DNA from: an uncultured Actinomycetes bacterium | GTDB lineage: Bacteria; Actinomycetota; Thermoleophilia; UBA2241 | DNA: 64,000 bases | Direction of reading: 5' to 3' | NCBI GenBank assembly: GCA_963725665.1 | Contig: CAVRZA010000003.1 | Span: forward strand, 32,001 to 96,000 | Part shown: piece after piece, positions 1 through 64,000 of the stretch | Layout of the letters: each line of letters starts with the position of its first letter | How positions within the stretch are numbered: position 1 is the stretch's first letter | Made by a program: the position numbers and the translations under genes | Notes under the pieces: model-generated | Seen by the model: the letters and a program-made list of their open reading frames with translations, nothing else | What the model was told of the DNA's origin: nothing | Databases searched by the model: none

Positions 1-2
1 GC

Positions 3-197
3 GAGGTCGGCACGCCCTGGCTCGAGTTGCGCGAGCGCTGGAACGCTGCCAATCCGCAGTGGCGCTACGCAACGGAGGCAGATCCGCATGCGCGACGCTT
101 CTCCCTGGAGGCGCGCACAGCGTGGATGCGCGTGACCGGTGAGAGGTGGCCCGGTCGGCACCGGAGGGAGGCACTCCAGGGTCCGCCCCGCAGGTGA
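3..197 (+). CDS. partial hypothetical protein (C-terminus only)
   Basis: Open frame from the window edge to TGA at 195-197 (EVGTPWLELRERWNAANPQWRY...RRFS) with GC-rich third positions; no start visible. Confidence 0.45.
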   Translation, partial: EVGTPWLELRERWNAANPQWRYATEADPHARRFSLEARTAWMRVTGERWPGRHRREALQGPPRR

Positions 198-309
198 GGC
201 AGCCGTCCGGATGGGCCAGGTTGAGGCTACGGTTCCTGCCGAGGAAGACGAGCAAGATCTCGGCCTTCCAGGGCATCTCCGCAGACGGGCTCCTGCTAGA
301 CTGTGACTC

Positions 310-891
310 GTGTTTACCGTCACCCGCCTCACCGTCTTTGACCTTCTCGTGCTGCTCTTTGTCGCCTTCTCCGCCTACCGCGGCTTTCGTCGCGGGCTGG
401 TGGGTGAGCTGCTCTCCCTGGCCGCCTTTTTGGGCGCCCTCTTCTTGGCCTTTCGCTTCGACGCCCCTCTAGGGCGCTCGCTCAGGCACCTCTTCACCGG
501 CCTTTCCGTGACCGAGGCGCGCATCATCGCCTTCCTTGTCATCCTCATCGCCGTGGAGGTCGCCGCCGGGGTGCTCATCGCCGTCGTTACGCGGCACGTC
601 GGCCGCCTGCCCGTCGTGGGCAACCTTGACCGCGTCGGCGGCATCTTCATCGGTAGCGCGCTGGCGCTCATCGCCGTGTGGCTGCTGACGGCCGCCCTGC
701 TCGTTCTGCCCGCCTCGGCTGTGCCCTGGGCGAGCGCCGTGCACCGCTCGGAGACGGCCCATCTCGTGCGCACGCTCACCCCGCACTACGGCGAGGCTCT
801 GCGCGCCTACGTGGCGCACTTCACCTCGGGTCACCCGAGCACGACCCTCGAGCAGGAGCTGCGTCTCCTTGAGAGGCGGGCAAGCCAGTAG
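310..891 (+). CDS. cvpA: CvpA (colicin V production) family membrane protein
   Basis: N-terminal D-hydrophobic...SAYRGFRRGLVGELLSL motif, later LDRVGGIFIG, four hydrophobic segments. Confidence 0.85.
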   Translation: MFTVTRLTVFDLLVLLFVAFSAYRGFRRGLVGELLSLAAFLGALFLAFRFDAPLGRSLRHLFTGLSVTEARIIAFLVILIAVEVAAGVLIAVVTRHVGRLPVVGNLDRVGGIFIGSALALIAVWLLTAALLVLPASAVPWASAVHRSETAHLVRTLTPHYGEALRAYVAHFTSGHPSTTLEQELRLLERRASQ

Positions 892-1338
892 GTCGCCCCA
901 TGCGGCGGTGAGGGGCGCTGGGTCCGCCGCCGACGTGCCGACGCGGCGCCGGCATTGTCGCGATGACTCAGGCATCCTTCTGCTAGGAACTACCTATGTG
1001 AGCTGATCGGTGGTCCGACGACGTCGCCGGCGCCAGCAAGAAACCATTTCGAAGACCAAGACGCGCGTCCTCAAGAAGGCGCGGCCGAGTCTTGGTTCCC
1101 CGAACACGGCCCATAGAAGCCGTCGACGTGCACGCTCGGATCGGCGGCTACGACGGCTGCCTGGCAGGGCCCGATCGACGTGTGCCTGGTGTCGGGTGAG
1201 GAAGGCGAGTACATTCGAGGTAGGAGGCCGGGCCAGTCGCACCAGAGTTACGTAGCGTCCAGTTCACGCCGGCGTGCGGATGGGCCGGTACAGTCGGCGA
1301 GTGGAGACTCTAGGCTCCCGGCGACGGAAAGGAGATCC

Positions 1339-1617
1339 GTGGACGATTGGACCGACGAGCAGCGGCGCGAGTTTGAGGAGTACCGGCGCAAGGGCGAAGA
1401 GGAGCGAGCCCAGAAAGAGACGAGCATCAGGGTCGGCGATCACGTCGAAACCCCAGAGGGAACCGGCTGGGCAGTAGAGCCGATGGTGGGCGGGTTCCGC
1501 ATCAACCTCGACAAGGATCTCCCGCAGGAGCGACCCGGGTTCGTCGTCAACCCGCTCTCGAATGAGAACTCCTTCTTCGTGCCCACCGAGCTACTCAGGA
1601 AGATACCGAAGAAGTGA
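1339..1617 (+). CDS. hypothetical protein, about 92 aa
   Basis: GTG at 1339 preceded by AAAGGAG RBS, in frame with ORF 1180..1617; charged helix followed by IRVGDHVETPEGTG. Confidence 0.55.
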   Translation: MDDWTDEQRREFEEYRRKGEEERAQKETSIRVGDHVETPEGTGWAVEPMVGGFRINLDKDLPQERPGFVVNPLSNENSFFVPTELLRKIPKK

Positions 1618-1817
1618 GACGAGAGCTCACGGGAACCGCTCGTCCGTATCGTCGCGACGGCCGCGAGATTCCGGGCGCCCGTGAGCTGACCGTAAACCTA
1701 CCGGCGGAGCCCTACACGGACGCCGGCGGCAAGGTTCGCCGGCGTTGTCCGAAAGCGCGGAAGACGATCGAGGCGAGCGGGATCCGCGCCGCGCTGAAGG
1801 CGCTCGCAGATCTCTGA
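1614..1817 (+). pseudogene. possible N-terminal arm-binding fragment of a tyrosine integrase
   Basis: GTGA overlap with upstream ORF; ELTVNLPAEPYTDAGGKVRRR...KTIEASGIRAALKALADL resembles integrase N-termini; no catalytic domain follows; lies inside the tRNA-bounded island. Confidence 0.35.
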
Positions 1818-1864
1818 GCCGCAGCACGGCGACGGTGGCGCGGAGCCAGATCGCCCGTTCCGAT

Positions 1865-2860
1865 CTAGCGATGCGTGACCCCCGCCTGGGCGCCGTAGGC
1901 GAGCTCGAAGTCTTGCACCACCGCATCGCCGAGCGCCTCGTCGATCGCTGCCAGCGTGTCGGGCGAGAGGTTGACCCCGGATGCCCTCGCGTTGTCGGAC
2001 ACCTGCTCGGGACGCGTGGCGCCCACGATCGCCGCAGCGACCTCCTCGCGGCGCAGCACCCAGGCAAGCGCGAGATGGGCCATCGAGAGGCCGGCCTGCT
2101 CGGCGACGGGACGCAGCCGCTGCACCGCCTCCAACACCGGCTCGCGCAATCTGTGCGCGACGAACTGGCCCATCTGCGAATGCGCGGCCCGCGAGTCGGG
2201 CGGCGGCGCCTGCCCCGCGAGGTACTTGCCCGTCAGCACCCCCTGTGCCAGGGGCGACCAGACGATCTGACCGATGCCGTTGTCGGCGCACAGCGCAAAG
2301 ACCTCGCGCTCGGGGCCACGCCACAGCAGGTTGTACTGCGGCTGGGAGGCGACGAGCTTCTCGGCGCCGGCTACCTGCAGCGCCGCGCGGATCTGTTCGG
2401 GGGTCCACTCGCTGAAGCCGACGTAGCGCGCCTTGCCGGCGCGCACCACCTCGCTGAGCGCCTCCATGGTCTCCTCGATGGGCGTGGTGACGTCGAAGCG
2501 ATGGCACTGGTAGAGATCGACGTAGTCGCTGCGCAGGCGCGCCAGCGAGGCGTCGATCTGCGTGCGCACCTCGGCTGCCGAGAGGCCGCCGGCGTGATTA
2601 TCGGCCATCGGCCAGTACAGCTTCGTGGCCAGGACGAACGAGCCGCGCGGATAGTCCGAGAGGATCTCGCCCCAGGCCTCCTCTGCGGCACCACGGCCGT
2701 AGGCGTTCGCGGTGTCGAAGAAGTTGATGCCGGCGTCGAACGCCGCCCGCGTGCAGGCCTTCGTGCGCTCTGGGCTCACTCCCCCGGAGTACGTCAACCA
2801 CGAGCCCAGCGAGATCTCCGACACCTGTAGGTCACTGTTGCCCAGCGGGCGGTAGTCCAT
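1865..2860 (-). CDS. aldo/keto reductase (Kv-beta/Tas-like)
   Basis: LGNSDLQVSEISLGSW, FFDTANAY, LATK, DLYQCHRFD, WSPLAQGVLTGKY motifs. Confidence 0.93.
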   Translation of the reverse strand: MDYRPLGNSDLQVSEISLGSWLTYSGGVSPERTKACTRAAFDAGINFFDTANAYGRGAAEEAWGEILSDYPRGSFVLATKLYWPMADNHAGGLSAAEVRTQIDASLARLRSDYVDLYQCHRFDVTTPIEETMEALSEVVRAGKARYVGFSEWTPEQIRAALQVAGAEKLVASQPQYNLLWRGPEREVFALCADNGIGQIVWSPLAQGVLTGKYLAGQAPPPDSRAAHSQMGQFVAHRLREPVLEAVQRLRPVAEQAGLSMAHLALAWVLRREEVAAAIVGATRPEQVSDNARASGVNLSPDTLAAIDEALGDAVVQDFELAYGAQAGVTHR

Positions 2861-3107
2861 CTTCGGCCTCCGTGGGAGTGAGTGCCCAACGTCTCGTGCT
2901 TGGACGTCGACGACCCACTGCGTGAGACTCGCGCTTTCGGCGCGTGGCTAGTTCCCCAGACGATGTAGCCGCCGTGGTAGCCGCTGAAACACTCAGATCC
3001 ACGGGGGGCGACGCAAGCGGCGACTTGCGCCGACGTGATGCCGACGTAGGTGCCGATCACGGTGCACTTCGCAGGCGCTCAGGAACGGTCCATAAACGAT
3101 GAGCTCG

Positions 3108-3220
3108 TATGTGAGCCGAAATCGCCCTATGTGAGCCACTGAAGCCACATGAAGCACCTGCACAGTGGCACTTTCTGCTCTCGCGTGCAGAAGCCATTTC
3201 AGCTCACATAGGCTCACATG
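3108..3220. repeat. TATGTGAGC repeats, putative integrase arm-type sites
   Basis: Direct copies at 3108 and 3128, inverted copies at 3201-3210 and 3211-3219, and a further copy at 994-1004. Confidence 0.6.
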
Positions 3221-3243
3221 ACTGGCCGCGTCCTTGCGACACC

Positions 3244-3289
3244 ACTGAAAATCATGGTGTCGGCAGTTCAATTCTGCCCCTCGCCACCA
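3244..3289 (+). mobile_element. att site: 3' half of tRNA-Phe(GAA) marking the right end of an integrated element
   Basis: ACTGAAAATCATGGTGTCGGCAGTTCAATTCTGCCCCTCGCCACCA contains the anticodon loop, T-arm and CCA; the upstream sequence lacks a D-arm and the complementary 5' acceptor strand GGCGAGG. Confidence 0.8.
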
Positions 3290-3709
3290 AGATTCCCCAG
3301 CAAATAGCCAGGTTCTGCTGGCGCCATGTCTTGCACTCGCGTGCTCTCCCGCCAAAGTCTGCGAAGTCTAAGGTGGACAAGGCCTCCTTCTCCACCGCTG
3401 ACGCCAACGTGCCGATGGCGACTTGCTGGGCATCGGGCAAGCCGGGGGCGCAAGTCATCATCGACGCCGCTACCAACCGGCGTTGAGCACGGCAGAAGGC
3501 GGCCGGCCAGTTGTCACCTGGGGGTGCTTGAGGCCGGGAGGTTCCAACCGCCGCTGTCTGGCCTACTCCCAGTCAGGATTGCCTGCAGGACTGGAGGTCG
3601 ACATATGCGTAGGGAGGGTTTGCCAAAGTACTTCTGAGTGAAGACCTGGGGTGTATATTCGTAAGGCACAGCCTGGCCTGCATCGGCACCTGGGAGGAGG
3701 TGAGTCGAC

Positions 3710-3859
3710 ATGTTGCTCATCTGGATACTGCTTCTGATCCTCGCCATCGTCATCTTCGGAGTTGGCTTCTTCGTCAGAGTGTTCCTGTGGATCGGAATCG
3801 CGTTGCTGATCATCTGGGTCATCGCGATTCTGGTGAACATGTTTCGCGGTCGCCGCTGA
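3710..3859 (+). CDS. small 49-aa two-helix membrane protein (not in the ORF track)
   Basis: GGAGGAGG RBS; MLLIWILLLILAIVIFGVGFFVRVFLWIGIALLIIWVIAILVNMFRGRR, with a basic C-terminal tail. Confidence 0.75.
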   Translation: MLLIWILLLILAIVIFGVGFFVRVFLWIGIALLIIWVIAILVNMFRGRR

Positions 3860-4075
3860 GTGCTTAGACGTTTCGCAGCACTGACGGGAGAGAGCGGCCG
3901 GCGCTGGTTGTCACAAGAGTCATGAACTCCACAGTCAACCCGCCGGCCGCTCATTTTGCATCGACGTGGGCGAGGAGACGATGATCCGCCGTCCGCTCTG
4001 GTGGTCACCCAGGGGACGGTGGGGAGCCAGCGCGCGCCCGCGATCGGGGCGCTTTTCAAGGTAAGGTGGTAGTCG

Positions 4076-5107
4076 ATGGATGCGCTGGTGAAGACGGGAC
4101 CGGGAGTCGGGCTCAGCCTTGAGGACGTCGAGGTACCGGCGCCCGGCCCGAGCGAAGTCCTCATCCGCATCCTGAAGACGGCCATCTGCGGCACCGACGT
4201 CCACATCTTCGAGTGGGACGACTGGGCGCGCAGGACAGTGCCCCTACCGCTCGTGATCGGACACGAGTTCGTGGGCGTGATCGAGAGGCTGGGGCACGAC
4301 GTCTCGGGTCTTGCGCTAGGCGAGGTCGTCACCGGCGAGGGGCACATAGTCTGTGGCCATTGCCGCAATTGCCTGGCCGGGCGCAGACATCTGTGCATGA
4401 ACACGGTGAGCATAGGCGCGACGAGGCCGGGGGCGTTTGCCGAGTATCTCGTGCTTCCCGCGGTCAACGTGTGGCCGGCAGATCCGCGCATACCACTCGA
4501 GGTCGTGGCCGTGTTCGACCCCCTGGGCAACGCCGTGCACACCGCGCTCAGCTACGATCTCACGGGTGAGGACGTGCTTATCACCGGCGCCGGCCCTGTA
4601 GGCTGCATGGCGGCTGCCATCGCTCGTCACGTCGGCGCCCGCTACGTCGTCATCACCGACGTCAACCCGTGGCGGCTTAAGCTGGCGCGCAAGATGGGCG
4701 TGGACCTGGCAATCGCTGCGAGCCCTGAGAGCATCGGTGGTGCGATGCGGGAGCTGGGCATGAAGGAGGGCTTCGATGTCGGACTCGAGATGTCGGGCAA
4801 CCCGGATGCCCTGCGCGGCATGCTCGAGGTGATGTGCCACGGGGGCCGGATCGCTCTTCTCGGCTTCCTCGAGGGCGAGAGCGCCATCGACTGGGAGAAG
4901 GTGATCTTCGGCAGCTTGACGCTCAAGGGTATCTACGGCCGCGAGATGTTCGAGACCTGGTACAAGATGACCGCCTTCATCCAGAGCGGTTTGGACATCA
5001 CGCCCGTTATCACGCACCGCTTCCCCTACACCGAGTTCGAGACCGCCTTCGAGACCATGCGCTCCGGCAGCTCAGGCAAGGTGATCCTCGAATGGACGCA
5101 GGTCTGA
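4076..5107 (+). CDS. tdh: L-threonine 3-dehydrogenase
   Basis: ICGTDVH, GHEFVG, CGHCRNC...[26 protein letters not shown]; adjacent to kbl. Confidence 0.95.
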
Positions 5108-5128
5108 GGGCCAAATGGAAGGAGGATC

Positions 5129-6320
5129 GTGGTGCTGACGCCAGACCTGCAGGGGCGACTTGAGGGGCAGCTCGCGCAGATACGCCAAGAGGGTCTCTAC
5201 AAAGAGGAACGCCTCATCGACGGCCCGCAGGGTGCCTGGGTCGTCCTCGCCGACGGCCGGCGGGTGCTCAACATGTGCGCCAACAACTACCTCGGCCTCT
5301 CAGACCACCCCCAGCTCCTGGACGCGGCCAGGTCCTGCCTGGATAAGTGGGGCTTCGGCATGTCCTCGGTACGCTTCATCTGCGGCACGCAGACGCTGCA
5401 CCGCGAGCTCGAGAAGGCGCTGAGCGGCTTCCTGGGCACCGAGGACACCATCCTCTACTCGTCGTGCTTCGATGCCAACGGCGGTCTCTTCGAGACGCTG
5501 CTGACCGACGAGGACGCGATCATCAGCGACGAGCTCAACCACGCTAGCATCATCGACGGCGTGCGGCTCTGCAAGGCGCAGAGGTTCCGCTACAAGAACG
5601 CCGACATGGACGACCTGGAGGAGAAGCTGCGCGAGGCGGCCGGCGCGCGTGTGCGCCTGATCGCCACCGACGGCGTCTTCTCGATGGACGGCATCGTCGC
5701 GCCCTTGCCGGGGATCTGCGCACTGGCCGAGCGCTATCAGGCCCTGGTCATGGTGGACGACTCCCACGCCGTCGGGGTGCTCGGCGAACACGGCAAGCGG
5801 ATCGCTCGAGCACTGCGGCGTGATGGGCCGCATCGACATCTTGACCGGCACGCTGGGCAAGGCCTTGGGGGGCGCGAGCGGCGGCTACACATCGGGTCGC
5901 CGCGAGATCGTCGCGACCTTAAGGCAGCGCTCGCGGCCCTATCTCTTCTCGAACACGCTGGCGCCGGTGGTGGCCGCCGGCTCGCTACGGGCGCTCGAGC
6001 TTCTCACGGAGTCGCGCGAGCTCGTGACCAGGCTGCGCGACAACACGGCCTACTTCCGCGCCGGTGTGAAGGCGCTCGGCCTCACGATACGGGAGGGCGA
6101 GCACCCCATCGTGCCGATCATGGTGGGCGACGCCAAGCTCGCCCAGGAGGTCGCCGCGGCAATGCTGGAGAAGGGTGTGTACGTCATCGGCTTCTCGTAC
6201 CCGGTCGTGCCGCGTGAGCGGGCGCGGATCCGCGTGCAGGTCTCCGCCGCGCACTCGCGCGAGGACTTGGATCTCGCGCTCGAGGCGTTCGCAGGAGTCG
6301 CGCGCGAGCTTGGTCTCTGA
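5129..6320 (+). CDS. kbl: glycine C-acetyltransferase (2-amino-3-ketobutyrate CoA ligase), frameshifted near 5795
   Basis: [28 protein letters not shown] and DDSHA in one frame; [10 protein letters not shown] and [11 protein letters not shown] in the next; one extra base at about 5795. Confidence 0.9.
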
Positions 6321-6458
6321 GAGTGTGAAGTGGTTCGATGGCGCCCGTGAGCGGCTGACGATCATCTAGTTGACTCACGAGTCACGCTGCGACACGCAGC
6401 CGATTCGTTACCCCGCCCCAGGTTGGGCCGAGAGGAGCCTTCAGAGTAGGCTTCTGCC

Positions 6459-7322
6459 GTGAGCAAGGCAGGCGCAGAAGCCGGTGAGGACAGGCTCCCT
6501 CGGCCTCCCGTCCCAGTCTCCCTGACGCGCAGGATCGCGATTGCGATCGTCATCGGTGTCGTGGCGGGCTTCGTGGCTGGTTTGTTCGGCGTGGGCGGGG
6601 GCATCCTCATCGTTCCGGCTCTCTTGCTGGTGCTCGGGATGGAGCAGCGTCTGGCACACGGCACATCGCTGGCGGCGATCGTGCCCATCTCCGTCGGCGG
6701 CGTCGCGGGATACGTATGGTCGGGTTCCGTGGACTGGGTGGCGGTTGCGATCCTGGTGGGGGGAGCCGTGCTCGGGGCAGTGGCAGGGACTCATGCCCTT
6801 CATCGGCTTCCGCAGCGCGTTCTGCGCGTGGTCTTCGCGCTCTATCTCCTGGCCACCGCCGTTAGCCTCTTCCTCAACGTGGGATCGACGGCGGCTCAGG
6901 AACGATTGACCGTGCCCACGGTGGCCGGTCTGGTGCTCATCGGCCTGGCCGCCGGGACGACCGCCGGGCTGTTGGGTGTGGGGGGCGGTCTGGTGATGGT
7001 GCCCGCCATGATCCTTCTGCTGTCGATGCCCGTCGCCTTGGCGAAGGGTACATCGCTGGCGGTCACCGTCCCGACCGCCGTGGTGGGGACGATCCGCAAC
7101 CTCGGCGTCCGCAACGTGGACCTCGTGCTCGCGGGGGTCATCGGGTTGACGGGGATGGCATCTTCGTACGGCGGCGCTCGGGTCTCCGTGACGATGGACC
7201 CGCGGCTCTCGAAGATCCTCTTCGCTTGTCTGTTGGTCGCCGTCGCAGTGACGTTGCTGTTCATGAGGAACGGGCAACGAGCGCGAGTGCACGAGGGGTC
7301 TGGCCTGGTGGTTCAGCCTTGA
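6459..7322 (+). CDS. TauE/SafE sulfite-exporter family permease
   Basis: Duplicated GLFGVGGG...VP...AHGTSLA and GLLGVGGG...AKGTSLA halves. Confidence 0.9.
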   Translation: MSKAGAEAGEDRLPRPPVPVSLTRRIAIAIVIGVVAGFVAGLFGVGGGILIVPALLLVLGMEQRLAHGTSLAAIVPISVGGVAGYVWSGSVDWVAVAILVGGAVLGAVAGTHALHRLPQRVLRVVFALYLLATAVSLFLNVGSTAAQERLTVPTVAGLVLIGLAAGTTAGLLGVGGGLVMVPAMILLLSMPVALAKGTSLAVTVPTAVVGTIRNLGVRNVDLVLAGVIGLTGMASSYGGARVSVTMDPRLSKILFACLLVAVAVTLLFMRNGQRARVHEGSGLVVQP

Positions 7323-7524
7323 GGCTGCTGTGCTTGATGTGACTGTGACAACAGCGGTAGTGTCGCGGTATCAGGCCCGACATCGCCACTCGTCGTGGGG
7401 AGGCGGGGCATCGGAGGCGGGCAAGGAGGTTTGAGACAGAGCAAGGCGCTTGGCAGGTTGTCGGCCTGCTAACGAATCAGCTCGATGTCGGGAGAGACTG
7501 AACTCAATCGAGAAGGGGGCAACG

Positions 7525-8997
7525 ATGCAGAACGAGGATCACGATTCCGCCGCCGGCCGTAGGGATAATGAAGGCCTTCTTGGCGGCAGGCCGGTGAGTC
7601 GTCGGGAGTTCCTCAAGATAGCGGGCGCGACTGGCGCGGTCATCGGTGTGGGTGCGGGACTGGGCGGATTCCTTGGCGCCTGCGGCGGCACGTCCTCATC
7701 CTCATCTACGTCCTCCGCTGCACCTATCAAATTCGGAATCATGGGGCCAATGGGAGATCCGACCGGCCTCAACGTGCTCAGGCCAGCCGAGATGATGTTC
7801 AAGACGATCAACGCTGCCGGTGGGATCCTGGGTCATCCCTGCGAGATCGTAGGACCTCTCGACGATCACAATGAGACAGCTCAGGCCATCACGGCCTACG
7901 AGTCCCTGATAAGCAAGAAATGTAATGTGATTCTTGGTGCCTCAATTGATGATGTCGAGTCGGCGCTTCTTGGTAGGATAGCGCAGCAGCCTGATGTTCT
8001 GTATTTGTCTCAGTTTGCTTCAACTCAGGCCTTCATGGTCAACGTTCATAAGGACTACGAGCGGTTCAAGACATATTTTATGTACACGCCAACTGATCAA
8101 GGGCTGTACTTCTGTGTCCAGAATCCTGCCGTGGAGTTGAAGGACAAGTTTGGCTGGAAGAGAGCCTTCATGCTGCGCGAGGATATGGTCTGGACTGAGG
8201 GTGTGGAGGGATTCTTCAAGGACGAGGCGCCAAAGGCAGGGTTCGAAATTGCTGGCATAGCTGTGGTGCCTGTGGACGTGGAAGACCTGACTCCGTATTT
8301 CAGGCAGGCACAGCAGGCAAATGCCCAAGTCATCATGACTTTCATATCGGTGTTCGGAGAGAAGCTTGCGAATCAGGCTTGGTCGCAGAAGTTCCCGATC
8401 GCGATGCTCGGGCACAACGGCATTCTGAACGACTACGGCTACTGGGAGAGAAGTAAGGGAGCCTGGGGCCCGATGGCCACCACGTCGACGTGGGGGAGTC
8501 TGGAGAAACAGACCGCGGTGTGGCGCGACTTCGTCACGGAGTGGTATACGACGTACACGGATGACCCAAGGACGCCGATGTGGCTCGGTGAATGCACGTG
8601 GCGGGCGATCAACTCGTACAAGGAGGCCTGCGAGAGGGCGAAGACCATAGAGACGCAGGCGGTCATCAAGGAGCTCGAGAAGACGTATTATCCCGACGCA
8701 CCGGTCGCCGGTGGGTTCTACGGACCTGAAGAGGGCGATTGGCCACACGCTTGGTGCTCGCCTATCGACAAGGCGCAGGTCTACACGGCGAATCCGCCAC
8801 GTGGAAAGGGGCTGTGGGAGAGTTCGCCTTGGAGTCCTATGACCCAGTGGGAGCCTCAGAACATTGCGCCGTCTGCGACCTTCGTGCTGCCTGGGGAGCC
8901 CGCAGACTACGGCCGGCTAGTCACCGTATATCCACAGAAGCTGGCTGGCGGTGAGTTCCAGCAGCCCCCGTTCTTCCCCGGTTCACCCAACGCGTGA
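7525..8997 (+). CDS. Liv-type ABC substrate-binding lipoprotein with Tat signal
   Basis: SRREFLK twin-arginine motif, LGAC lipobox, Ser-rich linker, INAAGGILG; first gene of the ABC operon. Confidence 0.85.
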   Translation: MQNEDHDSAAGRRDNEGLLGGRPVSRREFLKIAGATGAVIGVGAGLGGFLGACGGTSSSSSTSSAAPIKFGIMGPMGDPTGLNVLRPAEMMFKTINAAGGILGHPCEIVGPLDDHNETAQAITAYESLISKKCNVILGASIDDVESALLGRIAQQPDVLYLSQFASTQAFMVNVHKDYERFKTYFMYTPTDQGLYFCVQNPAVELKDKFGWKRAFMLREDMVWTEGVEGFFKDEAPKAGFEIAGIAVVPVDVEDLTPYFRQAQQANAQVIMTFISVFGEKLANQAWSQKFPIAMLGHNGILNDYGYWERSKGAWGPMATTSTWGSLEKQTAVWRDFVTEWYTTYTDDPRTPMWLGECTWRAINSYKEACERAKTIETQAVIKELEKTYYPDAPVAGGFYGPEEGDWPHAWCSPIDKAQVYTANPPRGKGLWESSPWSPMTQWEPQNIAPSATFVLPGEPADYGRLVTVYPQKLAGGEFQQPPFFPGSPNA

Positions 8998-9051
8998 CGC
9001 TGCGCGACGCGCAGGCAAGCAACAGACAGATCTTTCAGGACGAACGTGAGT

Positions 9052-9088
9052 GCACTGAGGGGCACGCCTCGAGCCTGCCCCTCAGTGC
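9052..9088 (+). terminator. intergenic hairpin after the SBP gene
   Basis: GCACTGAGGGGCA...TGCCCCTCAGTGC, a 13-bp inverted repeat. Confidence 0.6.
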
Positions 9089-9168
9089 GCGAACGGTCGC
9101 GGGCTCCCGGGTTGCGAGCCTCTGAACGAGACCATATGGCTTGGGATTAGCCAGGGGAGGCTGGGTAC

Positions 9169-10023
9169 GTGGACAATCTGGTGTACGTTCTGGTGTACGG
9201 CGTCCTATTCGCGTCCCTCTACGGGATCATGACGGTCGGCTTTGCTCTGATCTGCGGTCTGGGGGGCTTCTACGACATCACTCTGCCAGCGTATTTCATG
9301 GTAGGCGGCTTTGCGATCGTGAAGCTCAGCCCCTATCTCTCACAGTGGTCGTTTCTTCCGGTGGCGCTCGGCCTGGGGGCGCTCTGCGTAGGCCACTACT
9401 ACGTGTTCATCAGGCCGCAGCGCGAGAACCCCTACAGGGTGTTCTTCGCAACCATTCTGTTGGCGCTCGGTGTCGAGAGCCTGATGGCCATGATCTTCAC
9501 ATATGGCTACACATTCAAGGTAACGCCGCTGATCGCTGGTGACGTGCACCTCCTGGGCGTTAGCGTGCAGCGCGAGCTCATTCTTGGCGGTGCCATTGGC
9601 TGGCTTACCCTGTTCGGGCTTCTCTACCTCACCAGGCACAGCAATATTGGCCGAGCCGTCATTGCGATTCCGCAGAGTGCGCGCGGTAGTCAGGTTATCG
9701 GTCTTGATGTGGTCCGCATCCAGATGCTCGTTTATTTCGTCGGAGGAGTTCTCCTAGGATTAGGGTCATACTTCTATGGCGGCTACATTGGTGTCAGTGT
9801 ACATATGTGGTCTTATCCTCTCGTGATTATGTTCACCATTGCTACTCTCGGAGGCCTCGGCAGTATTAGTGGCATGATGTACGCTACTCTTTTTATCGGA
9901 ATACTTGAGGTTGGCGTGGTCACATTTATCGACCCACGAATTCGTGCCTTTGTTCTGCTGGGAGTAGCCGTCGCTATTCTGATATACCGTCCACGAGGAA
10001 TATCGGGAACCCGCATTGGTTGA
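9169..10023 (+). CDS. branched-chain amino acid ABC permease (LivH-like)
   Basis: YGIMTVGFALICG, IGRAVIAI...IGLDV, LGGLGSISG. Confidence 0.85.
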   Translation: MDNLVYVLVYGVLFASLYGIMTVGFALICGLGGFYDITLPAYFMVGGFAIVKLSPYLSQWSFLPVALGLGALCVGHYYVFIRPQRENPYRVFFATILLALGVESLMAMIFTYGYTFKVTPLIAGDVHLLGVSVQRELILGGAIGWLTLFGLLYLTRHSNIGRAVIAIPQSARGSQVIGLDVVRIQMLVYFVGGVLLGLGSYFYGGYIGVSVHMWSYPLVIMFTIATLGGLGSISGMMYATLFIGILEVGVVTFIDPRIRAFVLLGVAVAILIYRPRGISGTRIG

Positions 10024-10055
10024 ACCGCTGGTGCCGAGATTAGAGAGAGGATGCC

Positions 10056-11024
10056 GTGGCTAGAGATCTCTACAAGTGGGTAGCGACGCTTGCGGTTCTG
10101 ATTGCTGTGGCCCTGATGATGCAGGGGCAGCTCTCTTTTGTGATTACCGCCAGCCTGTTCGCCATGTTCGCGATGAGCTGGTGTTTCTTTACGAGTTTCA
10201 GCGGTTTCCTCAACCTTGGCCATGTGATCTTCATCGGCACGGCCGGGTATACGAGCGCGATTCTCAACTATCACCTTGGGTGGCCGATGTGGCTGAGCAT
10301 GGTGGTGGGGGTCGGCGTGGGAACCGGAGTAGGGTGGTTGTACCTGTACCCCATTCACCGGCGCATATTCGGTCTCAGTTTCGAGATGGTCAGTTTTCTT
10401 TCGATCATCGCCATTTCGAATCTGGTCGTGTCTGGTTACGCGAGGCCCCTGACGGGTGGCGATATTGGGCTTTCTCCGCTCGACGGTCTGTTCTCGACCG
10501 TCTGGTTGGCGGTTCTTCTGGCGGCGCTTCTGTGTGGTTTTGGCTTCTGGTATTCGCTGTATCTCCGCTCTGACTCGGGTAAGGTCGTCGACTTCGCACG
10601 GGAGAACCAAGGAATCGTGAAATCGGCCGGGGCGGACCCTCACCGCTACACCGGCAGACTGCTTCTGCTGAGTGGCCTGCTGGGAAGTGTCGGAGGAGTC
10701 CTGTACGTCCACTACTCCGGGGCGGCGGTAGTCTCAAACACGTTTGCCCTGGCCTTCATGATCCGCATCATCGTCATGGCCATCATCGGCGGCCGATTCA
10801 GCCTTCGCGGGGCGATCGTCGGTGCGTACGTAGTCGTGTTCTTGGGCATGGAACTCATGCCGTACGTCGATGCCTTCGTTCAGTTTCTTGTTATCTACGC
10901 GATCGGCTTCGTCATCTACTTTGCATGGCCGACGGGGTTGGTTGGGATGCTGAGTTGGGTCTGGAACAGGTTGCCGTGGGCGGCAGGTCAGCCTGGGGCA
11001 GAGAAGACCTCAGCGGCCGCTTAG
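10056..11024 (+). CDS. branched-chain amino acid ABC permease (LivM-like)
   Basis: FAMSW...GFLNLGHVIFIGTAGY, TGGDIGL, IIGGRFSLRGAIVGA. Confidence 0.85.
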   Translation: MARDLYKWVATLAVLIAVALMMQGQLSFVITASLFAMFAMSWCFFTSFSGFLNLGHVIFIGTAGYTSAILNYHLGWPMWLSMVVGVGVGTGVGWLYLYPIHRRIFGLSFEMVSFLSIIAISNLVVSGYARPLTGGDIGLSPLDGLFSTVWLAVLLAALLCGFGFWYSLYLRSDSGKVVDFARENQGIVKSAGADPHRYTGRLLLLSGLLGSVGGVLYVHYSGAAVVSNTFALAFMIRIIVMAIIGGRFSLRGAIVGAYVVVFLGMELMPYVDAFVQFLVIYAIGFVIYFAWPTGLVGMLSWVWNRLPWAAGQPGAEKTSAAA

Positions 11025-11044
11025 TGCGAGGCGAAGGACTGACT

Positions 11045-11743
11045 ATGCCTATCCTAGAGCTGGAGAATGTAGATAAGGTGTTCCCGGGAGTAAAGGCGCT
11101 CAATCGCGTGAACATGAGCGTCGAACAGGGCGAAATAAGGGGGCTCATCGGGCCCAACGGTTCTGGCAAATCGACGATGATTTCGACTGTGATGGGAGTG
11201 TACAGGCCCGATGGTGGCACGATCAGGTTCAAAGGCAGTGATCTTGGTAGTAAGCCTATTTGGGATCGTGTGAAGCTGGGCATAAGCGCGACAAATCAAA
11301 CGGCCCAGTACGTGGCAGATTTGTCAATTCGCCGACACGTTGAGTTGGGCGTGATGGTGAATGGCTTTCCTAAGCAGGACGTTGAACGGGTGGCAGAGCT
11401 CGTTGACCTGACGGACTGGGTCGACGAGCTGCCAAGTGCCCTGTCCGCCCTCGGTGCGAAGAAGCTTGAGATAGGAAAGGCTCTATCGACAAGGCCTTCG
11501 TTGCTGATGCTCGACGAGTGTTTCGCCGGCCTTTCCTTCGAGGAAGGCGAGGAGATGGTGAGCATCATTAGGCGGGTCGTTTCTGAGTACGATGTCACCG
11601 TCCTCGTGGTCGATCACAACCTCGGCTTGGTCGAAGAGATCGCTCATGAGACAACGGTGATCGACCGGGGCAACATCATCGCCGAGGGCACGTTTCAGGA
11701 AATCGTCGACAATCCCGTTGTCGTTGAAGCGTACATGGGGTGA
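11045..11743 (+). CDS. ABC ATP-binding protein (LivG-like)
   Basis: GPNGSGKS Walker A, LMLDE Walker B, VDH switch, VVEAYMG C-terminus. Confidence 0.9.
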   Translation: MPILELENVDKVFPGVKALNRVNMSVEQGEIRGLIGPNGSGKSTMISTVMGVYRPDGGTIRFKGSDLGSKPIWDRVKLGISATNQTAQYVADLSIRRHVELGVMVNGFPKQDVERVAELVDLTDWVDELPSALSALGAKKLEIGKALSTRPSLLMLDECFAGLSFEEGEEMVSIIRRVVSEYDVTVLVVDHNLGLVEEIAHETTVIDRGNIIAEGTFQEIVDNPVVVEAYMG

Positions 11744-11749
11744 TTCTGG

Positions 11750-12454
11750 ATGAGCCTGCTGGAGGTTAGCGACCTCAGGGTGAAGTACGGCAACGTTGAG
11801 GCATTGAAGGGCATAAGCCTGACGATAGGTGATGATGAGAAGTGTGTCGCTCTTGTGGGCCCCAATGGAGCGGGCAAGAGCACTTTCGTCAATGCAGTGA
11901 CTGGTTTGATGAAATGGGAAGGCACAGTCTCATACAAAGGAAGCAGTATCGCCGGGTTATCTAACAGACAGCTTGTTCAGGCAGGAGTGGTCCAGTGCCC
12001 CGAGCGGCGGTATCTGTTCGACTTCATGACGGTCAAAGACAATCTCTTGCTGGGTACGTATAACGCCGGCAAGGACAGTGACGTATCGCTTGAAAGCGTG
12101 TTCGAGCTGTTTCCCGTGCTGAAGGAGAGAGTGAAGCAGCAGGCTGGGACGTTGAGTGGCGGAGAGGCGCAAATGCTGGCCATTGGGCGGTCGCTCTTGG
12201 CGAATCCGAGCCTCTTGCTCTTGGACGAGCCAACGCTGGGTTTGGCGCCGATCCTCAGAAAGAAGCTTTCGGAGGCGTTTCAGGAGATCTACAAGCGGGG
12301 CGTGGTCATTTGCCTGGTGGAGCAGAACGTGAAGCTGAGTTTCGACGTGGCGGAGCGGGTCTACGTGATACGCGAAGGGCACATCGTCATGGAGGGCTCT
12401 GCCGCCGAGCTTAGCCACGACAAGGAGATCCACCGGACGTTCCTCGGCGTGTGA
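11750..12454 (+). CDS. ABC ATP-binding protein (LivF-like)
   Basis: GPNGAGKS, AGTLSGGEAQMLAIGR, LLDEPTLGLAP. Confidence 0.92.
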   Translation: MSLLEVSDLRVKYGNVEALKGISLTIGDDEKCVALVGPNGAGKSTFVNAVTGLMKWEGTVSYKGSSIAGLSNRQLVQAGVVQCPERRYLFDFMTVKDNLLLGTYNAGKDSDVSLESVFELFPVLKERVKQQAGTLSGGEAQMLAIGRSLLANPSLLLLDEPTLGLAPILRKKLSEAFQEIYKRGVVICLVEQNVKLSFDVAERVYVIREGHIVMEGSAAELSHDKEIHRTFLGV

Positions 12455-12511
12455 GGACGGCGCTGCGGTCGCGCGAGCGCTGCAAATGCGGAGAGCGAGG
12501 CGGGGGCAGAA

Positions 12512-13687
12512 GTGAAGGAGTTCACTGTACCGAGAAACACCTTCTACGGTTTTGGCGCGCTCGCGAACGTCACGGCGATACCGGCCAAACGTGCCATGGT
12601 CGTGAGCGATGCGGTGATGGCGAGCCTCGGCTGGGTGGAGAAGGTCAAGGCGATCCTGGAGGCCAACGGCACAGAGGTGACGGTCTTCACCGACGTTGAA
12701 CCGGATCCGTCGCGGGACACGGTGGCCTCAGGTGCCGCCATCATGCGGGAGTGCCGCCCGGAGGTCGTCGTCGGGCTGGGCGGGGGCTCCTCAATAGACG
12801 CCGGCAAAGCCATGTGGGTCTTCTACGAGTTACCTGAGATGACGTGGGAAATCGCCAGTGTGCCTTTCTCCCTGCCACCGTTGCGCAGCAAGGCACGATA
12901 CGTGGCGGTGCCCTCGACGAGTGGCACGGGAACCGAGGTGGGGATCGGCGCCGTCATCACCAACACGCACGCCGATCCTCCCGTCAAGAAATCCATAGAC
13001 TCCTACGAATTGACGCCCGATGTCGCTATCGTCGATCCGGAGCTCTGTCTCACCATGCCGCCCGAGGTCACCGCGAACACGGGCATGGACGTTATCTCGC
13101 ACGCGCTCGAGGCCTACGTGGCGGCCGGCGCGAACGACTTCTCCGACGGCTTGGCGATCAAGGCGCTCCAGCTTGCATTCGGGTGGCTGCCGTCGGCCGT
13201 GAAGGATGGCAGCGACAGAACCGCAAGAGAGAAGATGCACTATGCCTCGGCGGTGGCCGGCCTGGCGTTCAACAACGCTGGTCTTGGGATAACCCATTCG
13301 CTCGCTCATCAGCTTGGGTCCGTGTGGGGAGTTCCGCACGGCCGGGCCAACGCTGTGATCATGCCGTACGCCGTTGAGTACAACGCCGAGGTGTCAGCCT
13401 CCCGGTACGGCGATGTCGCTGCGGCGATCGGTGTCGGTGGGGCCGATGTCGAGCAGTCGGTGACACGGCTGATCGACAGGATCGTCGAACTGATGAAGCA
13501 GATAGGCATGCCTTCGTCGATCGAGGAGCTCGGGATACCTTCGGACCAGTTCGGAAGGGCAGTGGACCTCATTGCGCAGAACGCCCTGGACGACGCTTGC
13601 ACGGGCGACAACGATCGTCAGCCGACCGTGGAGGACTTGAAGGGGATCTACGCGCGCTCGTGGGAAGGAGCGCTGCACCGGGCATAG
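12512..13687 (+). CDS. iron-containing alcohol dehydrogenase
   Basis: GGGSSIDAGK, PSTSGTGTE, DVISHALE, GITHSLAH...HGRAN metal ligands. Confidence 0.93.
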   Translation: MKEFTVPRNTFYGFGALANVTAIPAKRAMVVSDAVMASLGWVEKVKAILEANGTEVTVFTDVEPDPSRDTVASGAAIMRECRPEVVVGLGGGSSIDAGKAMWVFYELPEMTWEIASVPFSLPPLRSKARYVAVPSTSGTGTEVGIGAVITNTHADPPVKKSIDSYELTPDVAIVDPELCLTMPPEVTANTGMDVISHALEAYVAAGANDFSDGLAIKALQLAFGWLPSAVKDGSDRTAREKMHYASAVAGLAFNNAGLGITHSLAHQLGSVWGVPHGRANAVIMPYAVEYNAEVSASRYGDVAAAIGVGGADVEQSVTRLIDRIVELMKQIGMPSSIEELGIPSDQFGRAVDLIAQNALDDACTGDNDRQPTVEDLKGIYARSWEGALHRA

Positions 13688-13718
13688 GTCCCCACGCGAA
13701 CTGGGGCCACTTGGCCGC

Positions 13719-15213
13719 TCAAGCGTCGCGTCGTGCTTGGACGTCGCTGAGAAGGTCCGACATGCGGCTCAGCTCGGTCAGCTCCTTGAGCCTTCCCAGC
13801 AGTAGGCGTGTCGTCTCCTCATCAAGAACGCGCCGAGAGAGCTCACGAAACTTGGCCTCAAGCTCCCTCGGCGTGAGGGGGTTGTCAGGATCACCCTTAG
13901 GTGAGTCGACTTCGGCTGTGACTGTCGTTCCGTTCACGGTGTCTACCTCGACCCATGCCGCCCAGCGGCGCGGGTAGTCGGAGTCGAGGGATCGGATCGA
14001 CGTCGAAGCTCACCTTGGCCATGAGGTCGACGAGGCGCGGTTCTGCGAGAGCGGCAACATTGAAGCTGTCGACCTGCAGTCGTCCGCTCAGCGCCGCCTG
14101 GGCCAGGCAGAACGGCAGGCTGAACTTGGCCGCCCACGGACTGGACGGCGTCACATCTCTCAGAAGATCGAAGGCGGCCGAATTGACATGCGCGTGGATC
14201 GCCTGAATGTCGCCCGCGAGAAGGGAGTGCTCCTTCATGGCGAGAAGGAGCGCGTCGACGGCGGGGTGGGTGTGGCGGCACGAGGCGTGGTATTTGACCG
14301 AGACTTCGGGCGTCTTGAAGGTCGCGAAGCGCCAGGCGGCCGAGTCCCCGGCAGACGACTCCTGGAGACCTTCCATCAGGTGGCTACGCTGCTCCCGGCG
14401 CAGCGTCTCCCCATCGGTGCCCGACTCGAGCTCGTCTCGAGCTGTGGCCGCTAAGAGCGCCTTCTCACCGAGAAGTACCTCGGTGGATCCGGTGAAGCCC
14501 TCAGCCGCAAGATAGGCAGAGAGTGTGCCGTTGAAGGCAGCTTTGGCGGGATGAAGCTGTTTCGACATCGCGCCGTCGGCAAGGAACTGCCACAGTCCCG
14601 CCGCCTGCGTCCCGGCGCTCCCGAGAGCAGACAGCATGTCCTCGCTGCCCAACCCGAGGATGTGGCCCGCGGCGACGGCGGCGCCGAACGTCCCTGCTGT
14701 GCCGGTGGTGTGGAAGTAGCGGTAGTGCTGTGGACCCAGGGCCTGGCCGATGCGAAGCGAGACCTCGTAGCCTGCCACCGAGGCAGTCAAGAACTCGCGT
14801 GGGCCGACCGCCTCTGCTTCTGCGACTGCCAGTGCCGCGGGGAAGACACAGGTGCCCGGGTGGTAGATGGATCGGTTGTGAAGGTCGTCCATCTCCTCGA
14901 CATGACTCGATGCACCGTTCAGCAGCGCCGCGACGAGCGGAGGTCCTTGGGCCAGCTGAGGCAGGACGGTGGCTGTCCGCCTGCCATGGCCGGGGCTCCC
15001 GGCCTCGGCCTTCTCCAGGCCTCCGTGTGCCAATGCGCGCAAGAGAAGTGCGGCTTGCGGCGACCTGCATCCGGCCAACGCGGAGCCGACCCAGTCTAGA
15101 AACAGCGCCTGGATGGCCGCGATCACATGGGGCGGGAGTTGCTCCCAGGTCAATCCGCTGGCGGCGCTGGCGAGAGCACGCTCGGGTGCGACGGGTCTGC
15201 TTCGTCGGTCCAT
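13719..15213 (-). CDS. MmgE/PrpD family protein, frameshifted near 13992
   Basis: LNGASSHVEEMDDLH, HPG, FHTTGTAG, HASCRHTH, AKFSLPF; the C-terminus KGDPDNPLT is in another frame, one base off at about 13992. Confidence 0.85.
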
Positions 15214-15265
15214 TTCTTCGCCTCCCGCTCGTTGGTCAGATGTTGGCTCGCTCACGGCCTGAGCC

Positions 15266-16969
15266 TCAGTACTTGCGATCTTGAGGAGGGAACCGTCCAA
15301 GCGTGACCGGGCGGTAGTCAAGGAGGGGCCCGCCATCAGTGTGATGGGCGAGGGTGTGCTTCAGCCAGTGCGTGTCATCTCTTGCGGGGTAGTCCGTGCG
15401 CGCGTGAGCTCCTCGCGACTCCTGTCGCGCAAGAGCACCCAACGTCCCTGCAAGCGCGACCTCGGCCATGGCGAGCAACTCGAGGGTGCGTACGAGATCC
15501 ACGTTGAAGAGCAAAGATGAGCACTGGAGGCGAACCCCTCCGCAGCGCTCTCGCAACTCGCGCAGCCTCGAGACTGCACCCACGAGCTCAGCTTCATTGC
15601 GAAAGACCTGTACGGACGCGTCCATGACCCCGGTGAGCTCGGCACGCAGGACGCCCACCGTCTCCGTCGCGGTACGGGAGAACAGCTCCGAGATTCGCTC
15701 TTCGCAGTCTCGCACAGCCTCCTCCACATGTTTGGACCCGGGCGCCGCGCCGGCCTGGCGGACGAAGTCCGCCGCCGCCAGGCCGGCGCGGCGGCCGAAG
15801 ACGAGTGTCTCGAGGAGCGAGTTGCCGCCCAGGCGGTTGGCCCCGTGAACCGAGACACACGCGCACTCGCCGGCTGCATAGAGGCCGCGCAGCTCCGTGG
15901 CGCCATCGGCATCCGTGTCGATACCGCCCATCGAATAGTGCTGTCCCGGCTGTACCGGGATGGGATCGTGAACTGGGTCGACGCCGGCGAAATGAAGGCA
16001 CAGATCCCGGATGCCCGGCAACCTCTCGGCGATCACCCGCGGTCCCAGATGGCGCAGGTCCAGATGGACGAACGCCTTGCCGTCGATGCCGCGACTGTGG
16101 TCGATCTCGGTCTGGATCGAGCGGGCCACGACGTCGCGGGGCGCCAGCTCCATCGAACTCGACGCGTAGCGTTCCATGAACCGTTCGCCGTCACGATTGA
16201 GCAGGTAGCCCCCCTCGCCGCGGCAACCCTCGGACATGAGGATGTTCGTGCCGATGAGGGTCGTCGGGTGGAACTGCACGAACTCCATGTCGCACAGCGG
16301 GATTCCGGCGCGGTAGGCGAGGACCATGCCGGCGCCGGTATTGATGAGGGCGCTGGTCGAACGCCCGTAGACACGCCCGGAACCACCCGTCGCCAAGAGC
16401 ACGGCGCCGGCCGAGAAGCCCTCGATGCCTCCGCCCCGCAGGCTGTAGGCGACCAAGCCGATACAGCCCTCATCGTCTGTCACGAGTCGCTCGACGAAGT
16501 ACTCTTCGTAGACCCGGAGTCCCGCGGCGAGCGCTTGCTCATAGAGCGTGTGCAGCAGGTAGTGACCGGTCTTGTCAGCCGCGTAGCAGGCACGGGGGTA
16601 CTGCGCTCCGCCCAGGTTGCGTTGGGCGATCGTGCCGTCCTCATTGCGGCTGAACGGCGTGCCCCAGTGTTCCATCTCGTAGATGCGCGCCGGCGCATCG
16701 CCGCACAGCACCTCGATGGCGTCTTGGTCGCCTAGGTAGTCGGAGCCTTTGACGGTGTCGAACACGTGTGCAGCGATGCTGTCGCTCTGCGCCTGCGGCT
16801 GATTGCGCAGGCAGGCGTTGATGCCGCCCTGCGCCGCCCCTGAGTGTGATCGGATTGGATGGACCATCGATATCAGGGCGCAGTCGACGCCCAACCGCGT
16901 AGCCTCGATCGCGGCGCGCAAGCCGGCGAGGCCGCCGCCCACGATCAGCAACCCGTGCCGATGATGCAT
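15266..16969 (-). CDS. sdhA: succinate dehydrogenase/fumarate reductase-type flavoprotein subunit (no B/C subunits adjacent)
   Basis: GGGLAG, RSHSGAAQGGI (covalent FAD His), QFHPT, EGCRGEGG, LAPRD, HYSMGG, HGANRLGGNSL, ESRGAH. Confidence 0.9.
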   Translation of the reverse strand: MHHRHGLLIVGGGLAGLRAAIEATRLGVDCALISMVHPIRSHSGAAQGGINACLRNQPQAQSDSIAAHVFDTVKGSDYLGDQDAIEVLCGDAPARIYEMEHWGTPFSRNEDGTIAQRNLGGAQYPRACYAADKTGHYLLHTLYEQALAAGLRVYEEYFVERLVTDDEGCIGLVAYSLRGGGIEGFSAGAVLLATGGSGRVYGRSTSALINTGAGMVLAYRAGIPLCDMEFVQFHPTTLIGTNILMSEGCRGEGGYLLNRDGERFMERYASSSMELAPRDVVARSIQTEIDHSRGIDGKAFVHLDLRHLGPRVIAERLPGIRDLCLHFAGVDPVHDPIPVQPGQHYSMGGIDTDADGATELRGLYAAGECACVSVHGANRLGGNSLLETLVFGRRAGLAAADFVRQAGAAPGSKHVEEAVRDCEERISELFSRTATETVGVLRAELTGVMDASVQVFRNEAELVGAVSRLRELRERCGGVRLQCSSLLFNVDLVRTLELLAMAEVALAGTLGALARQESRGAHARTDYPARDDTHWLKHTLAHHTDGGPLLDYRPVTLGRFPPQDRKY

Positions 16970-17227
16970 GCCCTAGGTCTCCTCTTGCCCTTCATGACCG
17001 GGTAGTCCAGAGACAGTCCTGCCTCGGGGCGGCCAAGCAGTCGGCGACGAACGGCCGCTCGCTTGAGCCACTTGGTCCCCTCCGTCGGGTTGAATCCTTT
17101 CGAGCAGGCCTCGCCGTTCGCCCCTCAGCCGCAAGCTCCGGCTTGGCGGCAGTATACGATTTCCACGACCTCATGGTCCAGCTTGGCCGTAATCGTGCTC
17201 AGGACACAGGCCGAATCCTTGACGAGG

Positions 17228-17246
17228 TTGCACAATTGCATACAAT
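17228..17246. promoter_or_regulatory. putative GntR/FCD operator in the divergent promoter
   Basis: AT-rich TTGCACAATTGCATACAAT containing near-palindrome ATTGCATACAAT, just upstream of the GntR gene. Confidence 0.55.
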
Positions 17247-17294
17247 CCAGCGTAGAACACCGTGAAACGACACTGCGGCAGAGATGGAGGAGTT

Positions 17295-18032
17295 GTGTCC
17301 ACCGGCGTGGCCGAAGTCGCCGTCCGCGAACGGATCGCCGCGGCGATCGCCGAGGGCGAATTTCCCCCTGGGACCCAACTCGTGGAGAGTATGCTGGCCG
17401 AACGATTCGGGGTCAGCAGGAGCCCGGTTCGCGGCGCTCTCCGGGCCCTCGAGGGTGACGGGCTCGTCGTCCACTATCCGCACAGAGGCGACTTCGTCGC
17501 GGCGCTCTCTCCCTCCGACATCGAGGAGATCTTCTATCTGCGCGAGGTGCTCGAGATCGCCGCCGTGCGACTCGCCTACCGGCGCATCCCCGCGAACGAG
17601 CTGCGCGATGTCGAGGAGGTGCTGGAGTCGCTATCGCCCGAGGACAGCCCGCGGGAGGACTTACTCGCCAGCGACGACGCTCTCCACGATCTGATCGCCC
17701 GCAACTCGGGCAACGGCCGACTGCGGTACGCGTTGAAGCAGCTGAGCGCCCAGATCCAGTTCACCCGGCGCACGTCTATGTCTCGAAAGAGCAGGCTGGC
17801 GGCGAACCTCGCGGAGCACAAGGAGCTCGTAGCGGCTCTCAAGCTGGGCGACCTGCCGCTCATCGAAGCGCGCCTGCGTGTGCACCTGAAGGCGGGCAAG
17901 GAGAGCACGCTCGAGGCGTGTCGCTCGCTGCCGTTCTCACGAGAGGATCGCCAGTGGGGCGCGAAGTCGGATCGCGGGCGCCGGCGACGTGCTCGCGGCA
18001 CTGGCGCAACGCCGCAGGGCAGGGAAGGCTAG
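17295..18032 (+). CDS. GntR family regulator (FCD domain)
   Basis: FPPGTQLVESMLAERFGVSRSPVRGAL HTH; FCD motifs LHDLI, SGN, EH; GGAGG RBS before GTG 17295. Confidence 0.92.
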   Translation: MSTGVAEVAVRERIAAAIAEGEFPPGTQLVESMLAERFGVSRSPVRGALRALEGDGLVVHYPHRGDFVAALSPSDIEEIFYLREVLEIAAVRLAYRRIPANELRDVEEVLESLSPEDSPREDLLASDDALHDLIARNSGNGRLRYALKQLSAQIQFTRRTSMSRKSRLAANLAEHKELVAALKLGDLPLIEARLRVHLKAGKESTLEACRSLPFSREDRQWGAKSDRGRRRRARGTGATPQGREG

Positions 18033-18044
18033 GAGGCGGTAGCT

Positions 18045-19400
18045 TTGAGTGTCACGAGAGTCCTCTCGCCGACGGCGATCCTCGGATACGGGTTCCCGGT
18101 CGAGTCGTTCCGCGAGGGCATGCGGCGCGCCCCGCACGTGATCGCCGTCGATGCAGGCTCGACCGATCCTGGGCCATACTACCTCGGAGCCGGCAAGCCC
18201 TTCACCGATCGGGACGCGGTGAAGCGCGACCTCCGGCTGCTCCTGGAGGCCTCTCGTTCGGCTGAGATACCGCTGCTTATCGGCACGGCTGGTGGCAGCG
18301 GCGGCGAACCGCACCTCGCGCGCGACCTCGACCTGCTGCTCGAGGTCGCGCGCGAGCTTGGCGTTCACTTCACGCTGGCCGTGATCCATGCGGAGGTTGA
18401 TAAAGACCGGGTCAAGCGGGCGCTGAGGTCTGGGCAGGTGAGCGGAATCGGGCCGACCCCCAAGCTGACCGAAGCCGCCGTTGAGGCTTCGGTGCGCACC
18501 GTGGGGCAGATGGGTGCCGAGCCGCTGATCGAGGCCCTCGAATCGGGTGCCGAAGTCGTGTTGGCCGGCCGTGCCTACGACCCGGCCGTCTTTGCTGCCG
18601 CCCCGCTCACACGAGGTTGTGCTCGAGGACCTGCCATCCACCTCGGGAAGATACTCGAGTGCGGCGCCATCGCCGCCACTCCCGGCAGTGGCAGCGACTG
18701 CCTGTTCGGCTATCTCGATGGTGATTCGTTCGAGGTCGAGCCGCTCAACCCGGAGCGTCGTTGCACTGTGACATCGGTGGCTGCGCATACGCTCTATGAG
18801 AAGTCGGATCCGCTGACGCTGCCGGGTCCGGGCGGCCGGCTGGATCTGCGCCAGACGAGCTTCGAGCAGGTGGAGCCGGGCCGGGTCCGCGTCAGCGGCA
18901 GTCGCTTCGTTCGCGGCGATGGCTACCAGGTAAAGCTCGAAGGTGTGGAGAAGGTCGGTTATCGAACCCTGTCGCTCGCCGGCTGCCGAGACCCTTTCAT
19001 GATCGCCGCGATCGACGACATCGTCGAGTCGGTCACTCAGCGCGCGCTCGACAACTTCGAGATGGATCGTGATGACTGCACGCTCAGCTTCAAGCTGTAC
19101 GGCAAGGACGGCGTCATGGGCCCCCTCGAACCATGCCGCGAGCATGTCCCTCTCGAGTTGGGCATCGTGATCGAAGCAGTCGCACCCACTCAGCAGATGG
19201 CAGACACGCTCTGTTCATTTGCACGCTCGACGATGTTGCATTGCAGCTATCAAGGGCGAGTCGCAACAGGCGGAAACCTCGCCTTTCCCTACTCGCCCTC
19301 CGACCTGCCGGCCGGCGAAGTCTACCGTTTCAGCATCTATCATCTGATGAGCGTGAACGACCCCTGTGAGTTGTTCCCGATCGAATACATGGCGGTGTGA
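18045..19400 (+). CDS. AtuA/DUF1446 family protein
   Basis: SPTAILGYGFP, DAGSTDPGPYYLG, GRAYD, GKILECG, VAAHTLYEK, TGGNLAFPYSP. Confidence 0.8.
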   Translation: MSVTRVLSPTAILGYGFPVESFREGMRRAPHVIAVDAGSTDPGPYYLGAGKPFTDRDAVKRDLRLLLEASRSAEIPLLIGTAGGSGGEPHLARDLDLLLEVARELGVHFTLAVIHAEVDKDRVKRALRSGQVSGIGPTPKLTEAAVEASVRTVGQMGAEPLIEALESGAEVVLAGRAYDPAVFAAAPLTRGCARGPAIHLGKILECGAIAATPGSGSDCLFGYLDGDSFEVEPLNPERRCTVTSVAAHTLYEKSDPLTLPGPGGRLDLRQTSFEQVEPGRVRVSGSRFVRGDGYQVKLEGVEKVGYRTLSLAGCRDPFMIAAIDDIVESVTQRALDNFEMDRDDCTLSFKLYGKDGVMGPLEPCREHVPLELGIVIEAVAPTQQMADTLCSFARSTMLHCSYQGRVATGGNLAFPYSPSDLPAGEVYRFSIYHLMSVNDPCELFPIEYMAV

Positions 19401-19430
19401 GGTGGCTGTGCATCAGCCGGGGGCCCGGGC

Positions 19431-19784
19431 GTGAACGATGACAACAGTCAGCAGGAGGCGATACCCATTCTCGATCTCGCTCACGTCATCCGCAGCAAGA
19501 ACAGCGGACCTTATGAGCTCACCTTCGACATCGTGTTCAAAGACCCGACCCGCTACCAGCTCGCTGTCACGTCGGGCATCTTCACCCCGGAGCTCTTCGC
19601 CCGGATCTATGGCCTTTCCGTCGACCAGGTGCTCAACGTCGTCTTCTTCGCGCAAGCCTGTGCGATCAAGGCCACCATTGTGAGGCCGCTAGTCTCAGGC
19701 GACATCGGCGAGAGGGACGTCTACGGAGCCCAACAGCATGCGCCGCTCTTGAGCATCATGGTCCCCGTGAAGCCAACCTCGTGA
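19431..19784 (+). CDS. DUF4387 family protein
   Basis: LAHVIRSKNSGPYELTFDI and DVYGAQQHAPL; the usual partner of DUF1446 proteins. Confidence 0.85.
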   Translation: MNDDNSQQEAIPILDLAHVIRSKNSGPYELTFDIVFKDPTRYQLAVTSGIFTPELFARIYGLSVDQVLNVVFFAQACAIKATIVRPLVSGDIGERDVYGAQQHAPLLSIMVPVKPTS

Positions 19785-19852
19785 GGCTCGTGCGAGAGGC
19801 CGGAGGCCGAACAGCCCTCCGGCCGGCAGCCCGCAAGCAATAGCCCCGTGGG

Positions 19853-21595
19853 CTAGCGGCCTCCGCCCCTATCTGATTGCTCGAAGGCAAGGAGCAATCC
19901 CAGGGCGACCCCGTACCGGGGTCCATGCGTCCCGTCGATGTTGGCCGTGCCGACGATGGTCTCCAGGTGCTGTACCGACTCACCCACGATGCGGACCGCC
20001 TCCGCATCCAGTGCGGCACCCCCGGATAGGAGGAGTGTGCTGGGTCTTCCCTTCAGCCACCTCAAGCACCTAACGACGTTGGCTCCGATCACTCGCTGCT
20101 TGATGGCGAGCCGCAACGGTCTCCATTCCTCGGGCGCCAGTCGATCGGAGAAGGGAGTGGGCGTCGCACCCCGCAGGAAGCACAAGCGACCGAGCGCGGC
20201 TGCGGGTAGCGGGGTCTCTACGAAGGACCTGCTTCCGTCCTCATAGTGCACCATGTGAGGCGCCTCGACGCGCAGGGAGACGAACTTCTTCACCGATTCG
20301 CCTACTCTCTTGCGCAGACCCAGCGCCTTCGCTACTGACACCGTCAGGAGCTCTCCGGCGCCCGCGGCCGTGATGCGCTGGTCTCCCCACACGAGATCGA
20401 TAGTGCCTCCGCCCATGTCGCACACGGCCGCGTCCTCCGGGGCGCCCGGCGTGGTCAGGGCTCCGAGGGCAGCAGCCTCTGCTTCAGACGCCATCACGTG
20501 GACCGGGCGTCCCGCCGCTTCCGCCAAGACCCGTTCCGGGCGCGATGACGAAGGGGGCGCTGACACAAGCGCGGCGATCGGCACCTCGGCGAGCTGGATC
20601 GATCCCTCTCTGGGGAGGAACTGCCCTCGTATCGACGGCAAATCGACAGCGAACACGTCGCGGATTCGTTCCTGGACACCCCCGAGCGCGTCGCAGAGAG
20701 GCAAGCCTTTGGGGACGTGGACCCTGCGCACAGAACCGGGCCGCAGAGAATCGACATGCTCCAGCAGGCGATGGGAGAGGGGGAGCCGGCTCACGACTCC
20801 GTCTCCCTCATACTCGAGCCATCCGGTCTCGCTGCTCTCGATGTGGTGCTCGACATCTCGGCACAGGGCGAGAGCAGCGCATCGCGCGTCGGCGAGACCC
20901 AGTGTCACATCGTTGAGCAAACGAGCCTGCGTCGGCGCGAGTCCGAAGGCGGCGACCAGGGCCACGGGATCACCCAGGACCTTCACGCGCGCGCCTGGGC
21001 CGGCCACCTCGACGGCGATCGGTTCGCCGGCCTGCAGGCCGACCACGTCAGCTTCGTCGACGATAGGGATCGTCCGCGGGATGCGATTCGCGATGAGAAC
21101 GGCATCGTCGCCCGCCACGACGGCTGCCACAACCGGCAGCTGCATGGCCAGAGCCTGGGAGATCGTGTCGGCGGCCTCCTCGAAATCGGTCCTGGAGGGC
21201 ACGGAGACGATGAGCGATCCACTCCGCCCAGCGTGGCTTCTGAGATCACGGAGAGGCACATGGAAGCCGGCCGCGAAGCCGATCCCCGCGGGCGTGCCGG
21301 CAGACGGATCATCCAGCCGCCGAAGCAGGGGCGAGCCGCCGGAATGAGAGGGCAGCGAGGCCGAGAGCGTGATGACGGGCTGGAGCGGAGGCAGGAGCAG
21401 AAGCTCGGACCTTCTTCCCATCGCCTGCTCGGCGCGTAGTACAAGGCGCGCGGCATTCCTCACTGAGTCGTCGCTGCCTTTCCCCCCGACGGTCCAGGCG
21501 CGCCGAGCGATCAAGGTCGTGACCGACCCGCGCTCCACTTCGGCGATGAGAACCTCGGTCGTCGTGTTGCCGATGTCAACGCCGGCGACGATCAT
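19853..21595 (-). CDS. pduG: diol/glycerol dehydratase reactivase alpha-like ATPase
   Basis: AGVDIGNTTTE, DDAVLIANR, EAEAAALGALTTPG, DMGGGT, AGAGELLT, GPRYGVALGL. Confidence 0.85.
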   Translation of the reverse strand: MIVAGVDIGNTTTEVLIAEVERGSVTTLIARRAWTVGGKGSDDSVRNAARLVLRAEQAMGRRSELLLLPPLQPVITLSASLPSHSGGSPLLRRLDDPSAGTPAGIGFAAGFHVPLRDLRSHAGRSGSLIVSVPSRTDFEEAADTISQALAMQLPVVAAVVAGDDAVLIANRIPRTIPIVDEADVVGLQAGEPIAVEVAGPGARVKVLGDPVALVAAFGLAPTQARLLNDVTLGLADARCAALALCRDVEHHIESSETGWLEYEGDGVVSRLPLSHRLLEHVDSLRPGSVRRVHVPKGLPLCDALGGVQERIRDVFAVDLPSIRGQFLPREGSIQLAEVPIAALVSAPPSSSRPERVLAEAAGRPVHVMASEAEAAALGALTTPGAPEDAAVCDMGGGTIDLVWGDQRITAAGAGELLTVSVAKALGLRKRVGESVKKFVSLRVEAPHMVHYEDGSRSFVETPLPAAALGRLCFLRGATPTPFSDRLAPEEWRPLRLAIKQRVIGANVVRCLRWLKGRPSTLLLSGGAALDAEAVRIVGESVQHLETIVGTANIDGTHGPRYGVALGLLLAFEQSDRGGGR

Positions 21596-21631
21596 CTCGG
21601 GCTCCCGGTGCGGATCCCAGCGCCCCGCGGC

Positions 21632-22000
21632 TCAGCTCAGCCGGTGCAGTCCACGTCGCCCGTAGACCGCCGAGGCTTCCCTCACGAGCGCCGCGCACAA
21701 CGGTGCGTTCGACGCCTCGAGACGGCGTGCGATGGCCTCTAGCTGCGCGAGCGACGCCCGGCCGGGTCGCAGCGCCTCGTAGATGGCGAGGACCTCTGCG
21801 TCATCGAGAGCCGTGAGCTCAGCGGCTCGTCGCAGGTTCTCGGCCAGCCGCGCGTTGCCGTGTTGTTCCGCGACGAGCGCCTGGTGGCGGAGCGTGTCGG
21901 GGTGGATCCTGAGGTCGTCCGGCGACAGGCTCCCGTGCGCTGCCGAGTCGATGGTGATCTCGGAGAGCGGGCGACCGGATAGAGCGTGAGCGTCAGTCAT
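21632..22000 (-). CDS. pduE: diol dehydratase small (gamma) subunit
   Basis: DLRIHPDTL..QA..AE, LAENLRRAAELT, IYEALRPGRAS; ATGA overlap with the large subunit gene. Confidence 0.9.
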   Translation of the reverse strand: MTDAHALSGRPLSEITIDSAAHGSLSPDDLRIHPDTLRHQALVAEQHGNARLAENLRRAAELTALDDAEVLAIYEALRPGRASLAQLEAIARRLEASNAPLCAALVREASAVYGRRGLHRLS

Positions 22001-24276
22001 TTGACCACCCTCAGATTGACCGGCGCGGCGCCTGGTACGCATTCGTCGCGCTCGATCGCCATCATCGCGACGACTTCGGCGTGGTAGCGCGCCTCGATCG
22101 CTTGCTCCGTGTAGGGATTGCGTATGGGAACGGGCCGCAGGCCCTTCGCGTGCCGGCCGGCGTTGGTGCCCAGGGCTCGGTACATCTCCTTCGTGACGAG
22201 CGGGGCGATCGAGTAGAGCTCGAGGCAGGCGAGAGGAGGAAGGTCACGGCGATGGATGAGAGCCGTGCCTTTCGCCTGAAGGCCGACACCGATCCCCGAG
22301 CCGGCCAGGCGCGCCCCGGTCAAACCGACCATCCCCAGGTCGATCGTCGACCCCACGCGGACGAGGCGCGCGATACATCCCTCTTCTTCAAGGCCGGCCA
22401 GGATCTGCCGCAGGACCTCTCCCACGGGCAGCCCCGACATCGTGATCCACAGCTTCGTGGCCAGCGCCGGAGACACCCCAACGCAGACCTCACGGGGATC
22501 GACCCCCAGCTCCGCCTCGCCCTGTTCGATTAGGCGAACGTGGCCCGCCCAAGTCGCCTGTTTCCTCAGCAGTTCCTCCCTGGACCGTTGCTGACGGATG
22601 CCGGCCATCTCGGTCCGCCGCGCCGCCGTCACCTCGTAGCCCGTCCCAGGCCCCTGGTAGTCGTTGGGGTCCGTGATCTTCGAGAGGACGTTCATCTCTT
22701 CGTCGAAGATGGCCGCCGTCTGCAGGTAGTCGCCGGCGACGCGTGCTCGCCCCATGGCGAGCACGCGTCGCGCCTCCTCCCGGAATCCGGTGCGATCCAG
22801 GGCGCGAACCACGTCGAGGATGCCCAGCTCCTTCTCCCGGATGGCATCCGCGGCCTCCAGCACGATCCCGGGGTCCAGCGGTGGCAGATCTTTCGAGCCT
22901 TCCGCGGCCACGACGGCGGCGACGTGGTCGTCTGCGAAGTCGGCCAGGCCCAAGTCGCGGTAGACGGCCTGCACGGCTTCGGCAGCCCGTTGCCGCACCT
23001 CGCGAAGCCGCGCCTCATCCACCGGTCTTAGGCCGCCCTCGACGCCCCAATCCCTCTGCATGACGAGGTAGTCGTCCAGGTCCTCGCCGTTGAAGTTGGA
23101 CGGGCCGAACATGTTGTCGTAGCGCACGATCGAGCCGAAGCCCGAGAACAGGAAGTCGGATCCGGCTAGGACAAGGGGCACCGTATGGGCCGTTCGCCTC
23201 ACGTCTGATTCGGACACCTGACTGTCGTTCCCCGAACAGGATTCGAGGTCGTGAAGCATCACGAGCAGGTTCTCGGCCAAGAGCTCGCGCATGCCGTCGG
23301 GAACCGAGGCAACCACGCTGGCGCCGTCGATGCCGCCGTTTTGCACGCCCTGGGATCCCATCGCCCGAGCCAGCGCGACGCACCTTGACTCGAGGTAGCA
23401 CATCGACTTGCCTTCGGCGGCGCCCATGAGCACCTCCGCGCCGCCGCCGCTCGTGACCCTCATCTTGAGACCGCGAGAGGCGTACGCAGAGCAAAGGAAG
23501 GCCTTCGACCAGGGTGTGTCGTCACCGTCGACGAACACCTGCTCGGTTCCGTACAGGGAGACGGTCTCGGCATACATGGTGAGGCCGCGGAGGCCAAGTT
23601 CGAGCTCGAGGGCCTCCTCTATGGAGCACTGGGTGAGCGCGCCTGCGGCGCCGACCTGCGACCCGATGAGCACGGCGAGAGCGTTCGAGGGGGCGTCCGC
23701 CAGGACGGGCACCGTCGTCTCGAGCTCCCTGAACCCGAACGCGACCGCCGTTGCGGCGTCGGCTGCCAGAAGGAGAGGGTCATCGAGCCGGTTCGTGACG
23801 TGCGCTTGGATCGATGGTGTGCGTCTGACCCTCATCTTCGCGATCGCCATCTGCAGCTCGACTGGGCGGAGTCGCGCCACGACACGTGCCAGCTTGGCCG
23901 GCGTCGCTCCTCCGGCGAGCCGTGCAACCTCCTCGCGAGGCGTCGAGGGGTCGACGATCAGTCGCGCGAACGCGATGTCGGCAAGGCCGTTCGCCTCGAT
24001 GGCGACCGATGTGTCGATCCCGTGGTCGGCGATGTAGGCATCGACGATGTCGAATCGATCCCTGGGCACGCCGTCCAGGAGCACAACGTGGCCCTCGGCG
24101 TCGATCTCTATAGAAGGATCGGGGTCGTGCCTGCTTGCGAAAGCGACGAGGCCCACGTCGTCATCCTCTTGGGAGAACCCGTCGAGGTTGACCGGTCGCT
24201 TGTCGAGCCCAAGAAGCCGGCCGAGCCTGAAGGCGGTGTCTCCGTCTCCGCTGGCTGTCGCGTGTCCTTTTGCCAA
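21997..24276 (-). CDS. pduC: B12-dependent diol/glycerol dehydratase-like enzyme, large and medium subunits fused
   Basis: RRTPSIQAHVTN, ELETT, YAETVSLYGT, DGDDTPWSKAFL, YDNMF, NDYQGPGTGY; then the beta domain ILAGLEEEG, GSGIGVGLQAKGT, LELYSIAP. Confidence 0.9.
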   Translation of the reverse strand: MAKGHATASGDGDTAFRLGRLLGLDKRPVNLDGFSQEDDDVGLVAFASRHDPDPSIEIDAEGHVVLLDGVPRDRFDIVDAYIADHGIDTSVAIEANGLADIAFARLIVDPSTPREEVARLAGGATPAKLARVVARLRPVELQMAIAKMRVRRTPSIQAHVTNRLDDPLLLAADAATAVAFGFRELETTVPVLADAPSNALAVLIGSQVGAAGALTQCSIEEALELELGLRGLTMYAETVSLYGTEQVFVDGDDTPWSKAFLCSAYASRGLKMRVTSGGGAEVLMGAAEGKSMCYLESRCVALARAMGSQGVQNGGIDGASVVASVPDGMRELLAENLLVMLHDLESCSGNDSQVSESDVRRTAHTVPLVLAGSDFLFSGFGSIVRYDNMFGPSNFNGEDLDDYLVMQRDWGVEGGLRPVDEARLREVRQRAAEAVQAVYRDLGLADFADDHVAAVVAAEGSKDLPPLDPGIVLEAADAIREKELGILDVVRALDRTGFREEARRVLAMGRARVAGDYLQTAAIFDEEMNVLSKITDPNDYQGPGTGYEVTAARRTEMAGIRQQRSREELLRKQATWAGHVRLIEQGEAELGVDPREVCVGVSPALATKLWITMSGLPVGEVLRQILAGLEEEGCIARLVRVGSTIDLGMVGLTGARLAGSGIGVGLQAKGTALIHRRDLPPLACLELYSIAPLVTKEMYRALGTNAGRHAKGLRPVPIRNPYTEQAIEARYHAEVVAMMAIERDECVPGAAPVNLRVVK

Positions 24277-24342
24277 CCGATTGCCCTCAGCGCTTCTGGC
24301 TATCGCCTTGCGACCTCGCCACGGTCACGGACGTGGGCAAGG

Positions 24343-25111
24343 TCACCGACAAGTGTTGCCGCCGTCTACCGTCACCACCGACCCTGTCATGAAGCTCGAG
24401 TCGTCGCCGGCGAGGAACAGCACGACGGCCGCTATCTCCTCTGGCTCCGCCATTCGGCCGAGAGGGACATCCGAGCCGACGGACTCTGCGAATGCGTCGG
24501 CAGAGGCGCCAATGAAACCGGCTCGGGCGTCCAGGACCATGGGTGTCAAGGTGTCTCCCGGGCAGACCGCGTTGCATCTGATGCCGTCGGCGGCGTGGTC
24601 GATGGCGATGGCCTTGGTCAGCATCACGACGGCTCCCTTGCTGCAGCAGTACGCGACTGAATCCCGGCCGGCCACAAGACCCCAGTCGGAAGCGTTGTTG
24701 ACGATGACTCCCCGCTTCTGGTCCCTCATGAACGGAACGACCGCTTGGGCGTAGAGGAACTGACCGAAGAGGTTGACCTCGATCACCCGGCGAAATCTCA
24801 AGAGTGGTCGTCAGGACGGTCCCGGCGTCGATCATGCCCGCGTTGTTGAACAGCACATCGATGCGGCCGTACCTGGCCACCGTCGCCGTCACGACCCGAC
24901 GGACATCATCAGGATCCGTCACGTCGCCGGGTGCGAAGAAGGCATCGGTGGCCCCCTCTGTGCTGCACGCGACGACGACCTGGCGTCCTCTATCCACGTC
25001 GCGTCCTGTCAGGGCCAGAGCGGCACCTTCGCAGGCGAACGCGTGAGCCGTCGCCGTGCCGATCCCCGAAGAGGCTCCAGTGATCAAGCAGACCCTGTCC
25101 TTCAGCCGCAA
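24343..25111 (-). CDS. SDR oxidoreductase, frameshifted near 24795
   Basis: TGASSGIG and NNAG in one frame; YCCSK, NAVCPG and VDGG in the other; TTG start after GGAGG. Confidence 0.85.
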
Positions 25112-25333
25112 GCGTCCCTCCTGCTGGATCGGCCCACTCTCGTCATTCTCTCCTATCAACCGCCCGGAGTCTCGTCGCAGAACGCACTGGCACCAGTGGC
25201 TCTTCTCAGGCAGGCGTGCTGAGTGCGGCGAATCCTACCCAGGGACAAGGTCTCCCATCCAGTGCGGCAGCGATCGCCAGCCCCGCCTGGTGCTCGTTGC
25301 ACACAGCGCCAGCGTCGCCGGCCGCCCGCTGCA

Positions 25334-25425
25334 GACGTCGTGAGCGCAGCAGACCGCTCCTACCGACGTCGTGAGCGCAGCAGACCGCTCCTACCGACGT
25401 TGCGAGCGCAGCAGACCGCTCCTAC
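25334..25425. repeat. tandem repeat, three copies of a 31-bp unit
   Basis: GACGTCGTGAGCGCAGCAGACCGCTCCTACC at 25334, 25365 and 25396 (third copy has 2 mismatches), no spacers. Confidence 0.9.
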
Positions 25426-26252
25426 ACGCCCTCGAGGCGGCCGATACGCACACCGTCGCGCTCATCGACCGTGTCGTGCCAGGGCAAGGCCTCACCGAAG
25501 AGGCTGCGCACGCGCCAGCGCAGGCCTTTGGGGGCTATGCGAAGGGCCGCCTGCAGCTCTTCGAGAGCGCCCGACACCCGCCCGCGCGCGCCGGCGTCAG
25601 GCTCCAAGTGGGAGAGGTGCGCGCGGCAGCGCTCGAGGTTGCGCGTGACGTCGTGGTGCAGTCCCCAGTCGTGTGCGCACAGGCGCGCGATGTAGCGCAC
25701 GTTGACAGCACCGGGGGCATCGCGGTCGATCAGCGGCAGGTGTCTGAGGAGGGCGACGATGTCGCCCAAGTCATCCTCGTTCACGGCGGCGCGCTGCAAC
25801 TTCACCAGCAGCACGTCGCTCGCCGGCGCCGTGTAGTCCTCGAACCCCAGGCGCTCCTTCAGGGCGATCTGGTGATCTAGTCGGAACGTATCTACGAAGA
25901 CGTCGATGCGGTCATCGACGTGTTGCGACCTGCCGTCGTCGCGATGGACGCAAGGACGGAAGAACTGCGCCATCTGTCCGCTGCTCGCGAGGCGGTAGTG
26001 CCCGTTCTCGGCGAAGCCGCGATCGGTCAGCAGCGATACGACCTGCTTGAACTCCGCTCGTAGGCAGACAAGGTCGATGTCGCGGTACCGCCTTGCAGCG
26101 AGGTCGGCGCCGCGGCACTGCTCGCGCACGGCGAGCCCACCTATCAGACGCAGCGTTAGGTCACGGCGGCGCGCCGCATCGACGATGCGGCGCGCCTCCT
26201 CGAGCATCGCGTCGCGCCCGGACGACTCGACGTGTTCGAGGTCTGTCGGCAT
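25422..26252 (-). CDS. nucleotidyltransferase-superfamily protein (paralog of 50476..51462)
   Basis: LRLIGGLAV...RYRDIDLV (GG/DxD), IDVFVD, DVLLVKLQ, DWGLHHD. Confidence 0.7.
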   Translation of the reverse strand: MPTDLEHVESSGRDAMLEEARRIVDAARRRDLTLRLIGGLAVREQCRGADLAARRYRDIDLVCLRAEFKQVVSLLTDRGFAENGHYRLASSGQMAQFFRPCVHRDDGRSQHVDDRIDVFVDTFRLDHQIALKERLGFEDYTAPASDVLLVKLQRAAVNEDDLGDIVALLRHLPLIDRDAPGAVNVRYIARLCAHDWGLHHDVTRNLERCRAHLSHLEPDAGARGRVSGALEELQAALRIAPKGLRWRVRSLFGEALPWHDTVDERDGVRIGRLEGV

Positions 26253-26335
26253 GTCGTGCCGTACGTACCCCGGATCCGGGGGGCGTATTCCGGGGTTCGG
26301 CCGGGTGTGCGGGACGCGAGGCGGGGGGACTGACG

Positions 26336-26379
26336 GGGGGCGGGCGGCGGCTGCCTCGCGGCAGCCGCCGCCCGCCCCC
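26336..26379 (-). terminator. GC-rich hairpin downstream of SOD
   Basis: GGGGGCGGGCGGCGGCTGCC-TCGC-GGCAGCCGCCGCCCGCCCCC perfect stem. Confidence 0.65.
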
Positions 26380-26392
26380 GCGTGAGGCGACT

Positions 26393-26986
26393 CTAGCCCA
26401 GGTTCTGCGCCACGAAGTCCCAGTTGACGAGGTTGTCGAGGAAGGTCTGCAAGAAGTCGGGGCGCCGGTTCTGATAGTCGAGGTAGTAGGCGTGCTCCCA
26501 GACGTCGCACACGAGCAGCGGCTTCTGACCCGGCGGAACCGGCATCTCGGCGTTGGGGGTGCTGACGATCTTGAGCTGTCCGCCCTCGTCTACGAGCCAG
26601 ACCCAGCCGCTGCCGAAGCGGCCCACGCCGCCGGCCTTGAACTGCTCGGCGAAGGCCTCGTAGCTGCCGAAGGCTGCGGTCATCCTGTCGCCCAGCGCGC
26701 CGCCGGGGGCCCCGCCGCCACCCGGGGTCATCGAGTTCCAGAAGAAGGTGTGGTTCCAGACCTGGGCGGCGTTGTTGAAGATCGCCTGCTTGGCGGGATC
26801 GCCGGCCACGGCGCCGATGACGTCCTCTAGCGACTTGCTCTCGAGGTCACCTCCGGCGACGAGCTTGTTGAGGGTGTCGACGTAGGTGCGGTGGTGCTTG
26901 CCGTAGTGGAAGCTGATGGTCCGCGCCGAGGTGTACGGCTCCAGGGCGTCGTCGGCCCAGGGCAGGGACGGCAGTTCGAATGCCAC
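26393..26986 (-). CDS. sodB: Fe/Mn superoxide dismutase (Fe-type signature)
   Basis: HYGKHH, NNAAQVWNHTFFW, FGSGW, DVWEHAYY. Confidence 0.93.
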   Translation of the reverse strand: MAFELPSLPWADDALEPYTSARTISFHYGKHHRTYVDTLNKLVAGGDLESKSLEDVIGAVAGDPAKQAIFNNAAQVWNHTFFWNSMTPGGGGAPGGALGDRMTAAFGSYEAFAEQFKAGGVGRFGSGWVWLVDEGGQLKIVSTPNAEMPVPPGQKPLLVCDVWEHAYYLDYQNRRPDFLQTFLDNLVNWDFVAQNLG

Positions 26987-27187
26987 GATGACCTCCTTCG
27001 GGGATCTGTTCCGCTGCGACCGAGGCTATGCAGGCCGGTCGCGTGGGCAACAGCATACGTCGTCTCGTACGCCGTCGTTAAGTGTTGGGCCGTCGATGAG
27101 GCGAGGCCGCAGCCCACGCGACGAGGCTCGGGCCGCGGGCTCGAGCCCGCCTGGCGGGCGATGGAGCCGGATGGGCCGGGGTGGCGA

Positions 27188-27253
27188 CAGGCGCGCGGGC
27201 GGGCGCGGCGGGCGTCTCCCTCAAGGCGCCCGCCGCGCCCGCCCGCGCGCCTG
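27188..27253 (-). terminator. long hairpin closing the partner-switch operon
   Basis: CAGGCGCGCGGGCGGGCGCGGCGGGCG...CGCCCGCCGCGCCCGCCCGCGCGCCTG immediately after the STAS stop. Confidence 0.65.
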
Positions 27254-27257
27254 CGTT

Positions 27258-27587
27258 CTACCCCGCTTTGGCCTGCGGTGCGATGAAGGCTCCCTCGCCG
27301 ACGAGCTCGCGCACCTTCAGCATCGCGAACACGTCTTCGACGGCGGGGGAGAGGTGGCGCGCCCGGAGCTGGATGCCCTGGGCTCGCAGGTCGAGGCAAA
27401 GACGCACGAAGATGCCGGCACCCGAGGAGTCGATGAAGCGGACCCCTGCGAAGTCCAGCACGGCCTGGTCGCTGCCCCGCACGGCGTCGCTTACGACCCA
27501 GCGCAGGGTCTCCGTGCAGTCCAGGTCTACCTCGCCCTCGAGGTAGATGATGGGGGCCACACCTTTGTCAACTCGCGTGTGCAGCAT
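27258..27587 (-). CDS. STAS-domain anti-sigma factor antagonist
   Basis: LEGEVDL, LDFAGVRFIDSSGAG with the phosphoacceptor Ser. Confidence 0.9.
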   Translation of the reverse strand: MLHTRVDKGVAPIIYLEGEVDLDCTETLRWVVSDAVRGSDQAVLDFAGVRFIDSSGAGIFVRLCLDLRAQGIQLRARHLSPAVEDVFAMLKVRELVGEGAFIAPQAKAG

Positions 27588-28371
27588 AGTCAGCCCTCTC
27601 CTTGATCATACGGTCGAGCATGAGCGTCGTCCCGTCGTTCCCGGTATGCAGTGAGACCTCTTCGAGGCTCTCGAGGATGAGCTTGTAACCGTAGCCCATG
27701 GACACCTGGTCGCCGCTGCCTTGCGGAGCGGTCCAGTTCAGGAAGCTGAGCCCCCGGCCGCGGTCCGAGACGATGGCGCGCAGGCGGTCGTCGAGGATGC
27801 GCAGAGCCACCGTGCCGGTGCCGCCGCCGTGGAGGATCATGTTGGTCGTCGCCTCGGAGACGGCGAGGATGAAGCCTTTGCGCGCGGCTTCACTCAGAGA
27901 GACCTCGGCCAGCGCCAGGTCGGCGGCGTTGCGCGTCATGGCCAGTGACGTCGAGTCGGTGACCGCGTGCGCGATCAGCTCGGAGCCGCGACTCCGCTCC
28001 GTGCTGAGCTCTTGCTCGTCGAGGAAGTGCAGCCTGCCCCGCGCGACAGCGGACGCCAGGTCGTTGAGGATGTCCAGCAGGCTGCGGCGGTGGTCGCCGT
28101 GATGGCGCCGCCAGCCGTTGGTGTGGATGCCCATGATCTCGCAGCGGTCGCCGCGGGGGATGAAGCAGAACTCGTCGCCGACGGCGTCGTTGTAGTCGGT
28201 GATGGTGTGGCAGACGAAGCTGCGCAGGTTCATGGCCTCGCGGGCCCGCTCGATCAGGTCCGCCGGTGGCAGCGGCGAGAGGGCGCCGCCGACGACGATG
28301 CGCAGCGTGTCGCTGCCCGCGTCGTAGCGGAAGACTTGCAGCGTCACGGGTGTGCGCTTGGGTCCCATCAT
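27568..28371 (-). CDS. RsbW/SpoIIAB-like anti-sigma Ser kinase with an unknown N-terminal domain
   Basis: LAVSEATTNMILHG (N box), VSDRGRG (G1), MGYGYKLI (G2), GTTL. Confidence 0.85.
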   Translation of the reverse strand: MMGPKRTPVTLQVFRYDAGSDTLRIVVGGALSPLPPADLIERAREAMNLRSFVCHTITDYNDAVGDEFCFIPRGDRCEIMGIHTNGWRRHHGDHRRSLLDILNDLASAVARGRLHFLDEQELSTERSRGSELIAHAVTDSTSLAMTRNAADLALAEVSLSEAARKGFILAVSEATTNMILHGGGTGTVALRILDDRLRAIVSDRGRGLSFLNWTAPQGSGDQVSMGYGYKLILESLEEVSLHTGNDGTTLMLDRMIKERADYAAHAS

Positions 28372-28482
28372 GGTCTCACTCTGTATCGGTCGCTCGTCGC
28401 CGCCGGTTGAGTGCGCGGCGGTGCGGTCGCGAGCGGTCTTCGTCCGGCGCCGCGCCGATCTTGCCTCGACCTCATTGCGGCC

Positions 28483-30042
28483 TCACGTCACCTTGATGAG
28501 CAGCAGGGTCAGGTCGTCCGCCGGGGGCATGCCGCCGCGAAAGTCGGCGACCTCGGTGAGGACAGTCTCGAGGATGGCCTCGGGCGCGTCGGCACGCACG
28601 CGGCGCAGGCACGCGCACAGGCGCTCGACGCCGAAAAGCTCACCGGCGGCGTCGCGCGCCTCCGTCACCCCGTCGGTGTAGAGCGCGACGAGGTCGCCGG
28701 GGCTCAGCCTGAGTGTGTCCTCGGGGAAGTCGAGCCCCGGCCGGACGCCCAGCAGGCTGCCGCGGGCCGCCACTCGGCGCTCACCTTCGTCCCCGAACAC
28801 CAGCAGAGGGTTGTGACCGCCGCCGGCCACCGTCAGGCGTCGCCGTGCGGGATCGTAGAGTGCGTACGTGAGCGTGAGGAACGAGGGCAGCGCCTGGCCC
28901 TCGAGGTCGCGCGCGAGGCCGTCGTTCACCTCTGCCAGCACGCGGCCCGGCGAGCGTCGCGCGCGAGCCGCCTGGTGCAGCAGTGAACGAGCCATGGCCA
29001 TGATGAGGGCCGCCGCGAGCCCCTTGCCCATCACGTCGCCGCAGGCGATCGCCAGGTGGCCGTCGTCGAAGTCGAGGAAGTCGTAGTAGTCGCCGCCCAT
29101 CTCCGTCATGAACTCGATCCGGGCGGCGAACTCGAGGCCCTCGACCACAGGGGACTCCTTGGGCAGCAGGTCGAGCTGGATCTGTCGGGCTCGCTCGATC
29201 TCGGCGGCCACTTTGCGCTGCGTCTCGGCGAGCCGCTCGTGGAGCCGCGCGGTGGCTACGAGCTCGTCCTTGAACGACGCCAACGCCGCGGTGTGGGACT
29301 CGCGATCGCGGGCGCGGCTGGCGTAGATCTCGTAGGAGTAGTAGATGAGGAACAGCGGTGGCAGGGCGAGCAGTAGACCGGGAAGGCCGAGCGCGAGGTA
29401 GAGGCCGGCCACGAGCAGGCTGAGCGACGCACCCGTGAGGTAGCTCGGCAGCCCCCATTGGTAGTTGCGCTGCCACACGCGCAGGGCGCTCTCGCCAGTC
29501 GCCAGCGCGATGACGCCGGCAAGCACGACCGTGTTGGCCAGGAAGTCGACGCCAGTCGCGGCGAACGCGGGTAGCACGCGGTCGGTGAAGGTGGCCGTCA
29601 GGGGCACGAGGGCGACGTACAGCGCACCGCCGAGGAACGTCGAGAGCACGTGGTTGGCCACGTTGAAGACGATCTTCTGGGGGTCGTGCGTGAGCCAGGC
29701 CGTGGCGAGCCCCGAGGCGATGGCCACAAGGAGGGCGGGGAAGAGACCGAAGACGATCAGGGCGGCGAGGATGAGGACGAACGACAGCGTCACCACGCCG
29801 ACGCCCGGCAGGCGGACCTCGCGCAGATCGGCGAAGGCGGCGAGGGCGATGAAGGCGATGAGGGCCGGCGTGACCTCTCCGCTGTGGCCGGCCAGGGCCA
29901 GGCCGACCACGGCCGCGGCGACAACGGCGGCTACGTACAGTGAGACGGCCGCGCGTTGCCGCGCGGCCGTCTCACTGCCGGGCTGCGCTGGGGCGCCGAC
30001 TACTGACCGTCGATCATCGTCGTCCAGGAGTACTTGGTCCAT
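28483..30042 (-). CDS. membrane-anchored SpoIIE/PP2C phosphatase (start uncertain)
   Basis: About 7 TM helices, coiled coil ARQIQLDLLP, GGDYYD, GDVMGKG, YTDGVTE, DDLT; the nearest in-frame ATG upstream of the first TM helix is at 30042, inside the upstream gene. Confidence 0.88.
   Translation of the reverse strand: MDQVLLDDDDRRSVVGAPAQPGSETAARQRAAVSLYVAAVVAAAVVGLALAGHSGEVTPALIAFIALAAFADLREVRLPGVGVVTLSFVLILAALIVFGLFPALLVAIASGLATAWLTHDPQKIVFNVANHVLSTFLGGALYVALVPLTATFTDRVLPAFAATGVDFLANTVVLAGVIALATGESALRVWQRNYQWGLPSYLTGASLSLLVAGLYLALGLPGLLLALPPLFLIYYSYEIYASRARDRESHTAALASFKDELVATARLHERLAETQRKVAAEIERARQIQLDLLPKESPVVEGLEFAARIEFMTEMGGDYYDFLDFDDGHLAIACGDVMGKGLAAALIMAMARSLLHQAARARRSPGRVLAEVNDGLARDLEGQALPSFLTLTYALYDPARRRLTVAGGGHNPLLVFGDEGERRVAARGSLLGVRPGLDFPEDTLRLSPGDLVALYTDGVTEARDAAGELFGVERLCACLRRVRADAPEAILETVLTEVADFRGGMPPADDLTLLLIKVT
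29938..29977. other. perfect 18-bp hairpin at the protease/phosphatase junction
   Basis: CAGTGAGACGGCCGCGCG-GCAA-CGCGCGGCCGTCTCACTG on the minus strand (GNRA loop). Confidence 0.8.
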
Positions 30043-31628
30043 GAGTACTTCGTCCACGAGTACTTGGTCCACGAATACTTCGTCCAGGAATACTTCGTCC
30101 ATGAGTACTTGGTCCATGAGTACTTGGTCCACGAATACTTCGTCCACGAGTACTTCGCCCAGTTCACCAGCACGTCGGGAGGCAGGATGGTCGAGCCATC
30201 GCCAAGGTCGGCCGAGAGCGCCGGCCCGTCAGCTCGCATGTGGTTGGCGAGCACCGACGGCGTGTCGACCGCGCCGGCCCCCTGCACCGCCGACGACACA
30301 CCGGCCAGCGGACGCGCGCTCGCCATCAGGCGCACCTTCACGTCGTCGGGCGTGAGTCTTGGGTCGCGCTCGAGCATGAGGGCGGCGACTCCGGCCACGA
30401 CCGGCGCGGCTGTGCTCGTCCCGGAGAGCTTGAAGTAGGCAGGCTTCTCCCAAGCGGGAGCGGTGGGAGCGTAGAGGGACACCGGGATGCGGTTGTCGGG
30501 CCAGGTGCGGTCGACGAAGCTGCCCTTCACACGCAGCGAGATCAGACGGTTGCCGGGTGCGACGATGTCGGGCTTCGCGAACTCGTCGAACAGCGTCGGT
30601 CCGATCGAGCTGTAGCCGCACACGGCGTCGTCGTCGAGCGTCGCCGTCTGCTTCGTATCGAGCGCGCCGACGGTGATCGCCAACGGGTCGTTGCCGGGAG
30701 AGAGGATGCCGCCGTTGCCGAACTCACCTTCGTTGCCGGCGGCGCAGATGACGACGATGCCCGCTCTCCACGCGGCCTCCACGGCCTTTGCCAGGGGATC
30801 GTCCGAGACCGGCCCGGGAATGTCCCCGCCGGCCGAGATGTTCAGCACCCTGATGTGGTACTCGTTCTTGTGGCGGATGGCCCAGAGGATGCCCCTGATC
30901 ACGTCGGAAGCTCTACCCTGCCCGTACCTGTCGAGGACCTTGATGGCGACGATGTTGGCGCCGGGAGCGACGCCGCGGAACTGCTGCGTCGCGTAGCCGC
31001 CCTGATCGACCGGCAGCGAGGCGGTGCCGTCGCCTGCGATCAAACCGGCGACGAACGTGCCGTGCCCGGCGTCGTCGTACGGATGTCTCTTGCCCTTGAC
31101 GAAGTCGACCCAGCCGACGAGGCGCGAGCCATGAAGGTCGGCGGTCTCGTCGATGCCGCTGTCGATCACGGCGACCGTGACCCCCCTGCCCGTGGGTCCG
31201 CCGTCCCAGGGGGCGGGCAGCCGACCCAGTCCTATCGTCAGATTGGTCACGTCCATGGTGCTCGCGTAGTCGGCGGCGAACACGGTGGGGTCGGACGTGA
31301 TCGCAGTGACGTAGGGAAGCTCCGCCAGGGAATCGACCTGCTCCGCCGTGAGGGGTGCAGCGGCGGCCTTCACCACGTCGAGGGGCTCGGCGTCCGGAGT
31401 GGACGAAAGCGCCCCCATCACGTCGTCGACGTGTCCCGGCGCGTAGACGATGACGGGGACGGCCTCGCCGGGCGAGGCGGCCAGCGCCGCCGTGACTGCG
31501 GGGTCGACCTTCGTCGCCGTGTCAGGCCTCGCCGTCGGCGAGCCCCACTTGGCCGCCCACGCCGGCGAGGCCAGCGCGAGCAGCAGAAGGAGTGTGACCG
31601 CGACCGCGGCCTGGTAGCGCCTTCTCAT
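30000..31628 (-). CDS. secreted S8 subtilisin-like serine protease with C-terminal (KYSWT)x9 tail
   Basis: Sec signal MRRRYQ...ASPAWA; VAVIDSG, HGTFVAG, AAGNEG, SGTSTAAP catalytic motifs; GGAGG RBS. Confidence 0.93.
   Translation of the reverse strand: MRRRYQAAVAVTLLLLLALASPAWAAKWGSPTARPDTATKVDPAVTAALAASPGEAVPVIVYAPGHVDDVMGALSSTPDAEPLDVVKAAAAPLTAEQVDSLAELPYVTAITSDPTVFAADYASTMDVTNLTIGLGRLPAPWDGGPTGRGVTVAVIDSGIDETADLHGSRLVGWVDFVKGKRHPYDDAGHGTFVAGLIAGDGTASLPVDQGGYATQQFRGVAPGANIVAIKVLDRYGQGRASDVIRGILWAIRHKNEYHIRVLNISAGGDIPGPVSDDPLAKAVEAAWRAGIVVICAAGNEGEFGNGGILSPGNDPLAITVGALDTKQTATLDDDAVCGYSSIGPTLFDEFAKPDIVAPGNRLISLRVKGSFVDRTWPDNRIPVSLYAPTAPAWEKPAYFKLSGTSTAAPVVAGVAALMLERDPRLTPDDVKVRLMASARPLAGVSSAVQGAGAVDTPSVLANHMRADGPALSADLGDGSTILPPDVLVNWAKYSWTKYSWTKYSWTKYSWTKYSWTKYSWTKYSWTKYSWTKYSWTTMIDGQ
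30021..30155 (-). repeat. nine 15-bp coding repeats encoding KYSWT
   Basis: Units start every 15 bp from 30021 to 30141; all differences are at third codon positions. Confidence 0.97.
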
Positions 31629-31741
31629 GGTCCGTCCCTCCACACCCTGCTCCGTTGGCTTCGCCGCTCTCGCCGAACGAGCGGGCTGGTCCTGTCGCGA
31701 AGGGGCGCCCGTGCCGGAAGGCCGTGAGGAGGGTCGGGTGG

Positions 31742-31820
31742 TTCGGCGGCCGAGCTATCTTGCCGTCGGGCAAGACCTCTAGCTTTGCGTCCCTGCCTCA
31801 CAGCAGGTTTGCCCTTTCGT
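31742..31820 (-). promoter_or_regulatory. c-di-GMP-I (GEMM) riboswitch
   Basis: Minus strand GAAAGGGCAAACCTGCT-GTGA-GGCAGGGACGCAAAGCTAGAGGTC...GATAGCTCGGCCGCCGAA matches the GGCAAAC...GACGCAAAGC...GATAGC...CCGA consensus. Confidence 0.88.
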
Positions 31821-32161
31821 TGGGAGAAGTATCGACTGCGCGGCGCGACAAGATTAGACGAACGTTCTACATGTGTAGCCGGTGCGGCGACGTATCCAGC
31901 GCAAGAGGCGTCCGGAGGGCCGACGCCCTGTCAAGGGGCCAAGAACATGGGATTCAGCTACAGGAAACGTACTCTACGCAGGCTTTACACTGAATGGAGT
32001 ATGCCAAGGTGTACTACCCTTCGGAAGCCTTGTTTGGGCGATGGTAAGATAGCCCGGTCAACAGGGGCCAGCGGCAGGAGGATCGGCGGTGACCCTCAGC
32101 AGCCGTGTTGCGCTGGGGTGACGGTCCGGCGGGGTCGGGAGCTACGAGGGAAAGGAGCGCC

Positions 32162-33517
32162 ATGAGTCGGACGGACGGCCTCTACACGGCGGTGCAGAGG
32201 CGCCTCATCACCGAGATCCTCAAACTGGCGACGAGCGACAACAAGAAGAACATCGTGCGCGCCTTCGAGCTGGCCGAGAGGATCACCCCCGACAACCACA
32301 AGTACGAGATGCGCTTCGTCAGGGAGAAGGTCGAGACCGACCACCCCGCCCTCAACATCGCGCGCCACGTCATCAACCTGACGCCCAAGTGCCGCGACGG
32401 CTTCATCAACGCCTTCGTCTTCAACTGTCTTCTTCGCGGTTCGCAGAAGCGTCAGGACTTCAACAAGCGCACCGGCATCCCGACGCCGTTCGTGGTGCTC
32501 ATGAGCCCGACGATGCGCTGCAACCTCACCTGCGAGGGCTGCTACGCCGCCGAGTACTCGCCCGACAGCGACATGACCACCGAGCTCATGCAGAGTATCG
32601 TCGAGCAGGCCAACGACATGGGCGTCTACCTGTTCACGATCCTCGGCGGCGAGCCCTTCGTGCGTGAGGACCTGCTCGACTTCTGCGCCGCCAACCCCGA
32701 CGCCTACTTCCAGATCTATACCAACGGCACGCTCCTCGACGACGAGACGATCGCGCGTATGGCCGACGTCGGTAACGTGGCGCCCATGCTGAGCATCGAG
32801 GGCGACGAGGAGATGACCGACGAGCGCCGCGGGCACGGTGTGTACCGGGGCCTCATGGAGGCCATGAACAAGCTGCACGACGCCGGCATCCTCTTCGGCT
32901 ACTCGGCCACGGTGACCAAGAAGAACTGGTCGATGCTGGTCAGCGACGAGTTCGTCGATCCGCTCGTGGCCAAAGGCGCCTCGATCTCGTGGCACTTCCT
33001 CTACATGCCGGTGGGCCGCGACCCCGACACGACCCTCATGCTGACCCCGTCTGAGCGCAACGAGTTCCGTCTCGGCATCGACCGCATCCGCTCGACCAAG
33101 GCGATGTTCCCCATCGACTTCTGGGGCGACGCGCCGTGGGTCAAGGGCTGCATCGCCGGCAAGCACTACATCCACATCAACAACGAAGGCTGGGTCGAGC
33201 CCTGCATCTTCTGTCACTTCGCCACGCACAACGTCAAGGAGTCGACTCTGGCGGAGGCCTTCGGGGCGCCCTTCTTCCAGGAGATCCGCAGGCGCCAGCC
33301 GTTCAACCACAACCTGCTCATGCCGTGCATGCTCATCGACAACCCGACGATCTCGCGCGAGATCGTCGAGGTGACGGGGGCTCGTCCCACGCACGACGGC
33401 GCCGAGGTGATGCTCACCGAGCTGCGCAAGGAGCTCGACGAGTACGCGGCCGAGGTCGAGCGCGTCTACGACCCGATCTGGTCGTGCATGTCCGGCAAGA
33501 AGCCTGAAGAAGACTGA
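32162..33517 (+). CDS. radical SAM/SPASM domain protein
   Basis: CNLTCEGC, GGEP, TNG, and SPASM CIAG...VEPCIF...PCMLID; AAAGGAG RBS. Confidence 0.92.
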   Translation: MSRTDGLYTAVQRRLITEILKLATSDNKKNIVRAFELAERITPDNHKYEMRFVREKVETDHPALNIARHVINLTPKCRDGFINAFVFNCLLRGSQKRQDFNKRTGIPTPFVVLMSPTMRCNLTCEGCYAAEYSPDSDMTTELMQSIVEQANDMGVYLFTILGGEPFVREDLLDFCAANPDAYFQIYTNGTLLDDETIARMADVGNVAPMLSIEGDEEMTDERRGHGVYRGLMEAMNKLHDAGILFGYSATVTKKNWSMLVSDEFVDPLVAKGASISWHFLYMPVGRDPDTTLMLTPSERNEFRLGIDRIRSTKAMFPIDFWGDAPWVKGCIAGKHYIHINNEGWVEPCIFCHFATHNVKESTLAEAFGAPFFQEIRRRQPFNHNLLMPCMLIDNPTISREIVEVTGARPTHDGAEVMLTELRKELDEYAAEVERVYDPIWSCMSGKKPEED

Positions 33518-33538
33518 CGCGGCGCTTGTAGATGATGA

Positions 33539-33572
33539 GGCGGGGGCGGCGCCGGTAGGCGCCGCCCCCGCC
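33539..33572. repeat. REP-like palindrome/terminator, copy 1
   Basis: GGCGGGGGCGGCGCC-GGTA-GGCGCCGCCCCCGCC; near-identical copy at 34248-34280. Confidence 0.7.
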
Positions 33573-33660
33573 GTTTCCGTTTCGGCGCCGCGTGGTACTG
33601 TCTAGGCTCCCGTTGCAGGACAAGGCTGCGTCGGGCTCTGTCGGGTACCAGGAGGTCAAC

Positions 33661-34239
33661 GTGGAGCCACAGCATCGCGCCGCCGCGAGTAGCGCCCTCC
33701 GCGCGGCAGTCGGCGCTTCTCTCATCACCGCCCGCGCCGCCCTGTGGGTCGCTCCTCTCGTCGTCCTTGTCGCGGCGGTGGCGCTCGTCGTCGGTTGCGG
33801 CAGCACGACCGTGACGACGCTGTCGCCAGCGGCGAGCGTGTCACCGAGCGCGAGTCCGTCGTCGGCGCTGCCTGTCTACGACGAGTCGATCGGTGGCATC
33901 TATCAGATCGCCGGCGTCGAGCTCGAGCCGGGCGACGATACCGTGCGGCTGGTCTTCGTCGCGCCGGCGGCCGCCGAGCGGCCGCTCGTGCGACTGCGGC
34001 CGAGAGCCGGCGCCGTCGACATCGTGATGACCGACTCACGACCGCTGCCCGCCGTCGTCCACACGTACCCCGGCGGCGACGGCCCGATCGTCAGAGGGCG
34101 GTTCGTCTTCCCGCCCGACGACGCGACGGTCTACTTCCGTCTCAGGCTGCGCGGCGGGGCGACGGACGATGCCAGCTCCATGGTGTGGGAGACGCTCAGC
34201 CCGAGTGTCATGCGGCTCGCTGTGAAGGTGAGCCACTGA
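33661..34239 (+). CDS. hypothetical lipoprotein
   Basis: GGAGG RBS, hydrophobic stretch ending LVVGC, Ser/Thr/Pro linker. Confidence 0.6.
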   Translation: MEPQHRAAASSALRAAVGASLITARAALWVAPLVVLVAAVALVVGCGSTTVTTLSPAASVSPSASPSSALPVYDESIGGIYQIAGVELEPGDDTVRLVFVAPAAAERPLVRLRPRAGAVDIVMTDSRPLPAVVHTYPGGDGPIVRGRFVFPPDDATVYFRLRLRGGATDDASSMVWETLSPSVMRLAVKVSH

Positions 34240-34247
34240 CGTGGCTG

Positions 34248-34280
34248 GGCGGGGCGGCGCCGGTAGGCGCCGCCCCCGCC
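34248..34280. repeat. REP-like palindrome/terminator, copy 2
   Basis: GGCGGGGCGGCGCC-GGTA-GGCGCCGCCCCCGCC. Confidence 0.7.
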
Positions 34281-34382
34281 CGTCGTCGCCTCCCGTTCAT
34301 TGGACCGCGCCTCGCAACCGTCGTCTGGACTCTCTCGTCCGTGACCGCTAAGGTTTGGCGCGTGCCTGTCGAGTAGGGGAGG

Positions 34383-36920
34383 GTGAGCATGGACCCGAAC
34401 GAAGGCATGCGCGGCGGCGGTCTCAAGTGCGTTCCCCGAGCGGTCGCTCTCTCCACGCGGCACCCCAGACGGCCTCACAGGAAGCGCGCGGGGCGGCTCG
34501 CCCTCGTGACGTCGCTGGTCGCGGCCGCCGCGTTCTGCGCGGTGTGGTCCGCACCGCGCGTCAGCGCGTCGGCCTCCTCGTGGCTCGCCACTCCCACAAC
34601 TACGGCGCGTCTGGTCGCCGTGCCGCTGCCCGCCGCGGTAAGCGGCGCGAGCGGCGCGCTCCGCCTTGGCGCCGACGGCGGCGCCGCTCGCGCCGCCTCC
34701 CCGCGTGCGATCGACGCCGGTCTGCGCTTCAACATGCTCGGCGTGCTGCTGAAGAGCAGTCGTCCCTACGACCCAGATCTCGACGTGCGCGTGAGGACGA
34801 GCCTGGACGGCGTCACCTGGAGCGATTGGATGCGCCTCCGGTTCGTGAGGAGCGAGGGCACACCGGGAAGCGCCTTCGACCGCAACGACACCTGCTCCGA
34901 ACCGTTGTGGGTCGGTGAGGCCCGCTACCTGCAGTACACGGTCGGGCTGACCTCGGGCGCTACCGCGGTCGACGTGTCGAACGTGCGCTTCTCGTTCATC
35001 AACACGCTCGGTGACGCCGGTGCGGGCGACGCGCTCGTGAGCACGCTGAAGCGCAGCCTGTCGTTCGTCGCCGGCATCGGTCATGTGACGCCGGCGCTCT
35101 CCCTGGCCGCTCGTCCGCCGATCGTGACACGGGCCCAGTGGGGCGCCGATGAGAGCCTGCGCTCCGGCAGCCCCAGCTACGCCGCGCTACGCATGGTGTT
35201 CATCCACCACACGGCCGGCGGCAACAGCTACTCGCGGTCAGAGGCTCCGGCAGTGGTGCGCGGCGTCTACTACTACCACACGCGCGTGCACGGCTGGTCG
35301 GACATCGGCTACAACTTCCTCGTCGACCGCTACGGCACCATCTACGAAGGACGCTACGGAGGCATGACGCGCGGAGTCGTGGGTGCGCAGGTTCTCGGCT
35401 TCAACACGCACAGCGCCGGCGTCTCGGTGATGGGCACGTTCGATCAGGCGCCGCCACCGGGTGCGGCCGTCTACGCGCTCGAGAAGTTGATCGCCTGGCG
35501 GCTCGACGTGGCCCACGTGAACCCGCTCGGCCAGGCACGCATGACCTGCTCGACGAGCGATCGGTACGCCGCGGGCAAGACCGTCACCTTCCCGGTCATC
35601 GCCGCCCACCGCCAGGCCAACTACACGAGCTGCCCGGGGAACGCCTTCAACGCCGTTCTACCGGAGATCCGCGCCGCGGTGGCGCAGCGGGGTCAGCCGA
35701 AGATCTACGCTCCCTCCTCGTCGGCCACGGCCCTCAGCCCCGACGGTGACGGTGTCGGCGACATCGTCACGCTGACGGCGGTGCTGTCCCAGACGGCGGA
35801 CTGGACGATCGACATCGAGGGCACGGGAGGGGCCGTGGTGCGCCAGTTCTCCGGTCGGGGCAAGGCCATCGAGGCGTCATGGGACGGACGCGACGGGGAT
35901 GGAGCACCGGTCGCCGACGGTCCCTACGACATAGTCATGACCGGCTCGAACGCCCACGGCGTGACTAGGTCGGCGGTGGTGAGGATCATCGTCGACACGG
36001 TGCCGCCGACGGTCAGCGGGGTGGGCGCGACACTGGCCGTGAGCCCCAACGGCGACGGTATCGGCGACGTGAGGGCCGTCGCTTATGCGGTGAACGAAGC
36101 GGGGCGTGTCCGGGTACGGGTCTACGACAAGGATGACGTCCTGGTGCGCACTGTTCTTGCGGCGCTGTGGGTATCGCCGGGCTCTCACTCGGTGACGTGG
36201 GACGGCAAGGTCTCCTCTCCATCGGGCCTCGTGCCCGCGCCCAGCGGAAGCTACACGGTGCGCGTCAGGGAGGTCGACGCCGCCGGCAACGCCGGCAGCG
36301 GCAGCGGGCCGGCCAAGGTGAATCTGACCCTCGGATTCCCCAAGGCGGCGCCGCGCTACTTCTCGCCCAATGGCGACGGTGTTCGCGATACCAGCCTGCT
36401 CGGCTTCAAGCTTGCCCTGGCCGCATCGGTCAAGGTCGTCGTCAAGGACGCCTCCGGGGTCGTGCGCAGCTTCTCTCTGGGCGCTCTGCAGCCGGGCGCC
36501 GCCGGCGCTACCTGGGACGGCAACACCGATGCCGGCAGGGCTCCCGGCGGCGGCTACACGTTCACCGTCACGGCCACCAACTCCCTGGGCGCCATCACGG
36601 TGTCGGGCCCCATCTCCCTCGACCGCTACGTCCCCCGGTCGAGCGTGCCGGCCGACTTCTCGATCGCCCGCGGCAGCAGGATCGGCTACGTCTACTCGGT
36701 GAAGGACCCGTACGCGAAGGACGTGTACGTGCACGTCGAGGTACGCAGCGGCAAGGGCGTCCTTCTCGCGAACCTCATCCCCGGCTGGGTGATGACGGGC
36801 GTGCGGCACAAGATCTCGTATCGGCCGCCGGGCCGCGGCACGTACGTCTTCACGCTCTACGCCCGGGACCGCGCCGGCAACGTGGCCGCGCCGGCAACGA
36901 CTACCGTCAAGGTGCGCTAG
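34383..36920 (+). CDS. N-acetylmuramoyl-L-alanine amidase (Amidase_2) with FlgD-Ig-like repeats
   Basis: TRAQWGADE, IHHTAG, WSDIGYNFLVD, HRQ...TSCPG; three SPxGDG...WDG repeats. Confidence 0.88.
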   Translation: MSMDPNEGMRGGGLKCVPRAVALSTRHPRRPHRKRAGRLALVTSLVAAAAFCAVWSAPRVSASASSWLATPTTTARLVAVPLPAAVSGASGALRLGADGGAARAASPRAIDAGLRFNMLGVLLKSSRPYDPDLDVRVRTSLDGVTWSDWMRLRFVRSEGTPGSAFDRNDTCSEPLWVGEARYLQYTVGLTSGATAVDVSNVRFSFINTLGDAGAGDALVSTLKRSLSFVAGIGHVTPALSLAARPPIVTRAQWGADESLRSGSPSYAALRMVFIHHTAGGNSYSRSEAPAVVRGVYYYHTRVHGWSDIGYNFLVDRYGTIYEGRYGGMTRGVVGAQVLGFNTHSAGVSVMGTFDQAPPPGAAVYALEKLIAWRLDVAHVNPLGQARMTCSTSDRYAAGKTVTFPVIAAHRQANYTSCPGNAFNAVLPEIRAAVAQRGQPKIYAPSSSATALSPDGDGVGDIVTLTAVLSQTADWTIDIEGTGGAVVRQFSGRGKAIEASWDGRDGDGAPVADGPYDIVMTGSNAHGVTRSAVVRIIVDTVPPTVSGVGATLAVSPNGDGIGDVRAVAYAVNEAGRVRVRVYDKDDVLVRTVLAALWVSPGSHSVTWDGKVSSPSGLVPAPSGSYTVRVREVDAAGNAGSGSGPAKVNLTLGFPKAAPRYFSPNGDGVRDTSLLGFKLALAASVKVVVKDASGVVRSFSLGALQPGAAGATWDGNTDAGRAPGGGYTFTVTATNSLGAITVSGPISLDRYVPRSSVPADFSIARGSRIGYVYSVKDPYAKDVYVHVEVRSGKGVLLANLIPGWVMTGVRHKISYRPPGRGTYVFTLYARDRAGNVAAPATTTVKVR

Positions 36921-37029
36921 CCGCTCGACGAAGCGTGCGTGTCGGCGCCGCGCTAGTGTCGCCGACGGCGGTCGACCTGAACTTTCTACAGGATTCAAGT
37001 CGCCGCAGCGTCCTGACGATGATGGCGAC

Positions 37030-40000
37030 ATGGCGAAGAGCTTCAAGACGCGACGCGGCGCGGTTGCCGTCGATGAGTGGCTGACGGTCACGCAGGCGGC
37101 GGACCTGCTCGGCGTCGCCGCCCACACTCTGCGTGACTGGACGGCCAAGGGCGTGGTCGAGGCGAGCCGCACGGCCGGGGGCCATCGTCGCTACCGCAAG
37201 GCCGACCTCGAGCGCTTCCGTGCCGCGCGCGCCGAGGCCGACTCGCTCGATGACGTCTTCCACCGGCTGAACGAGCTCAGCACCCTGGCCGGCGTCTCGC
37301 AGGCGGTGTTCTCGGCCCTGGAGCTCGAGGAGCTGCTGCCTCTCGTCTGCCAGAAGCTGGTCGAGACCATGGGTTGCACCGGGGCGGTGATCTCCGACTT
37401 CGACGCGGAGGCCGGGGACGTGGTGACCGCTTGGGAGCACGCGACCGGCGACGCCACGTGGCGGCCGGGGACCCGGTACGCGCTGCGCGACTATCCGGCG
37501 ACGAGACGGGTCGTCGAGCGTCAGGGCTCCTACGTCGCCAACCTCAACGATCCCGCGGTCGACCCTGCCGAGCGTGACGTGCTCGTCGCGGACGGCAATC
37601 AGAGCGCGCTCGTCCTGCCGCTGGTGTACAAGGGCGAGACGATCGGCATCGTCGAGTGTTTCGACCGCGCGCGCGAGCGCAGCTACTCGCAGGGCGAGCT
37701 GGCGCTCGCGCGCGCCATCTGCGACCGCATCGCCGTGGCCGTCTACAACTCGCGCCTCTTCGATCGCCTGCGGCGGCAGAACGACGATCTCGAGCTGGTG
37801 CTGGACGCGGTCAAGGCGATCGGCTCGAGCCGCGATCTGCAAGAAGCGCTCGAGACGATCGCCCGGCGCCTGACCGAGGCGATGGACGTGGCCTGGTGCG
37901 ACATCTACGACTACGATCCGGCACGCCAGGATCTTACGGTCGTCGCCTACTACCAGGTACCCTCAGTGCCTCCATCACCCGGCTGGCTGGGGACACGCTT
38001 CACGCCCGAGGAGTGGTCCGATCTGAGGCGGGCCATCGAGCAGCACGAGACCACGCTCTTGCAGGCGAGCGATCCGACGCTGCCTGAGCCTATGCGGGCG
38101 GCGCTGGAAGCATGGAGCGAGAAGTCGACGATGACCGTCCCCCTCCTGTACGAGGGCGAGCTCGTCGGCGTGCTCGACATCGCGGAGTCGCGCTGGGAGA
38201 GGGTCTTCAGCGAGAACGACGTGCGTCTGGTGCAAGCCATCGCCGCGCAGGCGACCTCGGTGGTGCACAACATGCGGCTGTACGACCAGACGCGCCGACG
38301 TAACCGCGAGCTGCAGCTCCTTCTGGACACCGGTGAAGTCATCGCCTCGTCGATGAATCTCCCTGATGCGCTGGGCAAGGTGACCGAGTGGCTGACTCAT
38401 GCCCTCGACGTGGCGTGGGCGGACATCTACGAGTACGACCCGGGCAGCGACGAGCTGAGGGTCCTGGCCTTCTACCAGATCGAAGGCGTGCCCTCCTCCG
38501 AGGGTTGGCTGGACACGAGCATCCCGAGCGACCTCCTGAGCGAATGGCACCGCAGCATCCACGAGCGTTGCGCGGTCACCGTCTACGCAGAGGATCCCCG
38601 CCTGCCGGCGCGAGATCTGGCCGAGATGGAGAAGTGGGGGGAGCGCGCGACGCTGGTCGTACCCCTCATCTACCGTGAGGAGGTCATCGGCCTGCTCGAC
38701 GTCGCCGAGTCTCGCTTTCAGCGTCGTTTCGGCGAGGAGGAGGCGCGGCTCGTCTTGGCGATCGCCAACCAGCTCGGCTTGGCCGTCCACAATCTGAGGC
38801 TCTTCGAGGCGACGCGCCGTCGCAGCGAGGAGCTCGCCGCCGCGCTGCGTATCACCGAGACCGTCACCTCGAGCAGCGATGTCGACACGGTACTGCACAC
38901 CGTCGTGAGCACGCTGCGCGAGTCCCTCAATCTATCGTGGTGCGAGATCTACGACTTCGATCCCGCCTCCGGCATCCTTAGCCTCGCGGCGCACTCGTAC
39001 CTGGAGCCACTCGACCTCGGAGACTGGGACGGCGTCTATTCGATCGACGAGGCCCCCACGCTGGCCGGCGCGGTCGCCGAGAAGCGGCCCCTCGTGGCCT
39101 ATGTCGACGATCCCGCGCTGCCCCCCGACACGCGCGCTGACATGCAGCGCTGGGGCGACAAGGCTTCGCTCTACGTGCCCATGGTCTACGGCGGGGAAGT
39201 GGTCGGCGTCGTCTACGGCGCCGAGGTCCGAGGCCTGCGGCGCTTCAGCGCCGACGACATACGGCTGGCGACGCTCATGGCGGCGCAGGCGGCCGCAGTC
39301 ATCGAGACGGCCCGGGGGCGAGCGCGCGAGCTCGCCGATCGCGAGCAGCTCGCACGCTTCAACCGCCGTCTGAACAGCCTCGTCGAGTTCTCCTCCGAGA
39401 TGCGCGGCCTCGTCGAGGTCGACGACCTGGTGGCCTTGCTCGGGCGTGTCGTCACTGAGGCGCTCGAGCTGCGGCAGTGGGCGCTCTACCTGCACGACGC
39501 CGAGAGTGACAGCTTCAGGGTGAGCGGTGCGTTGGGCGTAGACCGCGCGATGAGCGACCACTACAAGGGGCTCGTCGTCCCGGCAGCCGCTCTGAGGGGA
39601 CTGATCGCCGACGCCACACCGATCTCGTCGTCGTTCTTCGTCGATCATCGCGTCCATACCTGGAGCGATGAGGAGAACGCCTTCTTCAAGGCGGTCGATT
39701 TCGGCAGCGGCATCGACGGGGAGTGGCACACTGAGGACACTCTCTTCGTCCCCATGGTCAGCGAGAAAGGCCAGCTTATCGGCTACCTCGAGGCGTACGA
39801 TCCCGTCGACCGGCAGCTCCCCAGCGAGGAGCTGGTGCGGCACCTCGAGGTGTTCGCCGGCAAGGCCGCGAGCACGCTGGAGCTGCTGCGGCTCTACGGT
39901 CAGCTCGAGGAGCAGGCCACGACCGACGGTCTCACCGGCCTCTACAACCACCGTCACCTCCTTCAGCGTGTCGAGGAGGAGGTCGCCAAAGCGCGGCGCT

Positions 40001-40473
40001 ACGGCACGCCGGTGTCGCTCCTCATGATCGACATCGACGACTTCAAGCCCTTCAACGACACGTACGGCCATCCTCAAGGCGACAAGCTGCTGCAGGAGAT
40101 GGCCGACATACTGCGCGCCGGGGTGCGCCAGCAGGTCGACCTGGTGGCGCGCTACGGGGGGGAGGAGTTCGTCGTGCTTCTGCCGAGCACCCCCTCGGGA
40201 GGGGCCGAGGTGGCCGCCGAACGTCTGCGCGAGGACATCCGCGACCCGCGCACCGCCGAGGCGGTCGCTGAGGCCATCCGCTCGGCCATGGCGAACAGCC
40301 GCTTCGAGGGATACCCGCGGCGCAAGGAGGTGCCGGTGACGGTGAGCATCGGCGTCGCCTCGTACCCGAGCCACGCCGCCGATGCGAAGGAGCTCATCGT
40401 CAACTCCGACCGGGCGCTCTACGTGGCGAAGCGTCAGGGTAAGAACCAGACCTGCGTGTACGGCGTCGACTGA
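37030..40473 (+). CDS. diguanylate cyclase with N-terminal MerR/BldC-like HTH and about five GAF domains
   Basis: LTVTQAADLLGV...RTAGGHRRY; repeated GAF motifs (VPLxYxGE.IG); TDGLTGLYN, DIDDFK, ARYGGEEF. Confidence 0.92.
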   Translation: MAKSFKTRRGAVAVDEWLTVTQAADLLGVAAHTLRDWTAKGVVEASRTAGGHRRYRKADLERFRAARAEADSLDDVFHRLNELSTLAGVSQAVFSALELEELLPLVCQKLVETMGCTGAVISDFDAEAGDVVTAWEHATGDATWRPGTRYALRDYPATRRVVERQGSYVANLNDPAVDPAERDVLVADGNQSALVLPLVYKGETIGIVECFDRARERSYSQGELALARAICDRIAVAVYNSRLFDRLRRQNDDLELVLDAVKAIGSSRDLQEALETIARRLTEAMDVAWCDIYDYDPARQDLTVVAYYQVPSVPPSPGWLGTRFTPEEWSDLRRAIEQHETTLLQASDPTLPEPMRAALEAWSEKSTMTVPLLYEGELVGVLDIAESRWERVFSENDVRLVQAIAAQATSVVHNMRLYDQTRRRNRELQLLLDTGEVIASSMNLPDALGKVTEWLTHALDVAWADIYEYDPGSDELRVLAFYQIEGVPSSEGWLDTSIPSDLLSEWHRSIHERCAVTVYAEDPRLPARDLAEMEKWGERATLVVPLIYREEVIGLLDVAESRFQRRFGEEEARLVLAIANQLGLAVHNLRLFEATRRRSEELAAALRITETVTSSSDVDTVLHTVVSTLRESLNLSWCEIYDFDPASGILSLAAHSYLEPLDLGDWDGVYSIDEAPTLAGAVAEKRPLVAYVDDPALPPDTRADMQRWGDKASLYVPMVYGGEVVGVVYGAEVRGLRRFSADDIRLATLMAAQAAAVIETARGRARELADREQLARFNRRLNSLVEFSSEMRGLVEVDDLVALLGRVVTEALELRQWALYLHDAESDSFRVSGALGVDRAMSDHYKGLVVPAAALRGLIADATPISSSFFVDHRVHTWSDEENAFFKAVDFGSGIDGEWHTEDTLFVPMVSEKGQLIGYLEAYDPVDRQLPSEELVRHLEVFAGKAASTLELLRLYGQLEEQATTDGLTGLYNHRHLLQRVEEEVAKARRYGTPVSLLMIDIDDFKPFNDTYGHPQGDKLLQEMADILRAGVRQQVDLVARYGGEEFVVLLPSTPSGGAEVAAERLREDIRDPRTAEAVAEAIRSAMANSRFEGYPRRKEVPVTVSIGVASYPSHAADAKELIVNSDRALYVAKRQGKNQTCVYGVD

Positions 40474-40629
40474 CGGGCCGGCACCCGGCGACCCGTCGGA
40501 CGCGGTCGCTCACGCTGGCTAAAAGCGCTGCCGGTTTCTTGCCGTCGGCGTGGATCGCCCGCCACCTTCTGGCGTGCAAGCGCCGGACTCGGTGGTTTTC
40601 TCCTATGCCCATAGGGGTAATGCGCGAGC

Positions 40630-41349
40630 ATGGGATTCACCGATATGCACGCTCACTTCTTGCCCGGCGTCGACGATGGCCCCGCGACGCTCGCGGCGGC
40701 CCTTGACGCGGTGCAGACCGCCGTCGAGGGCGGCACGAGCGTCGCGTTCGCGACGCCGCACATCAGCCGAACGGCTCCCTTCAGCCCCGAGCGGCGCCGA
40801 TTGATTGCTCGGCGCTACGCCCTCGTGCTCGAGGCCATCGAGCAAGCCGAGCTGCCGCTCGACCTCCGGCTCGGCTACGAAGTGACGCCGTGGTCAGAGC
40901 TCCTGCAGGTCGATCCTCGTGCCCTGTGTCTCGGTGACCTGCCGTTCGTGCTCGTCGACTGCCCGTTCGTGGGGTGGCGCGACGAGATCGGCCCCTTCCT
41001 CGACCACGTAAGCGCGCACGGTCTGCAGCCGATCCTCGCCCATCCCGAGCGCAACGATCTCATTCAGTACCACGTCGAGCTGCTCGAACCCTGGCGGCGG
41101 CGCGCTCTGTTGCAGGTCAACGGGTCGAGCCTGCTGGATCAGCACGGCGAGCGGGCGCGGGCGGCGGCGACAGAGATCGTCACGCGGGGCTGGGCTGCGT
41201 TCATCGCCTCCGACGGTCACGGCAGCGAAGGCCGGCCACACCGCATCGACCAGGCCTACGAGGTCGCGAGGCGCTCCGTCGGAGACGGTGCCCTCGGCCT
41301 CGTCACCGGCGTCGCCCTGGGCGAGCCGGCGCGGCAGCAAGCTTCGTAG
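40630..41349 (+). CDS. CpsB/CapC PHP-family protein-tyrosine phosphatase
   Basis: DMHAHFLPGVDDG, ATPH, ILAHPERN, ASDGH. Confidence 0.88.
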   Translation: MGFTDMHAHFLPGVDDGPATLAAALDAVQTAVEGGTSVAFATPHISRTAPFSPERRRLIARRYALVLEAIEQAELPLDLRLGYEVTPWSELLQVDPRALCLGDLPFVLVDCPFVGWRDEIGPFLDHVSAHGLQPILAHPERNDLIQYHVELLEPWRRRALLQVNGSSLLDQHGERARAAATEIVTRGWAAFIASDGHGSEGRPHRIDQAYEVARRSVGDGALGLVTGVALGEPARQQAS

Positions 41350-41444
41350 CGCCGGTCATCCTCCTCGGTGAGCCGGTCCTCACGGTCGGCGGAAGGCACC
41401 CGTCGTCGCGGCCGCTTGGAGGGGCAGTATCCTCGCCTTCTGTT

Positions 41445-42293
41445 TCACGCGATCGCCTCGGCGCGCAGCGTCTGTTCGCGCCAGCGACAGCACGGGACGG
41501 GGCACGTCGCCATACGGACCGTGTCGCAGATCTCGCAGCGCACGGCGGCGAGCGAGATGGGGAGGTCGAACAGCGAGCGCGCCTCCGAGCCGGCGAGGCC
41601 CGTCGCTGCGTGCAAGGCGGCCGAGACGGCCTTCATGTCTTCGAGACGGTCGGCGCCCTCGGGCAGGTCGACGAGACCCATGCGCACGGCCCGCTTGCGC
41701 ACGCGCCCGTCGGGCAGAAACGCGGAGCGGGCCAGGCCGTCGGCCGGCCACAGCTCGTAGCGCAGCATCTCGCGCACGGTCCAGAAGGCGCGCGACTTGA
41801 GCGTCCCCCCCGAGGCGGCGTGCAACACATCGACGACATCGACGGGATCGGCCGGTCGAGGCAGGAGCTGCGACCAGGTCTGACGGCGCTCGGCGAGGCG
41901 CACGAAGTCGATCACCTTGCCGCGGCTGTCGCTGCGCGAGACCGGCGGCGAGACGGCGAAGCGGGCGAGGTCGAAGGAGCCCTCGTAGACCTGGTCGATG
42001 AGACCGGCCGACAGGAGGCGCCGCCAATCGGCCTGCACGACGGCTTCGGGGGCCGGCTGCGCGGCGAGGGCGGCGTAGCAGAGCAGCGTGAAGAAGATGC
42101 GTCGCTGCTCGGCCACGCCGCCCTCGCCGAAGCGCCGCCGCGCGTCGTCGTCGAGCACGTCGAACGGCCGCCTCTCGGATGCCTTGTAGGCATCGACGAG
42201 GTAGGCGACGATGCTGCGCCGCTGTTCGTTGGTGAGTGGTTCGAGTGCCTCCACCGCTGCCTCCCGCTCTTGTGTGGTCCAGGACACCCTCAC
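41445..42293 (-). CDS. hypothetical protein, possibly HhH-GPD-like, with Cys-rich C-terminus
   Basis: KSRAFWTVREM...LPDGRVRKRAVRMGL...FDLP; C-terminal CEIC...CPVPCC. Confidence 0.55.
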   Translation of the reverse strand: MRVSWTTQEREAAVEALEPLTNEQRRSIVAYLVDAYKASERRPFDVLDDDARRRFGEGGVAEQRRIFFTLLCYAALAAQPAPEAVVQADWRRLLSAGLIDQVYEGSFDLARFAVSPPVSRSDSRGKVIDFVRLAERRQTWSQLLPRPADPVDVVDVLHAASGGTLKSRAFWTVREMLRYELWPADGLARSAFLPDGRVRKRAVRMGLVDLPEGADRLEDMKAVSAALHAATGLAGSEARSLFDLPISLAAVRCEICDTVRMATCPVPCCRWREQTLRAEAIA

Positions 42294-42660
42294 CGTAGAC
42301 CTCGGCCGTGACCGGCGACAGATGACGAAGCGGCGGGCGGGATGACGTGGGCGGCGAGCGGCGGTACACAACACCGCCGCTCGCCGCGACCGGCGTCGGC
42401 CGACCTCGGACCGGCAACGGTTGACTCCAAATCAGGATGATATTAGTCTCTTTTAGCCGGCGGGAGCAGCCGGGCTCGATGGGCGAGTGGAGTGTCCGGA
42501 GACGACACGGCTCTCCTGAGGCGAGAGGCGTGTCCGGAACGACGCGCTTCTTTCGCGGGCGAGGCGTGGGTCTGGAGTCACACGCCTTGCCCAAAACGAC
42601 TTCGCATACTAACCTTTGTCGGTTGCGCTCACGCTCGCCGGAGGTGGATCCCAGCAGGAC

Positions 42661-45600
42661 ATGGCGTATCTCGGCATAGATATCGGCTGTATCAGCCTCA
42701 AGGCCGCGCTCGTAGGCGCTCCCGACGAGGCAGAGCTCTTCTCCCGACTCGCATCGACCTCCCCCGACCTCTTCTACACGCCCTCCACAGACGTCGCTAT
42801 GGCCGGGGACAGGCCCGTCCTGGTGAGCGCCTACCGGCGCATCAAGGGAAGTCCCAGCGAGGCGACCAGGGGCCTGCTCGACCAGCTGCTGCGCGTCTTG
42901 CCGGAGGAGGCCATCGCCGGCATCCGCGTCACCGGCTCGGGCGGCAGGCTCATCGGTCAGGCCCTGCACGCCTCGTTCGAGAACGAGTTCAAGGCCATCG
43001 CGCGGGGACTCGCGGCGCTGCATCCCGACGTCGTGACCGTCTTCGAGATGGGCGGCGAGACCTCGAAGTACATCCGCCTTGACACCGACGCCACGTCAGG
43101 ACGCGTGGGCATCGCCGACTACCAGACGAACGGCGACTGCGCCGCCGGGACGGGCTCCTTCATGGACCAGCAGGCGAGCCGGCTCCTCTACGACATCGAG
43201 GACGTCGGCGGCGTCGTGCTCGACGCGGGGAAGGCGGCGTCGATCGCCGGCCGCTGCAGCGTTTTCGCCAAGTCCGACATGATCCACGCGCAGCAGAAGG
43301 GCTATCAGCCCCCCGAGGTGCTCAAGGGCCTCTGCGACGCGGTGATCCGCAATTTCAAGGGCAGCATCACCAAGGGCAAGAGGGTCGACCCGCCCATCGC
43401 CTTCATCGGCGGCGTGGCCGCCAACGGGGGGGCCGTCCAGGCCGTGCGCGACGCCTTCGAGCTGACCGACGGACAGCTTCTCATTCCTGAGCTTTACGCC
43501 TGGATGGGCGCCGTGGGTGCGGCGCTGATCGAGGCCGACGAGGCGGCCGGAGAACACGACCGCGTGATCTTCGCTCTCGACGCTCTGCCGCCGGCCGAGT
43601 TCCCCTTCGCCGAACCGCTGGTGATGGACAAGGTGCTCTTGTTGCGCGATCTGGCCAAGCCCTACGAGCTGCCCGACGAGGGCGTCATCGACGTGTACCT
43701 CGGCATCGACGTCGGCTCTGTCTCCACCAACCTGGTCGTCGCCGACCAGCACGGCGAGGTCATCAAGGCCATCTACACGAAGACCGACGCGCGGCCCGTC
43801 GAGGTCGTCAACAAGGGGCTGGCCGAGATCCGCGACGAGCTCGGCGACCGCATCCGCGTGGTCGGCGCCGGCACGACGGGCTCGGGGCGGGAGCTCATCG
43901 GCGAGCTCTGCGGCGCCGATCTGATCACCGACGAGATCACCGCGCACAAGACGGGCGCCAACCACGTCGCCGCGCAGATCGGGCGCCAAGTCGACACGAT
44001 CTTCGAGATCGGCGGGCAGGACTCCAAGTTCATCAGCCTGCAGGACGGCATCGTCGTCGACTTCGCCATGAACGAAGCCTGCGCCGCCGGTACGGGGTCG
44101 TTCCTCGAGGAGCAAGCCGAGAAGCTCGACATCAACATCATCGGCGAGTTCGCCGAGATGGCTCTCGCCTCGACGAGCCCCATCCGCCTCGGAGAGCGCT
44201 GCACGGTCTTCATGGAGCGCGACGTGATGAGCTACAAGATGCGCGGCGCGGCCAAGGAGGACCTCGTCGGCGGTCTCGCTTACTCGATCGCTTACAACTA
44301 CCTGAACCGCCTCGTGCGCGAGCGCAAGATCGGCGACTGCATCTTCTTCCAGGGCGGCACCGCCTACAACGACTCGGTGGCCGCGGCCTTCTCGATGATC
44401 CTCGGCAAGGAGATCATCGTGCCGCCCCACAACGGGGTGATCGGTGCGATCGGGATGGCCCTCCTGGCTCGCGAGCGCATGCAGCGCACGCACGAGCTGA
44501 CGAAGTTCCGCGGCTGGGACCTCGAGGCCGTCGACTACACGGTGAAGGACTTCGTCTGCAAGGGCTGCACCAACGAGTGCGACGTGCGCCAGTTCACCAT
44601 CGAGGGCGAGAAGACCTACTGGGGCGACAAGTGTTCCGACCGTTACCGCAAGCGCGTCAAGGTCGACAAGGAGCCGGTGATCGCGGACCTCATCGCCTTG
44701 CGCGAGGAGGCCATGTTCGAGTACTACCAGCGGGCGGCCGAGCGCAGCGAGGCCGCGCAGAAGACGGTGGGACTGTCGCGCGCGATGTACACGTTCGACC
44801 GCCTGCCCTTCTGGGCGACGTTCTTCGCCGAGCTCGGGTTCAAGCCGCTCCTCTCACCCGAGACCGACCGCGTGATCAGAGAACGTGGGGTCGACGCCAC
44901 CGTCGCCGAGCCCTGCTTCCCGATCCGCGTCGCCCACGGCCACGTCGAAGTGCTCGGCGAGGCCGGCGTCGACCACATCTTCCTGCCCAACCAGGTCAAC
45001 GAGGAGACCGAGTTCCCCGAGGTCAACTCGCACGCCTGCCCGTGGGGTCAGACGCTGCCCTTCGTCGTGCGCGCCGCGCCTCGTGTCGAGCAGTACCGCG
45101 ACCGCATCCTCAGCCCCCTGGTGCGCTTCCGCGACGGTATCGACGGGCTCGTGAGGGACTTCGCGCCGACGGCCAAGGAGCTGGGCGTCCCGAGCCGGGC
45201 CGTGCGCCCGGCGTTCGAGCGCGCCGCCGCCGTGCAGGACGAGTTCCGGCGCCGGCTGCTCGACGCCGGCACCGAGGCGCTGGTCGCCCTCAAGGAGAGC
45301 GGCGATCTGGGCATCGTGCTCATAGGACGCCCGTACAACATGTACGACAAGGGCATCAACATGGACATCCCGCGCAAGCTGCGCAAGTTCTACGGCGTCA
45401 ACGTGATCCCCCTCGACTTCCTGCCGCTGAGCGGCATCGACATTCGTGGCGTGGTGCCCAACATGTTCTGGAACTACGGGCGCAAGATCCTCCAGGCGGC
45501 CAGCTTCGTCGCCCGTCACGACAAGCTGCACATCATCTACCTGACGAACTTCAAGTGCGGGCCCGACTCCTACATCAAGCACTACGTGCGCACGGCCTCG

Positions 45601-45807
45601 GGCAAGCCCTTCCTCTCACTGCAGTTCGACGAGCACCAGAACGACGCCGGGGCCATGACGCGCTGTGAGGCCTACCTCGACAGCAAGGGCTTCCTGCGCT
45701 GGTGGTCACAGCCCGAAGAGGAGCTCTCCGCCGCCGAGGCCGATGCGGCATACGTCGGCGGCAGCGAGTCGCGCCGCAGCGACGAGTTGAGCGAGCGTCT
45801 CGTCTAG
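42661..45807 (+). CDS. acyl-CoA dehydratase activase (two BadF/BcrAD ATPase domains plus DUF2229)
   Basis: GIDIG, CAAGTGSF twice, CSVFAKSD/CTVFMERD, CKGCTNEC, PCFP, CPWGQ, FKCGPDS. Confidence 0.92.
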   Translation: MAYLGIDIGCISLKAALVGAPDEAELFSRLASTSPDLFYTPSTDVAMAGDRPVLVSAYRRIKGSPSEATRGLLDQLLRVLPEEAIAGIRVTGSGGRLIGQALHASFENEFKAIARGLAALHPDVVTVFEMGGETSKYIRLDTDATSGRVGIADYQTNGDCAAGTGSFMDQQASRLLYDIEDVGGVVLDAGKAASIAGRCSVFAKSDMIHAQQKGYQPPEVLKGLCDAVIRNFKGSITKGKRVDPPIAFIGGVAANGGAVQAVRDAFELTDGQLLIPELYAWMGAVGAALIEADEAAGEHDRVIFALDALPPAEFPFAEPLVMDKVLLLRDLAKPYELPDEGVIDVYLGIDVGSVSTNLVVADQHGEVIKAIYTKTDARPVEVVNKGLAEIRDELGDRIRVVGAGTTGSGRELIGELCGADLITDEITAHKTGANHVAAQIGRQVDTIFEIGGQDSKFISLQDGIVVDFAMNEACAAGTGSFLEEQAEKLDINIIGEFAEMALASTSPIRLGERCTVFMERDVMSYKMRGAAKEDLVGGLAYSIAYNYLNRLVRERKIGDCIFFQGGTAYNDSVAAAFSMILGKEIIVPPHNGVIGAIGMALLARERMQRTHELTKFRGWDLEAVDYTVKDFVCKGCTNECDVRQFTIEGEKTYWGDKCSDRYRKRVKVDKEPVIADLIALREEAMFEYYQRAAERSEAAQKTVGLSRAMYTFDRLPFWATFFAELGFKPLLSPETDRVIRERGVDATVAEPCFPIRVAHGHVEVLGEAGVDHIFLPNQVNEETEFPEVNSHACPWGQTLPFVVRAAPRVEQYRDRILSPLVRFRDGIDGLVRDFAPTAKELGVPSRAVRPAFERAAAVQDEFRRRLLDAGTEALVALKESGDLGIVLIGRPYNMYDKGINMDIPRKLRKFYGVNVIPLDFLPLSGIDIRGVVPNMFWNYGRKILQAASFVARHDKLHIIYLTNFKCGPDSYIKHYVRTASGKPFLSLQFDEHQNDAGAMTRCEAYLDSKGFLRWWSQPEEELSAAEADAAYVGGSESRRSDELSERLV

Positions 45808-47178
45808 ATGGGGACGGAGATGGCGACGGGCGGCAACGGCAAGAGCAGACACGCGAGTGGCGACGAGCGCCTGCAGCAGGTCGTTGCTCAGTTCGGCCTC
45901 GAGGGGCGCACACTCTACCTGCCGCAGATGCCCTACGGCGGCAGCGTCCTGCTGGCGGCGGCCATTAGGTCGATCGGCGTCGAGGCGCGCGTGACCCCCG
46001 ACTCCACCGATCACTCGCAGGAGCTGGGCGGCAAGGTGACCTCGGGCGACGAGTGCTACCCGCAGAAGATCACCGTCGGTGACTTCCTCGGCCTGCTCGA
46101 GACGGGCGACCGCGACAAGATCGCCTTCCTCATGCCGACGGCCAACGGACCGTGCCGTTTCGGCCAGTACATGCACCTCATCAGGCGCACGCTCGACGAC
46201 CTGGGCTACGACGACGTGCCCGTGATCACCATCACCTCCAACGACGGCTACTCGTCGATCGGGCAGTACTCGCGCGACCTTATCCGCACCGCGTGGCGAG
46301 CCGTCGTGGCGCAGGACATCCTCATGAAGCTGTTGCTCAAGACGCGGCCCTACGAGGTCAAGAAGGGCGTGACCGACGCGGTCTACCACGCGAGCCTCGC
46401 CGACGTCGACGCCGCCCTCGAGCTGCAGGACGTCTCGCACAAGGAACGCCTGGCGGCCATCCTCGCCGCGCTCGAACGGTCGCGTGAGCGCTTCCGCGCC
46501 CTCGACATCGACTTCGACGCCTCGCGCCCGCTCATCGGCATCGTGGGCGAGATCTTCTGCCGCCTCAACACCTTCGCCAACGCCGATCTGATCAGGCTGA
46601 TCGAGGAGCACGGTGGCGAGTGCTGGCTCTCCGACGTTTCGGAGTGGGTGTGGTACGTCGACGACGAGCACAAGCGGCGCCTGGTCAAGGAGCATCGCGT
46701 GCTCACCGGTGAGAGCCTGGGGCGCTGGATCAGGGCCTCGGTGCAGCGCTCCGACGAGCTCGCGCTCCTAGCGCCCTTCGCCGAGGAGTTCGTGGGCTAC
46801 GAGGAGGCGCACGACGTGCGCGAGGTCCTGGAGCTGAGCCACCCCTACCTGCCGTACACGGGAGCGCTCGGCGAGATGGTGCTGAGCACGGGCAAGAGCG
46901 TCTACCTGTACCGCAAGGGCGCCGACGGGATCATCGACATCAGCCCCTTTACCTGCATGAACGGCATCGTGACCGAGGCCATCTATCCCCTCGTGCAGCG
47001 CGACTGCGACGACATCCCCATCCGCACCTTCTACTTCGACGGCACCCAGAGCGACCTCGAGCGCGACATCGGTATCTTCCTCGAGCTCGCCAAGACCTAT
47101 CAGCGGCGCAAGAAGACCGTGCGCCGGTTCCCGGCCACGTTAGCGGCAGCAGCCGGCGACGTGCCGGCCGCCGTCTGA
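45808..47178 (+). CDS. 2-hydroxyacyl-CoA dehydratase-like partner of the activase
   Basis: GDECYP, GPCRFGQY, VGEIFCR, PFTCMNG. Confidence 0.8.
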   Translation: MGTEMATGGNGKSRHASGDERLQQVVAQFGLEGRTLYLPQMPYGGSVLLAAAIRSIGVEARVTPDSTDHSQELGGKVTSGDECYPQKITVGDFLGLLETGDRDKIAFLMPTANGPCRFGQYMHLIRRTLDDLGYDDVPVITITSNDGYSSIGQYSRDLIRTAWRAVVAQDILMKLLLKTRPYEVKKGVTDAVYHASLADVDAALELQDVSHKERLAAILAALERSRERFRALDIDFDASRPLIGIVGEIFCRLNTFANADLIRLIEEHGGECWLSDVSEWVWYVDDEHKRRLVKEHRVLTGESLGRWIRASVQRSDELALLAPFAEEFVGYEEAHDVREVLELSHPYLPYTGALGEMVLSTGKSVYLYRKGADGIIDISPFTCMNGIVTEAIYPLVQRDCDDIPIRTFYFDGTQSDLERDIGIFLELAKTYQRRKKTVRRFPATLAAAAGDVPAAV

Positions 47179-47238
47179 AGTCCGGTCACACGCGTTCGGC
47201 ACGCGCCGGTGCGCATACTCGAGCAGGAGGGGGAGCCA

Positions 47239-47559
47239 GTGGGCACAGAGCAGCCGGTCGTTGCCGACCTCGAGGCGATGGTGCAGATCGCCGACAGCGG
47301 CATCGTCAGCAAGAGCATCGTCGAGAACGAGCACCACAAGATCATCCTCTTCTGCCTGGCCAAGGGTCAGGAGCTCTCGGAGCACACGGCCAGTGTGCCG
47401 GCGATGATCCACGTGCTTCGTGGCAGGGGCACCGTGAAGCTCGGCGACACAGTCTATGAGGGGCGGCCCGGAAAGCTGCACTACATGCCGGCCGAGATGA
47501 AACACGCCGTAGTGGCCGAGGACGAGCTGGTCTTCCTGCTCATCATGTTCCGCACCTGA
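47239..47559 (+). CDS. cupin domain protein
   Basis: GQELSEHTA...VLRG...MPAEMKHAV. Confidence 0.85.
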   Translation: MGTEQPVVADLEAMVQIADSGIVSKSIVENEHHKIILFCLAKGQELSEHTASVPAMIHVLRGRGTVKLGDTVYEGRPGKLHYMPAEMKHAVVAEDELVFLLIMFRT

Positions 47560-47651
47560 TCTCGCTCGAGAAGACTTCTGAGCACCTTCGGCTGAGCCTC
47601 CCGGCTCGGCAGCATCTTGGCAGCGGCACGTGTCGATCCGCCCGGCGCGGT

Positions 47652-47669
47652 TGAGTACATCTGTACTCA
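47652..47669. promoter_or_regulatory. palindromic operator upstream of the TA operon
   Basis: TGAGTACA-TC-TGTACTCA; an extra GAGTACA half-site at 47675 overlaps a TACAAT -10-like hexamer. Confidence 0.65.
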
Positions 47670-47721
47670 GAGTGGAGTACAATCGACCTCTGGTCACCGG
47701 TGTCGCACAGAGGTGGTCGCT

Positions 47722-48345
47722 GTGGCGGACCTGCTGGGCGGTCTCTTCCGCTCGCGGACGAGGACCCGCATCCTCGCCCTGCTCTTCGCCGACCCCGAGC
47801 GCGAGTGGCACGTGCGCGGCTTGGCGCGGGAGGTCGGCGACTCCGCAGGCAATGTGCGCCGCGAGCTGCTGCGGCTGGTCGGGGCCGGCTATCTGCGGCG
47901 TCGCGCGCAGGCGAACCTCGTCCTCTACAAGCTCGACCAGTCGCATCCGCTCTACCCTGAGCTCCGTGCGCTCGTGCTGAAGACCGTGGGCGCCGAGAAG
48001 CTTGTCGGCGAGGCGCTCGCCGGCGTCGCCGGCGTGCGCCTCGCCTTCCTCTACGGGTCTTTCGCCGCGGCGAGCGAGCGTCCGGGCAGCGACATCGACG
48101 TGATGGTCGTGGGACGACCGGCGGCGCGCGACGTGCACCGGGCGCTGCGGCCGGTCGAGGACGCACTGCGCCGCGAGGTCAACTACGTGGTGCTCGACGA
48201 GGACGAGCTCGCGCGGCGGTGGCGAGACAACGACGGCTTCCTGCGCGACGTCCTCGCCGGGCCGGTGCGGGTAGTCGTCGGGAGCGCAGACGAGCTTGCG
48301 CTGCTGACCCGCGGGGGTGGCGCGCGAGAGCGAGCCGACGCGTGA
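47722..48345 (+). CDS. HTH plus minimal nucleotidyltransferase (MNT) antitoxin
   Basis: Winged HTH N-terminus; AFLYGSFA...SDIDVMVVG; REVN. Confidence 0.87.
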   Translation: MADLLGGLFRSRTRTRILALLFADPEREWHVRGLAREVGDSAGNVRRELLRLVGAGYLRRRAQANLVLYKLDQSHPLYPELRALVLKTVGAEKLVGEALAGVAGVRLAFLYGSFAAASERPGSDIDVMVVGRPAARDVHRALRPVEDALRREVNYVVLDEDELARRWRDNDGFLRDVLAGPVRVVVGSADELALLTRGGGARERADA

Positions 48346-48902
48346 GCGGGCGCGGCTTTCAACGCCTGCTGCACTCGGGTCTCGTGCGTCCGTACAAGGG
48401 CGGGCGCGAGCAGGCGCCGCGCCAGCTGGCGCTCGCCTTGCGCGACCTCTCGTCGGCGCGGCGCCTGCTCGCCGAAGACCGCGACTGGGCTTTTGCCATC
48501 GCCTACAACGCCGTCCTGCAGGGCGGCCGCGCGCTCATGCTGCGCGAGGGCTACCGGCCGACCACCGGCGAGGGTGGCCACGTGGCGGTGATCCGCTTCT
48601 GTGAGGAGTTCTTCGGCGCACGGTATCAGGAGGAGATGGAGCTCTTCGACCGCATGCGGGTGCGCCGCAACAGGGTCGTCTACGACGTGTCGGGGTCGAT
48701 CTCGCGCCTCGAGGCCGACGAGGCGTTCACCTTCGCCGAGGAGTTCGTGGCGCGCGTGCAGGAACTCGTCGGCAAGCCCGCCCAAGCGGGCCCCCCGGCG
48801 TCGTCCCCGGTGCCGTCCGCGCCGCCGGAGCCGTCGTCGACGGAGCCGCCATTGACGGAGCCGCCGGCGCCAGCCACCGACGCGGACGGCGCCCCAGTCT
48901 AG
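48342..48902 (+). CDS. HEPN domain protein (putative toxin)
   Basis: DLSSA...AYNAVLQGGRAL...GH...RRNRVVYD; GTGA overlap with the MNT gene. Confidence 0.85.
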   Translation: MSGRGFQRLLHSGLVRPYKGGREQAPRQLALALRDLSSARRLLAEDRDWAFAIAYNAVLQGGRALMLREGYRPTTGEGGHVAVIRFCEEFFGARYQEEMELFDRMRVRRNRVVYDVSGSISRLEADEAFTFAEEFVARVQELVGKPAQAGPPASSPVPSAPPEPSSTEPPLTEPPAPATDADGAPV

Positions 48903-49369
48903 CGCGCCACGGGCAGTCGCACCTCGGTGACGTACTCACCGGGGTCGCCGGTGCTCTCCGGACCCTTGAGGAAGATCTCCGTCGCCGGTCCCGCGACGGC
49001 GTAGCCGATCGTGTTCAGCTCCTCGCCGATGGCCTCGTAGCTCAGGTGGACCGTGTCGTAGGGCCCGCGGTGCTCGGTCACCATCGCCTGATGGGCGGGG
49101 ATGATGTCCGTGCGCGCCTCGCCGATCGTGTCGGGCACCGACCCGTCGGCCCCCGGCGCGATAGGCACGCAGACCTCGTATTCCGTCTTCTGGGGATCGA
49201 ACTCCGCGTCGAAGAAGCGCGCCATCGGCGGACCCGTGGGGGCGACGCCGGCGGCGTCGAGGGCGCCGTAGAGGCGAATCATGAGGTCGCGGAGGCCCGA
49301 GATAGGCCCCGTCGTGTGCAGGTAGGCGATGTACTGCTCGGGGATCATGACCATGTCAACGTCGTACAC
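48899..49369 (-). CDS. GyrI-like small-molecule binding protein
   Basis: GPPMARF, EVCVP, HRGPYD, EIFLKGP...TEVRLPV. Confidence 0.85.
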   Translation of the reverse strand: MYDVDMVMIPEQYIAYLHTTGPISGLRDLMIRLYGALDAAGVAPTGPPMARFFDAEFDPQKTEYEVCVPIAPGADGSVPDTIGEARTDIIPAHQAMVTEHRGPYDTVHLSYEAIGEELNTIGYAVAGPATEIFLKGPESTGDPGEYVTEVRLPVAR

Positions 49370-49534
49370 GCTGTCTCCTCTCTCGCGAGCGTTGCTGCAG
49401 TGGTCGCAATCATCCTCGAAGGCGGTGGCCGCAGGCAATGTTGTGCTTGCGCAGGCCAAACACTTGAGCGAATGCTTTGGTGTGGATTCTGGACTGAAGT
49501 AGCCCCGGCGTATTCCATAGTAGCCCGAAGGGAG

Positions 49535-50368
49535 TCAGGCGAGGCGGACGAGCTCGTCGTCGCAGACGACGAGCTCGTCCGCCTCCAGCAGTCTGACGAT
49601 CTCGTCGGCGTCCTCGCGTGGCAGGTCGAGGAGTCCAGGCAGCTCGTCACGCCTGCGCGGGCTCACGTTCAGGAGGAGCCTCACGAGGCGCGAGCGGTAC
49701 GAGCGCCGCGAGCCCTCGAAGGGACTCTGTGTCGTCAATGGGGCGATACCGGTTGCGCGCGAGGTCAGCACGAGGGCGCCGTAGTCCATGAGCGCGTTGT
49801 GCCAGTCGCGCGAGCGCCCGCGCGGCAGCACGACGTCAGCGACGCGCTGCAGCTCGGTAGCCGGTAGTTCGTGAGGCAGGCGCAGCTCGTGCAGGAGCAC
49901 GCGTCGGATGTTGGCGTCGACCGCCGCGAGGTCGGCGTTGTGGGCGAAGATGAGGACGGCGCGGGCGGTGTATGGTCCGACGCCCGGCAGGCTGACAAGC
50001 TTCTCAAGAGTGTCGGGGAGTGCGGGCGGGTGGCCGAGGCGGCCGTCGCGTGTTCGCGCGACGGCCGCCTCGGCCACCTTCTTCAGTCTCACGGCCCGGT
50101 TGTTGTAGCCGAGACCCGACCAGAGCGCGAGTACGTCGGCCAGCGGCGCTTGCGCCAGCGCGCTGAGGTCGGGGAATCGCGCCAGGAACTCACCATACTT
50201 GGGTACGACGCGGGACACCTGCGTCTGCTGCAGCATGACTTCGGAGACCAGGATGGCGTAGGGGTCGTGCGCGCGCCGCCAGGGCAGGTCGCGCCTGTTC
50301 GCCGCATACCAGCCCAGCAGTCGCTCGCGCAGGTCGTCGACGAGGCGTTCGTTGAGATTCACGGGCAC
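49535..50368 (-). CDS. mutY: short A/G-specific adenine glycosylase-like HhH-GPD protein
   Basis: RDLPWR, VSEVMLQQTQV, WSGLGYNNRA, LPGVGPYTA, VDANIRRV, ALMDYGA; no Fe-S Cys motif. Confidence 0.85.
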   Translation of the reverse strand: MPVNLNERLVDDLRERLLGWYAANRRDLPWRRAHDPYAILVSEVMLQQTQVSRVVPKYGEFLARFPDLSALAQAPLADVLALWSGLGYNNRAVRLKKVAEAAVARTRDGRLGHPPALPDTLEKLVSLPGVGPYTARAVLIFAHNADLAAVDANIRRVLLHELRLPHELPATELQRVADVVLPRGRSRDWHNALMDYGALVLTSRATGIAPLTTQSPFEGSRRSYRSRLVRLLLNVSPRRRDELPGLLDLPREDADEIVRLLEADELVVCDDELVRLA

Positions 50369-50475
50369 TAGGCTACCATCGCCGCGTCAGCGCCCGGGTA
50401 CAATCAGAGGACGGCTGAGCACGTCGGCAGTCAGGCAGCGCGACTCGGGGAGGTGGGCGGCGCCGGAGTCTGGAG

Positions 50476-51462
50476 ATGGCGAAGAGCAAGCCACACTCGG
50501 CCCCGGTCACTCCCGCCCTCATGCTCGTCGAGGCGTACCGCATCATCGACGCGGCGCGCTCGCGAGGTGTCGATCTGCGTCTCACGGGCGGGCTGGCCGT
50601 CCGTCACCTCTGCAGCGACGAGGACTTCCTGCGTCGCTCCCACTCCGACATCGACATGGTCGGGCGCCACTCACAGACCGAGGAGCTGGGGGAGGTCTTC
50701 CGACTCTGCGGCTTCGGCGAGAACGTGCAGGTCCTCAGCGCCACCGGTGGCCAGCAGCGCCAGTTCTTCGTGCTGCCGGCGGTCCCCAGGCCGGGGTCGC
50801 CCTCCCGCAAGCGACGACGCGGAGCGGTCGAGTCGACGGATCTGTCCGGTGCTTCGGCTACTGCAGACCCGCCCAGCGTCGCCGCGCCGCACGTCGACGT
50901 CTACCTCGACGTGATGCGCGTCGACCACGACATCTGGATCGGCGACCGCATCGACATCGACGACTACGCCATCTCGCCCGCCGATCTGCTGATCTCAAAG
51001 CTGCAGGCCGGCAGGTTCGAGGAGAAGGACCTGCGCGATGTGGTGGCCGTGGTCAAGGACCTTCCGCTGGGCGACGTCGACGCGGGGCATCAGATCAACG
51101 TCGGTCACATCGCCGCAGTGTGCTCGCGTGATTGGGGCCTCTACCTCGACGTGACCGCCAATATCGACACGGTGGAAGACAGACTAGCGACGTTCGGCCT
51201 CGACGATGAGGTCAAAGCGCGCGTCATCGTGGCCCTCGACGCCATCGAGGACGCCATCGCCGCCGAGGAGAAGACCTTCCGCTGGCGCCTGCGTTCTCGT
51301 TTCGGCAAGCGCGTCGCCTGGCGTCGGGAGATGGAGCACACCGACGGCGCGACGCTGGTCAGCGTCGAGGAGGCGGCTCAGCGGGCAGCGCAGGAGGCCG
51401 CCGCCGACCGCGAGTGGAGCGGCTGGTCGGGATGGGGAGGGAGCCGTCCGCCCAACGAGTAG
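50476..51462 (+). CDS. nucleotidyltransferase-superfamily protein (paralog of 25422..26252)
   Basis: LRLTGGLAV...SHSDIDMV, VDVYLD, DLLISKLQ, DWGLYLD. Confidence 0.7.
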   Translation: MAKSKPHSAPVTPALMLVEAYRIIDAARSRGVDLRLTGGLAVRHLCSDEDFLRRSHSDIDMVGRHSQTEELGEVFRLCGFGENVQVLSATGGQQRQFFVLPAVPRPGSPSRKRRRGAVESTDLSGASATADPPSVAAPHVDVYLDVMRVDHDIWIGDRIDIDDYAISPADLLISKLQAGRFEEKDLRDVVAVVKDLPLGDVDAGHQINVGHIAAVCSRDWGLYLDVTANIDTVEDRLATFGLDDEVKARVIVALDAIEDAIAAEEKTFRWRLRSRFGKRVAWRREMEHTDGATLVSVEEAAQRAAQEAAADREWSGWSGWGGSRPPNE

Positions 51463-51491
51463 GTGCCGTCCATCGGCCGAGGCCGGCGAGG

Positions 51492-53513
51492 TCAATCCTT
51501 CTCGGCGGCTCGCCCCCACTCGTCGTACAGCTTCTCCAGCCTGACCTCCGTGGTCGCGCGCTCCTCGGCGAGACGTGCGGCGTAGGCGCGGTCGGCGTAC
51601 GTGTCGGGCTCTGAGAGTTCGGCGTCCAGTTCCCCGAGCTGCTTCTCGGCACGCAGGATGTCGCCCTCGAGCCCGCGCAGGCGCGCCCGCCGGCGCCGCT
51701 CTTCCTCAGCCGTCCGGCTGCGTTCCCTCTTCTGCGCCGCCGCGGCGGCGCCGGCGGGCGCGCCGCCTCTCGCGGAGGGCTTGCTCCCGGATGGCATGAC
51801 CGGCGGTCTCTCCAGTGCTATCGACTCGCCGGTGGTTGATTCCTCGCTGCGCGCGGCGCGTGCCTCCCAGTAACGGTCGACGGAGAGATGGTTCAGCAGG
51901 CGGTCATCGTGGATCTCGAGCACGCGCGAGGCCACGGCGTCGATCAGGTGGCGGTCGTGGGTCACGATGACGACTGTGCCGGTGTACTCGGTGAGGGCCA
52001 CGGCGAGCGCCTCGACCGACTCCATGTCGAGGTGATTGGTGGGCTCGTCGAGGAGGAGGAAGTTGGCCTCGCTCGTCAACAGCGTGAGCAAACGCAGGCG
52101 GCTGCGCTCGCCGCCGGAGATCTGCGCTACGAGCTTCGCCGCGTCGTCGGCGCTGAAGAGGAAGCGACCCAAGAGTCCGCGTGCGGCCTGTTCGTCGTGA
52201 CCGGCCAGAGGGAGAACGCTCTGCAGCACGGTCGCCTGCTCGTCGAGCTCGCGACCCTGCTGCGAGAAGTAGGCGACGCGGACGTTGTGACCGACGTGCA
52301 CGATCCCCTGGCCGAAGGTGCGCAGGCCGGCGATCGTCTCCACGAGGGTGGTCTTGCCGGACCCGTTCGGCCCCAGCAGGGCGACCTTCTCGCCGCGCTC
52401 GACGACGAGGTCGATGTCGCGCAGCAGCACGCGAGTGTTGCCGTCGTTGCGCTCGTCCGTCGGCTGCGGCTGGCCCAGTGCTTCGCTGGCCCCACCGACG
52501 ATCAGCCGCAGGGCCTTCATCTCGAGGACCACGCGCGCTGAGGGCTTGGGCTGGGGGAGACCGAGCCGCAGCGTTCTGGCCTTGCGTGGCGGCGCCTTGA
52601 GGTCGCGCTTGATGCGCTCCATCTGCGTGAGCTTGGCCTTGGCCTGCTTGGCCTTGTTCTTCTTGGCGTGGAAGCGGTCGTAGTAGCGCTGCAACTGGGC
52701 GATCTTCTCCTGCGCCTGCTCGTACTCGCGCGCCAGCAGGTCGCCGGCCGCCTCGCGCTCGCGCACGTACGTGGCGAAGTCGGCTCCTATCCCGGCCACC
52801 TGCTCGTGCTCCAGGGCCAGCACGCGCGAGCCGACGCGTTCCAGCAGGCGCCGGTCGTGGGTCACGAGGACGAAGGCACCCTTGTAGGCGAGGAGGTACT
52901 CCTCGAGCCACTCCACGGAGTCGATGTCGAGGTGGTTGGTGGGCTCGTCGAGAAGGAGCAGGTCGGGGGCGGCGAGCAGGCCGCGCGCCAGGGTGGCGCG
53001 CGTGAGCTCGCCGCCCGACAGCGAGAGCAGGCGGCGCTCGAGGAACGCGGCCGGCAGGCCCAGCCCCTCGATCACGCTCTCGAGCTGTGTCTGGTAGCCG
53101 TAGCCGCCGGCGAGCTCGAAGCGGTGCTGCAGGTCCTGATAGTCGCGCAGCGCCGCTTCGAGCTCGCGACTGCCCTCGGGCAGGCGCCCGAGCTGCTGCT
53201 CGGCGGCTCGCAGGCGTGCTTCGAGGCGTGGCGCCTCGCCGAACGCGTCGAGCAGGTAGTCGCGCAGTGGCCTGTCGCTGTGCAGCTCGGGCGTCTGCTC
53301 GTGCAGCCAGATGCGGCGCCCGCGCGCACGCGCGATGCGACCCTCATCGGCGTGCTCAGTGCCGGCGATGAGGCGCAGCAAGGTCGTCTTTCCGGTCCCG
53401 TTGCGCCCCACGAGCACGGCGTGGTCGCGCGCGTCGAGCGCGAACGACACGCCGGCGAACAGGCGACGGCTGCCGAACGATTTGGCGATGTTGTCGCAGG
53501 TCACGAGAGGCAC
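51492..53513 (-). CDS. ABC-F family ATPase
   Basis: Two NBDs (GRNGTGKT/LSGGE/DEPTNHLD and GPNGSGKT/ISGGE/DEPTNHLD), C-terminal coiled coil. Confidence 0.93.
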   Translation of the reverse strand: MPLVTCDNIAKSFGSRRLFAGVSFALDARDHAVLVGRNGTGKTTLLRLIAGTEHADEGRIARARGRRIWLHEQTPELHSDRPLRDYLLDAFGEAPRLEARLRAAEQQLGRLPEGSRELEAALRDYQDLQHRFELAGGYGYQTQLESVIEGLGLPAAFLERRLLSLSGGELTRATLARGLLAAPDLLLLDEPTNHLDIDSVEWLEEYLLAYKGAFVLVTHDRRLLERVGSRVLALEHEQVAGIGADFATYVREREAAGDLLAREYEQAQEKIAQLQRYYDRFHAKKNKAKQAKAKLTQMERIKRDLKAPPRKARTLRLGLPQPKPSARVVLEMKALRLIVGGASEALGQPQPTDERNDGNTRVLLRDIDLVVERGEKVALLGPNGSGKTTLVETIAGLRTFGQGIVHVGHNVRVAYFSQQGRELDEQATVLQSVLPLAGHDEQAARGLLGRFLFSADDAAKLVAQISGGERSRLRLLTLLTSEANFLLLDEPTNHLDMESVEALAVALTEYTGTVVIVTHDRHLIDAVASRVLEIHDDRLLNHLSVDRYWEARAARSEESTTGESIALERPPVMPSGSKPSARGGAPAGAAAAAQKRERSRTAEEERRRRARLRGLEGDILRAEKQLGELDAELSEPDTYADRAYAARLAEERATTEVRLEKLYDEWGRAAEKD

Positions 53514-53614
53514 GGCGCACCAGTATAGCGGCTTGGCCTGCGGGCACACCGGTAGGGCGGTTCCCGCGGCGGCCGGCGGTAGTCGTAGGGTAGTATGTCC
53601 TGGCCTCGACAAGG

Positions 53615-54226
53615 ATGTGCGCCGTGCTGGAGTTCCCCGGTTTCGACCATATCTACAGGCTCGACGATCCCATCGACTACCACTGGCTGCAGGCGGATTG
53701 TGAGGACGCCGGCGGCCTGGAGCGGCAGGACGCGCTCGTCCGTTCCCGAGTGAAGCCACCCAGCCCAGTCACGTTCAGATGGGCAGAGGGCAAGTCGCGC
53801 CCGGCCGATTTCGTCTGGTCGATCGGCCTGCCGCTCGTCAGTGAGCTCGTCGTCGGGCTCCTGGTGCAAAACCGCTTCACGGGGTGGTCTTCCTACAAGG
53901 CAGGGTTGCTGGGCCGGGACAGGGAGGAGATCGACGGGTACCACGGTCTTGCCGTCTCGGGCCGCTGCGGGGAGGTCGACGACGATCGCTGCGACGCGTA
54001 CCTCGAGGAGTTCCCGGGTGGTCCGGACGTGGTGTCCCGGGGGATGTACTTCGAGCCCGCGACCTGGGACGGCACCGACATCTTCATGCCCGAGGGTGAG
54101 CACTACTGGTGGATCTTCGTCACAGAGGGCGTGAAGCTTGCGCTGCAAGAAGCGAAGGTGCGCAACGTCTCCCTGACCCCGCTGCCACGGGTCGACAGAC
54201 CGGGGCTGGACATCGGCCTGGAGTAG
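53615..54226 (+). CDS. Imm11/DUF1629-like putative immunity protein
   Basis: DF...PLVSE, WDGTDIF, IFVTEGVK...VRNVSL pattern. Confidence 0.55.
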   Translation: MCAVLEFPGFDHIYRLDDPIDYHWLQADCEDAGGLERQDALVRSRVKPPSPVTFRWAEGKSRPADFVWSIGLPLVSELVVGLLVQNRFTGWSSYKAGLLGRDREEIDGYHGLAVSGRCGEVDDDRCDAYLEEFPGGPDVVSRGMYFEPATWDGTDIFMPEGEHYWWIFVTEGVKLALQEAKVRNVSLTPLPRVDRPGLDIGLE

Positions 54227-54287
54227 CAGGGTTGGCGCTGGGCCTGCGACGCTCCCGGGTCGCTCCCACGCTCTGTTCAGCGATCCT

Positions 54288-55136
54288 CTAGGCGTCGCGC
54301 AGCAGCGGGAAGGTCATGCAGTGCGGTCCGCCGCCGCCCTTGAGCAGCTGGGTGATCTCGGGCGCGATGACTTCGAGTCCCAGCGCCCTGAGTCGCTCGT
54401 TGACGGCCGAGTTGCCGGCGAAGGTCAGGACCCTGCCGTCACCCAGCGCCTGGATGTTGCAGTGGTGTTTGAAGACGCCCTCGCTCGGCACGTCGACGAT
54501 CTCGTAGCGCCGCTTCCGCAGCTGCCGCAGGAAGGCCTCCGGGAGCTGCTCGGCAGCGGCGACGGCCACCTGCGGAGCGACGATGTTGAAGGCCATGTCG
54601 AGGTGCAGGTTCTTGGAGGCAAGCTGGACGCCGGTCACGGTGTAGCCGAGCGGCTCGAGCAGCTCGCGGGCGTTGGTGACTCCATTCCAAGTCGTGCGCG
54701 CCGCGACTCCTTGCACTACCGTCGCTCCGTCGAGGAACCAGAAGTCGCCGCCCTCGAACGCGCCGCGGCTGATGCGACCGACCACCGGCAGGCCGAGATC
54801 AGCAACGACGCGCTCGTAGACGAGCTCTTCGCCCTGGCGCACCGGCTCCCTGAAGGACCCGATGAGGACTCCTTCGGCGAGGCAGGCGCCGAAGTCGCGC
54901 GCGTAGACCATGTAGGGCAGGTCGGGCTGCGGTTCGGCCAGCATGACCTCGACACCCGCGGAGCGATACGCGTCGGCGAGTTCGTCGTGCTCGCGCGCCA
55001 CGGCGGCCAGGTCGGCCACCTCGCCGCGCGCGAGCACGGCCTTGGTGATCTCGTTGATGGGGTGGAAGCTCAAGTAGGTCGGCGGGCAGAGCAGCACCTT
55101 GCGCAGCCGGCCGGTCGAGTTTGGGACGTAGTCCAT
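54288..55136 (-). CDS. amidinotransferase/arginine deiminase/DDAH (pentein) family protein
   Basis: YARD, RQGE, FEGGD, HLD, GGGPHCMT. Confidence 0.88.
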   Translation of the reverse strand: MDYVPNSTGRLRKVLLCPPTYLSFHPINEITKAVLARGEVADLAAVAREHDELADAYRSAGVEVMLAEPQPDLPYMVYARDFGACLAEGVLIGSFREPVRQGEELVYERVVADLGLPVVGRISRGAFEGGDFWFLDGATVVQGVAARTTWNGVTNARELLEPLGYTVTGVQLASKNLHLDMAFNIVAPQVAVAAAEQLPEAFLRQLRKRRYEIVDVPSEGVFKHHCNIQALGDGRVLTFAGNSAVNERLRALGLEVIAPEITQLLKGGGGPHCMTFPLLRDA

Positions 55137-55152
55137 GATCACTCCTTGTTCA

Positions 55153-55410
55153 TCACTCCGGCTCCAGTGCGACGGCGCGCACAGGCGCGCCGTCGCACCC
55201 CGCCAGGTTCCCCGCCTGGGTGCCGAGGTGCACGTGGCTCAGGTTGTATCCCTCGTTAGCCACCGTCGTCGCGGTGAAGATGCGCGGCTCAGGGTCACCG
55301 GGGTAGACCGGCGTCGACGCGGTCAGCGGGTGCGAGAGGTCGACGACGCGGACTGCCGTCGGTCGGCCGTCCGGGCCCGGCGCGCACCAGGACGGTAGCG
55401 CGACGCTCAC
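55153..55410 (-). pseudogene. cyclase-family gene with large in-frame internal deletion
   Basis: DLSHPL...VYPGDP...HLGTQAG joined directly to NLAGCDGAPVRAVA; 85 aa versus about 210 aa in the intact paralog. Confidence 0.75.
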
Positions 55411-56345
55411 GACGCCATCGTCAGCGCGAGCACCGCCTTCTCGGTGTGCATGCGGTTCTCGCCCTGGTCCCAGAAGACGCAGTAGGGACTCTCGATGGCC
55501 TCGTCGACCATGTCCTCGCCGCGGTAGCCGGGCAGGCAGTGCATGTAGATGACGTCGGGCTTCGCCATCCCGAGCACGCGCAGGTTCACCTGGTAGGGAC
55601 GGAAGTCGACGAGGCGCTGCTCGAGGTTCTCGGTGGCCATCGAATGCCAGGTGTTGCCGTAGATCACGTCGGCCCCGGAGGCGACCTCCTCGAGGTCGCT
55701 CGCGAAGACGATCCTGGACCCGGAGAGGGCGGCCCACTTCTGCGCTACGGCGAGCTGCCCGGCGTCGGGCCGGTAGCTGTCGTTTGGTTGCGCGGCGTAG
55801 AAGTCGGCGCCCATCATGGCGCAGCCCATCATCAGCGAGTAGCAGACGTTCCAGATATCGCCCAGGTAGCTGACCTTGAGGCCCTTGAAGCCGCCCTTCT
55901 TCTCCTCAATCGTCATCAGGTCGCAGAGGCCTTGGCAGGGGTGCGTCAGGTTGGTGAGGGCGTTGATGACCGGGTTGCGCATCCACTGCGCGAACTCCTC
56001 GACGATCTCCTGCCCGAAGGTACGGATGACCAGGGCGTCGCAGTAGCGGTCGATGATGCGGGCCGTGTCGGGGATCGGCTCACCGCGCGAGGTCTGCAGC
56101 TCGTCGGGGCGCAAGAAGAAGCTCTGTGCGCCGAGGTGGGCGATGGCGGCCTGGAAGCTCACGCGCGTGCGCGTCGAGGGCTTCTCGAAAAGGACGGCCA
56201 CCGTCTTGCCGCGCAACGGCTCGAAGTGCTCGCCCATGGCGCGCTTGCGTTTGAGCTCGATGGCCGTGTCGACGAGGTAGGCGACCTCTTCGGGGGTGAA
56301 GTCGGCCAGCTTCAAGAAGTCCTTGCCTTGGAAGTGATGCAGCAT
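55407..56345 (-). CDS. argF: ornithine carbamoyltransferase-like transcarbamylase (divergent acceptor loop)
   Basis: FEKPSTRTR, HPCQ, HCLP, ENRMH; YGNTWHSMA replaces YTDVWxSMG. Confidence 0.75.
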   Translation of the reverse strand: MLHHFQGKDFLKLADFTPEEVAYLVDTAIELKRKRAMGEHFEPLRGKTVAVLFEKPSTRTRVSFQAAIAHLGAQSFFLRPDELQTSRGEPIPDTARIIDRYCDALVIRTFGQEIVEEFAQWMRNPVINALTNLTHPCQGLCDLMTIEEKKGGFKGLKVSYLGDIWNVCYSLMMGCAMMGADFYAAQPNDSYRPDAGQLAVAQKWAALSGSRIVFASDLEEVASGADVIYGNTWHSMATENLEQRLVDFRPYQVNLRVLGMAKPDVIYMHCLPGYRGEDMVDEAIESPYCVFWDQGENRMHTEKAVLALTMAS

Positions 56346-56374
56346 CGATCGCTCCTCCTTCGTCTCTGGCGCGA

Positions 56375-56551
56375 CTACCCCGAGGTCATCTGCACGTTGA
56401 CAACGGTGTCGCCGCTGATGGTGACGATAACGCCTCGCAGCAGCCCCTCGCCGTACTCGCTCCCGGGGTTGACCGCGATCGTGCGCCCGATCGCGGTCTG
56501 ACCGCGCGACTCGTGGATGTGGCCGTGCAACGACAGCAGGGGCTGATACCT
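56375..56551 (-). pseudogene. C-terminal remnant of a calcineurin-like metallophosphoesterase
   Basis: RYQPLLSLHGHIHESRG...AVNPGSEYGEGLLRG...SG*; N-terminal motifs absent. Confidence 0.75.
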
Positions 56552-56568
56552 CGCAGGCGCCGCACCGC

Positions 56569-57201
56569 TCAGACCTCCCAGGCGACCGCCCGCACCGGCG
56601 AGCCGTCGAGCCCCGTCAGGCGCAGCGGCAAGAAGGCGAAGCGGTAGAGGCGCCCGCGCTCCAGGCGGTCCAGGCCACGGAGGTTTTCGACGACGAGCAC
56701 GTCGCTGCCGAGGAGGATCTCATGGACGGTCGCGCGCCCCTGTAGGGTGGAGTCGACGTTCAGGGCGTCGATCGCGACGAGGCCGACGCCGGCGGCGACG
56801 AGCCGCCGCGCGGCCTCGTCGCTCACGTAGGGGTGGCTGAGGTAGCCGTCGCCGCCCCACCTGGCGTCCCACCCCGTGTATAGGACGACGGCGCCGCCGT
56901 GCGGCAGTCCGACGACCGACGGGGCGATCAGCGGCCACTCGATGGGCGCGTCGGGGCCGAGACCGAGAGCCGGTACGACGACGCCGGAGACCACGAAACG
57001 CTCCAGGGGGTAGGCGTCGATCGTGGTGGCTTCCGGGATGTAGTGGCTCGCGGCGTCGATGTGGGTGCCCGTGTGGCTCCCCAGGTGCAGCCTGCTGACG
57101 CGCCAGGGTTCGGTCGCCCCGGCGTCTTCTATGCGTGGTTCCGGGTCTCCCGGAAAGATCGTCATGCCGTTCTCGACGGCGTGACTGAGATCGATGTACA
57201 T
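56569..57201 (-). CDS. cyclase family (kynurenine formamidase-like) metal hydrolase
   Basis: DLSH, FPGDP, SHTGTHIDA, HEILL..D...VENL, DGSPVRAVA. Confidence 0.9.
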   Translation of the reverse strand: MYIDLSHAVENGMTIFPGDPEPRIEDAGATEPWRVSRLHLGSHTGTHIDAASHYIPEATTIDAYPLERFVVSGVVVPALGLGPDAPIEWPLIAPSVVGLPHGGAVVLYTGWDARWGGDGYLSHPYVSDEAARRLVAAGVGLVAIDALNVDSTLQGRATVHEILLGSDVLVVENLRGLDRLERGRLYRFAFLPLRLTGLDGSPVRAVAWEV

Positions 57202-57287
57202 GGCCGGACTCCTCACATCCCGCCCCGCGGGCGGCTACTGTAGCATAGAAGGAGGCAGACGAACCCCAACAACACGCCGAGGTCGAC

Positions 57288-58781
57288 ATGGTCATCACAC
57301 GACAGACGACGATCCACACCCTCGTGAAGGAGTACCCCTTCCTCATCGACTACCTCGTGGACTACAACCCCGAGTTCAAGAAGCTGGCCAACCCCGTCCT
57401 GCGGCGCACCATGGGTCGTATGGCGACGCTCGAGCGCGCTGCCGGTATGGCCGGCGTGCCGCTCGAACAGCTGCAGCACGACATCGCGGCTGAGATCGAG
57501 CGTGTCACCGGTATCATGCCCGAGGTGCGCGCCGCGGCCGGCTTCGCCGACGTCGACCAGGCGCGTCAGGAGGAGCTCAAGGCTATCGTCAGGGAGCTGC
57601 ACGCCGGGGCCTCGCCAGACGACTTGAAAGACCGCTTCGCCGAGCTGATCGAAGACGTCGACGCCACCGAGATCGCGGCCATGGAGCAGCGGCTCATCGA
57701 GGAGGGGATCCCGGAGACCGAGGTGAAGCGCCTCTGCGATGTGCACGTTCAGGTCTTCGCCGAGTCCCTCGATGAGCACGAAGCGGTGCAGGCTCCGGCC
57801 GGGCACCCCGTCGACACGTTCATGCGCGAGAACCAGGCCTTCCGCCAGGTTCTCGTCTCGCTGCGCAAGGTCAGCGAAGCCATCGGCCGGCCGGCGCGGC
57901 GTGAGGAGTGGGAGAGGCTCACGCCGGCCTTCCGCGCGACCGTCGACCGCGTGCGCGAGTTCGAACGTCACTACGTGCGCAAGGAGAACCAGCTCTTTCC
58001 GTTTCTCGAGCGCCACGGGGTCGAAGGGCCCTCGAAGGTGATGTGGGCGCTCCATGACGACATCCGTGCCGTGATCCGCGAGCTGCGCGCGGCCCTCGAC
58101 CGACAGGACCCCGATGCGGCCGTGCAGCACGCGGAGGAGCTCGTCACGATGGGCGACGACATGATCTACAAGGAGGAGAAGATCCTCTTCCCGATGGCCA
58201 TGGACAACCTCTCCGACGAGGAGTGGGTCGAGATCAGGCGCGGCGAGCCTGAGATCGGCTACGCCCTCATCGGCGAGCCGTCGGGCTGGCCCAACGTCAC
58301 GGTCCCCGCCGGCGACGGCGGCGCGGCCACTCCGGGTGCTGCGGCCATCCCGCCTCCCGGCGCCATCGAGGCTTCCCGCGCGGGCCTCGCGCTCGACACC
58401 GGCGTCCTGACCCTGGAGCAGCTCAACGAGATGCTGCGCGCGCTGCCCGTCGACGTCACCTACGTCGATGAGAACGACCAGGTGCGCTACTACTCCGAAG
58501 GCGAGCGCGTGTTCCCGCGCAGTCCGGCGGTGATCGGGCGCAAGGTGCAGAACTGCCACCCGCCGGCGAGCGTACACAAGGTGCTGCAGATCCTCGACGC
58601 CTTCCGCGCCGGCGATAAGGACGTGGCTGAGTTCTGGATCGAGTCCGCGGGACGCTTCATCTACATCCGCTACTTCGCGTTGCGCGGCGACGACGGGATC
58701 TACCGCGGCACGCTTGAAGTCGTGCAGGACGCGACGCGGGTGCGCGAGCTGGAAGGCCAGCGCCGGCTGCTCGACTGGTGA
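57288..58781 (+). CDS. DUF1858/DUF438-hemerythrin-PAS protein
   Basis: IAAMEQRLI...LCDVH, HYVRKENQLFP, MWALHD, KEEKILFP, VQNCHPP. Confidence 0.88.
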   Translation: MVITRQTTIHTLVKEYPFLIDYLVDYNPEFKKLANPVLRRTMGRMATLERAAGMAGVPLEQLQHDIAAEIERVTGIMPEVRAAAGFADVDQARQEELKAIVRELHAGASPDDLKDRFAELIEDVDATEIAAMEQRLIEEGIPETEVKRLCDVHVQVFAESLDEHEAVQAPAGHPVDTFMRENQAFRQVLVSLRKVSEAIGRPARREEWERLTPAFRATVDRVREFERHYVRKENQLFPFLERHGVEGPSKVMWALHDDIRAVIRELRAALDRQDPDAAVQHAEELVTMGDDMIYKEEKILFPMAMDNLSDEEWVEIRRGEPEIGYALIGEPSGWPNVTVPAGDGGAATPGAAAIPPPGAIEASRAGLALDTGVLTLEQLNEMLRALPVDVTYVDENDQVRYYSEGERVFPRSPAVIGRKVQNCHPPASVHKVLQILDAFRAGDKDVAEFWIESAGRFIYIRYFALRGDDGIYRGTLEVVQDATRVRELEGQRRLLDW

Positions 58782-58865
58782 GGGGTCCGTCTGGCGCCGG
58801 GCGCTGTGGGTCGCCGACCGGCGCCTGAGGCATCCCGTGAACGCGACGCTCCAAGGGAGGACGAC

Positions 58866-59291
58866 ATGACGCTGGACCTGCGCTACGGGACGCTGGCGGG
58901 AGCACCGCAGGCGGGCGGGCTCTCGGCAGAGGAGACGGACCTCATCCTGCGACACCTGCCCGTGCAGACGTCGTTCGCCGACGCCGAGGGGACGCTGTTG
59001 TGGTGGCACGGCGAGATCTTCGCCGACTGCGAAGAGCGCTCGATCGGCCGTCACGTCAACGACTGCCACGCGCCGTCGTCACGGCCGACGATCGATCGCA
59101 TGGTCGAGGAGTTCCGCGCCGGGACCAAGGATGCGGCGACCTTCTGGAAGCTCGATGAGGGTCGGCTGATCCTGTTCCGCTACATCGCCGTGCGCGACGA
59201 CGGGGGCGCCTACCGCGGCATTCTCGAGACGCTCGAGGACATCACCGAGATCAAAGATCTCGAGGGCGAGAAGAAGACGCTCGACTGGTAG
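58866..59291 (+). CDS. stand-alone PAS_10-like protein
   Basis: LPVQTSFAD, IGRHVNDCH, YIAVRDDGGAYRGILE; similar to the C-terminus of the upstream gene. Confidence 0.82.
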   Translation: MTLDLRYGTLAGAPQAGGLSAEETDLILRHLPVQTSFADAEGTLLWWHGEIFADCEERSIGRHVNDCHAPSSRPTIDRMVEEFRAGTKDAATFWKLDEGRLILFRYIAVRDDGGAYRGILETLEDITEIKDLEGEKKTLDW

Positions 59292-59293
59292 CT

Positions 59294-59334
59294 GCTGGCG
59301 GGCGGCGGGCGGAGTCCGCCCGCCGCCCGCCAGC
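59294..59334. terminator. hairpin between convergent genes
   Basis: GCTGGCGGGCGGCGGGCGGA-G-TCCGCCCGCCGCCCGCCAGC. Confidence 0.65.
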
Positions 59335-59375
59335 TCGTCTCGACCGCAGTGCGTCAGCCCGCGCGGTGCCGGTCC

Positions 59376-60455
59376 CTAGTGCAGTGCCAGCTCGTGGGCG
59401 AGTTCGAAGTACTTCTCGTGCACGCCCTCGATGATCTCCTGCGACTCGACCGACTCGTACTGGCGCGCCAGCTCCTCGAGGTCGTGGTGCGTCAGCACGT
59501 GCCCGACCATGGGGAAGAGGACGTCGTCCTCCTTGTGCATGTGGTCCTCCAGGAGCTTCAGGTAGGCGTCGACCTTGTCGAGCAGCTCGGTGATGGCTCG
59601 CCTGTCGCCGGAGCGAGCGCGGGGGAGGTCGTCGCCGATGGTCTCCAGGCGGGTGCGCAGCTCGTCGTGGTCCTGCATCATCTCGGCCAGCACGCCCGTG
59701 CTGCTGCTCATGCCGCGCTCGAAGAGCTTGGCGAACAGCAGGCTCTCCTCTTTGTGGTCGTGGCAGGCGTCGAAGTAGTGCAGGAAGTCGATGAGCTGCT
59801 GCAGGATGTCGGGGTAGAACTCATCGCCCCCACGCACGCTGGCAGACCGTCGCCGCGCCGCAGCCACGACCAGGTAGCAGATCTTGTGCTCCTTCTGCAG
59901 CGTCTCGGTCGGCCGTCCAGAGAGCATTTGGGCAAGCTCCGAGTAGCGCTGCCGTACGCCGACGGCGACTTCCTCGCATTCGATCGAATCGAAGCCGAAT
60001 GCCAGCTCCTTTTGGTCCTCGTCGGTGAGCAACTCATTGGCCATGGGGAAGAGGATCTCCTCCTCATGGGCGACGTGGGAACGCATCAGTTTGAGGTAGG
60101 CGTCGAGCTGGGCCGCCAGCTCGGCCGCATCGCCGTCGCCGGTCTTCTTCATCGTCCGCAGCCAGTGTTCGATGTCGCGCAGGCGCGAGTGGAACTCCTG
60201 GTGCTCGCGGTAGAACTCGGCCAGGATGCCGGTGTCGTCGGGCAGTCCGCGCAGATGCAGGCGCGCGAAGAGAAGGTGCTCCTCCTTGGGATCGTGGCAG
60301 CCCTCAGTGAAGTACTCGAAGAAATCGACCAGCTCGTCGACGACATCGGGGCGGTACTCCCCGGTATCGCGCATGTAGCGGACCTCCTGCTCGGCCGCCT
60401 TCGTCACGAGGATCGCGAGCGAATGCTCTCTCGCCAGTGTGTCGGTCGGTCTCAT
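59376..60455 (-). CDS. tandem double hemerythrin-domain protein
   Basis: Two repeats of EH...CHDxKEE..LF...EH/DH...H..xE(E/D)..LFPM. Confidence 0.88.
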   Translation of the reverse strand: MRPTDTLAREHSLAILVTKAAEQEVRYMRDTGEYRPDVVDELVDFFEYFTEGCHDPKEEHLLFARLHLRGLPDDTGILAEFYREHQEFHSRLRDIEHWLRTMKKTGDGDAAELAAQLDAYLKLMRSHVAHEEEILFPMANELLTDEDQKELAFGFDSIECEEVAVGVRQRYSELAQMLSGRPTETLQKEHKICYLVVAAARRRSASVRGGDEFYPDILQQLIDFLHYFDACHDHKEESLLFAKLFERGMSSSTGVLAEMMQDHDELRTRLETIGDDLPRARSGDRRAITELLDKVDAYLKLLEDHMHKEDDVLFPMVGHVLTHHDLEELARQYESVESQEIIEGVHEKYFELAHELALH

Positions 60456-60819
60456 GGTCGCCTCCCTCTCGCCGTGCACGGCGCGGATACGACCTCGGTC
60501 CTGGGGTCACTCCGAGGACGGCGTCAAGGACGTATGTCGCCTGCATCTAGGGTACCCACCCTACGAGCAACAACGTATGGGGCAAAAGGTGTATTTGTGC
60601 CGAGGCAAACGACCCGTTTCTCGTGCAACGGGCTTGTCCACGTTGCTTGGGGTGAGGCGCGACGGAGGTAGGGCAAGACCCTAGGCGTCCCTCGCATGGG
60701 CTCGTTGGCTGCCTGTGGCGAGCCTTCCGTGCGGACCACGCGGAGGGTACTCTTGCCCTTTGCGTCCGCTGCGCTCAAGAGGCGGGCGTTTGCCGCCGGC
60801 GACTTCACGGGAGGCCTTC

Positions 60820-61749
60820 ATGCCGAGACCACCTATCGCGCACTGGGACGACGCCCCGCGGCAGCGGGTCGCGCGAGGGCCGTTCGACGCCTACTGGACG
60901 AGTCTCGGCGCCGCGGCCGGCGCTGTGACGACCGGCTTGCGCCGGCAGGAGATCGGACCCGGGAGGCGAGCGACTCCCGCTCACACGCATACGGCGGAGG
61001 AGGAGTTCTTCGTCGTGCTCGCCGGGTCCGGCCTCTGCTGGCTGGACGGCGAGAGCTTCGCCGTCGGGGCCGGCGACTGCCTTCTCTGCCTCGCCCGCGG
61101 GCCCGCGCACAGCCTCATCGCCGGCCCCGACGGTCTCGACGTGCTGGTCTTCGGGACGCGCGCGGAGACTGAGGCCTGCTGGCTGCCCCGAGCCGGCGTC
61201 GCCTGGCTCGGCCCAACGTGGGTGGACGTGGGCGGCGGCGAGCACCCCTGGGTGCGCGAGGCGGCGGCGGGGGAGCTCGAGACCGGCGAACCAGGAGCGC
61301 GGCCGGCGACGGTCGTGGCGAGCGACGAGGTGGCCGCCGTCGAGGCTGGGAAGGGACGCTCGGCGTTCAGGCAGCGCAAGATCGGCGACGCGCTAGGCTC
61401 GCGCAAGACGGGGCTGCGACACTTCGCTATCGTACCGGGCAAGTATGCGTTTCCGCCGCACGTCCACTCGGCGGAGGAAGAGGTCTTTGTCGTGCTCGAC
61501 GGCGACGGCGTCTGCGAGCTCGGCGACGAGACCCACGCGGTACGCCGCGGTCACGTCGTGGCGCGTCCCGCCGGCACGGGTGTGGCGCACGCGTTCCGCG
61601 CCGGCGACGACGGCCTCGATCTGCTGGCCTACGGCGAGCGCAAGCCCTACGACGTCGTGTACTACCCTCGTTCGCGCAAGGTGTCGTTCGGTGGCCTCGA
61701 CGTGATGATGCTGGTGCAGCCTGTGGGCTATTGGGACGGGGAAGAGTAA
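60820..61749 (+). CDS. bicupin protein
   Basis: PAHTHTAEEEFF...AHS and PPHVHSAEEEVF...AHA; GGAGG RBS. Confidence 0.88.
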   Translation: MPRPPIAHWDDAPRQRVARGPFDAYWTSLGAAAGAVTTGLRRQEIGPGRRATPAHTHTAEEEFFVVLAGSGLCWLDGESFAVGAGDCLLCLARGPAHSLIAGPDGLDVLVFGTRAETEACWLPRAGVAWLGPTWVDVGGGEHPWVREAAAGELETGEPGARPATVVASDEVAAVEAGKGRSAFRQRKIGDALGSRKTGLRHFAIVPGKYAFPPHVHSAEEEVFVVLDGDGVCELGDETHAVRRGHVVARPAGTGVAHAFRAGDDGLDLLAYGERKPYDVVYYPRSRKVSFGGLDVMMLVQPVGYWDGEE

Positions 61750-61859
61750 CTGACAACGCGGCCGATCGGGGCGCGGGGGCGGCGTCGTCGGCTGCGGCGA
61801 CGCCGCCCCCGTAGTTGGCCGCGCGGACGGCCGCCCCAGACCCCGCCCCCGCCGCCTGT

Positions 61860-62001
61860 CACGATAGATGTACGGCTTCTGCCGGCTGCCGCAGACCTCC
61901 ATGCTGAACCAGGATCTCTGCGAGTCCTCCTCGGTGTTCAGCGTGTCGACGAAGGCGCGCACGAGGGCCGGCTTGCCGGGAGCCTGTTGTCTGCCTGCCA
62001 C
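61860..62001 (-). pseudogene. CGNR zinc finger/ABATE regulator remnant
   Basis: APGKPALVRAFVDTL joined to RSWFSMEVCGSRQK (compare WCSMxxCGNRxK); middle deleted and ligands mutated. Confidence 0.6.
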
Positions 62002-62081
62002 CGTTCCTTCTTCGTCGCCCGACGGTGTCCCGGGTCGGTCACCGTGCCGCCTCGCGCGGGCAAGCTCACCACCAAAATGCG

Positions 62082-62109
62082 TTGACAAGTGACGCGTCAC
62101 CGCTATAAT
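62082..62109 (+). promoter_or_regulatory. consensus sigma70 promoter with a palindrome in the spacer
   Basis: TTGACA-16 bp-TATAAT; GTGACGCGTCAC at 62089-62100. Confidence 0.8.
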
Positions 62110-62150
62110 CAATTTGCAGGTAGCGACTTGTCGGTTGAGGAGGCGGAGCG

Positions 62151-62318
62151 ATGATGCCCATTCAGGGAGTCGAGTTCGAGCGCCAGAGGCGGCGCGGCCT
62201 AGACAAGATGGCAGCCGAAGGAGCCAGGCGGCGTCGCTGGGAGCTGGAGGCGAAGGCCGTGGGTGACGGGCTCGTTCTGTGGGCGCGACCGAACTGGACG
62301 GCAGGGTGGAAGGCGTAG
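62151..62318 (+). CDS. small 55-aa protein (not in the ORF track)
   Basis: GAGGAGG RBS; MMPIQGVEFERQRRRGLDKMAAEGARRRRWELEAKAVGDGLVLWARPNWTAGWKA; promoter upstream and hairpin downstream. Confidence 0.55.
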   Translation: MMPIQGVEFERQRRRGLDKMAAEGARRRRWELEAKAVGDGLVLWARPNWTAGWKA

Positions 62319-62369
62319 GGAGGACCACCTGAGCGCCGCCGAATCGGCGGCGGCTGGCGGACTCGTGCG

Positions 62370-62404
62370 TGCGGCGGGCGAGCTCTTCGAGCTCGCCCGC
62401 CGCA
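62370..62404 (+). terminator. hairpin after the small ORF
   Basis: TGCGGCGGGCGAGCTC-TTC-GAGCTCGCCCGCCGCA. Confidence 0.6.
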
Positions 62405-62521
62405 GCGCGCCGATAGGCAGCTCAGACAGCTAGTGGGAACCGCGATCGCTGCGGCCAGCCGCGTGACCGCCTACTGTATGCTTGCCCGCACAGGGGGTGC
62501 TTGCCGCAAAGGGGGTCATGC

Positions 62522-63226
62522 ATGGCGGATCAGCCGATCCTCGTAGGCGTCGATGTGGCCGCGCGCCGTCCGTGCACCGCGGTCGCGCTGCGCGGCGGGC
62601 GGACGGCGCGCGCCGTAGAGTGGCTCGAGACGAGCGACCGTGCGGCGCTGATCGACTGGATCGTCCGCTCGGGTCCGCAGGTCGTGGCGATAGATGCGCC
62701 GCAGGGGTGGAACCGGCGACTTCTCGGCGGGTCTTCCCGCCGCTCGCGCGTCTGCGACCATGAGCTGCTGCGCCGCGGCCTCGGCGTCTACCAGGTGCCG
62801 GCGAAGGCGGATGTCGACAACGGCACGGCGCGCCTGCCGGACTGGATCGGCGTGGGCTTTGAGCTCTTCCGCGCCTTGCGTCGTCGTGGCTTCGAGAGTC
62901 CGCCCGACGGCGCCATCCCCGGCGCCTTCGGGCAGCCCGCGGCCGTTATCGAGGTCTATCCGTACGCCGCTTTCGTCGCACTTCTCGGTCACCGGCCTCG
63001 CGCCAAGGCCGACCGTCAAGGCCTCGCCGCTCGTGTGCGCGTTCTGCGGCAAGCCGGCGTGGAGTGGGACGACTATTTCGACCACGACTCCCTCGACGCG
63101 CTGGCGGCCGGGTTCACGGGGTGGCGTTACCTGCAGGGGCGCGCGAGCGCGGTCGGCGACTCGCGTGAGGGCTTGCTCTGGCTGCCGGTCCCGCGGGGCG
63201 AACTCAAGGATAGCTACCGCGCTTGA
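62522..63226 (+). CDS. DUF429 family predicted nuclease (RNase H fold)
   Basis: VGVDVA, VAIDAP, RVCD, IEVYP, LDALAA. Confidence 0.8.
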   Translation: MADQPILVGVDVAARRPCTAVALRGGRTARAVEWLETSDRAALIDWIVRSGPQVVAIDAPQGWNRRLLGGSSRRSRVCDHELLRRGLGVYQVPAKADVDNGTARLPDWIGVGFELFRALRRRGFESPPDGAIPGAFGQPAAVIEVYPYAAFVALLGHRPRAKADRQGLAARVRVLRQAGVEWDDYFDHDSLDALAAGFTGWRYLQGRASAVGDSREGLLWLPVPRGELKDSYRA

Positions 63227-63254
63227 CCGCTCGCGCGGCGGGTAGACTCACGTC

Positions 63255-63764
63255 ATGAGCAGAGCCTTCGTAAAGGAGCCCGACGGCGGAACGCACGAGC
63301 CGATACCCGACCGGCCGCTGAGTGACCATCCCAACTATGTCTCGCCGGCCGGACTGGACGCGTTGCGCGCGAAGCTGGCCGACCTCGAGGGACGGCGCTC
63401 ACAGTTGGTGGCCGAGGGAGCGAGCGACGACCCGGCCGTCCAGGAGCAGATGGGCTACCTCGATCGCGACCTGCGCTACTACGCTGCGCGTCTCGAGAGC
63501 GCGATCCTCGTCGATCTGCTCACGCAGCCGCGCGGTGAGGTGGCCTTCGGCGCCGCCGTCGTCGCGCGCGACCAGCACGGCGCCGAGCACCGCTTCGTCA
63601 TCGTCGGCGAGGACGAGGCCGACGTGGCGCGCGACAAGGTGAGCTGGGTGTCGCCGGTGGCCGAGGCGCTGCTGGGAGCGCGACGAGGGGACGAGGTGGT
63701 CTGGCGGCGACCGGTCGGGGATCTGCGCCTCAGCGTCGAAGCGATCGACTACCCGGAGGCCTAA
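63255..63764 (+). CDS. GreA/GreB family elongation factor-like protein
   Basis: MSRAFVKE, NYVSPAG, VAFGA, IVGEDEAD...VSWVSPVAEALLG. Confidence 0.9.
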   Translation: MSRAFVKEPDGGTHEPIPDRPLSDHPNYVSPAGLDALRAKLADLEGRRSQLVAEGASDDPAVQEQMGYLDRDLRYYAARLESAILVDLLTQPRGEVAFGAAVVARDQHGAEHRFVIVGEDEADVARDKVSWVSPVAEALLGARRGDEVVWRRPVGDLRLSVEAIDYPEA

Positions 63765-64000
63765 ACCCCTCGCCTATCGCCTGCGCTTGGGGCGTCTTGG
63801 CGCTTCTGGACACGAGCCACGACGGCTGCGCCTGCACCTTCGCTAGGGGAAGCTCGCTGCGCGCCAGGCGGCGCAGAAGCATGTCCTCGTCGTCGGCCGC
63901 GCCGCTCACGACGATCTCGTCGGCGGCGCGGCAGAAGCGCGCCAGGTAGCGCCAGGCCAGCTCCTCGCGCAGCCCGTCGGCGGTCTGGCGGCGCACGGCG
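63730..64000 (-). CDS. partial C-terminus of a hypothetical protein
   Basis: Open frame running off the window end (REELAWRYLARFCRAADEIVV...); stop position uncertain because it overlaps the Gre gene. Confidence 0.3.
   Translation of the reverse strand, partial: AVRRQTADGLREELAWRYLARFCRAADEIVVSGAADDEDMLLRRLARSELPLAKVQAQPSWLVSRSAKTPQAQAIGEGFRPPGSRSLRR

Follow-up and report, generated by a model that had tools for sequence, protein, structure and literature searches.

Among radical enzymes, the B12-dependent diol and glycerol dehydratases are textbook examples. They also serve as industrial catalysts, and their natural substrate range, as far as known, is narrow. The closest described systems are PddABC of Klebsiella oxytoca and PduCDE of Salmonella (PDB 1DIO, 1EEX), together with GldABC/DhaB of Klebsiella pneumoniae and Citrobacter freundii (PDB 1IWP, 1MMF). 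According to passages of PMC7674605 and PMC9850924, residues 301 and 336 contact the C3 substituent of the substrate, and the former source places the C3 hydroxyl of glycerol against Ser301 or Asp335. The S301A, Q336A, and S301A-Q336A mutants (Yamanishi et al. 2012, via passages in PMC7674605 and PMC9850924) were made for glycerol resistance and for long-chain diols. S301A and Q336A reduce inactivation by glycerol (table in PMC7674605), and with S301A/Q336A the pocket admits longer diols and 1,2,4-butanetriol (passage in PMC9850924). A passage of PMC7674605, citing Liu et al. 2010, puts natural alpha-beta fusions on record for Mycobacterium smegmatis and Mesorhizobium loti. In addition, RMM2 microcompartment loci hold diol dehydratase homologs, according to the relevant sections of Axen, Erbilgin, and Kerfeld (2014, PMC4207490). 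In the literature searched, no other paper brought “RMM2” and “diol dehydratase” together, and none was found on Ser301 and Gln336 in natural variants.

Here, we analyzed a 64,000-nucleotide stretch of DNA (the window) from an uncultured Actinomycetes bacterium of the Thermoleophilia. Its minus strand carries a fused alpha-beta subunit (21997..24276), then the gamma (small) subunit (21632..22000), and then a reactivase alpha subunit (19853..21595). Separate alpha and beta polypeptides are the norm for PduCDE, PddABC, and GldABC; here, they form a single 759-amino-acid ORF, as the initial annotation had claimed. PF02286 (large subunit) matches residues 18–566 at 767.9 bits and PF02288 (medium subunit) matches residues 603–715 at 86.9 bits, with the alpha domain at approximately 22579–24225 and the beta domain at approximately 22132–22470. 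NF011979 scored 853 bits against a cutoff of 788; NF011616 reached 168 against a cutoff of 248, and the NCBIfam subunit models were below cutoff. On these matches, the locus is confirmed as an intact member of the AdoCbl-type diol/glycerol dehydratase family. The nearest records are Thermoleophilia MAGs at 70–85% identity, and identity to the fused proteins in 24 records of Mycobacterium or Mycolicibacterium is 63–65%. Alignment of the beta domain begins at residue 42 of PddB and at residue 69 of PduD, and it shows that Lys135 of the beta subunit, which we take to be a cobalamin contact, is kept.

The mechanical ORF of the gamma subunit starts at 22042. An ATG at 22000 and the alpha-beta stop codon share the sequence ATGA, an overlap suggesting translational coupling of alpha-beta and gamma. 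The gamma product (~122 amino acids) matches PF02287 at 119.5 bits, with all NCBIfam gamma models below cutoff, and is 45% identical to PduE residues 57–166. Since it aligns only from PduE residue 57, the N-terminal extension of PduE is missing. The N-terminal extensions of PduD and PduE are encapsulation peptides; such extensions on the medium and small subunits, a trait of Pdu and RMM2 cargo, are absent here. No BMC shell gene was detected either, as PF00936 gave 0 matches in the whole 3.73-Mb genome, which is 97.5% complete, and did match in control genomes. The 580-amino-acid reactivase alpha subunit has both its ATPase-like (PF08841, 188.7 bits) and swiveling (PF18427, 92.8 bits) domains, and the TIGR04491 equivalog scored 236 bits, below its cutoff of 400. 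We found no stand-alone reactivase beta subunit in the genome. PF02288, which detects the reactivase beta of Citrobacter (81.8 bits) and of Klebsiella (98.4 bits), matched only the two fused dehydratase genes, and a tblastn search with the Citrobacter protein returned nothing better than E = 0.8. The lack of a shell gene and of a PduH-like reactivase beta, first pointed out for the window, extends to the genome. Fusion, absent shell, and absent PduH are not new, as these are properties of a known group in the passages available (Liu et al. 2010, through PMC7674605; PMC4207490). No cobalamin riboswitch in the window passed the Rfam gathering thresholds. The genome encodes a CobA/CobO-type adenosyltransferase, so AdoCbl can be made from corrinoid. 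The best public DNA runs share at most 0.18 of the words with the window, and no RNA run was listed.

Residue numbering was validated on Salmonella PduC (L055:1501-3165, 554 amino acids), which carries Q141, H143, E170, E221, Q296, S301, D335, Q336, and S362, matching the numbering used in the initial annotation. The ligands of metal and substrate (Q141, E170, E221, Q296, and S362) and the catalytic H143 and D335 are all identical in the window protein, as Q157, E186, E237, Q312, S378, H159, and D351, respectively; their roles are taken in part from passages of PMC7674605. Six of these (all but S362) had been called retained by eye, and the formal alignment against PduC agrees. The substrate pocket is another matter. 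The window protein has S299 changed to G315, S301 to D317 (codon GAC, 23326–23328), C302 to G318, Q336 to S352 (codon AGT, 23221–23223), Y364 to F380, and S365 to G381, and the strings QNGGIDG, NDS, and SGFGSI first read by eye all reappear in the alignment. This comparison had been set beforehand as the test of the remodeled pocket, which is upheld in that S301 and Q336 are not conserved. Every characterized diol or glycerol dehydratase compared has Ser301/Cys302/Gln336 on the C3 side, and the window protein does not, with the mapping of residues onto the pocket drawn from alignment and literature passages.

The altered pocket extends well beyond this protein. Asp301 is present in 42/42 clade rows of the alignment and in 36/36 metagenome loci covering the site, together all 78 relatives that cover it, and Gln336 occurs in 0/78; Ser301 is present in 9/9 alignment rows outside the clade. 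A tree had been proposed at the outset, and in a quick IQ-TREE run, one branch with an SH-aLRT of 98 has all 42 Asp rows on one side and the 9 Ser rows on the other, with the window protein inside the Asp301 clade and apart from PduC/DhaB-type enzymes. It combines fusion, Asp301, and a residue other than Gln at 336 and groups with the fused proteins of Mycobacterium and Thermoleophilia. Within the clade, Cys302 is replaced by Gly, Ala, or Ser, Gln336 by Ser, Thr, Ala, or Asn, and Ser365 by Gly; position 336 is Ala in 22, Ser in 11, and Thr in 3 of the 36 metagenome loci. One protein (P0130) is fused yet keeps Ser301. Therefore, fusion alone does not define the clade. Judged by alignment and tree, the pocket is a clade signature rather than chance or a one-off, and the clade is widespread, distinct, and mainly actinobacterial. 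It is sparse in our phylum sample of 401 genomes, of which 8 had a family match and only 3 of those 8 (the window's own genome, G116, and G157) a match of at least 63% identity. Carriers include cultured, easily handled Mycolicibacterium species and many uncultured Actinomycetota. An Asp-type fused enzyme shares a Mycobacterium genome with a classical unfused Ser-type enzyme in G002, L052, and G157, and two Asp-type copies are found in one genome in G004, G005, and G116. No biochemical characterization of any clade enzyme was found in the literature searched.

Because the active site is fully conserved, we infer diol dehydratase chemistry. The locus would encode a complete AdoCbl-dependent vicinal-diol dehydratase, free in the cytosol, built from fused alpha-beta, gamma, and an alpha-only reactivating ATPase. 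Both substrate hydroxyls would bind the active-site metal (Q141, E170, E221, Q296, and S362), the adenosyl radical would take a hydrogen from C1, the C2 hydroxyl would migrate with the aid of H143, E170, and D335, and the gem-diol would lose water to leave an aldehyde. In the clade, the wall facing the C3 substituent appears to be rebuilt around an invariant Asp in place of Ser301, and the substrate would differ from 1,2-propanediol with its plain methyl. Since the pocket is remodeled throughout the clade at the positions that the literature assigns to the C3 group, a changed substrate preference is a reasonable conclusion. The different substrate put forward in the initial annotation is, on this comparison of residues, likely to be right insofar as it means a shift away from propanediol and glycerol. 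Going further, we lean slightly toward a clade that prefers a diol with a hydrogen-bond donor or positive charge on the C3 side, such as a hydroxyl- or amine-bearing chain, unlike PduCDE and GldABC. Asp317 might instead pair with a protein group.

The same conserved catalytic and metal residues, and the NF011979 match above cutoff, also fit an ordinary 1,2-propanediol or glycerol dehydratase. Asp301 and the small residue 336 would then only tune kinetics or lower suicide inactivation, as in the engineered S301A and Q336A enzymes with their lowered inactivation by glycerol (table in PMC7674605), and no new substrate would be involved. We regard this as a serious possibility but would not expect it to prevail. 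Propanediol- and glycerol-specific enzymes both keep Ser301, Cys302, and Gln336, and a buried carboxylate that is invariant over 78 sequences fits poorly with a methyl-bearing substrate. The coexistence of Asp-type and classical enzymes in one genome also speaks against it. M. smegmatis has three “glycerol dehydratase” genes, known by annotation only. In a table of PMC4881515, MSMEG_0497 and MSMEG_6321 stand at 8.94 and 57.6 on glycerol versus 30.11 and 120.85 on cholesterol; if these genes belong to the clade, the lack of any rise on glycerol is a further point against an ordinary dehydratase.

A short-chain dehydrogenase/reductase (SDR) gene (24343..25159, minus strand) lies directly upstream of the dehydratase, and an iron-containing alcohol dehydrogenase (Fe-ADH; PF00465 and PF25137) is encoded at 12512..13687 on the plus strand. 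Its best NCBIfam matches, all below cutoff, are the C-terminal half of AdhE and lactaldehyde reductase. Such a pair commonly accompanies propanediol metabolism and counts in favor of an ordinary dehydratase. In this organism, the co-operonic SDR probably supplies the diol, and reduction of the aldehyde product probably falls to the Fe-ADH, its possible consumer. The SDR is directly upstream in the nearest relatives (the window, C10, L058, and L062). The contig C10 is 10.4 kb long, belongs to the same bin, and carries a second, syntenic dehydratase copy that is 84% identical, also with an Fe-ADH nearby. In L058, an Fe-ADH directly downstream of the operon is non-orthologous (31% identity). Within the window's own subclade, the SDR (4 loci) and the Fe-ADH (3 loci, not all orthologous) are the only recurrent neighbors, and in the close relatives L064, L073, L094, L061, and L071, the three-gene cassette has no informative neighbors. 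The AtuA/DUF4387, GntR, PrpD, and SdhA-like genes adjoining the operon recur only at the C10 copy (DUF4387 partly in L058) and were treated as a separate unit.

Read in three frames, the SDR gene shows one frame change near 24796. Its N-terminal part lies in the frame of ORF 24287-25159, where Pfam adh_short matches residues 23–116, and its C-terminal part is ORF 24343-24801, which covers profile positions 100–189. A public contig of run X2 carries 2 additional bases after 24795; one of X1 matches the window exactly. The C10 copy of the SDR has three frame changes. Together with the 84%-identical syntenic copy on a short contig and a bin contamination of 5.04%, these could be signs of gene decay at the locus or of an assembly artifact. 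We consider this very improbable, as both copies have unbroken ORFs for the dehydratase, gamma, and reactivase that retain every conserved residue, and intact SDR orthologs exist, including a 269-amino-acid one at the same position in L058:7125-7934.

Other lineages have a different neighborhood. An APC (amino acid/polyamine/organocation) family permease adjoins the operon in 30/41 genome loci, and in 23 loci of the Mycobacterium clade, the permease and a PucR regulator are divergent beside it. The permeases match their families weakly, with scores far short of the curated cutoffs. No permease was found in the other 11/41: the window, C10, L005 (too short to tell), L020, L035, L036, L038, L039, L040, L050, and L051. 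The loci are kin, and the link amounts to about 3 independent lineages with the permease versus about 4 without. Amino-alcohol genes of the RMM type flank the operon in Nanopelagicales and Kineosporiaceae loci. Genes for an RMM-type kinase, a class-III aminotransferase, and an aldehyde dehydrogenase, along with BMC genes, occur in L028-L032, L034, L077, L079, L082, and L088. Nanopelagicales loci also have amidase and urease-like genes, the L038 operon includes a PLP decarboxylase and an S58 peptidase, and L080 has an FGGY kinase, a GntR regulator, and an APC permease upstream. Such surroundings suggest small molecules that are polar or contain nitrogen. A shared propionaldehyde product could also account for the RMM adjacency. 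An ordinary dehydratase would then be a second source of propionaldehyde in RMM2-type loci, and Axen et al. weighed the RMM2 dehydratase as either unused or a second signature enzyme (section of PMC4207490).

The amine-bearing substrate raised in the initial annotation gains indirect support from these loci. An example is a vicinal diol such as 3-amino-1,2-propanediol, whose ammonium would pair with Asp317 and whose product would be an amino-aldehyde. An acidic residue stands exactly where the C3 substituent points, and the APC permeases with PucR regulators, the RMM-type, amidase, and urease-like genes, and the L038 decarboxylase are what such a substrate might bring along. However, these amine-linked genes are absent beside the operon in this genome, which has no permease ortholog, APH-type kinase, or shell gene, and the neighbors here are the SDR and the Fe-ADH. 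The weakness of the permease matches tells against it as well, and no paper linking amino-propanediol with a B12 dehydratase was found in the literature searched. To our knowledge, natural sources of amino-diols of this kind have not been established. An amine-bearing substrate is possible, and we hold the specific amino-diol version to be rather doubtful; it is a subset of the donor- or charge-bearing diol that we prefer, and the two estimates overlap.

Engineering has targeted exactly the two positions that nature rewrote in the Asp301 clade. Identifying the substrate of the clade would establish a new natural specificity and answer what the dehydratase does in RMM2 loci, and the clade might yield a naturally fused enzyme for polar diols whose reactivase has a single subunit. 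With an amino-diol, the family would gain a third class of substrate after propanediol and glycerol, and the company of APC permeases and of genes for amino-alcohol catabolism would be explained. Should the enzyme turn out simply to prefer propanediol or glycerol, there would be nothing unusual in the finding.

Compared with PddABC and PduCDE, the window enzyme belongs to the same three-subunit family with identical metal and catalytic residues, its alpha region matching 1dio_A (E = 5.9e-161) and its beta region 1dio_B (2.7e-36). It differs in having alpha and beta in one polypeptide, in Asp for Ser301, Gly for Cys302, Ser for Gln336, and Gly for Ser365, and in lacking approximately the first 41 residues of PddB, approximately 55 residues of PduE, the shell, and PduH. 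Identity to GldABC/DhaB is approximately 48–49%, and the best match among solved structures is an engineered alpha-beta fusion of GldABC/DhaB (9VI2-9VIJ; 714 bits over residues 20–757). That fusion is man-made, and DhaB enzymes have Ser, Cys, and Gln at 301, 302, and 336 and a reactivase beta subunit. The natural fusions of M. smegmatis and M. loti (Liu et al. 2010, cited in a passage of PMC7674605) have the same alpha-beta fusion plus gamma. The pocket is shared with the fused Mycobacterium records, although the window, from a different class, has no counterpart to the divergently placed permease and PucR genes of the mycobacterial locus. RMM2 loci place the same dehydratase clade beside the RMM-type genes described above, whereas the window's genome has no BMC shell gene, APH-type kinase, or permease ortholog. 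Finally, the engineered S301A/Q336A mutants are altered at the same two positions, and residue 336 is small in both, but the window protein has Asp rather than Ala at 301, and positions 299, 302, and 365 are also shrunk.

Four consecutive genes on the reverse strand of the window make up the dehydratase operon: a short-chain dehydrogenase (SDR; 25159-24343), the fused alpha-beta dehydratase (24276-21997; 759 aa), the small (gamma) subunit (22042/22000-21632; 122-136 aa; PF02287, 119.5 bits) and the reactivase alpha subunit (21595-19853; 580 aa; PF08841 and PF18427). The gamma gene likely starts at the ATG at 22000, where its start codon and the alpha-beta stop overlap in the sequence ATGA. Within the 759-aa protein, the diol/glycerol dehydratase large-subunit domain PF02286 covers residues 18-566 (767.9 bits) and the medium-subunit domain PF02288 covers residues 603-715 (86.9 bits), and the protein scores 853 bits against the NF011979 cut-off of 788. 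As both domains sit in a single protein, the alpha-beta fusion seen in the initial annotation is real. The reactivase falls under the threshold of its equivalog model, TIGR04491 (236 versus a cut-off of 400). The dehydratase subunit set is complete and intact, and its catalytic core is unaltered.

Next, we compared the substrate pocket with that of annotated Salmonella PduC (L055:1501-3165, 554 aa) in a MAFFT alignment and, by phmmer, with those of glycerol dehydratase fusions whose structures are solved. Salmonella PduC has Q141, H143, E170, E221, Q296, S301, D335, Q336 and S362 at precisely those numbers, so the numbering used in the initial annotation was correct. All seven metal and catalytic residues, six of which were reported there as retained, are kept in both alignments (Q157, H159, E186, E237, Q312, D351 and S378 in the window protein). 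Lys135 of the medium subunit is conserved too. Six pocket positions differ: S299 is replaced by G315, S301 by D317, C302 by G318, Q336 by S352, Y364 by F380 and S365 by G381. We also read the pocket codons of the window gene directly, and together with the PduC alignment they fully confirm the remodelled pocket, with Asp at 301 and Ser at 336. Passages in two reviews (PMC7674605; PMC9850924) place Ser301, Gln336, Val300, Thr222 and Phe374 around the C3 group of the substrate, and describe S301A, Q336A and double mutants with altered inactivation by glycerol that admit longer diols and 1,2,4-butanetriol.

The changed pocket is a feature of an entire clade rather than an oddity of one sequence. 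In a word-indexed search, the fused homologs sharing 68% identity or more numbered at least 120. A genome scan limited to a single genome for each species yielded 37 loci. The closest, at 85, 76 and 70%, come from MAGs of uncultured Thermoleophilia; Mycobacterium or Mycolicibacterium records account for 24, at 63-65%, and the remainder are from Nanopelagicales, Kineosporiaceae, Acidimicrobiales, Gaiellales and a few otherwise labelled bins. A metagenome scan added 39 loci. We aligned 42 clade members (the window protein, a second copy of the operon on contig C10 of the source bin, the 37 loci, two second paralogs and the distant representative P0127) with nine outside sequences (Salmonella PduC, two DhaB1, a haloarchaeal enzyme, an unfused mycobacterial enzyme and cluster representatives P0130-P0133). 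Asp301, Gly299 and Gly365 are present in all 42 clade rows and Cys302 in none, with Ser, Thr, Ala or Asn at position 336; Ser301 is present in all nine outside rows. Asp301 likewise occurs in each of the 36 metagenome loci covering the site, with Ala (22), Ser (11) or Thr (3) at 336. In a quick IQ-TREE analysis of the alpha region, a single branch (SH-aLRT 98) parts the 42 Asp rows from the nine Ser rows. Four columns strictly separate the clade: 174 (Gly to Pro), 178 (Tyr to Asp), 301 (Ser to Asp) and 340 (His to Glu). Columns 174, 178 and 340 correspond to window residues 190, 194 and 356. Fusion by itself is no marker of the clade, because P0130 is fused and keeps Ser301. When 401 genomes were sampled evenly across the phylum, eight gave a family match of any kind and only three a match of at least 63% identity.

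The source bin G000, in which the window is C3:32001-96000 (3.73 Mb in 12 contigs, 97.5% complete, 5.04% contamination), gave no match to the BMC shell domain PF00936 anywhere in the genome, which bears out the reported lack of a shell gene. A PduH-like reactivase beta subunit is also missing, as had been noted: the only two PF02288 matches in the bin each lie within a fused dehydratase gene, and tblastn with the Citrobacter protein gave a best E value of 0.8. As a control, the PF02288 model does recognize true reactivase beta subunits, scoring 81.8 bits for that of Citrobacter and 98.4 bits for that of Klebsiella. The beta domain alignment starts at residue 42 of PddB and that of gamma at residue 57 of PduE; therefore, unlike microcompartment dehydratases, the window enzyme lacks the N-terminal extensions of both subunits. 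The bin encodes one CobA/CobO-type adenosyltransferase (C6:215991-216500); PF01923 (PduO type) and PF02654 (CobS) both lack a match. The B12-binding domain PF02310 has 27 matches, many in open frames of 170-300 aa. The organism appears corrinoid-rich, and its cobalamin assembly may be incomplete.

Gene neighbourhoods vary among lineages. At 23 loci of the Mycobacterium clade, the dehydratase start is separated by 170-300 bases from a divergent pair of genes, for a PucR-type regulator and an APC-family permease (AA_permease, 511 aa). Five metagenome loci share this arrangement. In Nanopelagicales and Kineosporiaceae, the operon follows genes for a related permease and for acetamidase-like and HbpS-like proteins, and it is flanked by a class-III aminotransferase, aldehyde dehydrogenase, APH-type kinase and BMC protein, which is the gene set of RMM (amino-alcohol-type microcompartment) loci. 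A permease fragment lies directly upstream at L033. The Thermoleophilia MAG locus L038 (12249-17136) has Peptidase_S58 and PLP-dependent decarboxylase genes between gamma and reactivase. At L080 (2631-11731), an FGGY kinase (best match xylulokinase, under cut-off), a GntR/UTRA regulator, an APC permease and an unknown 252-aa protein lie upstream on one strand; its dehydratase has Asp301 and is 83% identical. The permease is present at 30 of 41 genome loci, the others being the window, the C10 copy, L005 (too short to tell), L020, L035, L036, L038, L039, L040, L050 and L051. Since the loci are kin, this amounts to about three lineages with the link versus about four without. One Mycobacterium genome (G002) carries an Asp301 fused enzyme as well as, elsewhere, a classical unfused one ordered small, large, medium, reactivase and adjoining an APC permease and eutB (L052, G002:C1:4693000-4712999). 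Other genomes have two Asp-type copies. Such co-occurrence argues that Asp-type and classical enzymes are not redundant.

Orthologs of the permease and kinase are absent from the source bin. The SDR directly upstream recurs among the nearest relatives (window, C10, L058 and L062) and is generic: the intact ortholog (L058:7125-7934) passes just the broad glucose-1-dehydrogenase subfamily model and falls under the meso-2,3-butanediol dehydrogenase cut-off. The window SDR (24287-25159, reverse strand) has a single frame change near 24796 and the C10 SDR has three. One public contig, from sequencing run X2, has two extra bases behind 24795, and another, from run X1, matches the window exactly; the frame change may be decay or an assembly error. 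An Fe-alcohol dehydrogenase lies 8 kb from the operon in the window (12512-13687) and 3.5 kb from the C10 copy; at L058 one is directly downstream, only 31% identical to that of the window. The C10 copy (L003, G000:C10:1-10400, a 10.4-kb contig) is syntenic, 84% identical in alpha-beta and has the same pocket; it contains Fe-ADH, SdhA-like, AtuA, DUF4387, reactivase, gamma, alpha-beta and SDR genes, and may be a paralog or come from a co-binned relative; bin contamination is 5%. Convergent on the window reactivase gene, and partly present beside the C10 copy, is a cluster (13897-19784) of MmgE/PrpD (13897-15336, reverse), an SdhA/FrdA-like flavoprotein (15266-16969, reverse), a GntR/FCD regulator (17262-18032, forward), AtuA (18045-19400, forward) and DUF4387 (19431-19784, forward). 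This cluster probably forms an organic-acid unit of its own. Elsewhere in the window, a c-di-GMP-I riboswitch (RF01051, 31742-31823, reverse; 65.9 bits, gathering score 35) lies immediately upstream of a subtilase S8 ORF (30000-31643, reverse). Farther along are a radical SAM/SPASM protein (32105-33517, forward) and an 845-aa protein (34383-36920, forward) with an N-acetylmuramoyl-L-alanine amidase domain and FlgD-Ig repeats.

The enzyme would use standard AdoCbl radical chemistry, in which hydrogen is abstracted at C1, the C2 hydroxyl migrates with metal assistance and water is lost to leave an aldehyde. Reactivation would fall to the ATPase with no small subunit to assist it; the tethering of the beta domain within the enzyme itself is perhaps the reason. 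The rebuilt C3 wall, with one carboxylate and four smaller residues, may select a hydrogen-bond-donating or positively charged substituent. We somewhat favor a preferred substrate other than plain 1,2-propanediol or glycerol. A smaller but substantial chance goes to a conventional dehydratase that acts on either of these two compounds and whose kinetics have been tuned. An amine-bearing substrate, one case of the favored reading, is overall rather unlikely. The interpretation in the initial annotation is partly supported: the pocket change is real and clade-wide, but no amine-linked genes accompany the operon in this genome.

Our literature searches found no assay of an enzyme with either the fusion or Asp301, nor a paper that deals with the pocket in natural dehydratase variants; as far as these searches show, the invariant acidic pocket is undescribed in print. 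Neither the fusion nor the lack of a shell is new. Axen et al. (2014; PMC4207490) took the presence of diol dehydratase homologs as what defines RMM2 among the RMM microcompartment loci, and left the use of the dehydratase open. M. smegmatis has three genes annotated as "glycerol dehydratase large subunit" (MSMEG_0497, MSMEG_1547 and MSMEG_6321; PMC8088520, Table 1). In a transcriptome study of that species (PMC4881515), a medium-subunit gene was not found and glycerol did not induce MSMEG_0497 or MSMEG_6321. Natural alpha-beta fusions like that of the window enzyme were described in Mesorhizobium loti and Mycobacterium smegmatis by Liu et al. (2010), as cited in a passage of a review (PMC7674605). 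The window enzyme is a new member of a recognizable variant, the Asp301 clade, of this well-known enzyme family.

What the first reader, a model, noticed from the sequence alone, without database searches (positions are those of the whole stretch)
27258..31820. Candidate peptide-signalling system: c-di-GMP riboswitch, secreted protease with nine KYSWT copies, membrane PP2C sensor and partner switch
Seen: one co-oriented unit runs riboswitch, Sec-exported S8 protease with intact D/H/S triad and a (KYSWT)x9 tail, multi-TM PP2C phosphatase, RsbW-like kinase and STAS protein, closed by a long hairpin. Established: PP2C/kinase/STAS triads are partner switches (RsbU/W/V, SpoIIE/AB/AA), and subtilisins often cut after aromatic residues. 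Inference: the tail is a polyprotein signal precursor, analogous to yeast alpha-factor repeats. The protease would release Trp-containing pentapeptides from itself, and the TM domain of the adjacent phosphatase would sense them. That would be a quorum-like circuit gated by c-di-GMP. An alternative is that the tail is an amyloid/beta-solenoid surface anchor. No sigma factor is adjacent, so the output is unknown.
Basis: partly seen in the sequence, partly recalled or inferred. Interest (0 to 1): 0.92.

Follow-up and report, generated by a model that had tools for sequence, protein, structure and literature searches.

The report
Riboswitch-led Trp-tailed protease and sensor operon
A secreted protease with a tail of nine identical tryptophan-containing five-residue units is encoded, behind a c-di-GMP riboswitch, directly before a membrane sensor phosphatase and its two-protein switch, and this protease-plus-sensor pairing recurs in distant bacteria, which points to an undescribed signalling module.

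Summary
On the minus strand lie a c-di-GMP-I riboswitch, a secreted S8 subtilase ending in (KYSWT)x9, a MASE9-type 8-helix membrane domain fused to a PP2C phosphatase, an RsbW-like kinase, a STAS protein and a terminal hairpin.

S8 proteases with Trp-repeat tails sit next to homologous MASE9-type membrane domains in three lineages, and the outputs differ: PP2C in this Thermoleophilia family, GAF-GGDEF or GAF-histidine kinase in other Actinomycetota, and HD-GYP-GAF-GGDEF, PAS-kinase or no output in Vicinamibacterales. The protease and the sensor are therefore very probably a functional pair.

Release of pentapeptide signals from the tail is not shown. Identical units under strong purifying selection favour it. 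Relatives with mixed units in a conserved order speak against it.

New here are two features. A covarying 14-bp RNA hairpin lies inside the first codons of the PP2C gene. A start/stop overlap joins the two genes in 42 of 55 loci, though not in this window.

The neighbouring radical SAM gene is not part of the general module. The switch target is unknown. Earlier notes of this scan describe the same module in other genomes. The literature searches run here found no description of it.

The parts
31742..31823 (-). c-di-GMP-I class riboswitch aptamer
   Evidence: Rfam RF01051 scores 65.9 bits against a gathering score of 35. The variant model RF03167 scores 57.4 against its gathering score of 59. 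My own model R1 finds the same element upstream of the S8 gene in 62 of 69 family loci.
31629..31741 (-). Leader and expression platform. CCCUCC at 31728-31733 can pair with the Shine-Dalgarno GGAGGG at 31636-31641.
   Evidence: This pairing appears in both the minimum-free-energy and the centroid fold, but the whole fold has a z-score of only -0.47. C/U-rich segments after the aptamer were seen in 32 of 61 loci with a crude pattern. The direction of control is inferred from nothing and remains unknown.
30000..31628 (-). Secreted S8 subtilase: pre-pro-enzyme, 542 aa from the ATG
   Evidence: Peptidase_S8 scores 162 bits. The closest solved relative is Tk-SP, PDB 3AFG/9UES, E 1e-50. The AF2 model has mean pLDDT 86.1. 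The catalytic triad and the oxyanion Asn are invariant.
30021..30155 (-). (KYSWT)x9 tail array, followed by TMIDGQ and the stop codon
   Evidence: The 120 best of 120 listed homologues carry K[YF]xW[TS] arrays. AF2 gives pLDDT below 50 for residues 501-543 and a helix at 486-500.
29942..29973 (-). Conserved 14-bp RNA hairpin with a 4-nt loop, inside the first ~22 codons of the PP2C gene (peptide ETAxRxRxAVSLYV)
   Evidence: It was found in 54 loci plus the window. 95.8% of cells are paired. One pair occurs as UA 21, CG 17, AU 9 and GC 3. The extended stem occurs once in the genome.
28483..30042 (-). MASE9-PP2C membrane phosphatase. The start is uncertain: the nearest in-frame ATG is at 30042, inside the last repeat.
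   Evidence: SpoIIE scores 179.6 bits and MASE9 24.6 bits against a cut-off of 24.3. About eight hydrophobic segments lie in residues 6-213. 29 of 30 orthologues match MASE9.
27568..28371 (-). RsbW/RsbA-like serine kinase (anti-sigma-type) with an extra N-terminal ~130 aa
   Evidence: HATPase_c_2 scores 34.5 bits. NCBIfam RsbA_anti_sig scores 50.9 bits, well under its cut-off of 210. It is present in 57 of 57 family loci with room for it.
27258..27587 (-). STAS (anti-sigma-antagonist-type) protein with a DSSG motif
   Evidence: STAS scores 47 bits. TIGR00377 scores 48.9 against its cut-off of 53.45. It is present in 55 of 55 loci with room for it.
27190..27251 (-). Long GC-rich hairpin closing the unit
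   Evidence: Read directly from the sequence. TRF rows of mirrored GC repeats cover the same stretch. Its function as a terminator is inferred.

Best explanation
This is a c-di-GMP-riboswitch-led operon of one Thermoleophilia family.

A catalytically intact, exported S8 subtilase with a tryptophan-every-fifth-residue tail is the extracytoplasmic partner of a MASE9-type membrane sensor. That sensor has almost no exposed loops. Here it is fused to a PP2C phosphatase.

The phosphatase would dephosphorylate the STAS protein. Unphosphorylated STAS would then capture the RsbW-like kinase and free a target encoded elsewhere.

The tail is the coupling piece. Most likely it stays on the enzyme and docks it at the membrane or the sensor, so that the state of the protease is read by the sensor. 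Release of tail peptides is the main rival.

The conserved hairpin and, in most relatives, a start/stop overlap set how much sensor is made per protease.

What is shown: the gene content, the homologies, the conserved adjacency and the RNA structures. What is inferred: export, docking, the direction of every regulatory step and the output.
For: (1) Within the family:
- All parts are conserved. The riboswitch is in 62 of 69 loci and the tail in 64 of 69. The kinase is in 57 of 57 and STAS in 55 of 55 loci with room for them.
- An orthologue is present in 20 of 25 sampled genomes of the window's own family, and in 0 of 125 genomes from other families of the class.

(2) Across lineages the S8-tail and MASE9 pairing persists while the output changes:
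- 30 of 30 best relatives of an Ilumatobacter S8 have Trp-x4 tails.
- The next gene on the same strand is a polytopic membrane domain plus GAF plus GGDEF in 11. It ends in HisKA in 9, is cut by the locus end in 5, and is membrane-only in 1.
- In Vicinamibacterales, MASE9-HD_5-GAF-GGDEF (L067) or MASE9-PAS-kinase-REC (L069, L070) lies upstream of the S8. A stand-alone MASE9 lies downstream.

(3) The membrane domains are homologous:
- The PP2C N-terminal HMM hits 10 of 24 foreign sensors at E<1e-3.
- It hits only one other ORF among 11,478 of the own genome.
- hhalign gives probability 97.4% and E 1.5e-11 over 229 columns.

(4) In-genome control: the one other S8-like ORF has no Trp array, and the one other MASE9 protein (MASE9-HD-GYP) has no S8 beside it.

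(5) Coupled expression: a GTGA/ATGA overlap of the S8 stop and the PP2C start occurs in 42 of 55 loci.

(6) The tail is under selection. pS is 0.667 against pN 0.018 between units, and the mean over 62 loci is pS 0.46 against pN 0.19.

(7) The order of mixed units is conserved and the C-terminal spacing is fixed in 119 of 120 homologues. This favours a module that stays whole.

(8) In the passages I read, MASE9 is described as a promiscuous sensor with short loops whose ligand probably binds within the membrane (bioRxiv 10.1101/2021.11.05.467447).
Against: - No direct evidence of binding, export or phosphatase control exists.
- The family loci are close kin (one GTDB family), so their 60-odd repeats of the layout count as roughly one observation.
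- Three Vicinamibacterales loci (L068, L071, L072) have Trp-tailed S8 genes without a MASE9 neighbour; a GNAT gene follows instead.
- 2 of 30 Actinomycetota loci have no sensor in the 1.5 kb held, and 2 have a second S8.
- This window lacks the start/stop overlap that most relatives have, and its PP2C start codon is unclear.
- AF2 gives the tail no confident fold, so 'docking domain' has no structural support.
- Strictly identical units in this genome fit released peptides at least as well.
- The genome has 11 SpoIIE-type, 9 STAS and 10 HATPase_c_2 matches over the cut-off, so cross-talk is possible and the output cannot be assigned.
Confidence: 0.5

Rival explanations
1. First reader's model. 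The tail is a polyprotein of signal peptides. The protease cuts itself after an aromatic residue. The Trp-containing pentapeptides partition into the membrane and bind the MASE9 domain. This makes an autocrine or quorum-like circuit under c-di-GMP control.
For: - Nine units are identical in protein while their DNA is saturated with synonymous change (pS 0.667, pN 0.018). That is what equal products would require.
- The unit differs between species but is uniform within many proteins: KYSWT, KYAWT, KFAWT, KYAWS, KYRWT. This resembles pherotypes.
- The catalytic residues are invariant.
- The tail has no confident fold.
- The S8/MASE9 linkage holds.
- MASE9 is thought to bind its ligand within the membrane.
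- From recalled knowledge: Phr pentapeptides are processed by subtilisin-type proteases, and alpha-factor repeats are cut by Kex2.
Against: - Many relatives have mixed units in a conserved order, with a 15-residue super-period and a fixed C-terminal spacing.
- Mean pN between units over 62 loci is 0.19, so equal units are not the rule.
- Other lineages use hexa- and decapeptide units.
- No cleavage sites, exporter or importer genes are conserved beside the unit.
- Nothing shows cleavage.
Confidence: 0.2
2. The tail is a general envelope- or matrix-binding module that keeps the protease at the cell surface. Its Lys and aromatic residues would contact wall polymers or exopolysaccharide. The sensor next door is only co-regulated with it, or it senses products or envelope changes caused by the protease, without touching the tail.
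For:
- The tail is Trp-, Tyr- and Lys-rich.
- An Amidase_3 protein with a WTEES array exists (P0254), so the repeat is not strictly tied to S8.
- An amidase with FlgD-Ig domains is a conserved neighbour here, in 53 of 56 loci.
- c-di-GMP control fits a matrix lifestyle (inference).
- Three Vicinamibacterales loci have the tail without a MASE9 neighbour.
Against: - It does not explain why the same membrane domain stays next to the tailed S8 while its output domain is exchanged.
- It does not explain why the two genes are translationally coupled in 42 of 55 loci.
- No known wall-binding family matched the tail.
Confidence: 0.2
3. The divergent radical SAM/SPASM enzyme cross-links the Trp and Lys residues of the tail (RiPP-like, as in darobactin or streptide chemistry) before export.
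For: - A radical SAM/SPASM gene with a ~125-aa N-terminal extension lies divergently beside the riboswitch.
- It is adjacent in 56 of 61 family loci with room for it.
- The W-T-K motif resembles cross-linked motifs known from such peptides (recalled).
Against: - It matches no peptide-maturase family at its cut-off; the best NCBIfam hits are heme-related, at 88 bits against cut-offs of 500.
- Of 5 family genomes that lack it beside the S8, 3 have no orthologue found and 2 have it elsewhere, yet all five keep the tail. The completeness of these genomes is unknown.
- It is absent within 1.5 kb of 30 tailed S8 genes of other classes and within 10 kb of 7 Acidobacteriota loci.
- The most similar clusters are in Bacillota and Thermodesulfobacteriota.
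Confidence: 0.04
4. The tail units are released as cationic Trp-rich antimicrobial peptides against competitors.
For: Units such as KFRWT and KYKWT resemble short Arg/Lys-Trp antimicrobial peptides (recalled knowledge). The protease is secreted.
Against: - Many lineages use neutral or acidic units: WSGTS, WDGIS, WADVS, NIVWGE.
- No immunity or export genes are conserved.
- It does not explain the sensor linkage.
Confidence: 0.03

Closest known systems
RsbU/RsbV/RsbW-sigmaB and SpoIIE/SpoIIAA/SpoIIAB-sigmaF partner switches of Bacillus
   Same: A PP2C (SpoIIE-family) phosphatase, a HATPase_c_2 serine kinase and a STAS protein with a DSSG motif are encoded together. As in SpoIIE, the phosphatase has an N-terminal polytopic membrane domain.
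   Different: No sigma factor is adjacent. The kinase and STAS fall below the NCBIfam cut-offs for the named equivalogs. The membrane domain is MASE9. A secreted protease and a riboswitch lead the operon.
MASE9-containing c-di-GMP enzymes (TM1467 of Thermotoga maritima, HdgA of Streptomyces venezuelae; bioRxiv 10.1101/2021.11.05.467447, passages read)
   Same: It is the same eight-segment membrane sensor domain with short loops and conserved polar and aromatic residues in the membrane. It is a promiscuous input domain tied to c-di-GMP signalling.
   Different: The paper lists HD-GYP and GGDEF-EAL outputs. A PP2C output and a neighbouring Trp-tailed protease are not mentioned in the passages I read. 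Here c-di-GMP is an input, through the riboswitch.
Tk-SP subtilisin-like protease of Thermococcus kodakarensis (PDB 3AFG, 9UES) and AprX-type subtilases
   Same: It is the closest solved catalytic domain (E about 1e-50). It has an N-terminal propeptide plus a C-terminal extension.
   Different: I recall that the Tk-SP extension is a folded beta-jelly-roll domain. Here the extension is a Trp-every-fifth-residue array with no confident fold.
Tandem-repeat or protease-processed peptide signals: yeast alpha-factor with Kex2; Bacillus Phr pentapeptides with Rap phosphatases (recalled)
   Same: These are short peptides processed by S8-family proteases, pentapeptides in the Phr case. They have repeated units in one precursor in the alpha-factor case. 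The Phr peptides control phosphatases.
   Different: Here the repeats are part of the protease itself. No spacer or processing sites are evident. The presumed receptor is a membrane PP2C rather than a cytoplasmic Rap. Release is unproven.
Accessory-protein-dependent intramembrane-sensing systems (LiaF-LiaS, YycHI-WalK, BceAB-BceS; recalled, also named by an earlier scan note)
   Same: The sensor has minimal exposed loops, and its input would come from a separately encoded envelope protein.
   Different: The accessory protein here is an active secreted protease with a repeat tail. The outputs span PP2C, GGDEF, HD-GYP and kinases.
Pentapeptide-repeat proteins (Pfam PF00805; Qnr, MfpA, Rfr)
   Same: Both have a five-residue period. 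Units of other lineages, such as T-S-W-S-G, fit the [STAV][DN][LF][STR][G] pattern if Trp takes the central place (my reading).
   Different: There is no Pfam pentapeptide hit at E<=0.01. AF2 predicts no beta-helix. Here bulky Tyr/Phe would sit at the i-2 position.

Membership tests
c-di-GMP-I riboswitch (Rfam RF01051) | A covariance-model score above the curated gathering score, with a full-length match | tested here: met
   65.9 bits against 35, model positions 1-87 of 87. Relatives score best with the variant model RF03167 in 13 of 15 loci. The window scores 57.4 under that model's gathering score of 59.
c-di-GMP-I riboswitch (Rfam RF01051) | Binds c-di-GMP and switches expression | not testable with these tools
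   The ligand of the RF03167-like relatives is not known to me. The paper that defined the variant was not held.
Peptidase S8 (subtilase) | S8 fold with an Asp/His/Ser triad and an oxyanion Asn | tested here: met
   Pfam scores 162 bits. D157, H190, S406 and N300 are invariant in 118 sequences. The AF2 model has pLDDT 86.
MASE9 (Pfam PF20972) | A profile match over the gathering score, with about eight membrane segments and short loops | tested here: met
   The window scores 24.6 bits against 24.3, which is marginal. 29 of 30 orthologues match at E<=0.01, the best at 6e-8. About eight hydrophobic segments are present.
PP2C / SpoIIE phosphatase (PF07228) | A full-length catalytic domain with metal-binding Asp motifs | tested here: met
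   179.6 bits over profile positions 1-191 of 192. D295, D313, D434 and D486/D487 are invariant in 30 orthologues. Their role as metal ligands is recalled, not tested.
RsbW/SpoIIAB anti-sigma serine kinases | A HATPase_c_2 domain, plus membership of the named equivalogs | tested here: inconclusive
   The Pfam domain is met (34.5 bits against 27.4). The NCBIfam equivalogs are not met: RsbW 21.8 against 145, SpoIIAB 25.4 against 135, RsbA family 50.9 against 210.
Anti-sigma-factor antagonist (STAS, RsbV/SpoIIAA type) | A STAS fold with the phosphorylatable Ser in a DSSG-type motif | tested here: inconclusive
   Pfam STAS scores 47 bits and is met. TIGR00377 scores 48.9, just under its cut-off of 53.45. 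FIDSSGAG is present in the translation. The role of that Ser is recalled.
Sigma-factor partner switch | A cognate sigma factor controlled by the kinase, usually adjacent | tested here: not met
   No sigma gene lies in the unit or beside it. The neighbours are a superoxide dismutase, a nucleotidyltransferase-like gene, radical SAM and an amidase. A distant target cannot be excluded.
Pentapeptide-repeat proteins (PF00805 clan) | A profile match and a right-handed quadrilateral beta-helix | tested here: not met
   There is no such hit at E<=0.01. AF2 gives no beta-helix, with the tail at pLDDT below 50.
Tandem-repeat peptide-signal precursors | Units released by cleavage and sensed by a receptor | not testable with these tools
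   The only indirect data are the identical units set against the mixed, ordered units in relatives.
RiPP precursor with radical SAM/SPASM maturase | Maturase and substrate co-occur, and the maturase belongs to a peptide-modifying family | tested here: not met
   No maturase family is matched at its cut-off. The tail persists without the rSAM neighbour.

The most novel reading that the evidence does not exclude
The Trp-repeat tail is a self-encoded ligand array. The subtilase trims its own tail into membrane-partitioning Trp peptides, or presents the tail directly. These are the long-sought ligands of a MASE-type intramembrane sensor domain. This would define a widespread, undescribed protease-to-sensor signalling system of soil Actinomycetota and Acidobacteriota. 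Depending on lineage, it feeds c-di-GMP enzymes, histidine kinases or, here, a PP2C partner switch.
Probability: 0.2. Interest if true: 0.9.

Novelty: new variant of a known kind. Interest (0 to 1): 0.7.

Why it matters
MASE-type membrane sensor domains are common, and per the passages of the preprint read the ligand of MASE9 is unknown. A conserved genetic partner gives a concrete hypothesis for how one of them is addressed, and a tractable pair to test: tail peptide or tailed protease against MASE9-PP2C activity.

The module links proteolysis outside the cell with c-di-GMP and phospho-switch signalling in abundant but poorly studied soil bacteria. It also defines an uncatalogued repeat domain found on a large set of subtilases.

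The in-frame hairpin and the start/stop overlap are a compact example of setting the ratio of two coupled gene products.

Tried and rejected
- Co-folding of the tail (residues 469-543) with the MASE9 domain (residues 1-285) gave no verdict: score 0.00, controls not run. It counts neither for nor against binding.
- The first AF2 job, with 22 sequences, was too poor to use (mean pLDDT 52).
- RNA evidence: no RNA holder was listed for the 4.7-kb stretch.
- Literature searches found nothing relevant:
  - 'pentapeptide repeats' + subtilase + tryptophan gave 0 papers.
  - 'c-di-GMP riboswitch' + subtilisin gave 0 papers.
  - subtilase + C-terminal + tryptophan-rich + repeat gave 3 papers, judged from the listing only as unrelated or general surveys.
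  - 'c-di-GMP-I-GGC' gave 3 papers, seen in the listing only.
- The PNAS 2017 paper that I recall as defining the riboswitch variants was not held. The NAR 2017 paper does not name them.
- The radical SAM link was considered and rejected.
- The idea that the window riboswitch differs from its relatives at a ligand-contacting A was dropped. All 14 aligned aptamers share GACGCAAAGC.
- The hairpin as a repeated extragenic element was rejected. Only ten shorter GC palindromes of unrelated context occur in the genome.
- My automatic start-codon and stop calls were crude. One search failed on 14 loci and was replaced by the simpler count.
- No test of covariation between unit sequence and MASE9 residues was attempted, because relatedness would confound it.

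Full report
**What is there**

The minus strand of 27190-31830 carries the following, in order.
- A c-di-GMP-I riboswitch aptamer at 31742-31823. Rfam gives 65.9 bits against a gathering score of 35, with a full-length match.
- An S8 subtilase gene at 30000-31628. Its ATG lies 7 nt after GGAGGG.
- A membrane PP2C gene ending at 28483.
- An RsbW-like kinase gene at 27568-28371.
- A STAS gene at 27258-27587.
- A long GC hairpin at 27190-27251.

Pfam gives these scores:

| Gene | Pfam family | Bits |
|---|---|---|
| Protease | Peptidase_S8 | 162 |
| Phosphatase | SpoIIE | 179 |
| Phosphatase | MASE9 | 24.3-24.6 (cut-off 24.3) |
| Kinase | HATPase_c_2 | 34.5 |
| STAS protein | STAS | 47 |

The NCBIfam equivalogs for RsbW, SpoIIAB, RsbV-type antagonists, SiaA and mycosin are all far below their cut-offs. 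The parts therefore belong to these superfamilies and not to the named systems.

**The protease and its tail**

- The protein ends in nine KYSWT units (30021-30155), followed by TMIDGQ.
- The units are identical in protein but differ at synonymous sites. The proportion of differing synonymous sites is 0.667, against 0.018 for non-synonymous sites. The array is therefore old and held by selection, not fresh slippage.
- It is the only Trp-every-fifth array in the genome.
- D157, H190, S406 and N300 are invariant in 118 aligned sequences. This numbering follows the 543-aa translation that starts one codon before the Met.
- With that alignment, AF2 gives a confident subtilase with propeptide (mean pLDDT 86.1). 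It also gives a helix over residues 486-500. Residues 501-543 have no confident structure.
- A first job with 22 sequences was unusable.
- The closest solved relative is Tk-SP, PDB 3AFG/9UES.

**The family**

- A protein search gave 2543 hits among the 8000 candidates scored. All 120 listed carry K[YF]xW[TS] arrays.
- Unit numbers run from 6 to 20 in 119 of them; one sequence, which breaks off inside its array, counted as 2 units. In those 119 the last Trp lies exactly 7 residues from the C-terminus.
- Many have mixed units in a conserved order with a 15-residue super-period, for example (KFRWT)4-GVSWT-(KFRWT)2-NVAWT-(KFRWT)2-EYQWA-KFRWT.
- In species genomes, 69 of 76 fetched loci are of this type.

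| Feature in the 69 family loci | Count |
|---|---|
| Tail seen | 64 (3 cut by the contig end, 1 with one unit, 1 broken) |
| Kinase | 57 of 57 with room |
| STAS | 55 of 55 with room |
| Divergent radical SAM gene | 56 of 61 with room |
| Amidase | 53 of 56 with room |

A class-wide sample shows that the orthologue is confined to the window's own GTDB family. It is in 20 of 25 genomes there, and in 0 of 125 genomes from other families of the class. The many loci are therefore close kin and count as little more than one observation.

**The riboswitch**

- Rfam finds the aptamer upstream of the S8 gene in 14 of 15 short loci. 13 are called the RF03167 'GGC' variant, and one is cut off and called RF01051.
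- The window scores higher with the canonical model.
- A covariance model built from 14 of these aptamers finds it in 62 of 69 family loci plus the window. It finds none in the 7 Acidobacteriota loci. The 14 training sequences match by construction.
- Downstream of the aptamer, CCCUCC can pair with the Shine-Dalgarno sequence. The fold as a whole is no better than shuffles (z -0.47).
- I cannot say whether the ligand turns expression on or off. I could not read the paper that defined the variant.

**A second RNA element**

- Directly after the S8 stop lies a 14-bp, 4-nt-loop hairpin, GAGACGGCCGnGCG/CGCnCGGCCGTCTC, at window 29942-29973.
- A pattern that requires the six central pairs found it in 54 loci. 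Those six pairs are therefore invariant by selection.
- The other pairs covary. One occurs as UA 21, CG 17, AU 9 and GC 3, and two outer pairs also change on both sides. 95.8% of cells are paired, against 26-48% when the partner is slid.
- Nine loci with room did not match the pattern. By eye, four of them are near matches and five have another sequence.
- The hairpin is translated. The frame through it is open, and it continues into the conserved S-L-Y-V, which varies at third codon positions.
- The two residues encoded by the covarying bases change as V/T, E/S, A/A and G/P. This makes sense only for RNA pairing.
- The extended stem occurs once in the genome.

**Start/stop overlap**

In 42 of 55 loci the S8 stop TGA is overlapped by an in-frame GTG or ATG, about 33 nt before the hairpin. 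This is a classic arrangement for translational coupling. The window has TAG and lacks it. Its nearest in-frame ATG is at 30042, inside the last repeat.

I infer that the hairpin and the overlap set the ratio of sensor to protease. Whether the hairpin ends, stabilises or slows the message is untested.

A phmmer search of the 75-residue tail against 1.84 billion representatives gave 352 hits. Of 24 mid-sized ones scanned, 17 are S8 proteases with Trp-x4 arrays (WTGxS, WDGIS, WADVS, WSKIS and others). One is an Amidase_3.

One of them is from an Ilumatobacter species. Searching 401 genomes of the phylum with it gave 83 genomes with a match. All 30 best loci have Trp-x4 tails.

| Next gene on the same strand (30 loci) | Loci |
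|---|---|
| Polytopic membrane domain + GAF + GGDEF | 11 |
| Polytopic membrane domain + GAF + HisKA | 9 |
| Polytopic membrane domain + GAF, cut by the locus end | 5 |
| Membrane segments only | 1 |
| A second S8 | 2 |
| Nothing found | 2 |

Three of the GGDEF loci (L098, L102, L107) come from genomes flagged as unpublished. The flagged genomes also enter the tally.

The Acidobacteriota loci carry hexa- or decapeptide Trp units.
- L067 has MASE9-HD_5-GAF-GGDEF upstream of the S8.
- L069 and L070 have MASE9-PAS-kinase-REC upstream and a stand-alone MASE9 downstream.
- All of these MASE9 hits are over Pfam's cut-off.
- L068, L071 and L072 have no MASE9 neighbour; a GNAT gene follows the S8.

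**Homology of the membrane domains**

- 29 of 30 PP2C orthologues match MASE9 at E<=0.01.
- An HMM of 32 PP2C N-termini hits 10 of 24 foreign sensors at E<1e-3. It hits only one other ORF of 11,478 in the own genome.
- That ORF is a canonical MASE9-HD-GYP protein with no S8 beside it.
- Profile-profile comparison of the two sets gives probability 97.4% and E 1.5e-11 over 229 columns.
- The only other S8-like ORF of the genome has no Trp array.

The pairing therefore holds for the tailed S8 and a subgroup of MASE9-type domains, while the output domain is exchanged. In the passages I read, the MASE9 preprint describes a promiscuous sensor with short loops whose ligand probably binds within the membrane.

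**How it most likely works**

Shown:
- the gene content
- the homologies
- the conserved adjacency
- the two RNA structures
- the selection on the tail

Inferred:
- The protease is exported, judged from a signal peptide read by eye.
- Its tail couples it to the MASE9 domain.
- The PP2C then sets the phosphorylation of STAS.
- STAS in turn holds or frees the kinase and an unknown target.

I favour a tail that stays attached and docks (confidence 0.5 for the whole statement). The reasons are the ordered mixed units and the fixed C-terminal spacing in relatives.

The identical units here and the lack of a predicted fold fit it.

A plain envelope anchor with mere co-regulation gets 0.2, the radical SAM idea 0.04 and antimicrobial peptides 0.03.

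The conserved end ...IEGQ may owe part of its conservation to encoding the ribosome-binding site and start of the next gene (GAR-GGN-CAG-TGA). This is my inference.

**Limits**

- Co-folding gave no verdict and no RNA run was listed.
- The genome holds 11 SpoIIE-type, 9 STAS and 10 HATPase_c_2 matches over the cut-off. Cross-talk is therefore possible and the output cannot be assigned.

**Novelty**

- The four literature searches I ran found no description of the tail or of the pairing (and 49 for MASE9).
- Subscription journals are mostly outside the library, so this is not proof of absence.
- The scan itself has noted the Trp-tailed S8 plus sensor module in several other genomes, and this riboswitch-PP2C operon once in another Thermoleophilia genome.
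- I reached the linkage before reading those notes, and they agree with it.
- This report adds the following:
  - the MASE9 identity of the PP2C membrane domain
  - the explicit homology test across outputs
  - the covarying in-frame hairpin
  - the start/stop overlap
  - the rejection of the radical SAM link

Noticed in passing
window 32105-33517 (+), 34383-36920 (+): A radical SAM/SPASM protein with a ~125-aa N-terminal extension matches no NCBIfam family at its cut-off. Beside it is an exported Amidase_2 with FlgD-Ig domains. Both are conserved divergent neighbours of the operon within the family (56 of 61 and 53 of 56 loci with room). Neither is found beside tailed S8 genes of other lineages.
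   Followed up: partly
window 37030-40473 (+): A 1147-aa MerR-HTH protein with four GAF domains and a GGDEF domain lies 5 kb from the riboswitch. It is a possible local source of the c-di-GMP that the riboswitch reads.
   Followed up: no
G000:C2:65836-67272 (L112 7837-9273): The genome has a second MASE9 protein, with the canonical HD-GYP output. It lies next to an MFS transporter and a biotin ligase gene, and no protease is beside it.
   Followed up: partly
loci L002, L012, L013, L015, L024, L042-L044, L049, L050, L056, L059, L060: Rfam assigns the orthologous aptamers to the c-di-GMP-I-GGC variant (RF03167, 60-75 bits), while the window's copy scores higher as canonical c-di-GMP-I. The core GACGCAAAGC is the same in all 14 aligned aptamers. 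The ligand of the variant is unknown to me.
   Followed up: partly
L046 about 10400-10480; L022 about 2300-2344: In L046 the S8 frame stops after two units, although repeat-like DNA continues. This may be a frameshift or an assembly error. L022 has a single unit before the conserved end.
   Followed up: no
L070 7019-11776; L096, L105; G038:C21, G179:C3, G114:C39: Trp-tailed S8 genes often occur as tandem paralogues. In L070 a stand-alone MASE9 gene lies between the two.
   Followed up: partly
window 19853-24276 (-): The genes are a fused large-plus-medium subunit diol/glycerol dehydratase and its reactivase. They are unrelated to the finding.
   Followed up: no
P0254 (439 aa): An Amidase_3 cell-wall hydrolase carries a C-terminal WTEES array. 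The Trp-x4 tail is therefore not wholly restricted to S8 proteases.
   Followed up: no

Follow-up and report, generated by a model that had tools for sequence, protein, structure and literature searches.

We have analysed a window of 64,000 nucleotides from an uncultured Actinomycetes bacterium (Thermoleophilia; UBA2241), corresponding to positions 32,001-96,000 of the forward strand of contig CAVRZA010000003.1 in assembly GCA_963725665.1. The source is a soil actinobacterium, whose genome assembly comprises 12 contigs. The reverse strand carries an open reading frame at 30000..31643 for an S8 (subtilisin-like) peptidase, identified from the ORF list and Pfam, with 547 codons counted from a GTG at 31643; the likely start is the ATG at 31628 (MRRRYQ...). 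The Pfam model Peptidase_S8 (PF00082) matches residues 152-456 with 162.3 bits against a cut-off of 21.8, and the closest solved chains are the subtilisin-like proteases 9ues_B and 3afg_A (E ~1e-50). An alignment of 58 sequences shows no variation at the Asp-His-Ser triad or the oxyanion Asn (D161, H194, N304 and S410), and AlphaFold2 gives a confident model of the catalytic core; judged by its residues, the protease is catalytically intact. A predicted signal peptide, MRRRYQAAVAVTLLLLLALASPAWA, was read from the translation at residues 6-30 (31554..31628, reverse strand), and the consensus of the 58 homologues has a matching n-h-c layout with an AxA end. Assignment as a type VII secretion mycosin (TIGR03921) was rejected, with a score of 160.7 bits against 278.75 and a C-terminus that is a repeat tail and not a hydrophobic helix.

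The ORF translation ends in ...LVNWA-(KYSWT)x9-TMIDGQ*. Nine 15-bp units fill 30155..30021 exactly, giving (KYSWT)x9 at residues 497-541 (30021..30155, reverse strand). The original prediction had placed a unit WAKYS before the array. The array is indeed capped at both ends, but the in-register lead-in is LVNWA (30156..30170, reverse strand), in which W495 is invariant in the 58-sequence alignment, and the cap is TMIDGQ (30003..30020, reverse strand), followed by the stop TAG at 30002..30000. The cap has the form [TVI][LMV][ILV][EDQ]G[QEKR] in 119 of 120 homologues.

The protease gene heads an operon, all on the reverse strand. Its 5' leader contains a c-di-GMP-I riboswitch aptamer at 31742..31823 (Rfam RF01051, clan CL00126), which matches the whole model, 1-87, with 65.9 bits (E 1.1e-10; gathering score 35) and lies ~100 nt upstream of the protease start on the strand of the gene. 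In five of eight orthologous loci the S8 gene is preceded by c-di-GMP-I-GGC, a member of the same clan. The next gene (28483..30042, start uncertain) encodes a fusion of a MASE9 membrane domain and a PP2C phosphatase of SpoIIE type. Its frame is open through the tail, and the nearest in-frame canonical start, the ATG at 30042..30040, arises from a TCA-TGG codon pair in unit 8. Pfam SpoIIE scores 179 bits on this protein; MASE9 (PF20972) scores 24.3 bits, equal to its cut-off of 24.3, and 25 bits in the genome search, over a region in which short loops connect six to eight hydrophobic stretches. A conserved stem-loop (29939..29976, reverse strand) lies ~30 nt past the protease stop, within the first phosphatase codons; RNAalifold on 19 loci predicted 10 pairs, and compensatory double changes occur at 4 of these. 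No Rfam family scored above gathering on the stem-loop, and no T-run terminator was seen.

Downstream, an RsbW/RsbA-like HATPase_c_2 kinase or anti-sigma-type protein (27568..28371; Pfam and NCBIfam, HATPase_c_2 34.5 bits) is followed by a STAS anti-sigma-antagonist-type protein (27258..27587; Pfam STAS 47 bits; TIGR00377 48.9 bits, under the 53.45 cut-off). Together these two genes and that of the PP2C phosphatase make up the set of an RsbU/RsbV/RsbW-type partner switch, and the order S8, MASE9-PP2C, HATPase_c_2, STAS is kept in eight of eight loci. No sigma-factor domain was found among the Pfam-scanned neighbouring genes. The divergent gene at 34383..36920 on the forward strand, given for context, encodes an N-acetylmuramoyl-L-alanine amidase with FlgD-Ig domains (Pfam); it adjoins the protease in six of the eight loci L001-L008 and in L023.

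The tail carries a charge of +9 and 18 aromatics in 45 residues, making it the most aromatic 45-residue stretch among the 1689 ORFs of the genome (the runner-up has 15). Its summed Wimley-White interfacial energy is -13.8 kcal/mol. The protease body is acidic (D 41 and E 12, against K 14 and R 21). The whole-protein AlphaFold2 model, from 58 sequences, gave pLDDT ~25 in the tail, and the tail folded alone gave pLDDT 55 with secondary structure absent; the models suggest that it lacks an autonomous fold. A 76-residue tail segment matched no Pfam family at E up to 10, nor did the tail match NCBIfam models or PDB sequences. Membership of the pentapeptide-repeat families of A(D/N)LXX type (Pfam Pentapeptide, Pentapeptide_4 and others) was rejected on the same zero matches at E up to 10. 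Choline-binding and GW wall-anchor repeats were also rejected, as those Pfam families are absent for both protein and tail; the likeness is functional only.

Silent diversity within the array

All nine units encode Lys as AAG and Trp as TGG. Tyr is encoded by TAC 6 times and TAT 3 times, Thr by ACG 5 and ACC 4 times, and Ser by TCG 4, TCA 3 and TCC 2 times. The nine units fall into six DNA haplotypes with no amino-acid change, and over all 36 unit pairs the Nei-Gojobori method gave pS 0.667 and pN 0. The codon counts and these values bear out the claim that nine KYSWT units differ purely at silent sites. Tandem Repeats Finder reports a period of 15, 9.5 copies, 87% matches and no indels.

At least five mutational steps are required for the six haplotypes. 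Given that 8/45 of the single-base changes in a unit are silent, the probability that all five steps would be so is ~0.178^5 = 2e-4. The silent sites are mixed approximately as independent draws from the codon usage of the genome. Two rare codons are over-represented, TAT at 3/9 in the array against 9.4% genome-wide (p 0.046) and TCA at 3/9 against 3.9% (p 0.004), p values that are only rough because the units are not independent; the remainder of the protease gene has TAT in 0/11 and TCA in 0/28 positions. All of the variation is silent in the protease frame and non-silent in the overlapping frame.

No public contig was found that covers the whole array. Partial contigs from relatives span 30022-30146 without indels, and all four listed differences within the array are silent third positions.

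The repeat family in homologues

Among the best 120 homologues every tail carries K[YF]xW[TS] units, 4-13 in each. Position 1 is K in 1100 units and R in 4, position 2 is Y in 561 and F in 543, position 4 is W in 1104 of 1104, and position 5 is T in 1033, S in 69 and A in 2. Position 3 (x) is S, A, T, G, R or K, depending on lineage. Four of the five unit positions and the cap are therefore conserved family-wide. Thus purifying selection acts at the protein level as proposed, but not on the exact pentapeptide: K/R-[YF]-x-W-[TS] is constrained while x varies between lineages. The degenerate or missing tails that had been named as evidence against selection did not appear, at least 4 canonical units being present in each of the best 120 homologues and the cap in 119. 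The expectation that arrays would be lineage-specific and internally homogeneous held in its first part, for x, but not throughout in its second, since some arrays mix KYAWT with KYKWT or contain acidic spacer units. Many show a super-repeat of three units, two basic and one acidic.

At the DNA level, the majority unit in each of 19 distinct orthologous arrays occurs as 2-7 haplotypes that differ only silently, including family switches between TCG and AGC for Ser and between CGN and AGR for Arg. These silent haplotypes, with pS 0.67 and pN 0 in the window, support the view that the array is not a recent slippage product. The DNA pattern of the tail was found in 18 of 151 genomes of the class, and a reversed control pattern gave 0 matches; the Thermoleophilia counts are not independent because all come from one family of related MAGs. 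Only one genome, G122, has a single unit, possibly by assembly collapse. No stand-alone gene for a repeat peptide was found, the one match among 564 short candidates being a protease fragment.

Net charge per unit stays near +1 across homologous arrays (range 0.71-2.0, median 1.0). When an array consists of +2 units (x = R or K), its spacers contain a median of 3-5 acidic residues; arrays of +1 units have none.

Coupling of the protease to MASE9

In 12 of 16 loci the phosphatase has a GTG or ATG start that overlaps with the stop codon of the protease. The PP2C orthologue occurs in 22 of the 151 class genomes, all within the tail-bearing family, and both genes are absent from G002 and G014 (98% complete). 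The protease and MASE9-PP2C genes are present or absent together, and the operon partner that counts is the MASE9-PP2C gene, not the divergent radical SAM gene (32105..33517).

MASE9 is a rare domain: the 3.7-Mb genome has 2 matches. With a profile of the MASE9 region of the window, MASE9 proteins confirmed by Pfam were retrieved from other phyla at E 1e-50 to 1e-99. In the wider S8 clade, 5 or more Trp occur within the last 160 residues in 92 of the 115 nearest full-length cluster representatives, with period 6 in 44 of these tails and period 5 in 10. S8 relatives in Acidobacteriota carry tails of other repeats, with units of 5 or 6 residues, and mostly lie beside MASE9 proteins. Across the other phyla a MASE9-like gene flanks 45 of 77 loci (31 of 49 where each side extends for 3 kb or more), and 31 of these genes lie directly downstream on the same strand; a nearby MASE9 gene is absent for 14 of 39 W-tailed S8 genes with full flanks. 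The pairing thus recurs in another phylum. The tails in other phyla are mostly neutral or acidic (SVVWGN, NVTWD, GVLVGD), and in the Acidobacteriota cassettes the output of the MASE9 protein is HD-GYP-GAF-GGDEF. A stand-alone MASE9 form of ~250 residues also occurs.

Discussion

The KYSWT array is translated and under selection, and forms the C-terminal module of a predicted-secreted S8 peptidase with intact catalytic residues. It is the cationic five-residue version, in one Thermoleophilia family, of a broader class of tails with 5- or 6-residue units, usually with one Trp each, and a small G-[DE]/[DE]-G-Q cap end. Such tails mark a clade of S8 peptidases whose genes share a cassette with that of a MASE9 integral-membrane sensor. 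This pairing is widespread and previously undescribed. If this holds, an unmodelled C-terminal repeat module is common on the subtilases of soil bacteria (92 of 115 nearest representatives and all of the best 120 homologues); the tailed proteins are annotated plainly as 'S8 family peptidase' or 'AprX' because the module is absent from Pfam and NCBIfam. The protease-MASE9 cassette would be present in two phyla with three different outputs, and would offer a concrete candidate for what MASE9 senses. The array would also be a clean natural case of a frozen protein repeat with fully scrambled silent sites and a charge-per-unit rule across unit types, useful for thinking about how short coding repeats are shaped by selection and by concerted evolution.

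What does the tail do? We tentatively favour a selected structural or adhesive role, by which the protease stays next to its MASE9 partner at the membrane or envelope. In such a mechanism c-di-GMP would switch the operon via the leader riboswitch, and the protease would be exported and lose an I9-like propeptide. The tail, with its +9 charge, 18/45 aromatics and no fold of its own, would tether the acidic catalytic domain to the membrane or envelope on its anionic outer side. There the MASE9-PP2C phosphatase, encoded by the overlapping next gene, would be the neighbour of the protease, whose surface activity or encounters might feed the phospho-switch of PP2C, RsbW-like kinase and STAS protein. 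Export, retention at the surface or membrane, contact with MASE9 and the direction of signalling are all things that we infer. Several observations weigh against an anchor. A simple interfacial anchor needs composition only, not a fixed residue order or a conserved cap; since most tails in other phyla are neutral or acidic, electrostatic anchoring cannot be the class-wide function; and the 14 of 39 fully flanked W-tailed genes that lack a nearby MASE9 gene fit poorly. Moreover an unfolded aromatic tail should suit its own subtilase as a substrate, and explanations based on cleavage fit that at least equally well.

One of these, which we consider unlikely, is a polyprotein of peptide ligands, in which the protease cuts its own tail once per unit, in cis or in trans, and MASE9 senses the pentapeptides (e.g., SWTKY). 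A cut at W-T-K-[YF]|x places Trp at P4 and Tyr or Phe at P1, the classical subtilisin preference; the peptides would enter the membrane interface and act as a lineage-specific signal. This would account for arrays that are identical within a lineage and different between lineages, for Ser at x in 9/9 units of the window despite saturated silent sites, and for the tight genetic coupling to a sensor that has no known ligand and is predicted to bind one inside the membrane. The triad is intact, and the tail would be accessible to the protease because it is unfolded in the models. However, many arrays are mixed (KYAWT/KYKWT) or have acidic spacers lacking the basic residue, the lead-in and cap are given no role, and the charge-per-unit rule is not predicted. 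The lack of a stand-alone peptide gene among the 564 candidates, the W-G or aliphatic hexapeptide tails of relatives, which do not have the same cleavage logic, and the 14 of 39 genes without a MASE9 neighbour also count against it. An equally doubtful proposal is a strict structural repeat or removable extension with no signalling role of its own, either a stalk like a beta-solenoid or beta-roll that folds only with a partner, ion or oligomer, or a C-terminal propeptide for folding, export or inhibition. Hydrophobic residues at positions 2 and 4 and polar ones at 1, 3 and 5 resemble pentapeptide-repeat faces, the six-residue units of relatives match the hexapeptide pattern (V-G-D-G-V-L, W-G-N-S-V-V), many arrays have the three-unit super-repeat, and a terminal cap is typical of solenoids. 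Sub-threshold matches point the same way, with Pentapeptide_4 at 18.6 bits (cut-off 38) for the NVTWD tail and Hexapep at 14.2 bits (cut-off 27) for the GVLVGD tail, as do language-model neighbour clusters with Hexapep in 16-28% of members, taken as leads only. Against this, AlphaFold2 gave no fold with or without an alignment, the tail of the window has no Pfam match (E up to 10) or PDB sequence match, and solenoid repeats are usually degenerate, not identical; inward-facing Trp and Tyr or Phe would probably overfill the canonical pentapeptide-repeat helix.

Two further explanations carry much less weight. Modification of a repeated peptide core by the radical SAM/SPASM enzyme, for instance through Trp-Lys crosslinks at W-T-K, is very unlikely. 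W-x-K is a type of motif crosslinked by such enzymes (WGK, streptide and darobactin chemistry), and the gene and that of the protease diverge head-to-head in the window, in 6 of 8 loci and in 14 of the 18 genomes of the class sample that have tails. Yet tails occur without the enzyme, G050 and G110 having no orthologue at E <= 1e-40 and G044 having it on another contig, and orthologues of 55-65% identity occur in G002, G014, G040 and G130, all of which lack a protease orthologue and where the gene lies amid unrelated genes for a permease, TrkA, a P-type ATPase, a molybdo-enzyme and DNA repair. The enzyme scores far below maturase models (WgkB 56.8 against 650, KxxxW 41.5 against 500, DynA 43.8 against 450), and the substrate would be a 547-residue, presumably exported enzyme rather than a leader-core peptide. 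The idea is largely refuted by this distribution, neither a maturase-model match nor co-conservation having emerged. That the repeat is neutral, or a product of assembly or slippage, is hardly credible. In-array collapse or frameshift is likely in the related MAG loci L006/L013 and in G122, and copy number ranges over 4-13. Nevertheless pN is 0 with pS at 0.67, the tail is conserved in all of the best 120 homologues, and the DNA pattern found in 18 of 151 class genomes has no counterpart in the reversed control.

It is conceivable, if improbable, that the Trp-rich tail or self-cut unit peptides form the input of MASE9, entering the membrane interface and being read inside the membrane. If this were so, protease and sensor would be a self-contained extracytoplasmic signalling pair, whose outputs have been swapped in evolution between a PP2C switch (Thermoleophilia), HD-GYP/GGDEF c-di-GMP enzymes (Acidobacteriota) or none. 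Such a pair would provide the first proposed ligand for a domain of MASE type, and in bacteria an example of a signal polyprotein that carries its own processing protease.

Comparison with known systems

The choline-binding repeats of LytA-type amidases and the GW modules are non-covalent surface anchors of secreted hydrolases in Gram-positive bacteria. The KYSWT tail is likewise an aromatic and basic C-terminal array of variable copy number on a predicted-exported hydrolase, with presumed retention in the envelope. However, its units have 5 residues rather than ~20 or ~80, with no sequence or HMM match and no predicted fold. With pentapeptide repeats and the hexapeptide left-handed beta-helix (PF00132) it shares a period of 5 (6 in relatives), alternation of hydrophobic and polar residues and a terminal cap. 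It differs in units that are identical rather than degenerate and in Trp and Tyr/Phe replacing Ala and Leu; the tail of the window has no Pfam match at E 10, and relatives have sub-threshold ones only. Kexins of the S8 family cut tandem-repeat precursors such as yeast alpha-factor and the fungal ustiloxin type, and the borosin OphMA is an enzyme-fused precursor. Identical short peptide copies on one predicted-exported chain and an S8 protease are common to both systems, but in the present case the protease itself carries the repeats, with no dibasic spacers and no co-conserved modifying enzyme.

SiaABCD of Pseudomonas aeruginosa comprises the membrane PP2C SiaA, the kinase SiaB, the STAS-like SiaC and the diguanylate cyclase SiaD (10.1101/674879, PMC8457831). 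As far as the parts of these accounts that we consulted go, both systems have a partner switch of membrane PP2C, kinase and antagonist-type protein tied to c-di-GMP and apparently not to an adjacent sigma factor, while a protease and repeat tail are not described for Sia. The SiaA model is weak on the phosphatase of the window (59 bits against a cut-off of 700), and the tie to c-di-GMP is here the leader riboswitch, and in Acidobacteriota an HD-GYP-GAF-GGDEF output on MASE9. The sections consulted of the MASE9 description (Galperin and Chou, bioRxiv 10.1101/2021.11.05.467447) give short, poorly conserved outer loops with ligand binding expected within the membrane, and name neither a ligand nor a protease partner. 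[quoted passage not shown] In Firmicutes, the PPEP family and CbpA are surface proteases and adhesins controlled by c-di-GMP riboswitches (PMC8610288, PMC7423583). According to the portions of these papers that we consulted, a protease or surface protein lies under a c-di-GMP riboswitch there too, and some PPEP homologues have non-covalent wall anchors. The PPEP enzymes are metalloproteases with different anchors and without the partner switch and MASE9, whereas the enzyme described here is a serine protease encoded beside both.

The KYSWT array is a silently diversified protein repeat

The S8 subtilisin-like peptidase of the window is encoded on the minus strand at 30000..31643. Its open reading frame of 547 codons has the C terminus LVNWA-(KYSWT)x9-TMIDGQ-stop, and the nine 15-bp units exactly fill 30155..30021 (minus strand). 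Tandem Repeats Finder reports a period of 15, 9.5 copies, 87% matches and no indels. Lysine is always encoded by AAG and tryptophan by TGG. The other residues use TAC (6) and TAT (3) for tyrosine, TCG (4), TCA (3) and TCC (2) for serine, and ACG (5) and ACC (4) for threonine, so that the count over nine units reproduces the codon use described in the original prediction. The nine units form six DNA haplotypes with a single protein sequence, and over all 36 unit pairs pS = 0.667 and pN = 0. The units are indeed identical in protein and diversified only at silent sites, as had been claimed.

Six haplotypes require at least five changes, and 8 of the 45 possible single-base changes are silent. 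On this basis the chance of five silent changes out of five is p ~ 2e-4 (our own arithmetic). Third-position heterozygosity across the units is 0.72 for serine and 0.56 for threonine, close to the 0.71 and 0.58 that we calculate for independent draws on the codon usage of the genome, indicating that the silent sites have been effectively randomized. The array also includes codons that are rare in this genome, which is 68% G+C. TAT makes up three of nine tyrosine codons, compared with 9.4% genome-wide and none of 11 in the rest of the protease gene, and TCA three of nine serine codons, compared with 3.9% genome-wide and none of 28 in the rest of the gene.

The variation alters residues in the overlapping reading frame and is silent in the protease frame only, and the protease frame is therefore the one under selection. 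In the overlapping frame of the downstream PP2C gene, xW (where x is the third position of the pentapeptide) always reads NTG, and hence the "silent" third position of the x codon is not wholly free. Public sequencing runs yielded no contig spanning the array; the best run held 28% of the sampled words.

The tail is attached to a protease with an intact active site

The protease matches Pfam Peptidase_S8 at 162 bits, and the closest solved chains are subtilisin-like proteases (E ~ 1e-50). Mycosin is the best NCBIfam model, and was rejected at 160.7 bits against a cut-off of 278.75. All 58 aligned sequences share D161, H194, N304 and S410. The N terminus has a signal-like sequence, and in the AlphaFold2 model residues 62-117 form a beta-alpha-beta-beta-alpha-beta region resembling an I9 propeptide; Inhibitor_I9 gives weak matches in two relatives. 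The array is firmly established as a selected protein module of a predicted-secreted protease with an intact active site.

In the protease body acidic residues outnumber basic ones (D 41, E 12, K 14, R 21). Its tail carries a charge of +9 and 18 aromatics per 45 residues, the densest aromatic 45-residue stretch among the 1689 open reading frames of the genome. An AlphaFold2 model of the whole protein, using a 58-sequence alignment, has a well-modeled catalytic core and a tail pLDDT of ~25. Folded alone, the tail has a pLDDT of 55 and no secondary structure. It has no Pfam match at E up to 10, and none to NCBIfam or to PDB sequences. Its neighbors in the ESM Atlas, at about 0.9, are all clusters of short hypothetical proteins.

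Orthologous tails conserve four positions of the unit and a terminal cap

A word-seeded homolog search scored 8000 candidates, 4366 of them at E ≤ 0.001. Degenerate or missing tails among orthologs, which would have spoken against the original prediction, were not what we found: all of the best 120 of these 4366 end in the same kind of tail, and 119 terminate in a cap [TVI][LMV][ILV][EDQ]G[QEKR], the single exception appearing to be cut within the array. The named proteins among the 120 are from Thermoleophilia MAGs. The number of canonical units per protein ranges from 4 to 13, with a median of 9. Counted over these units, lysine fills position 1 in 1100 and arginine in 4; position 2 has Y in 561 and F in 543; position 4 is W in 1104 of 1104; and position 5 has T in 1033, S in 69 and A in 2. 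At x there is A, R, K, G, S or T. The majority unit has R or K at x in KFRWT (35 proteins), KYRWT (16), KYKWT (11), KFKWT (7) and KFKWS (1); the others are KYAWT (21), KFAWT (19), KYAWS (6) and KYSWT (4). In the sequences compared, the cap and four of the unit positions are constant; x differs by lineage. The expectation of purifying selection stands, given the values of pN and pS; that it acts on the exact pentapeptide does not hold across the family.

Internal homogeneity is less general: every in-register unit after the first is identical in 30 of the 120. Arrays with R or K at x include acidic spacer units (EYEWA, DVAWT, GVSWT), often as each third unit, which keeps the net charge per unit close to +1 for every unit type (median 1.0, with a range of 0.71-2.0; median total charge +12).

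We also examined 19 distinct arrays from public genomes at the DNA level. The majority unit always occurs as 2-7 haplotypes with solely silent differences, which include Ser TCG/AGC and Arg CGN/AGR switches. Some arrays of the KFKWT types have runs of DNA-identical units, indicating that recent duplication also occurs. One locus (fetched as L006 and L013; genome G104) has a frameshift within the array, and one MAG (G122, locus L037) a one-unit tail of KYAWT plus cap. Tandem repeats are prone to assembly collapse, and both cases may be of this origin.

In the sampled genomes the tail is confined to one family of the class

We searched 151 genomes sampled across the class with a DNA pattern encoding W[TS]K[FY]xW[TS]K[FY]xW[TS]. 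It matched 18, all from one family (17 of 25 plus the genome of the window), with one locus in each; the reversed control gave no match in the 151. The Thermoleophilia genomes are all related MAGs, and these counts are therefore not independent. In 401 genomes of a phylum sample, a looser pattern found only the genome of the window and two spurious matches, one containing a stop codon, and its reversed control matched three genomes. A six-frame search of the window's own genome revealed no second array. Among 564 candidate stand-alone repeat peptides (<300 residues, KYSWT-type words), the only one found was a C-terminal fragment of the protease.

The protease and a MASE9-PP2C gene form a conserved operon

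The gene order is a divergent amidase, then the protease, MASE9-PP2C (28483..30042 counted from a putative start, minus strand), an RsbW/RsbA-like HATPase_c_2 protein and a STAS protein. The order from protease to STAS is kept in eight of eight orthologous loci; the divergent amidase is present in six of these, and in a further locus, L023. Of the 151 class genomes, 22 have an ortholog of the PP2C gene. All 22 belong to the family with the tails: 21 of 25, and the genome of the window. Two 98%-complete genomes of this family lack both protease and PP2C.

In 12 of 16 placeable loci the protease stop is overlapped by a GTG or ATG (caGTGa); a TGA stop occurs in these 12 and in none of the other four. 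The stop in the window is TAG, and the nearest canonical in-frame PP2C start is the ATG at 30042..30040 (minus strand), which arises where the rare TCA codon in unit 8 adjoins TGG. A conserved G+C-rich stem-loop lies at 29939..29976 (minus strand), ~30 nt past the protease stop and inside the first PP2C codons; its distance from the stop varies among loci by multiples of three only. Over 19 loci (the window and 18 orthologous), 4 of its 10 predicted pairs show compensatory changes. Comparison with Rfam gave miRNA-like sub-threshold noise and no family. There is no T-run at the stem-loop, and no canonical promoter or terminator was found. Possible roles of the element are attenuation, a part in processing or stability, or the slowing of PP2C translation.

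The protease leader contains a c-di-GMP-I riboswitch aptamer (31742..31823, minus strand; 65.9 bits, gathering 35). Five of the eight orthologous loci have the clan variant c-di-GMP-I-GGC upstream of their protease gene; no riboswitch reached the gathering score in L001, L003 and L004. In L001 an nhaA-I RNA motif was seen downstream of the cassette (12940-12997, minus strand; 44.9 bits, gathering 37). A few kb from the c-di-GMP-controlled operon of the window, 37030-40473 (plus strand) encodes a MerR-HTH, four-GAF and GGDEF protein, a putative diguanylate cyclase, and in L002 a partial match to its GGDEF end lies near the cassette.

The neighboring radical SAM gene is incidental to the tail

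The product of 32105-33517 (plus strand) is an orphan radical SAM/SPASM protein, extended at its N terminus by ~125 residues. The gene lies head-to-head with the protease in the window, in six of the eight loci and in 14 of the 18 tail-positive genomes. Two genomes (G050 and G110) keep KFKWT tails and have no ortholog at E ≤ 1e-40, and in a third (G044) it is on a different contig from the protease. Orthologs at 55-65% identity occur among unrelated genes in protease-less genomes, and they extend to three families of the class in unrelated contexts. The protein scores far under every maturase model and under every NCBIfam cut-off, the best being NirJ2/AhbD at ~87 bits. Distribution and gene context rule out an obligate link to the tail, and together with the low maturase scores they lead us to take the gene as a neighbor by descent. 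That it is incidental to the tail is firmly shown.

Between this gene and the amidase is a 215-residue open reading frame (33592-34239, plus strand) with a lipoprotein-like LVVGCGS motif and no Pfam or NCBIfam match. Elsewhere in the window, the large and medium subunits of a diol/glycerol dehydratase (19853-24276, minus strand) are fused in one 759-residue open reading frame adjoined by a reactivase-like protein, and a 547-residue open reading frame (41380-43023, minus strand) matches no Pfam family at E ≤ 0.001.

Pairing with MASE9 extends to a wider S8 clade

An exhaustive HMMER search with the catalytic body alone returned 77107 proteins at E ≤ 0.001. After clustering at 50% identity the tailed family is one representative. 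The next 149 are from other lineages, at 40-69% identity over matched stretches; higher identities among them are fragments of the tailed family itself. Of 115 representatives with at least 480 residues, 92 have five or more Trp within the last 160 residues. Trp spacing 6 dominates in 44 (SVVWGN, NIVWGD, SAMWGS, QALWGD) and spacing 5 in 10 (NVTWD, QVQWD, DAAWD), and the tails usually terminate in ...G[DE][QNK]. No Pfam or NCBIfam model covers the tail in any of the ten such proteins scanned. The searchable literature, which leaves subscription journals outside, yielded no description of repeat tails with either the Thermoleophilia units or those of the relatives.

We fetched 77 wider-clade loci (L041-L117), mostly Acidobacteriota. 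We derived a profile from the MASE9 region of the Thermoleophilia proteins, ran it for two rounds and compared a subset of its matches with Pfam. A MASE9-like open reading frame was found in 45 of the 77 loci and not in 32; where each flank measures 3 kb or more, the figure is 31 of 49. In 31 loci this frame lies directly downstream on the same strand, the spacing running from slight overlap to a few tens of bases, in nine it is divergent upstream, and in five elsewhere in the flank. The genome of the window has two MASE9 matches, the second (G000:C2:65923-66504, plus strand; 23.6 bits) with no S8 peptidase adjacent. Since MASE9 is rare, chance adjacency to an S8 gene should be well under 1%. 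Complete genes with full flanks comprise 25 with both W-periodic tail and MASE9, 14 with the tail only, six with MASE9 only and four with neither. Most of the six have aliphatic hexapeptide tails (GVLVGD, GLMLSD, GVITGD); the repeat tail is absent from L109, and L061 looks truncated. The pairing is not universal. For the KYSWT array of the window, it is firmly shown that the true partner is the MASE9 gene.

The wider-clade partners are, by Pfam, MASE9-HD-GYP-GAF-GGDEF proteins or stand-alone MASE9 of ~250 residues. In 12 Acidobacteriota cassettes no c-di-GMP riboswitch was found; these are tied to c-di-GMP through the output domain. Recurrent neighbors of the L041-L117 cassettes are sigma-54 activators, one of which has a PilZ domain, and Reg_prop/Y_Y_Y histidine kinases.

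Possible functions of the tail

What might such a tail do? Our leading reading, to which we give somewhat less than an even chance, is that the cationic aromatic tail retains the acidic enzyme on the surface of the membrane or envelope, next to MASE9-PP2C. A phospho-switch would then have a protease under c-di-GMP control at its input. This reading fits the charge rule, the aromatic and cationic composition and the lack of an autonomous fold. Three points count against it: the order of residues is strict and a cap is present, relatives have neutral or acidic tails, and a tail of this kind should be cut by any subtilase that is active. Cutting is the essence of one alternative, in which the tail is cleaved into a peptide ligand; we consider this unlikely. 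The paper defining MASE9 (Galperin and Chou, bioRxiv 10.1101/2021.11.05.467447) leaves the ligand unnamed and expects binding within the membrane. The tail could also serve as a structural repeat or propeptide, which we regard as similarly improbable. Leads toward a solenoid are the polar-hydrophobic-polar-Trp-polar pattern, the six-residue relatives that fit the hexapeptide rule, sub-threshold Pentapeptide_4 and Hexapep matches in relatives, and the language-model neighbor clusters, a minority of whose members have Hexapep; the AlphaFold2 models described above give the tail no confident fold.

In line with retention at the membrane, synthetic peptides of the (KW)n and (RW)n types are reported to act on membranes, to an extent that grows with their length (PMC3509626, PMC4999427).
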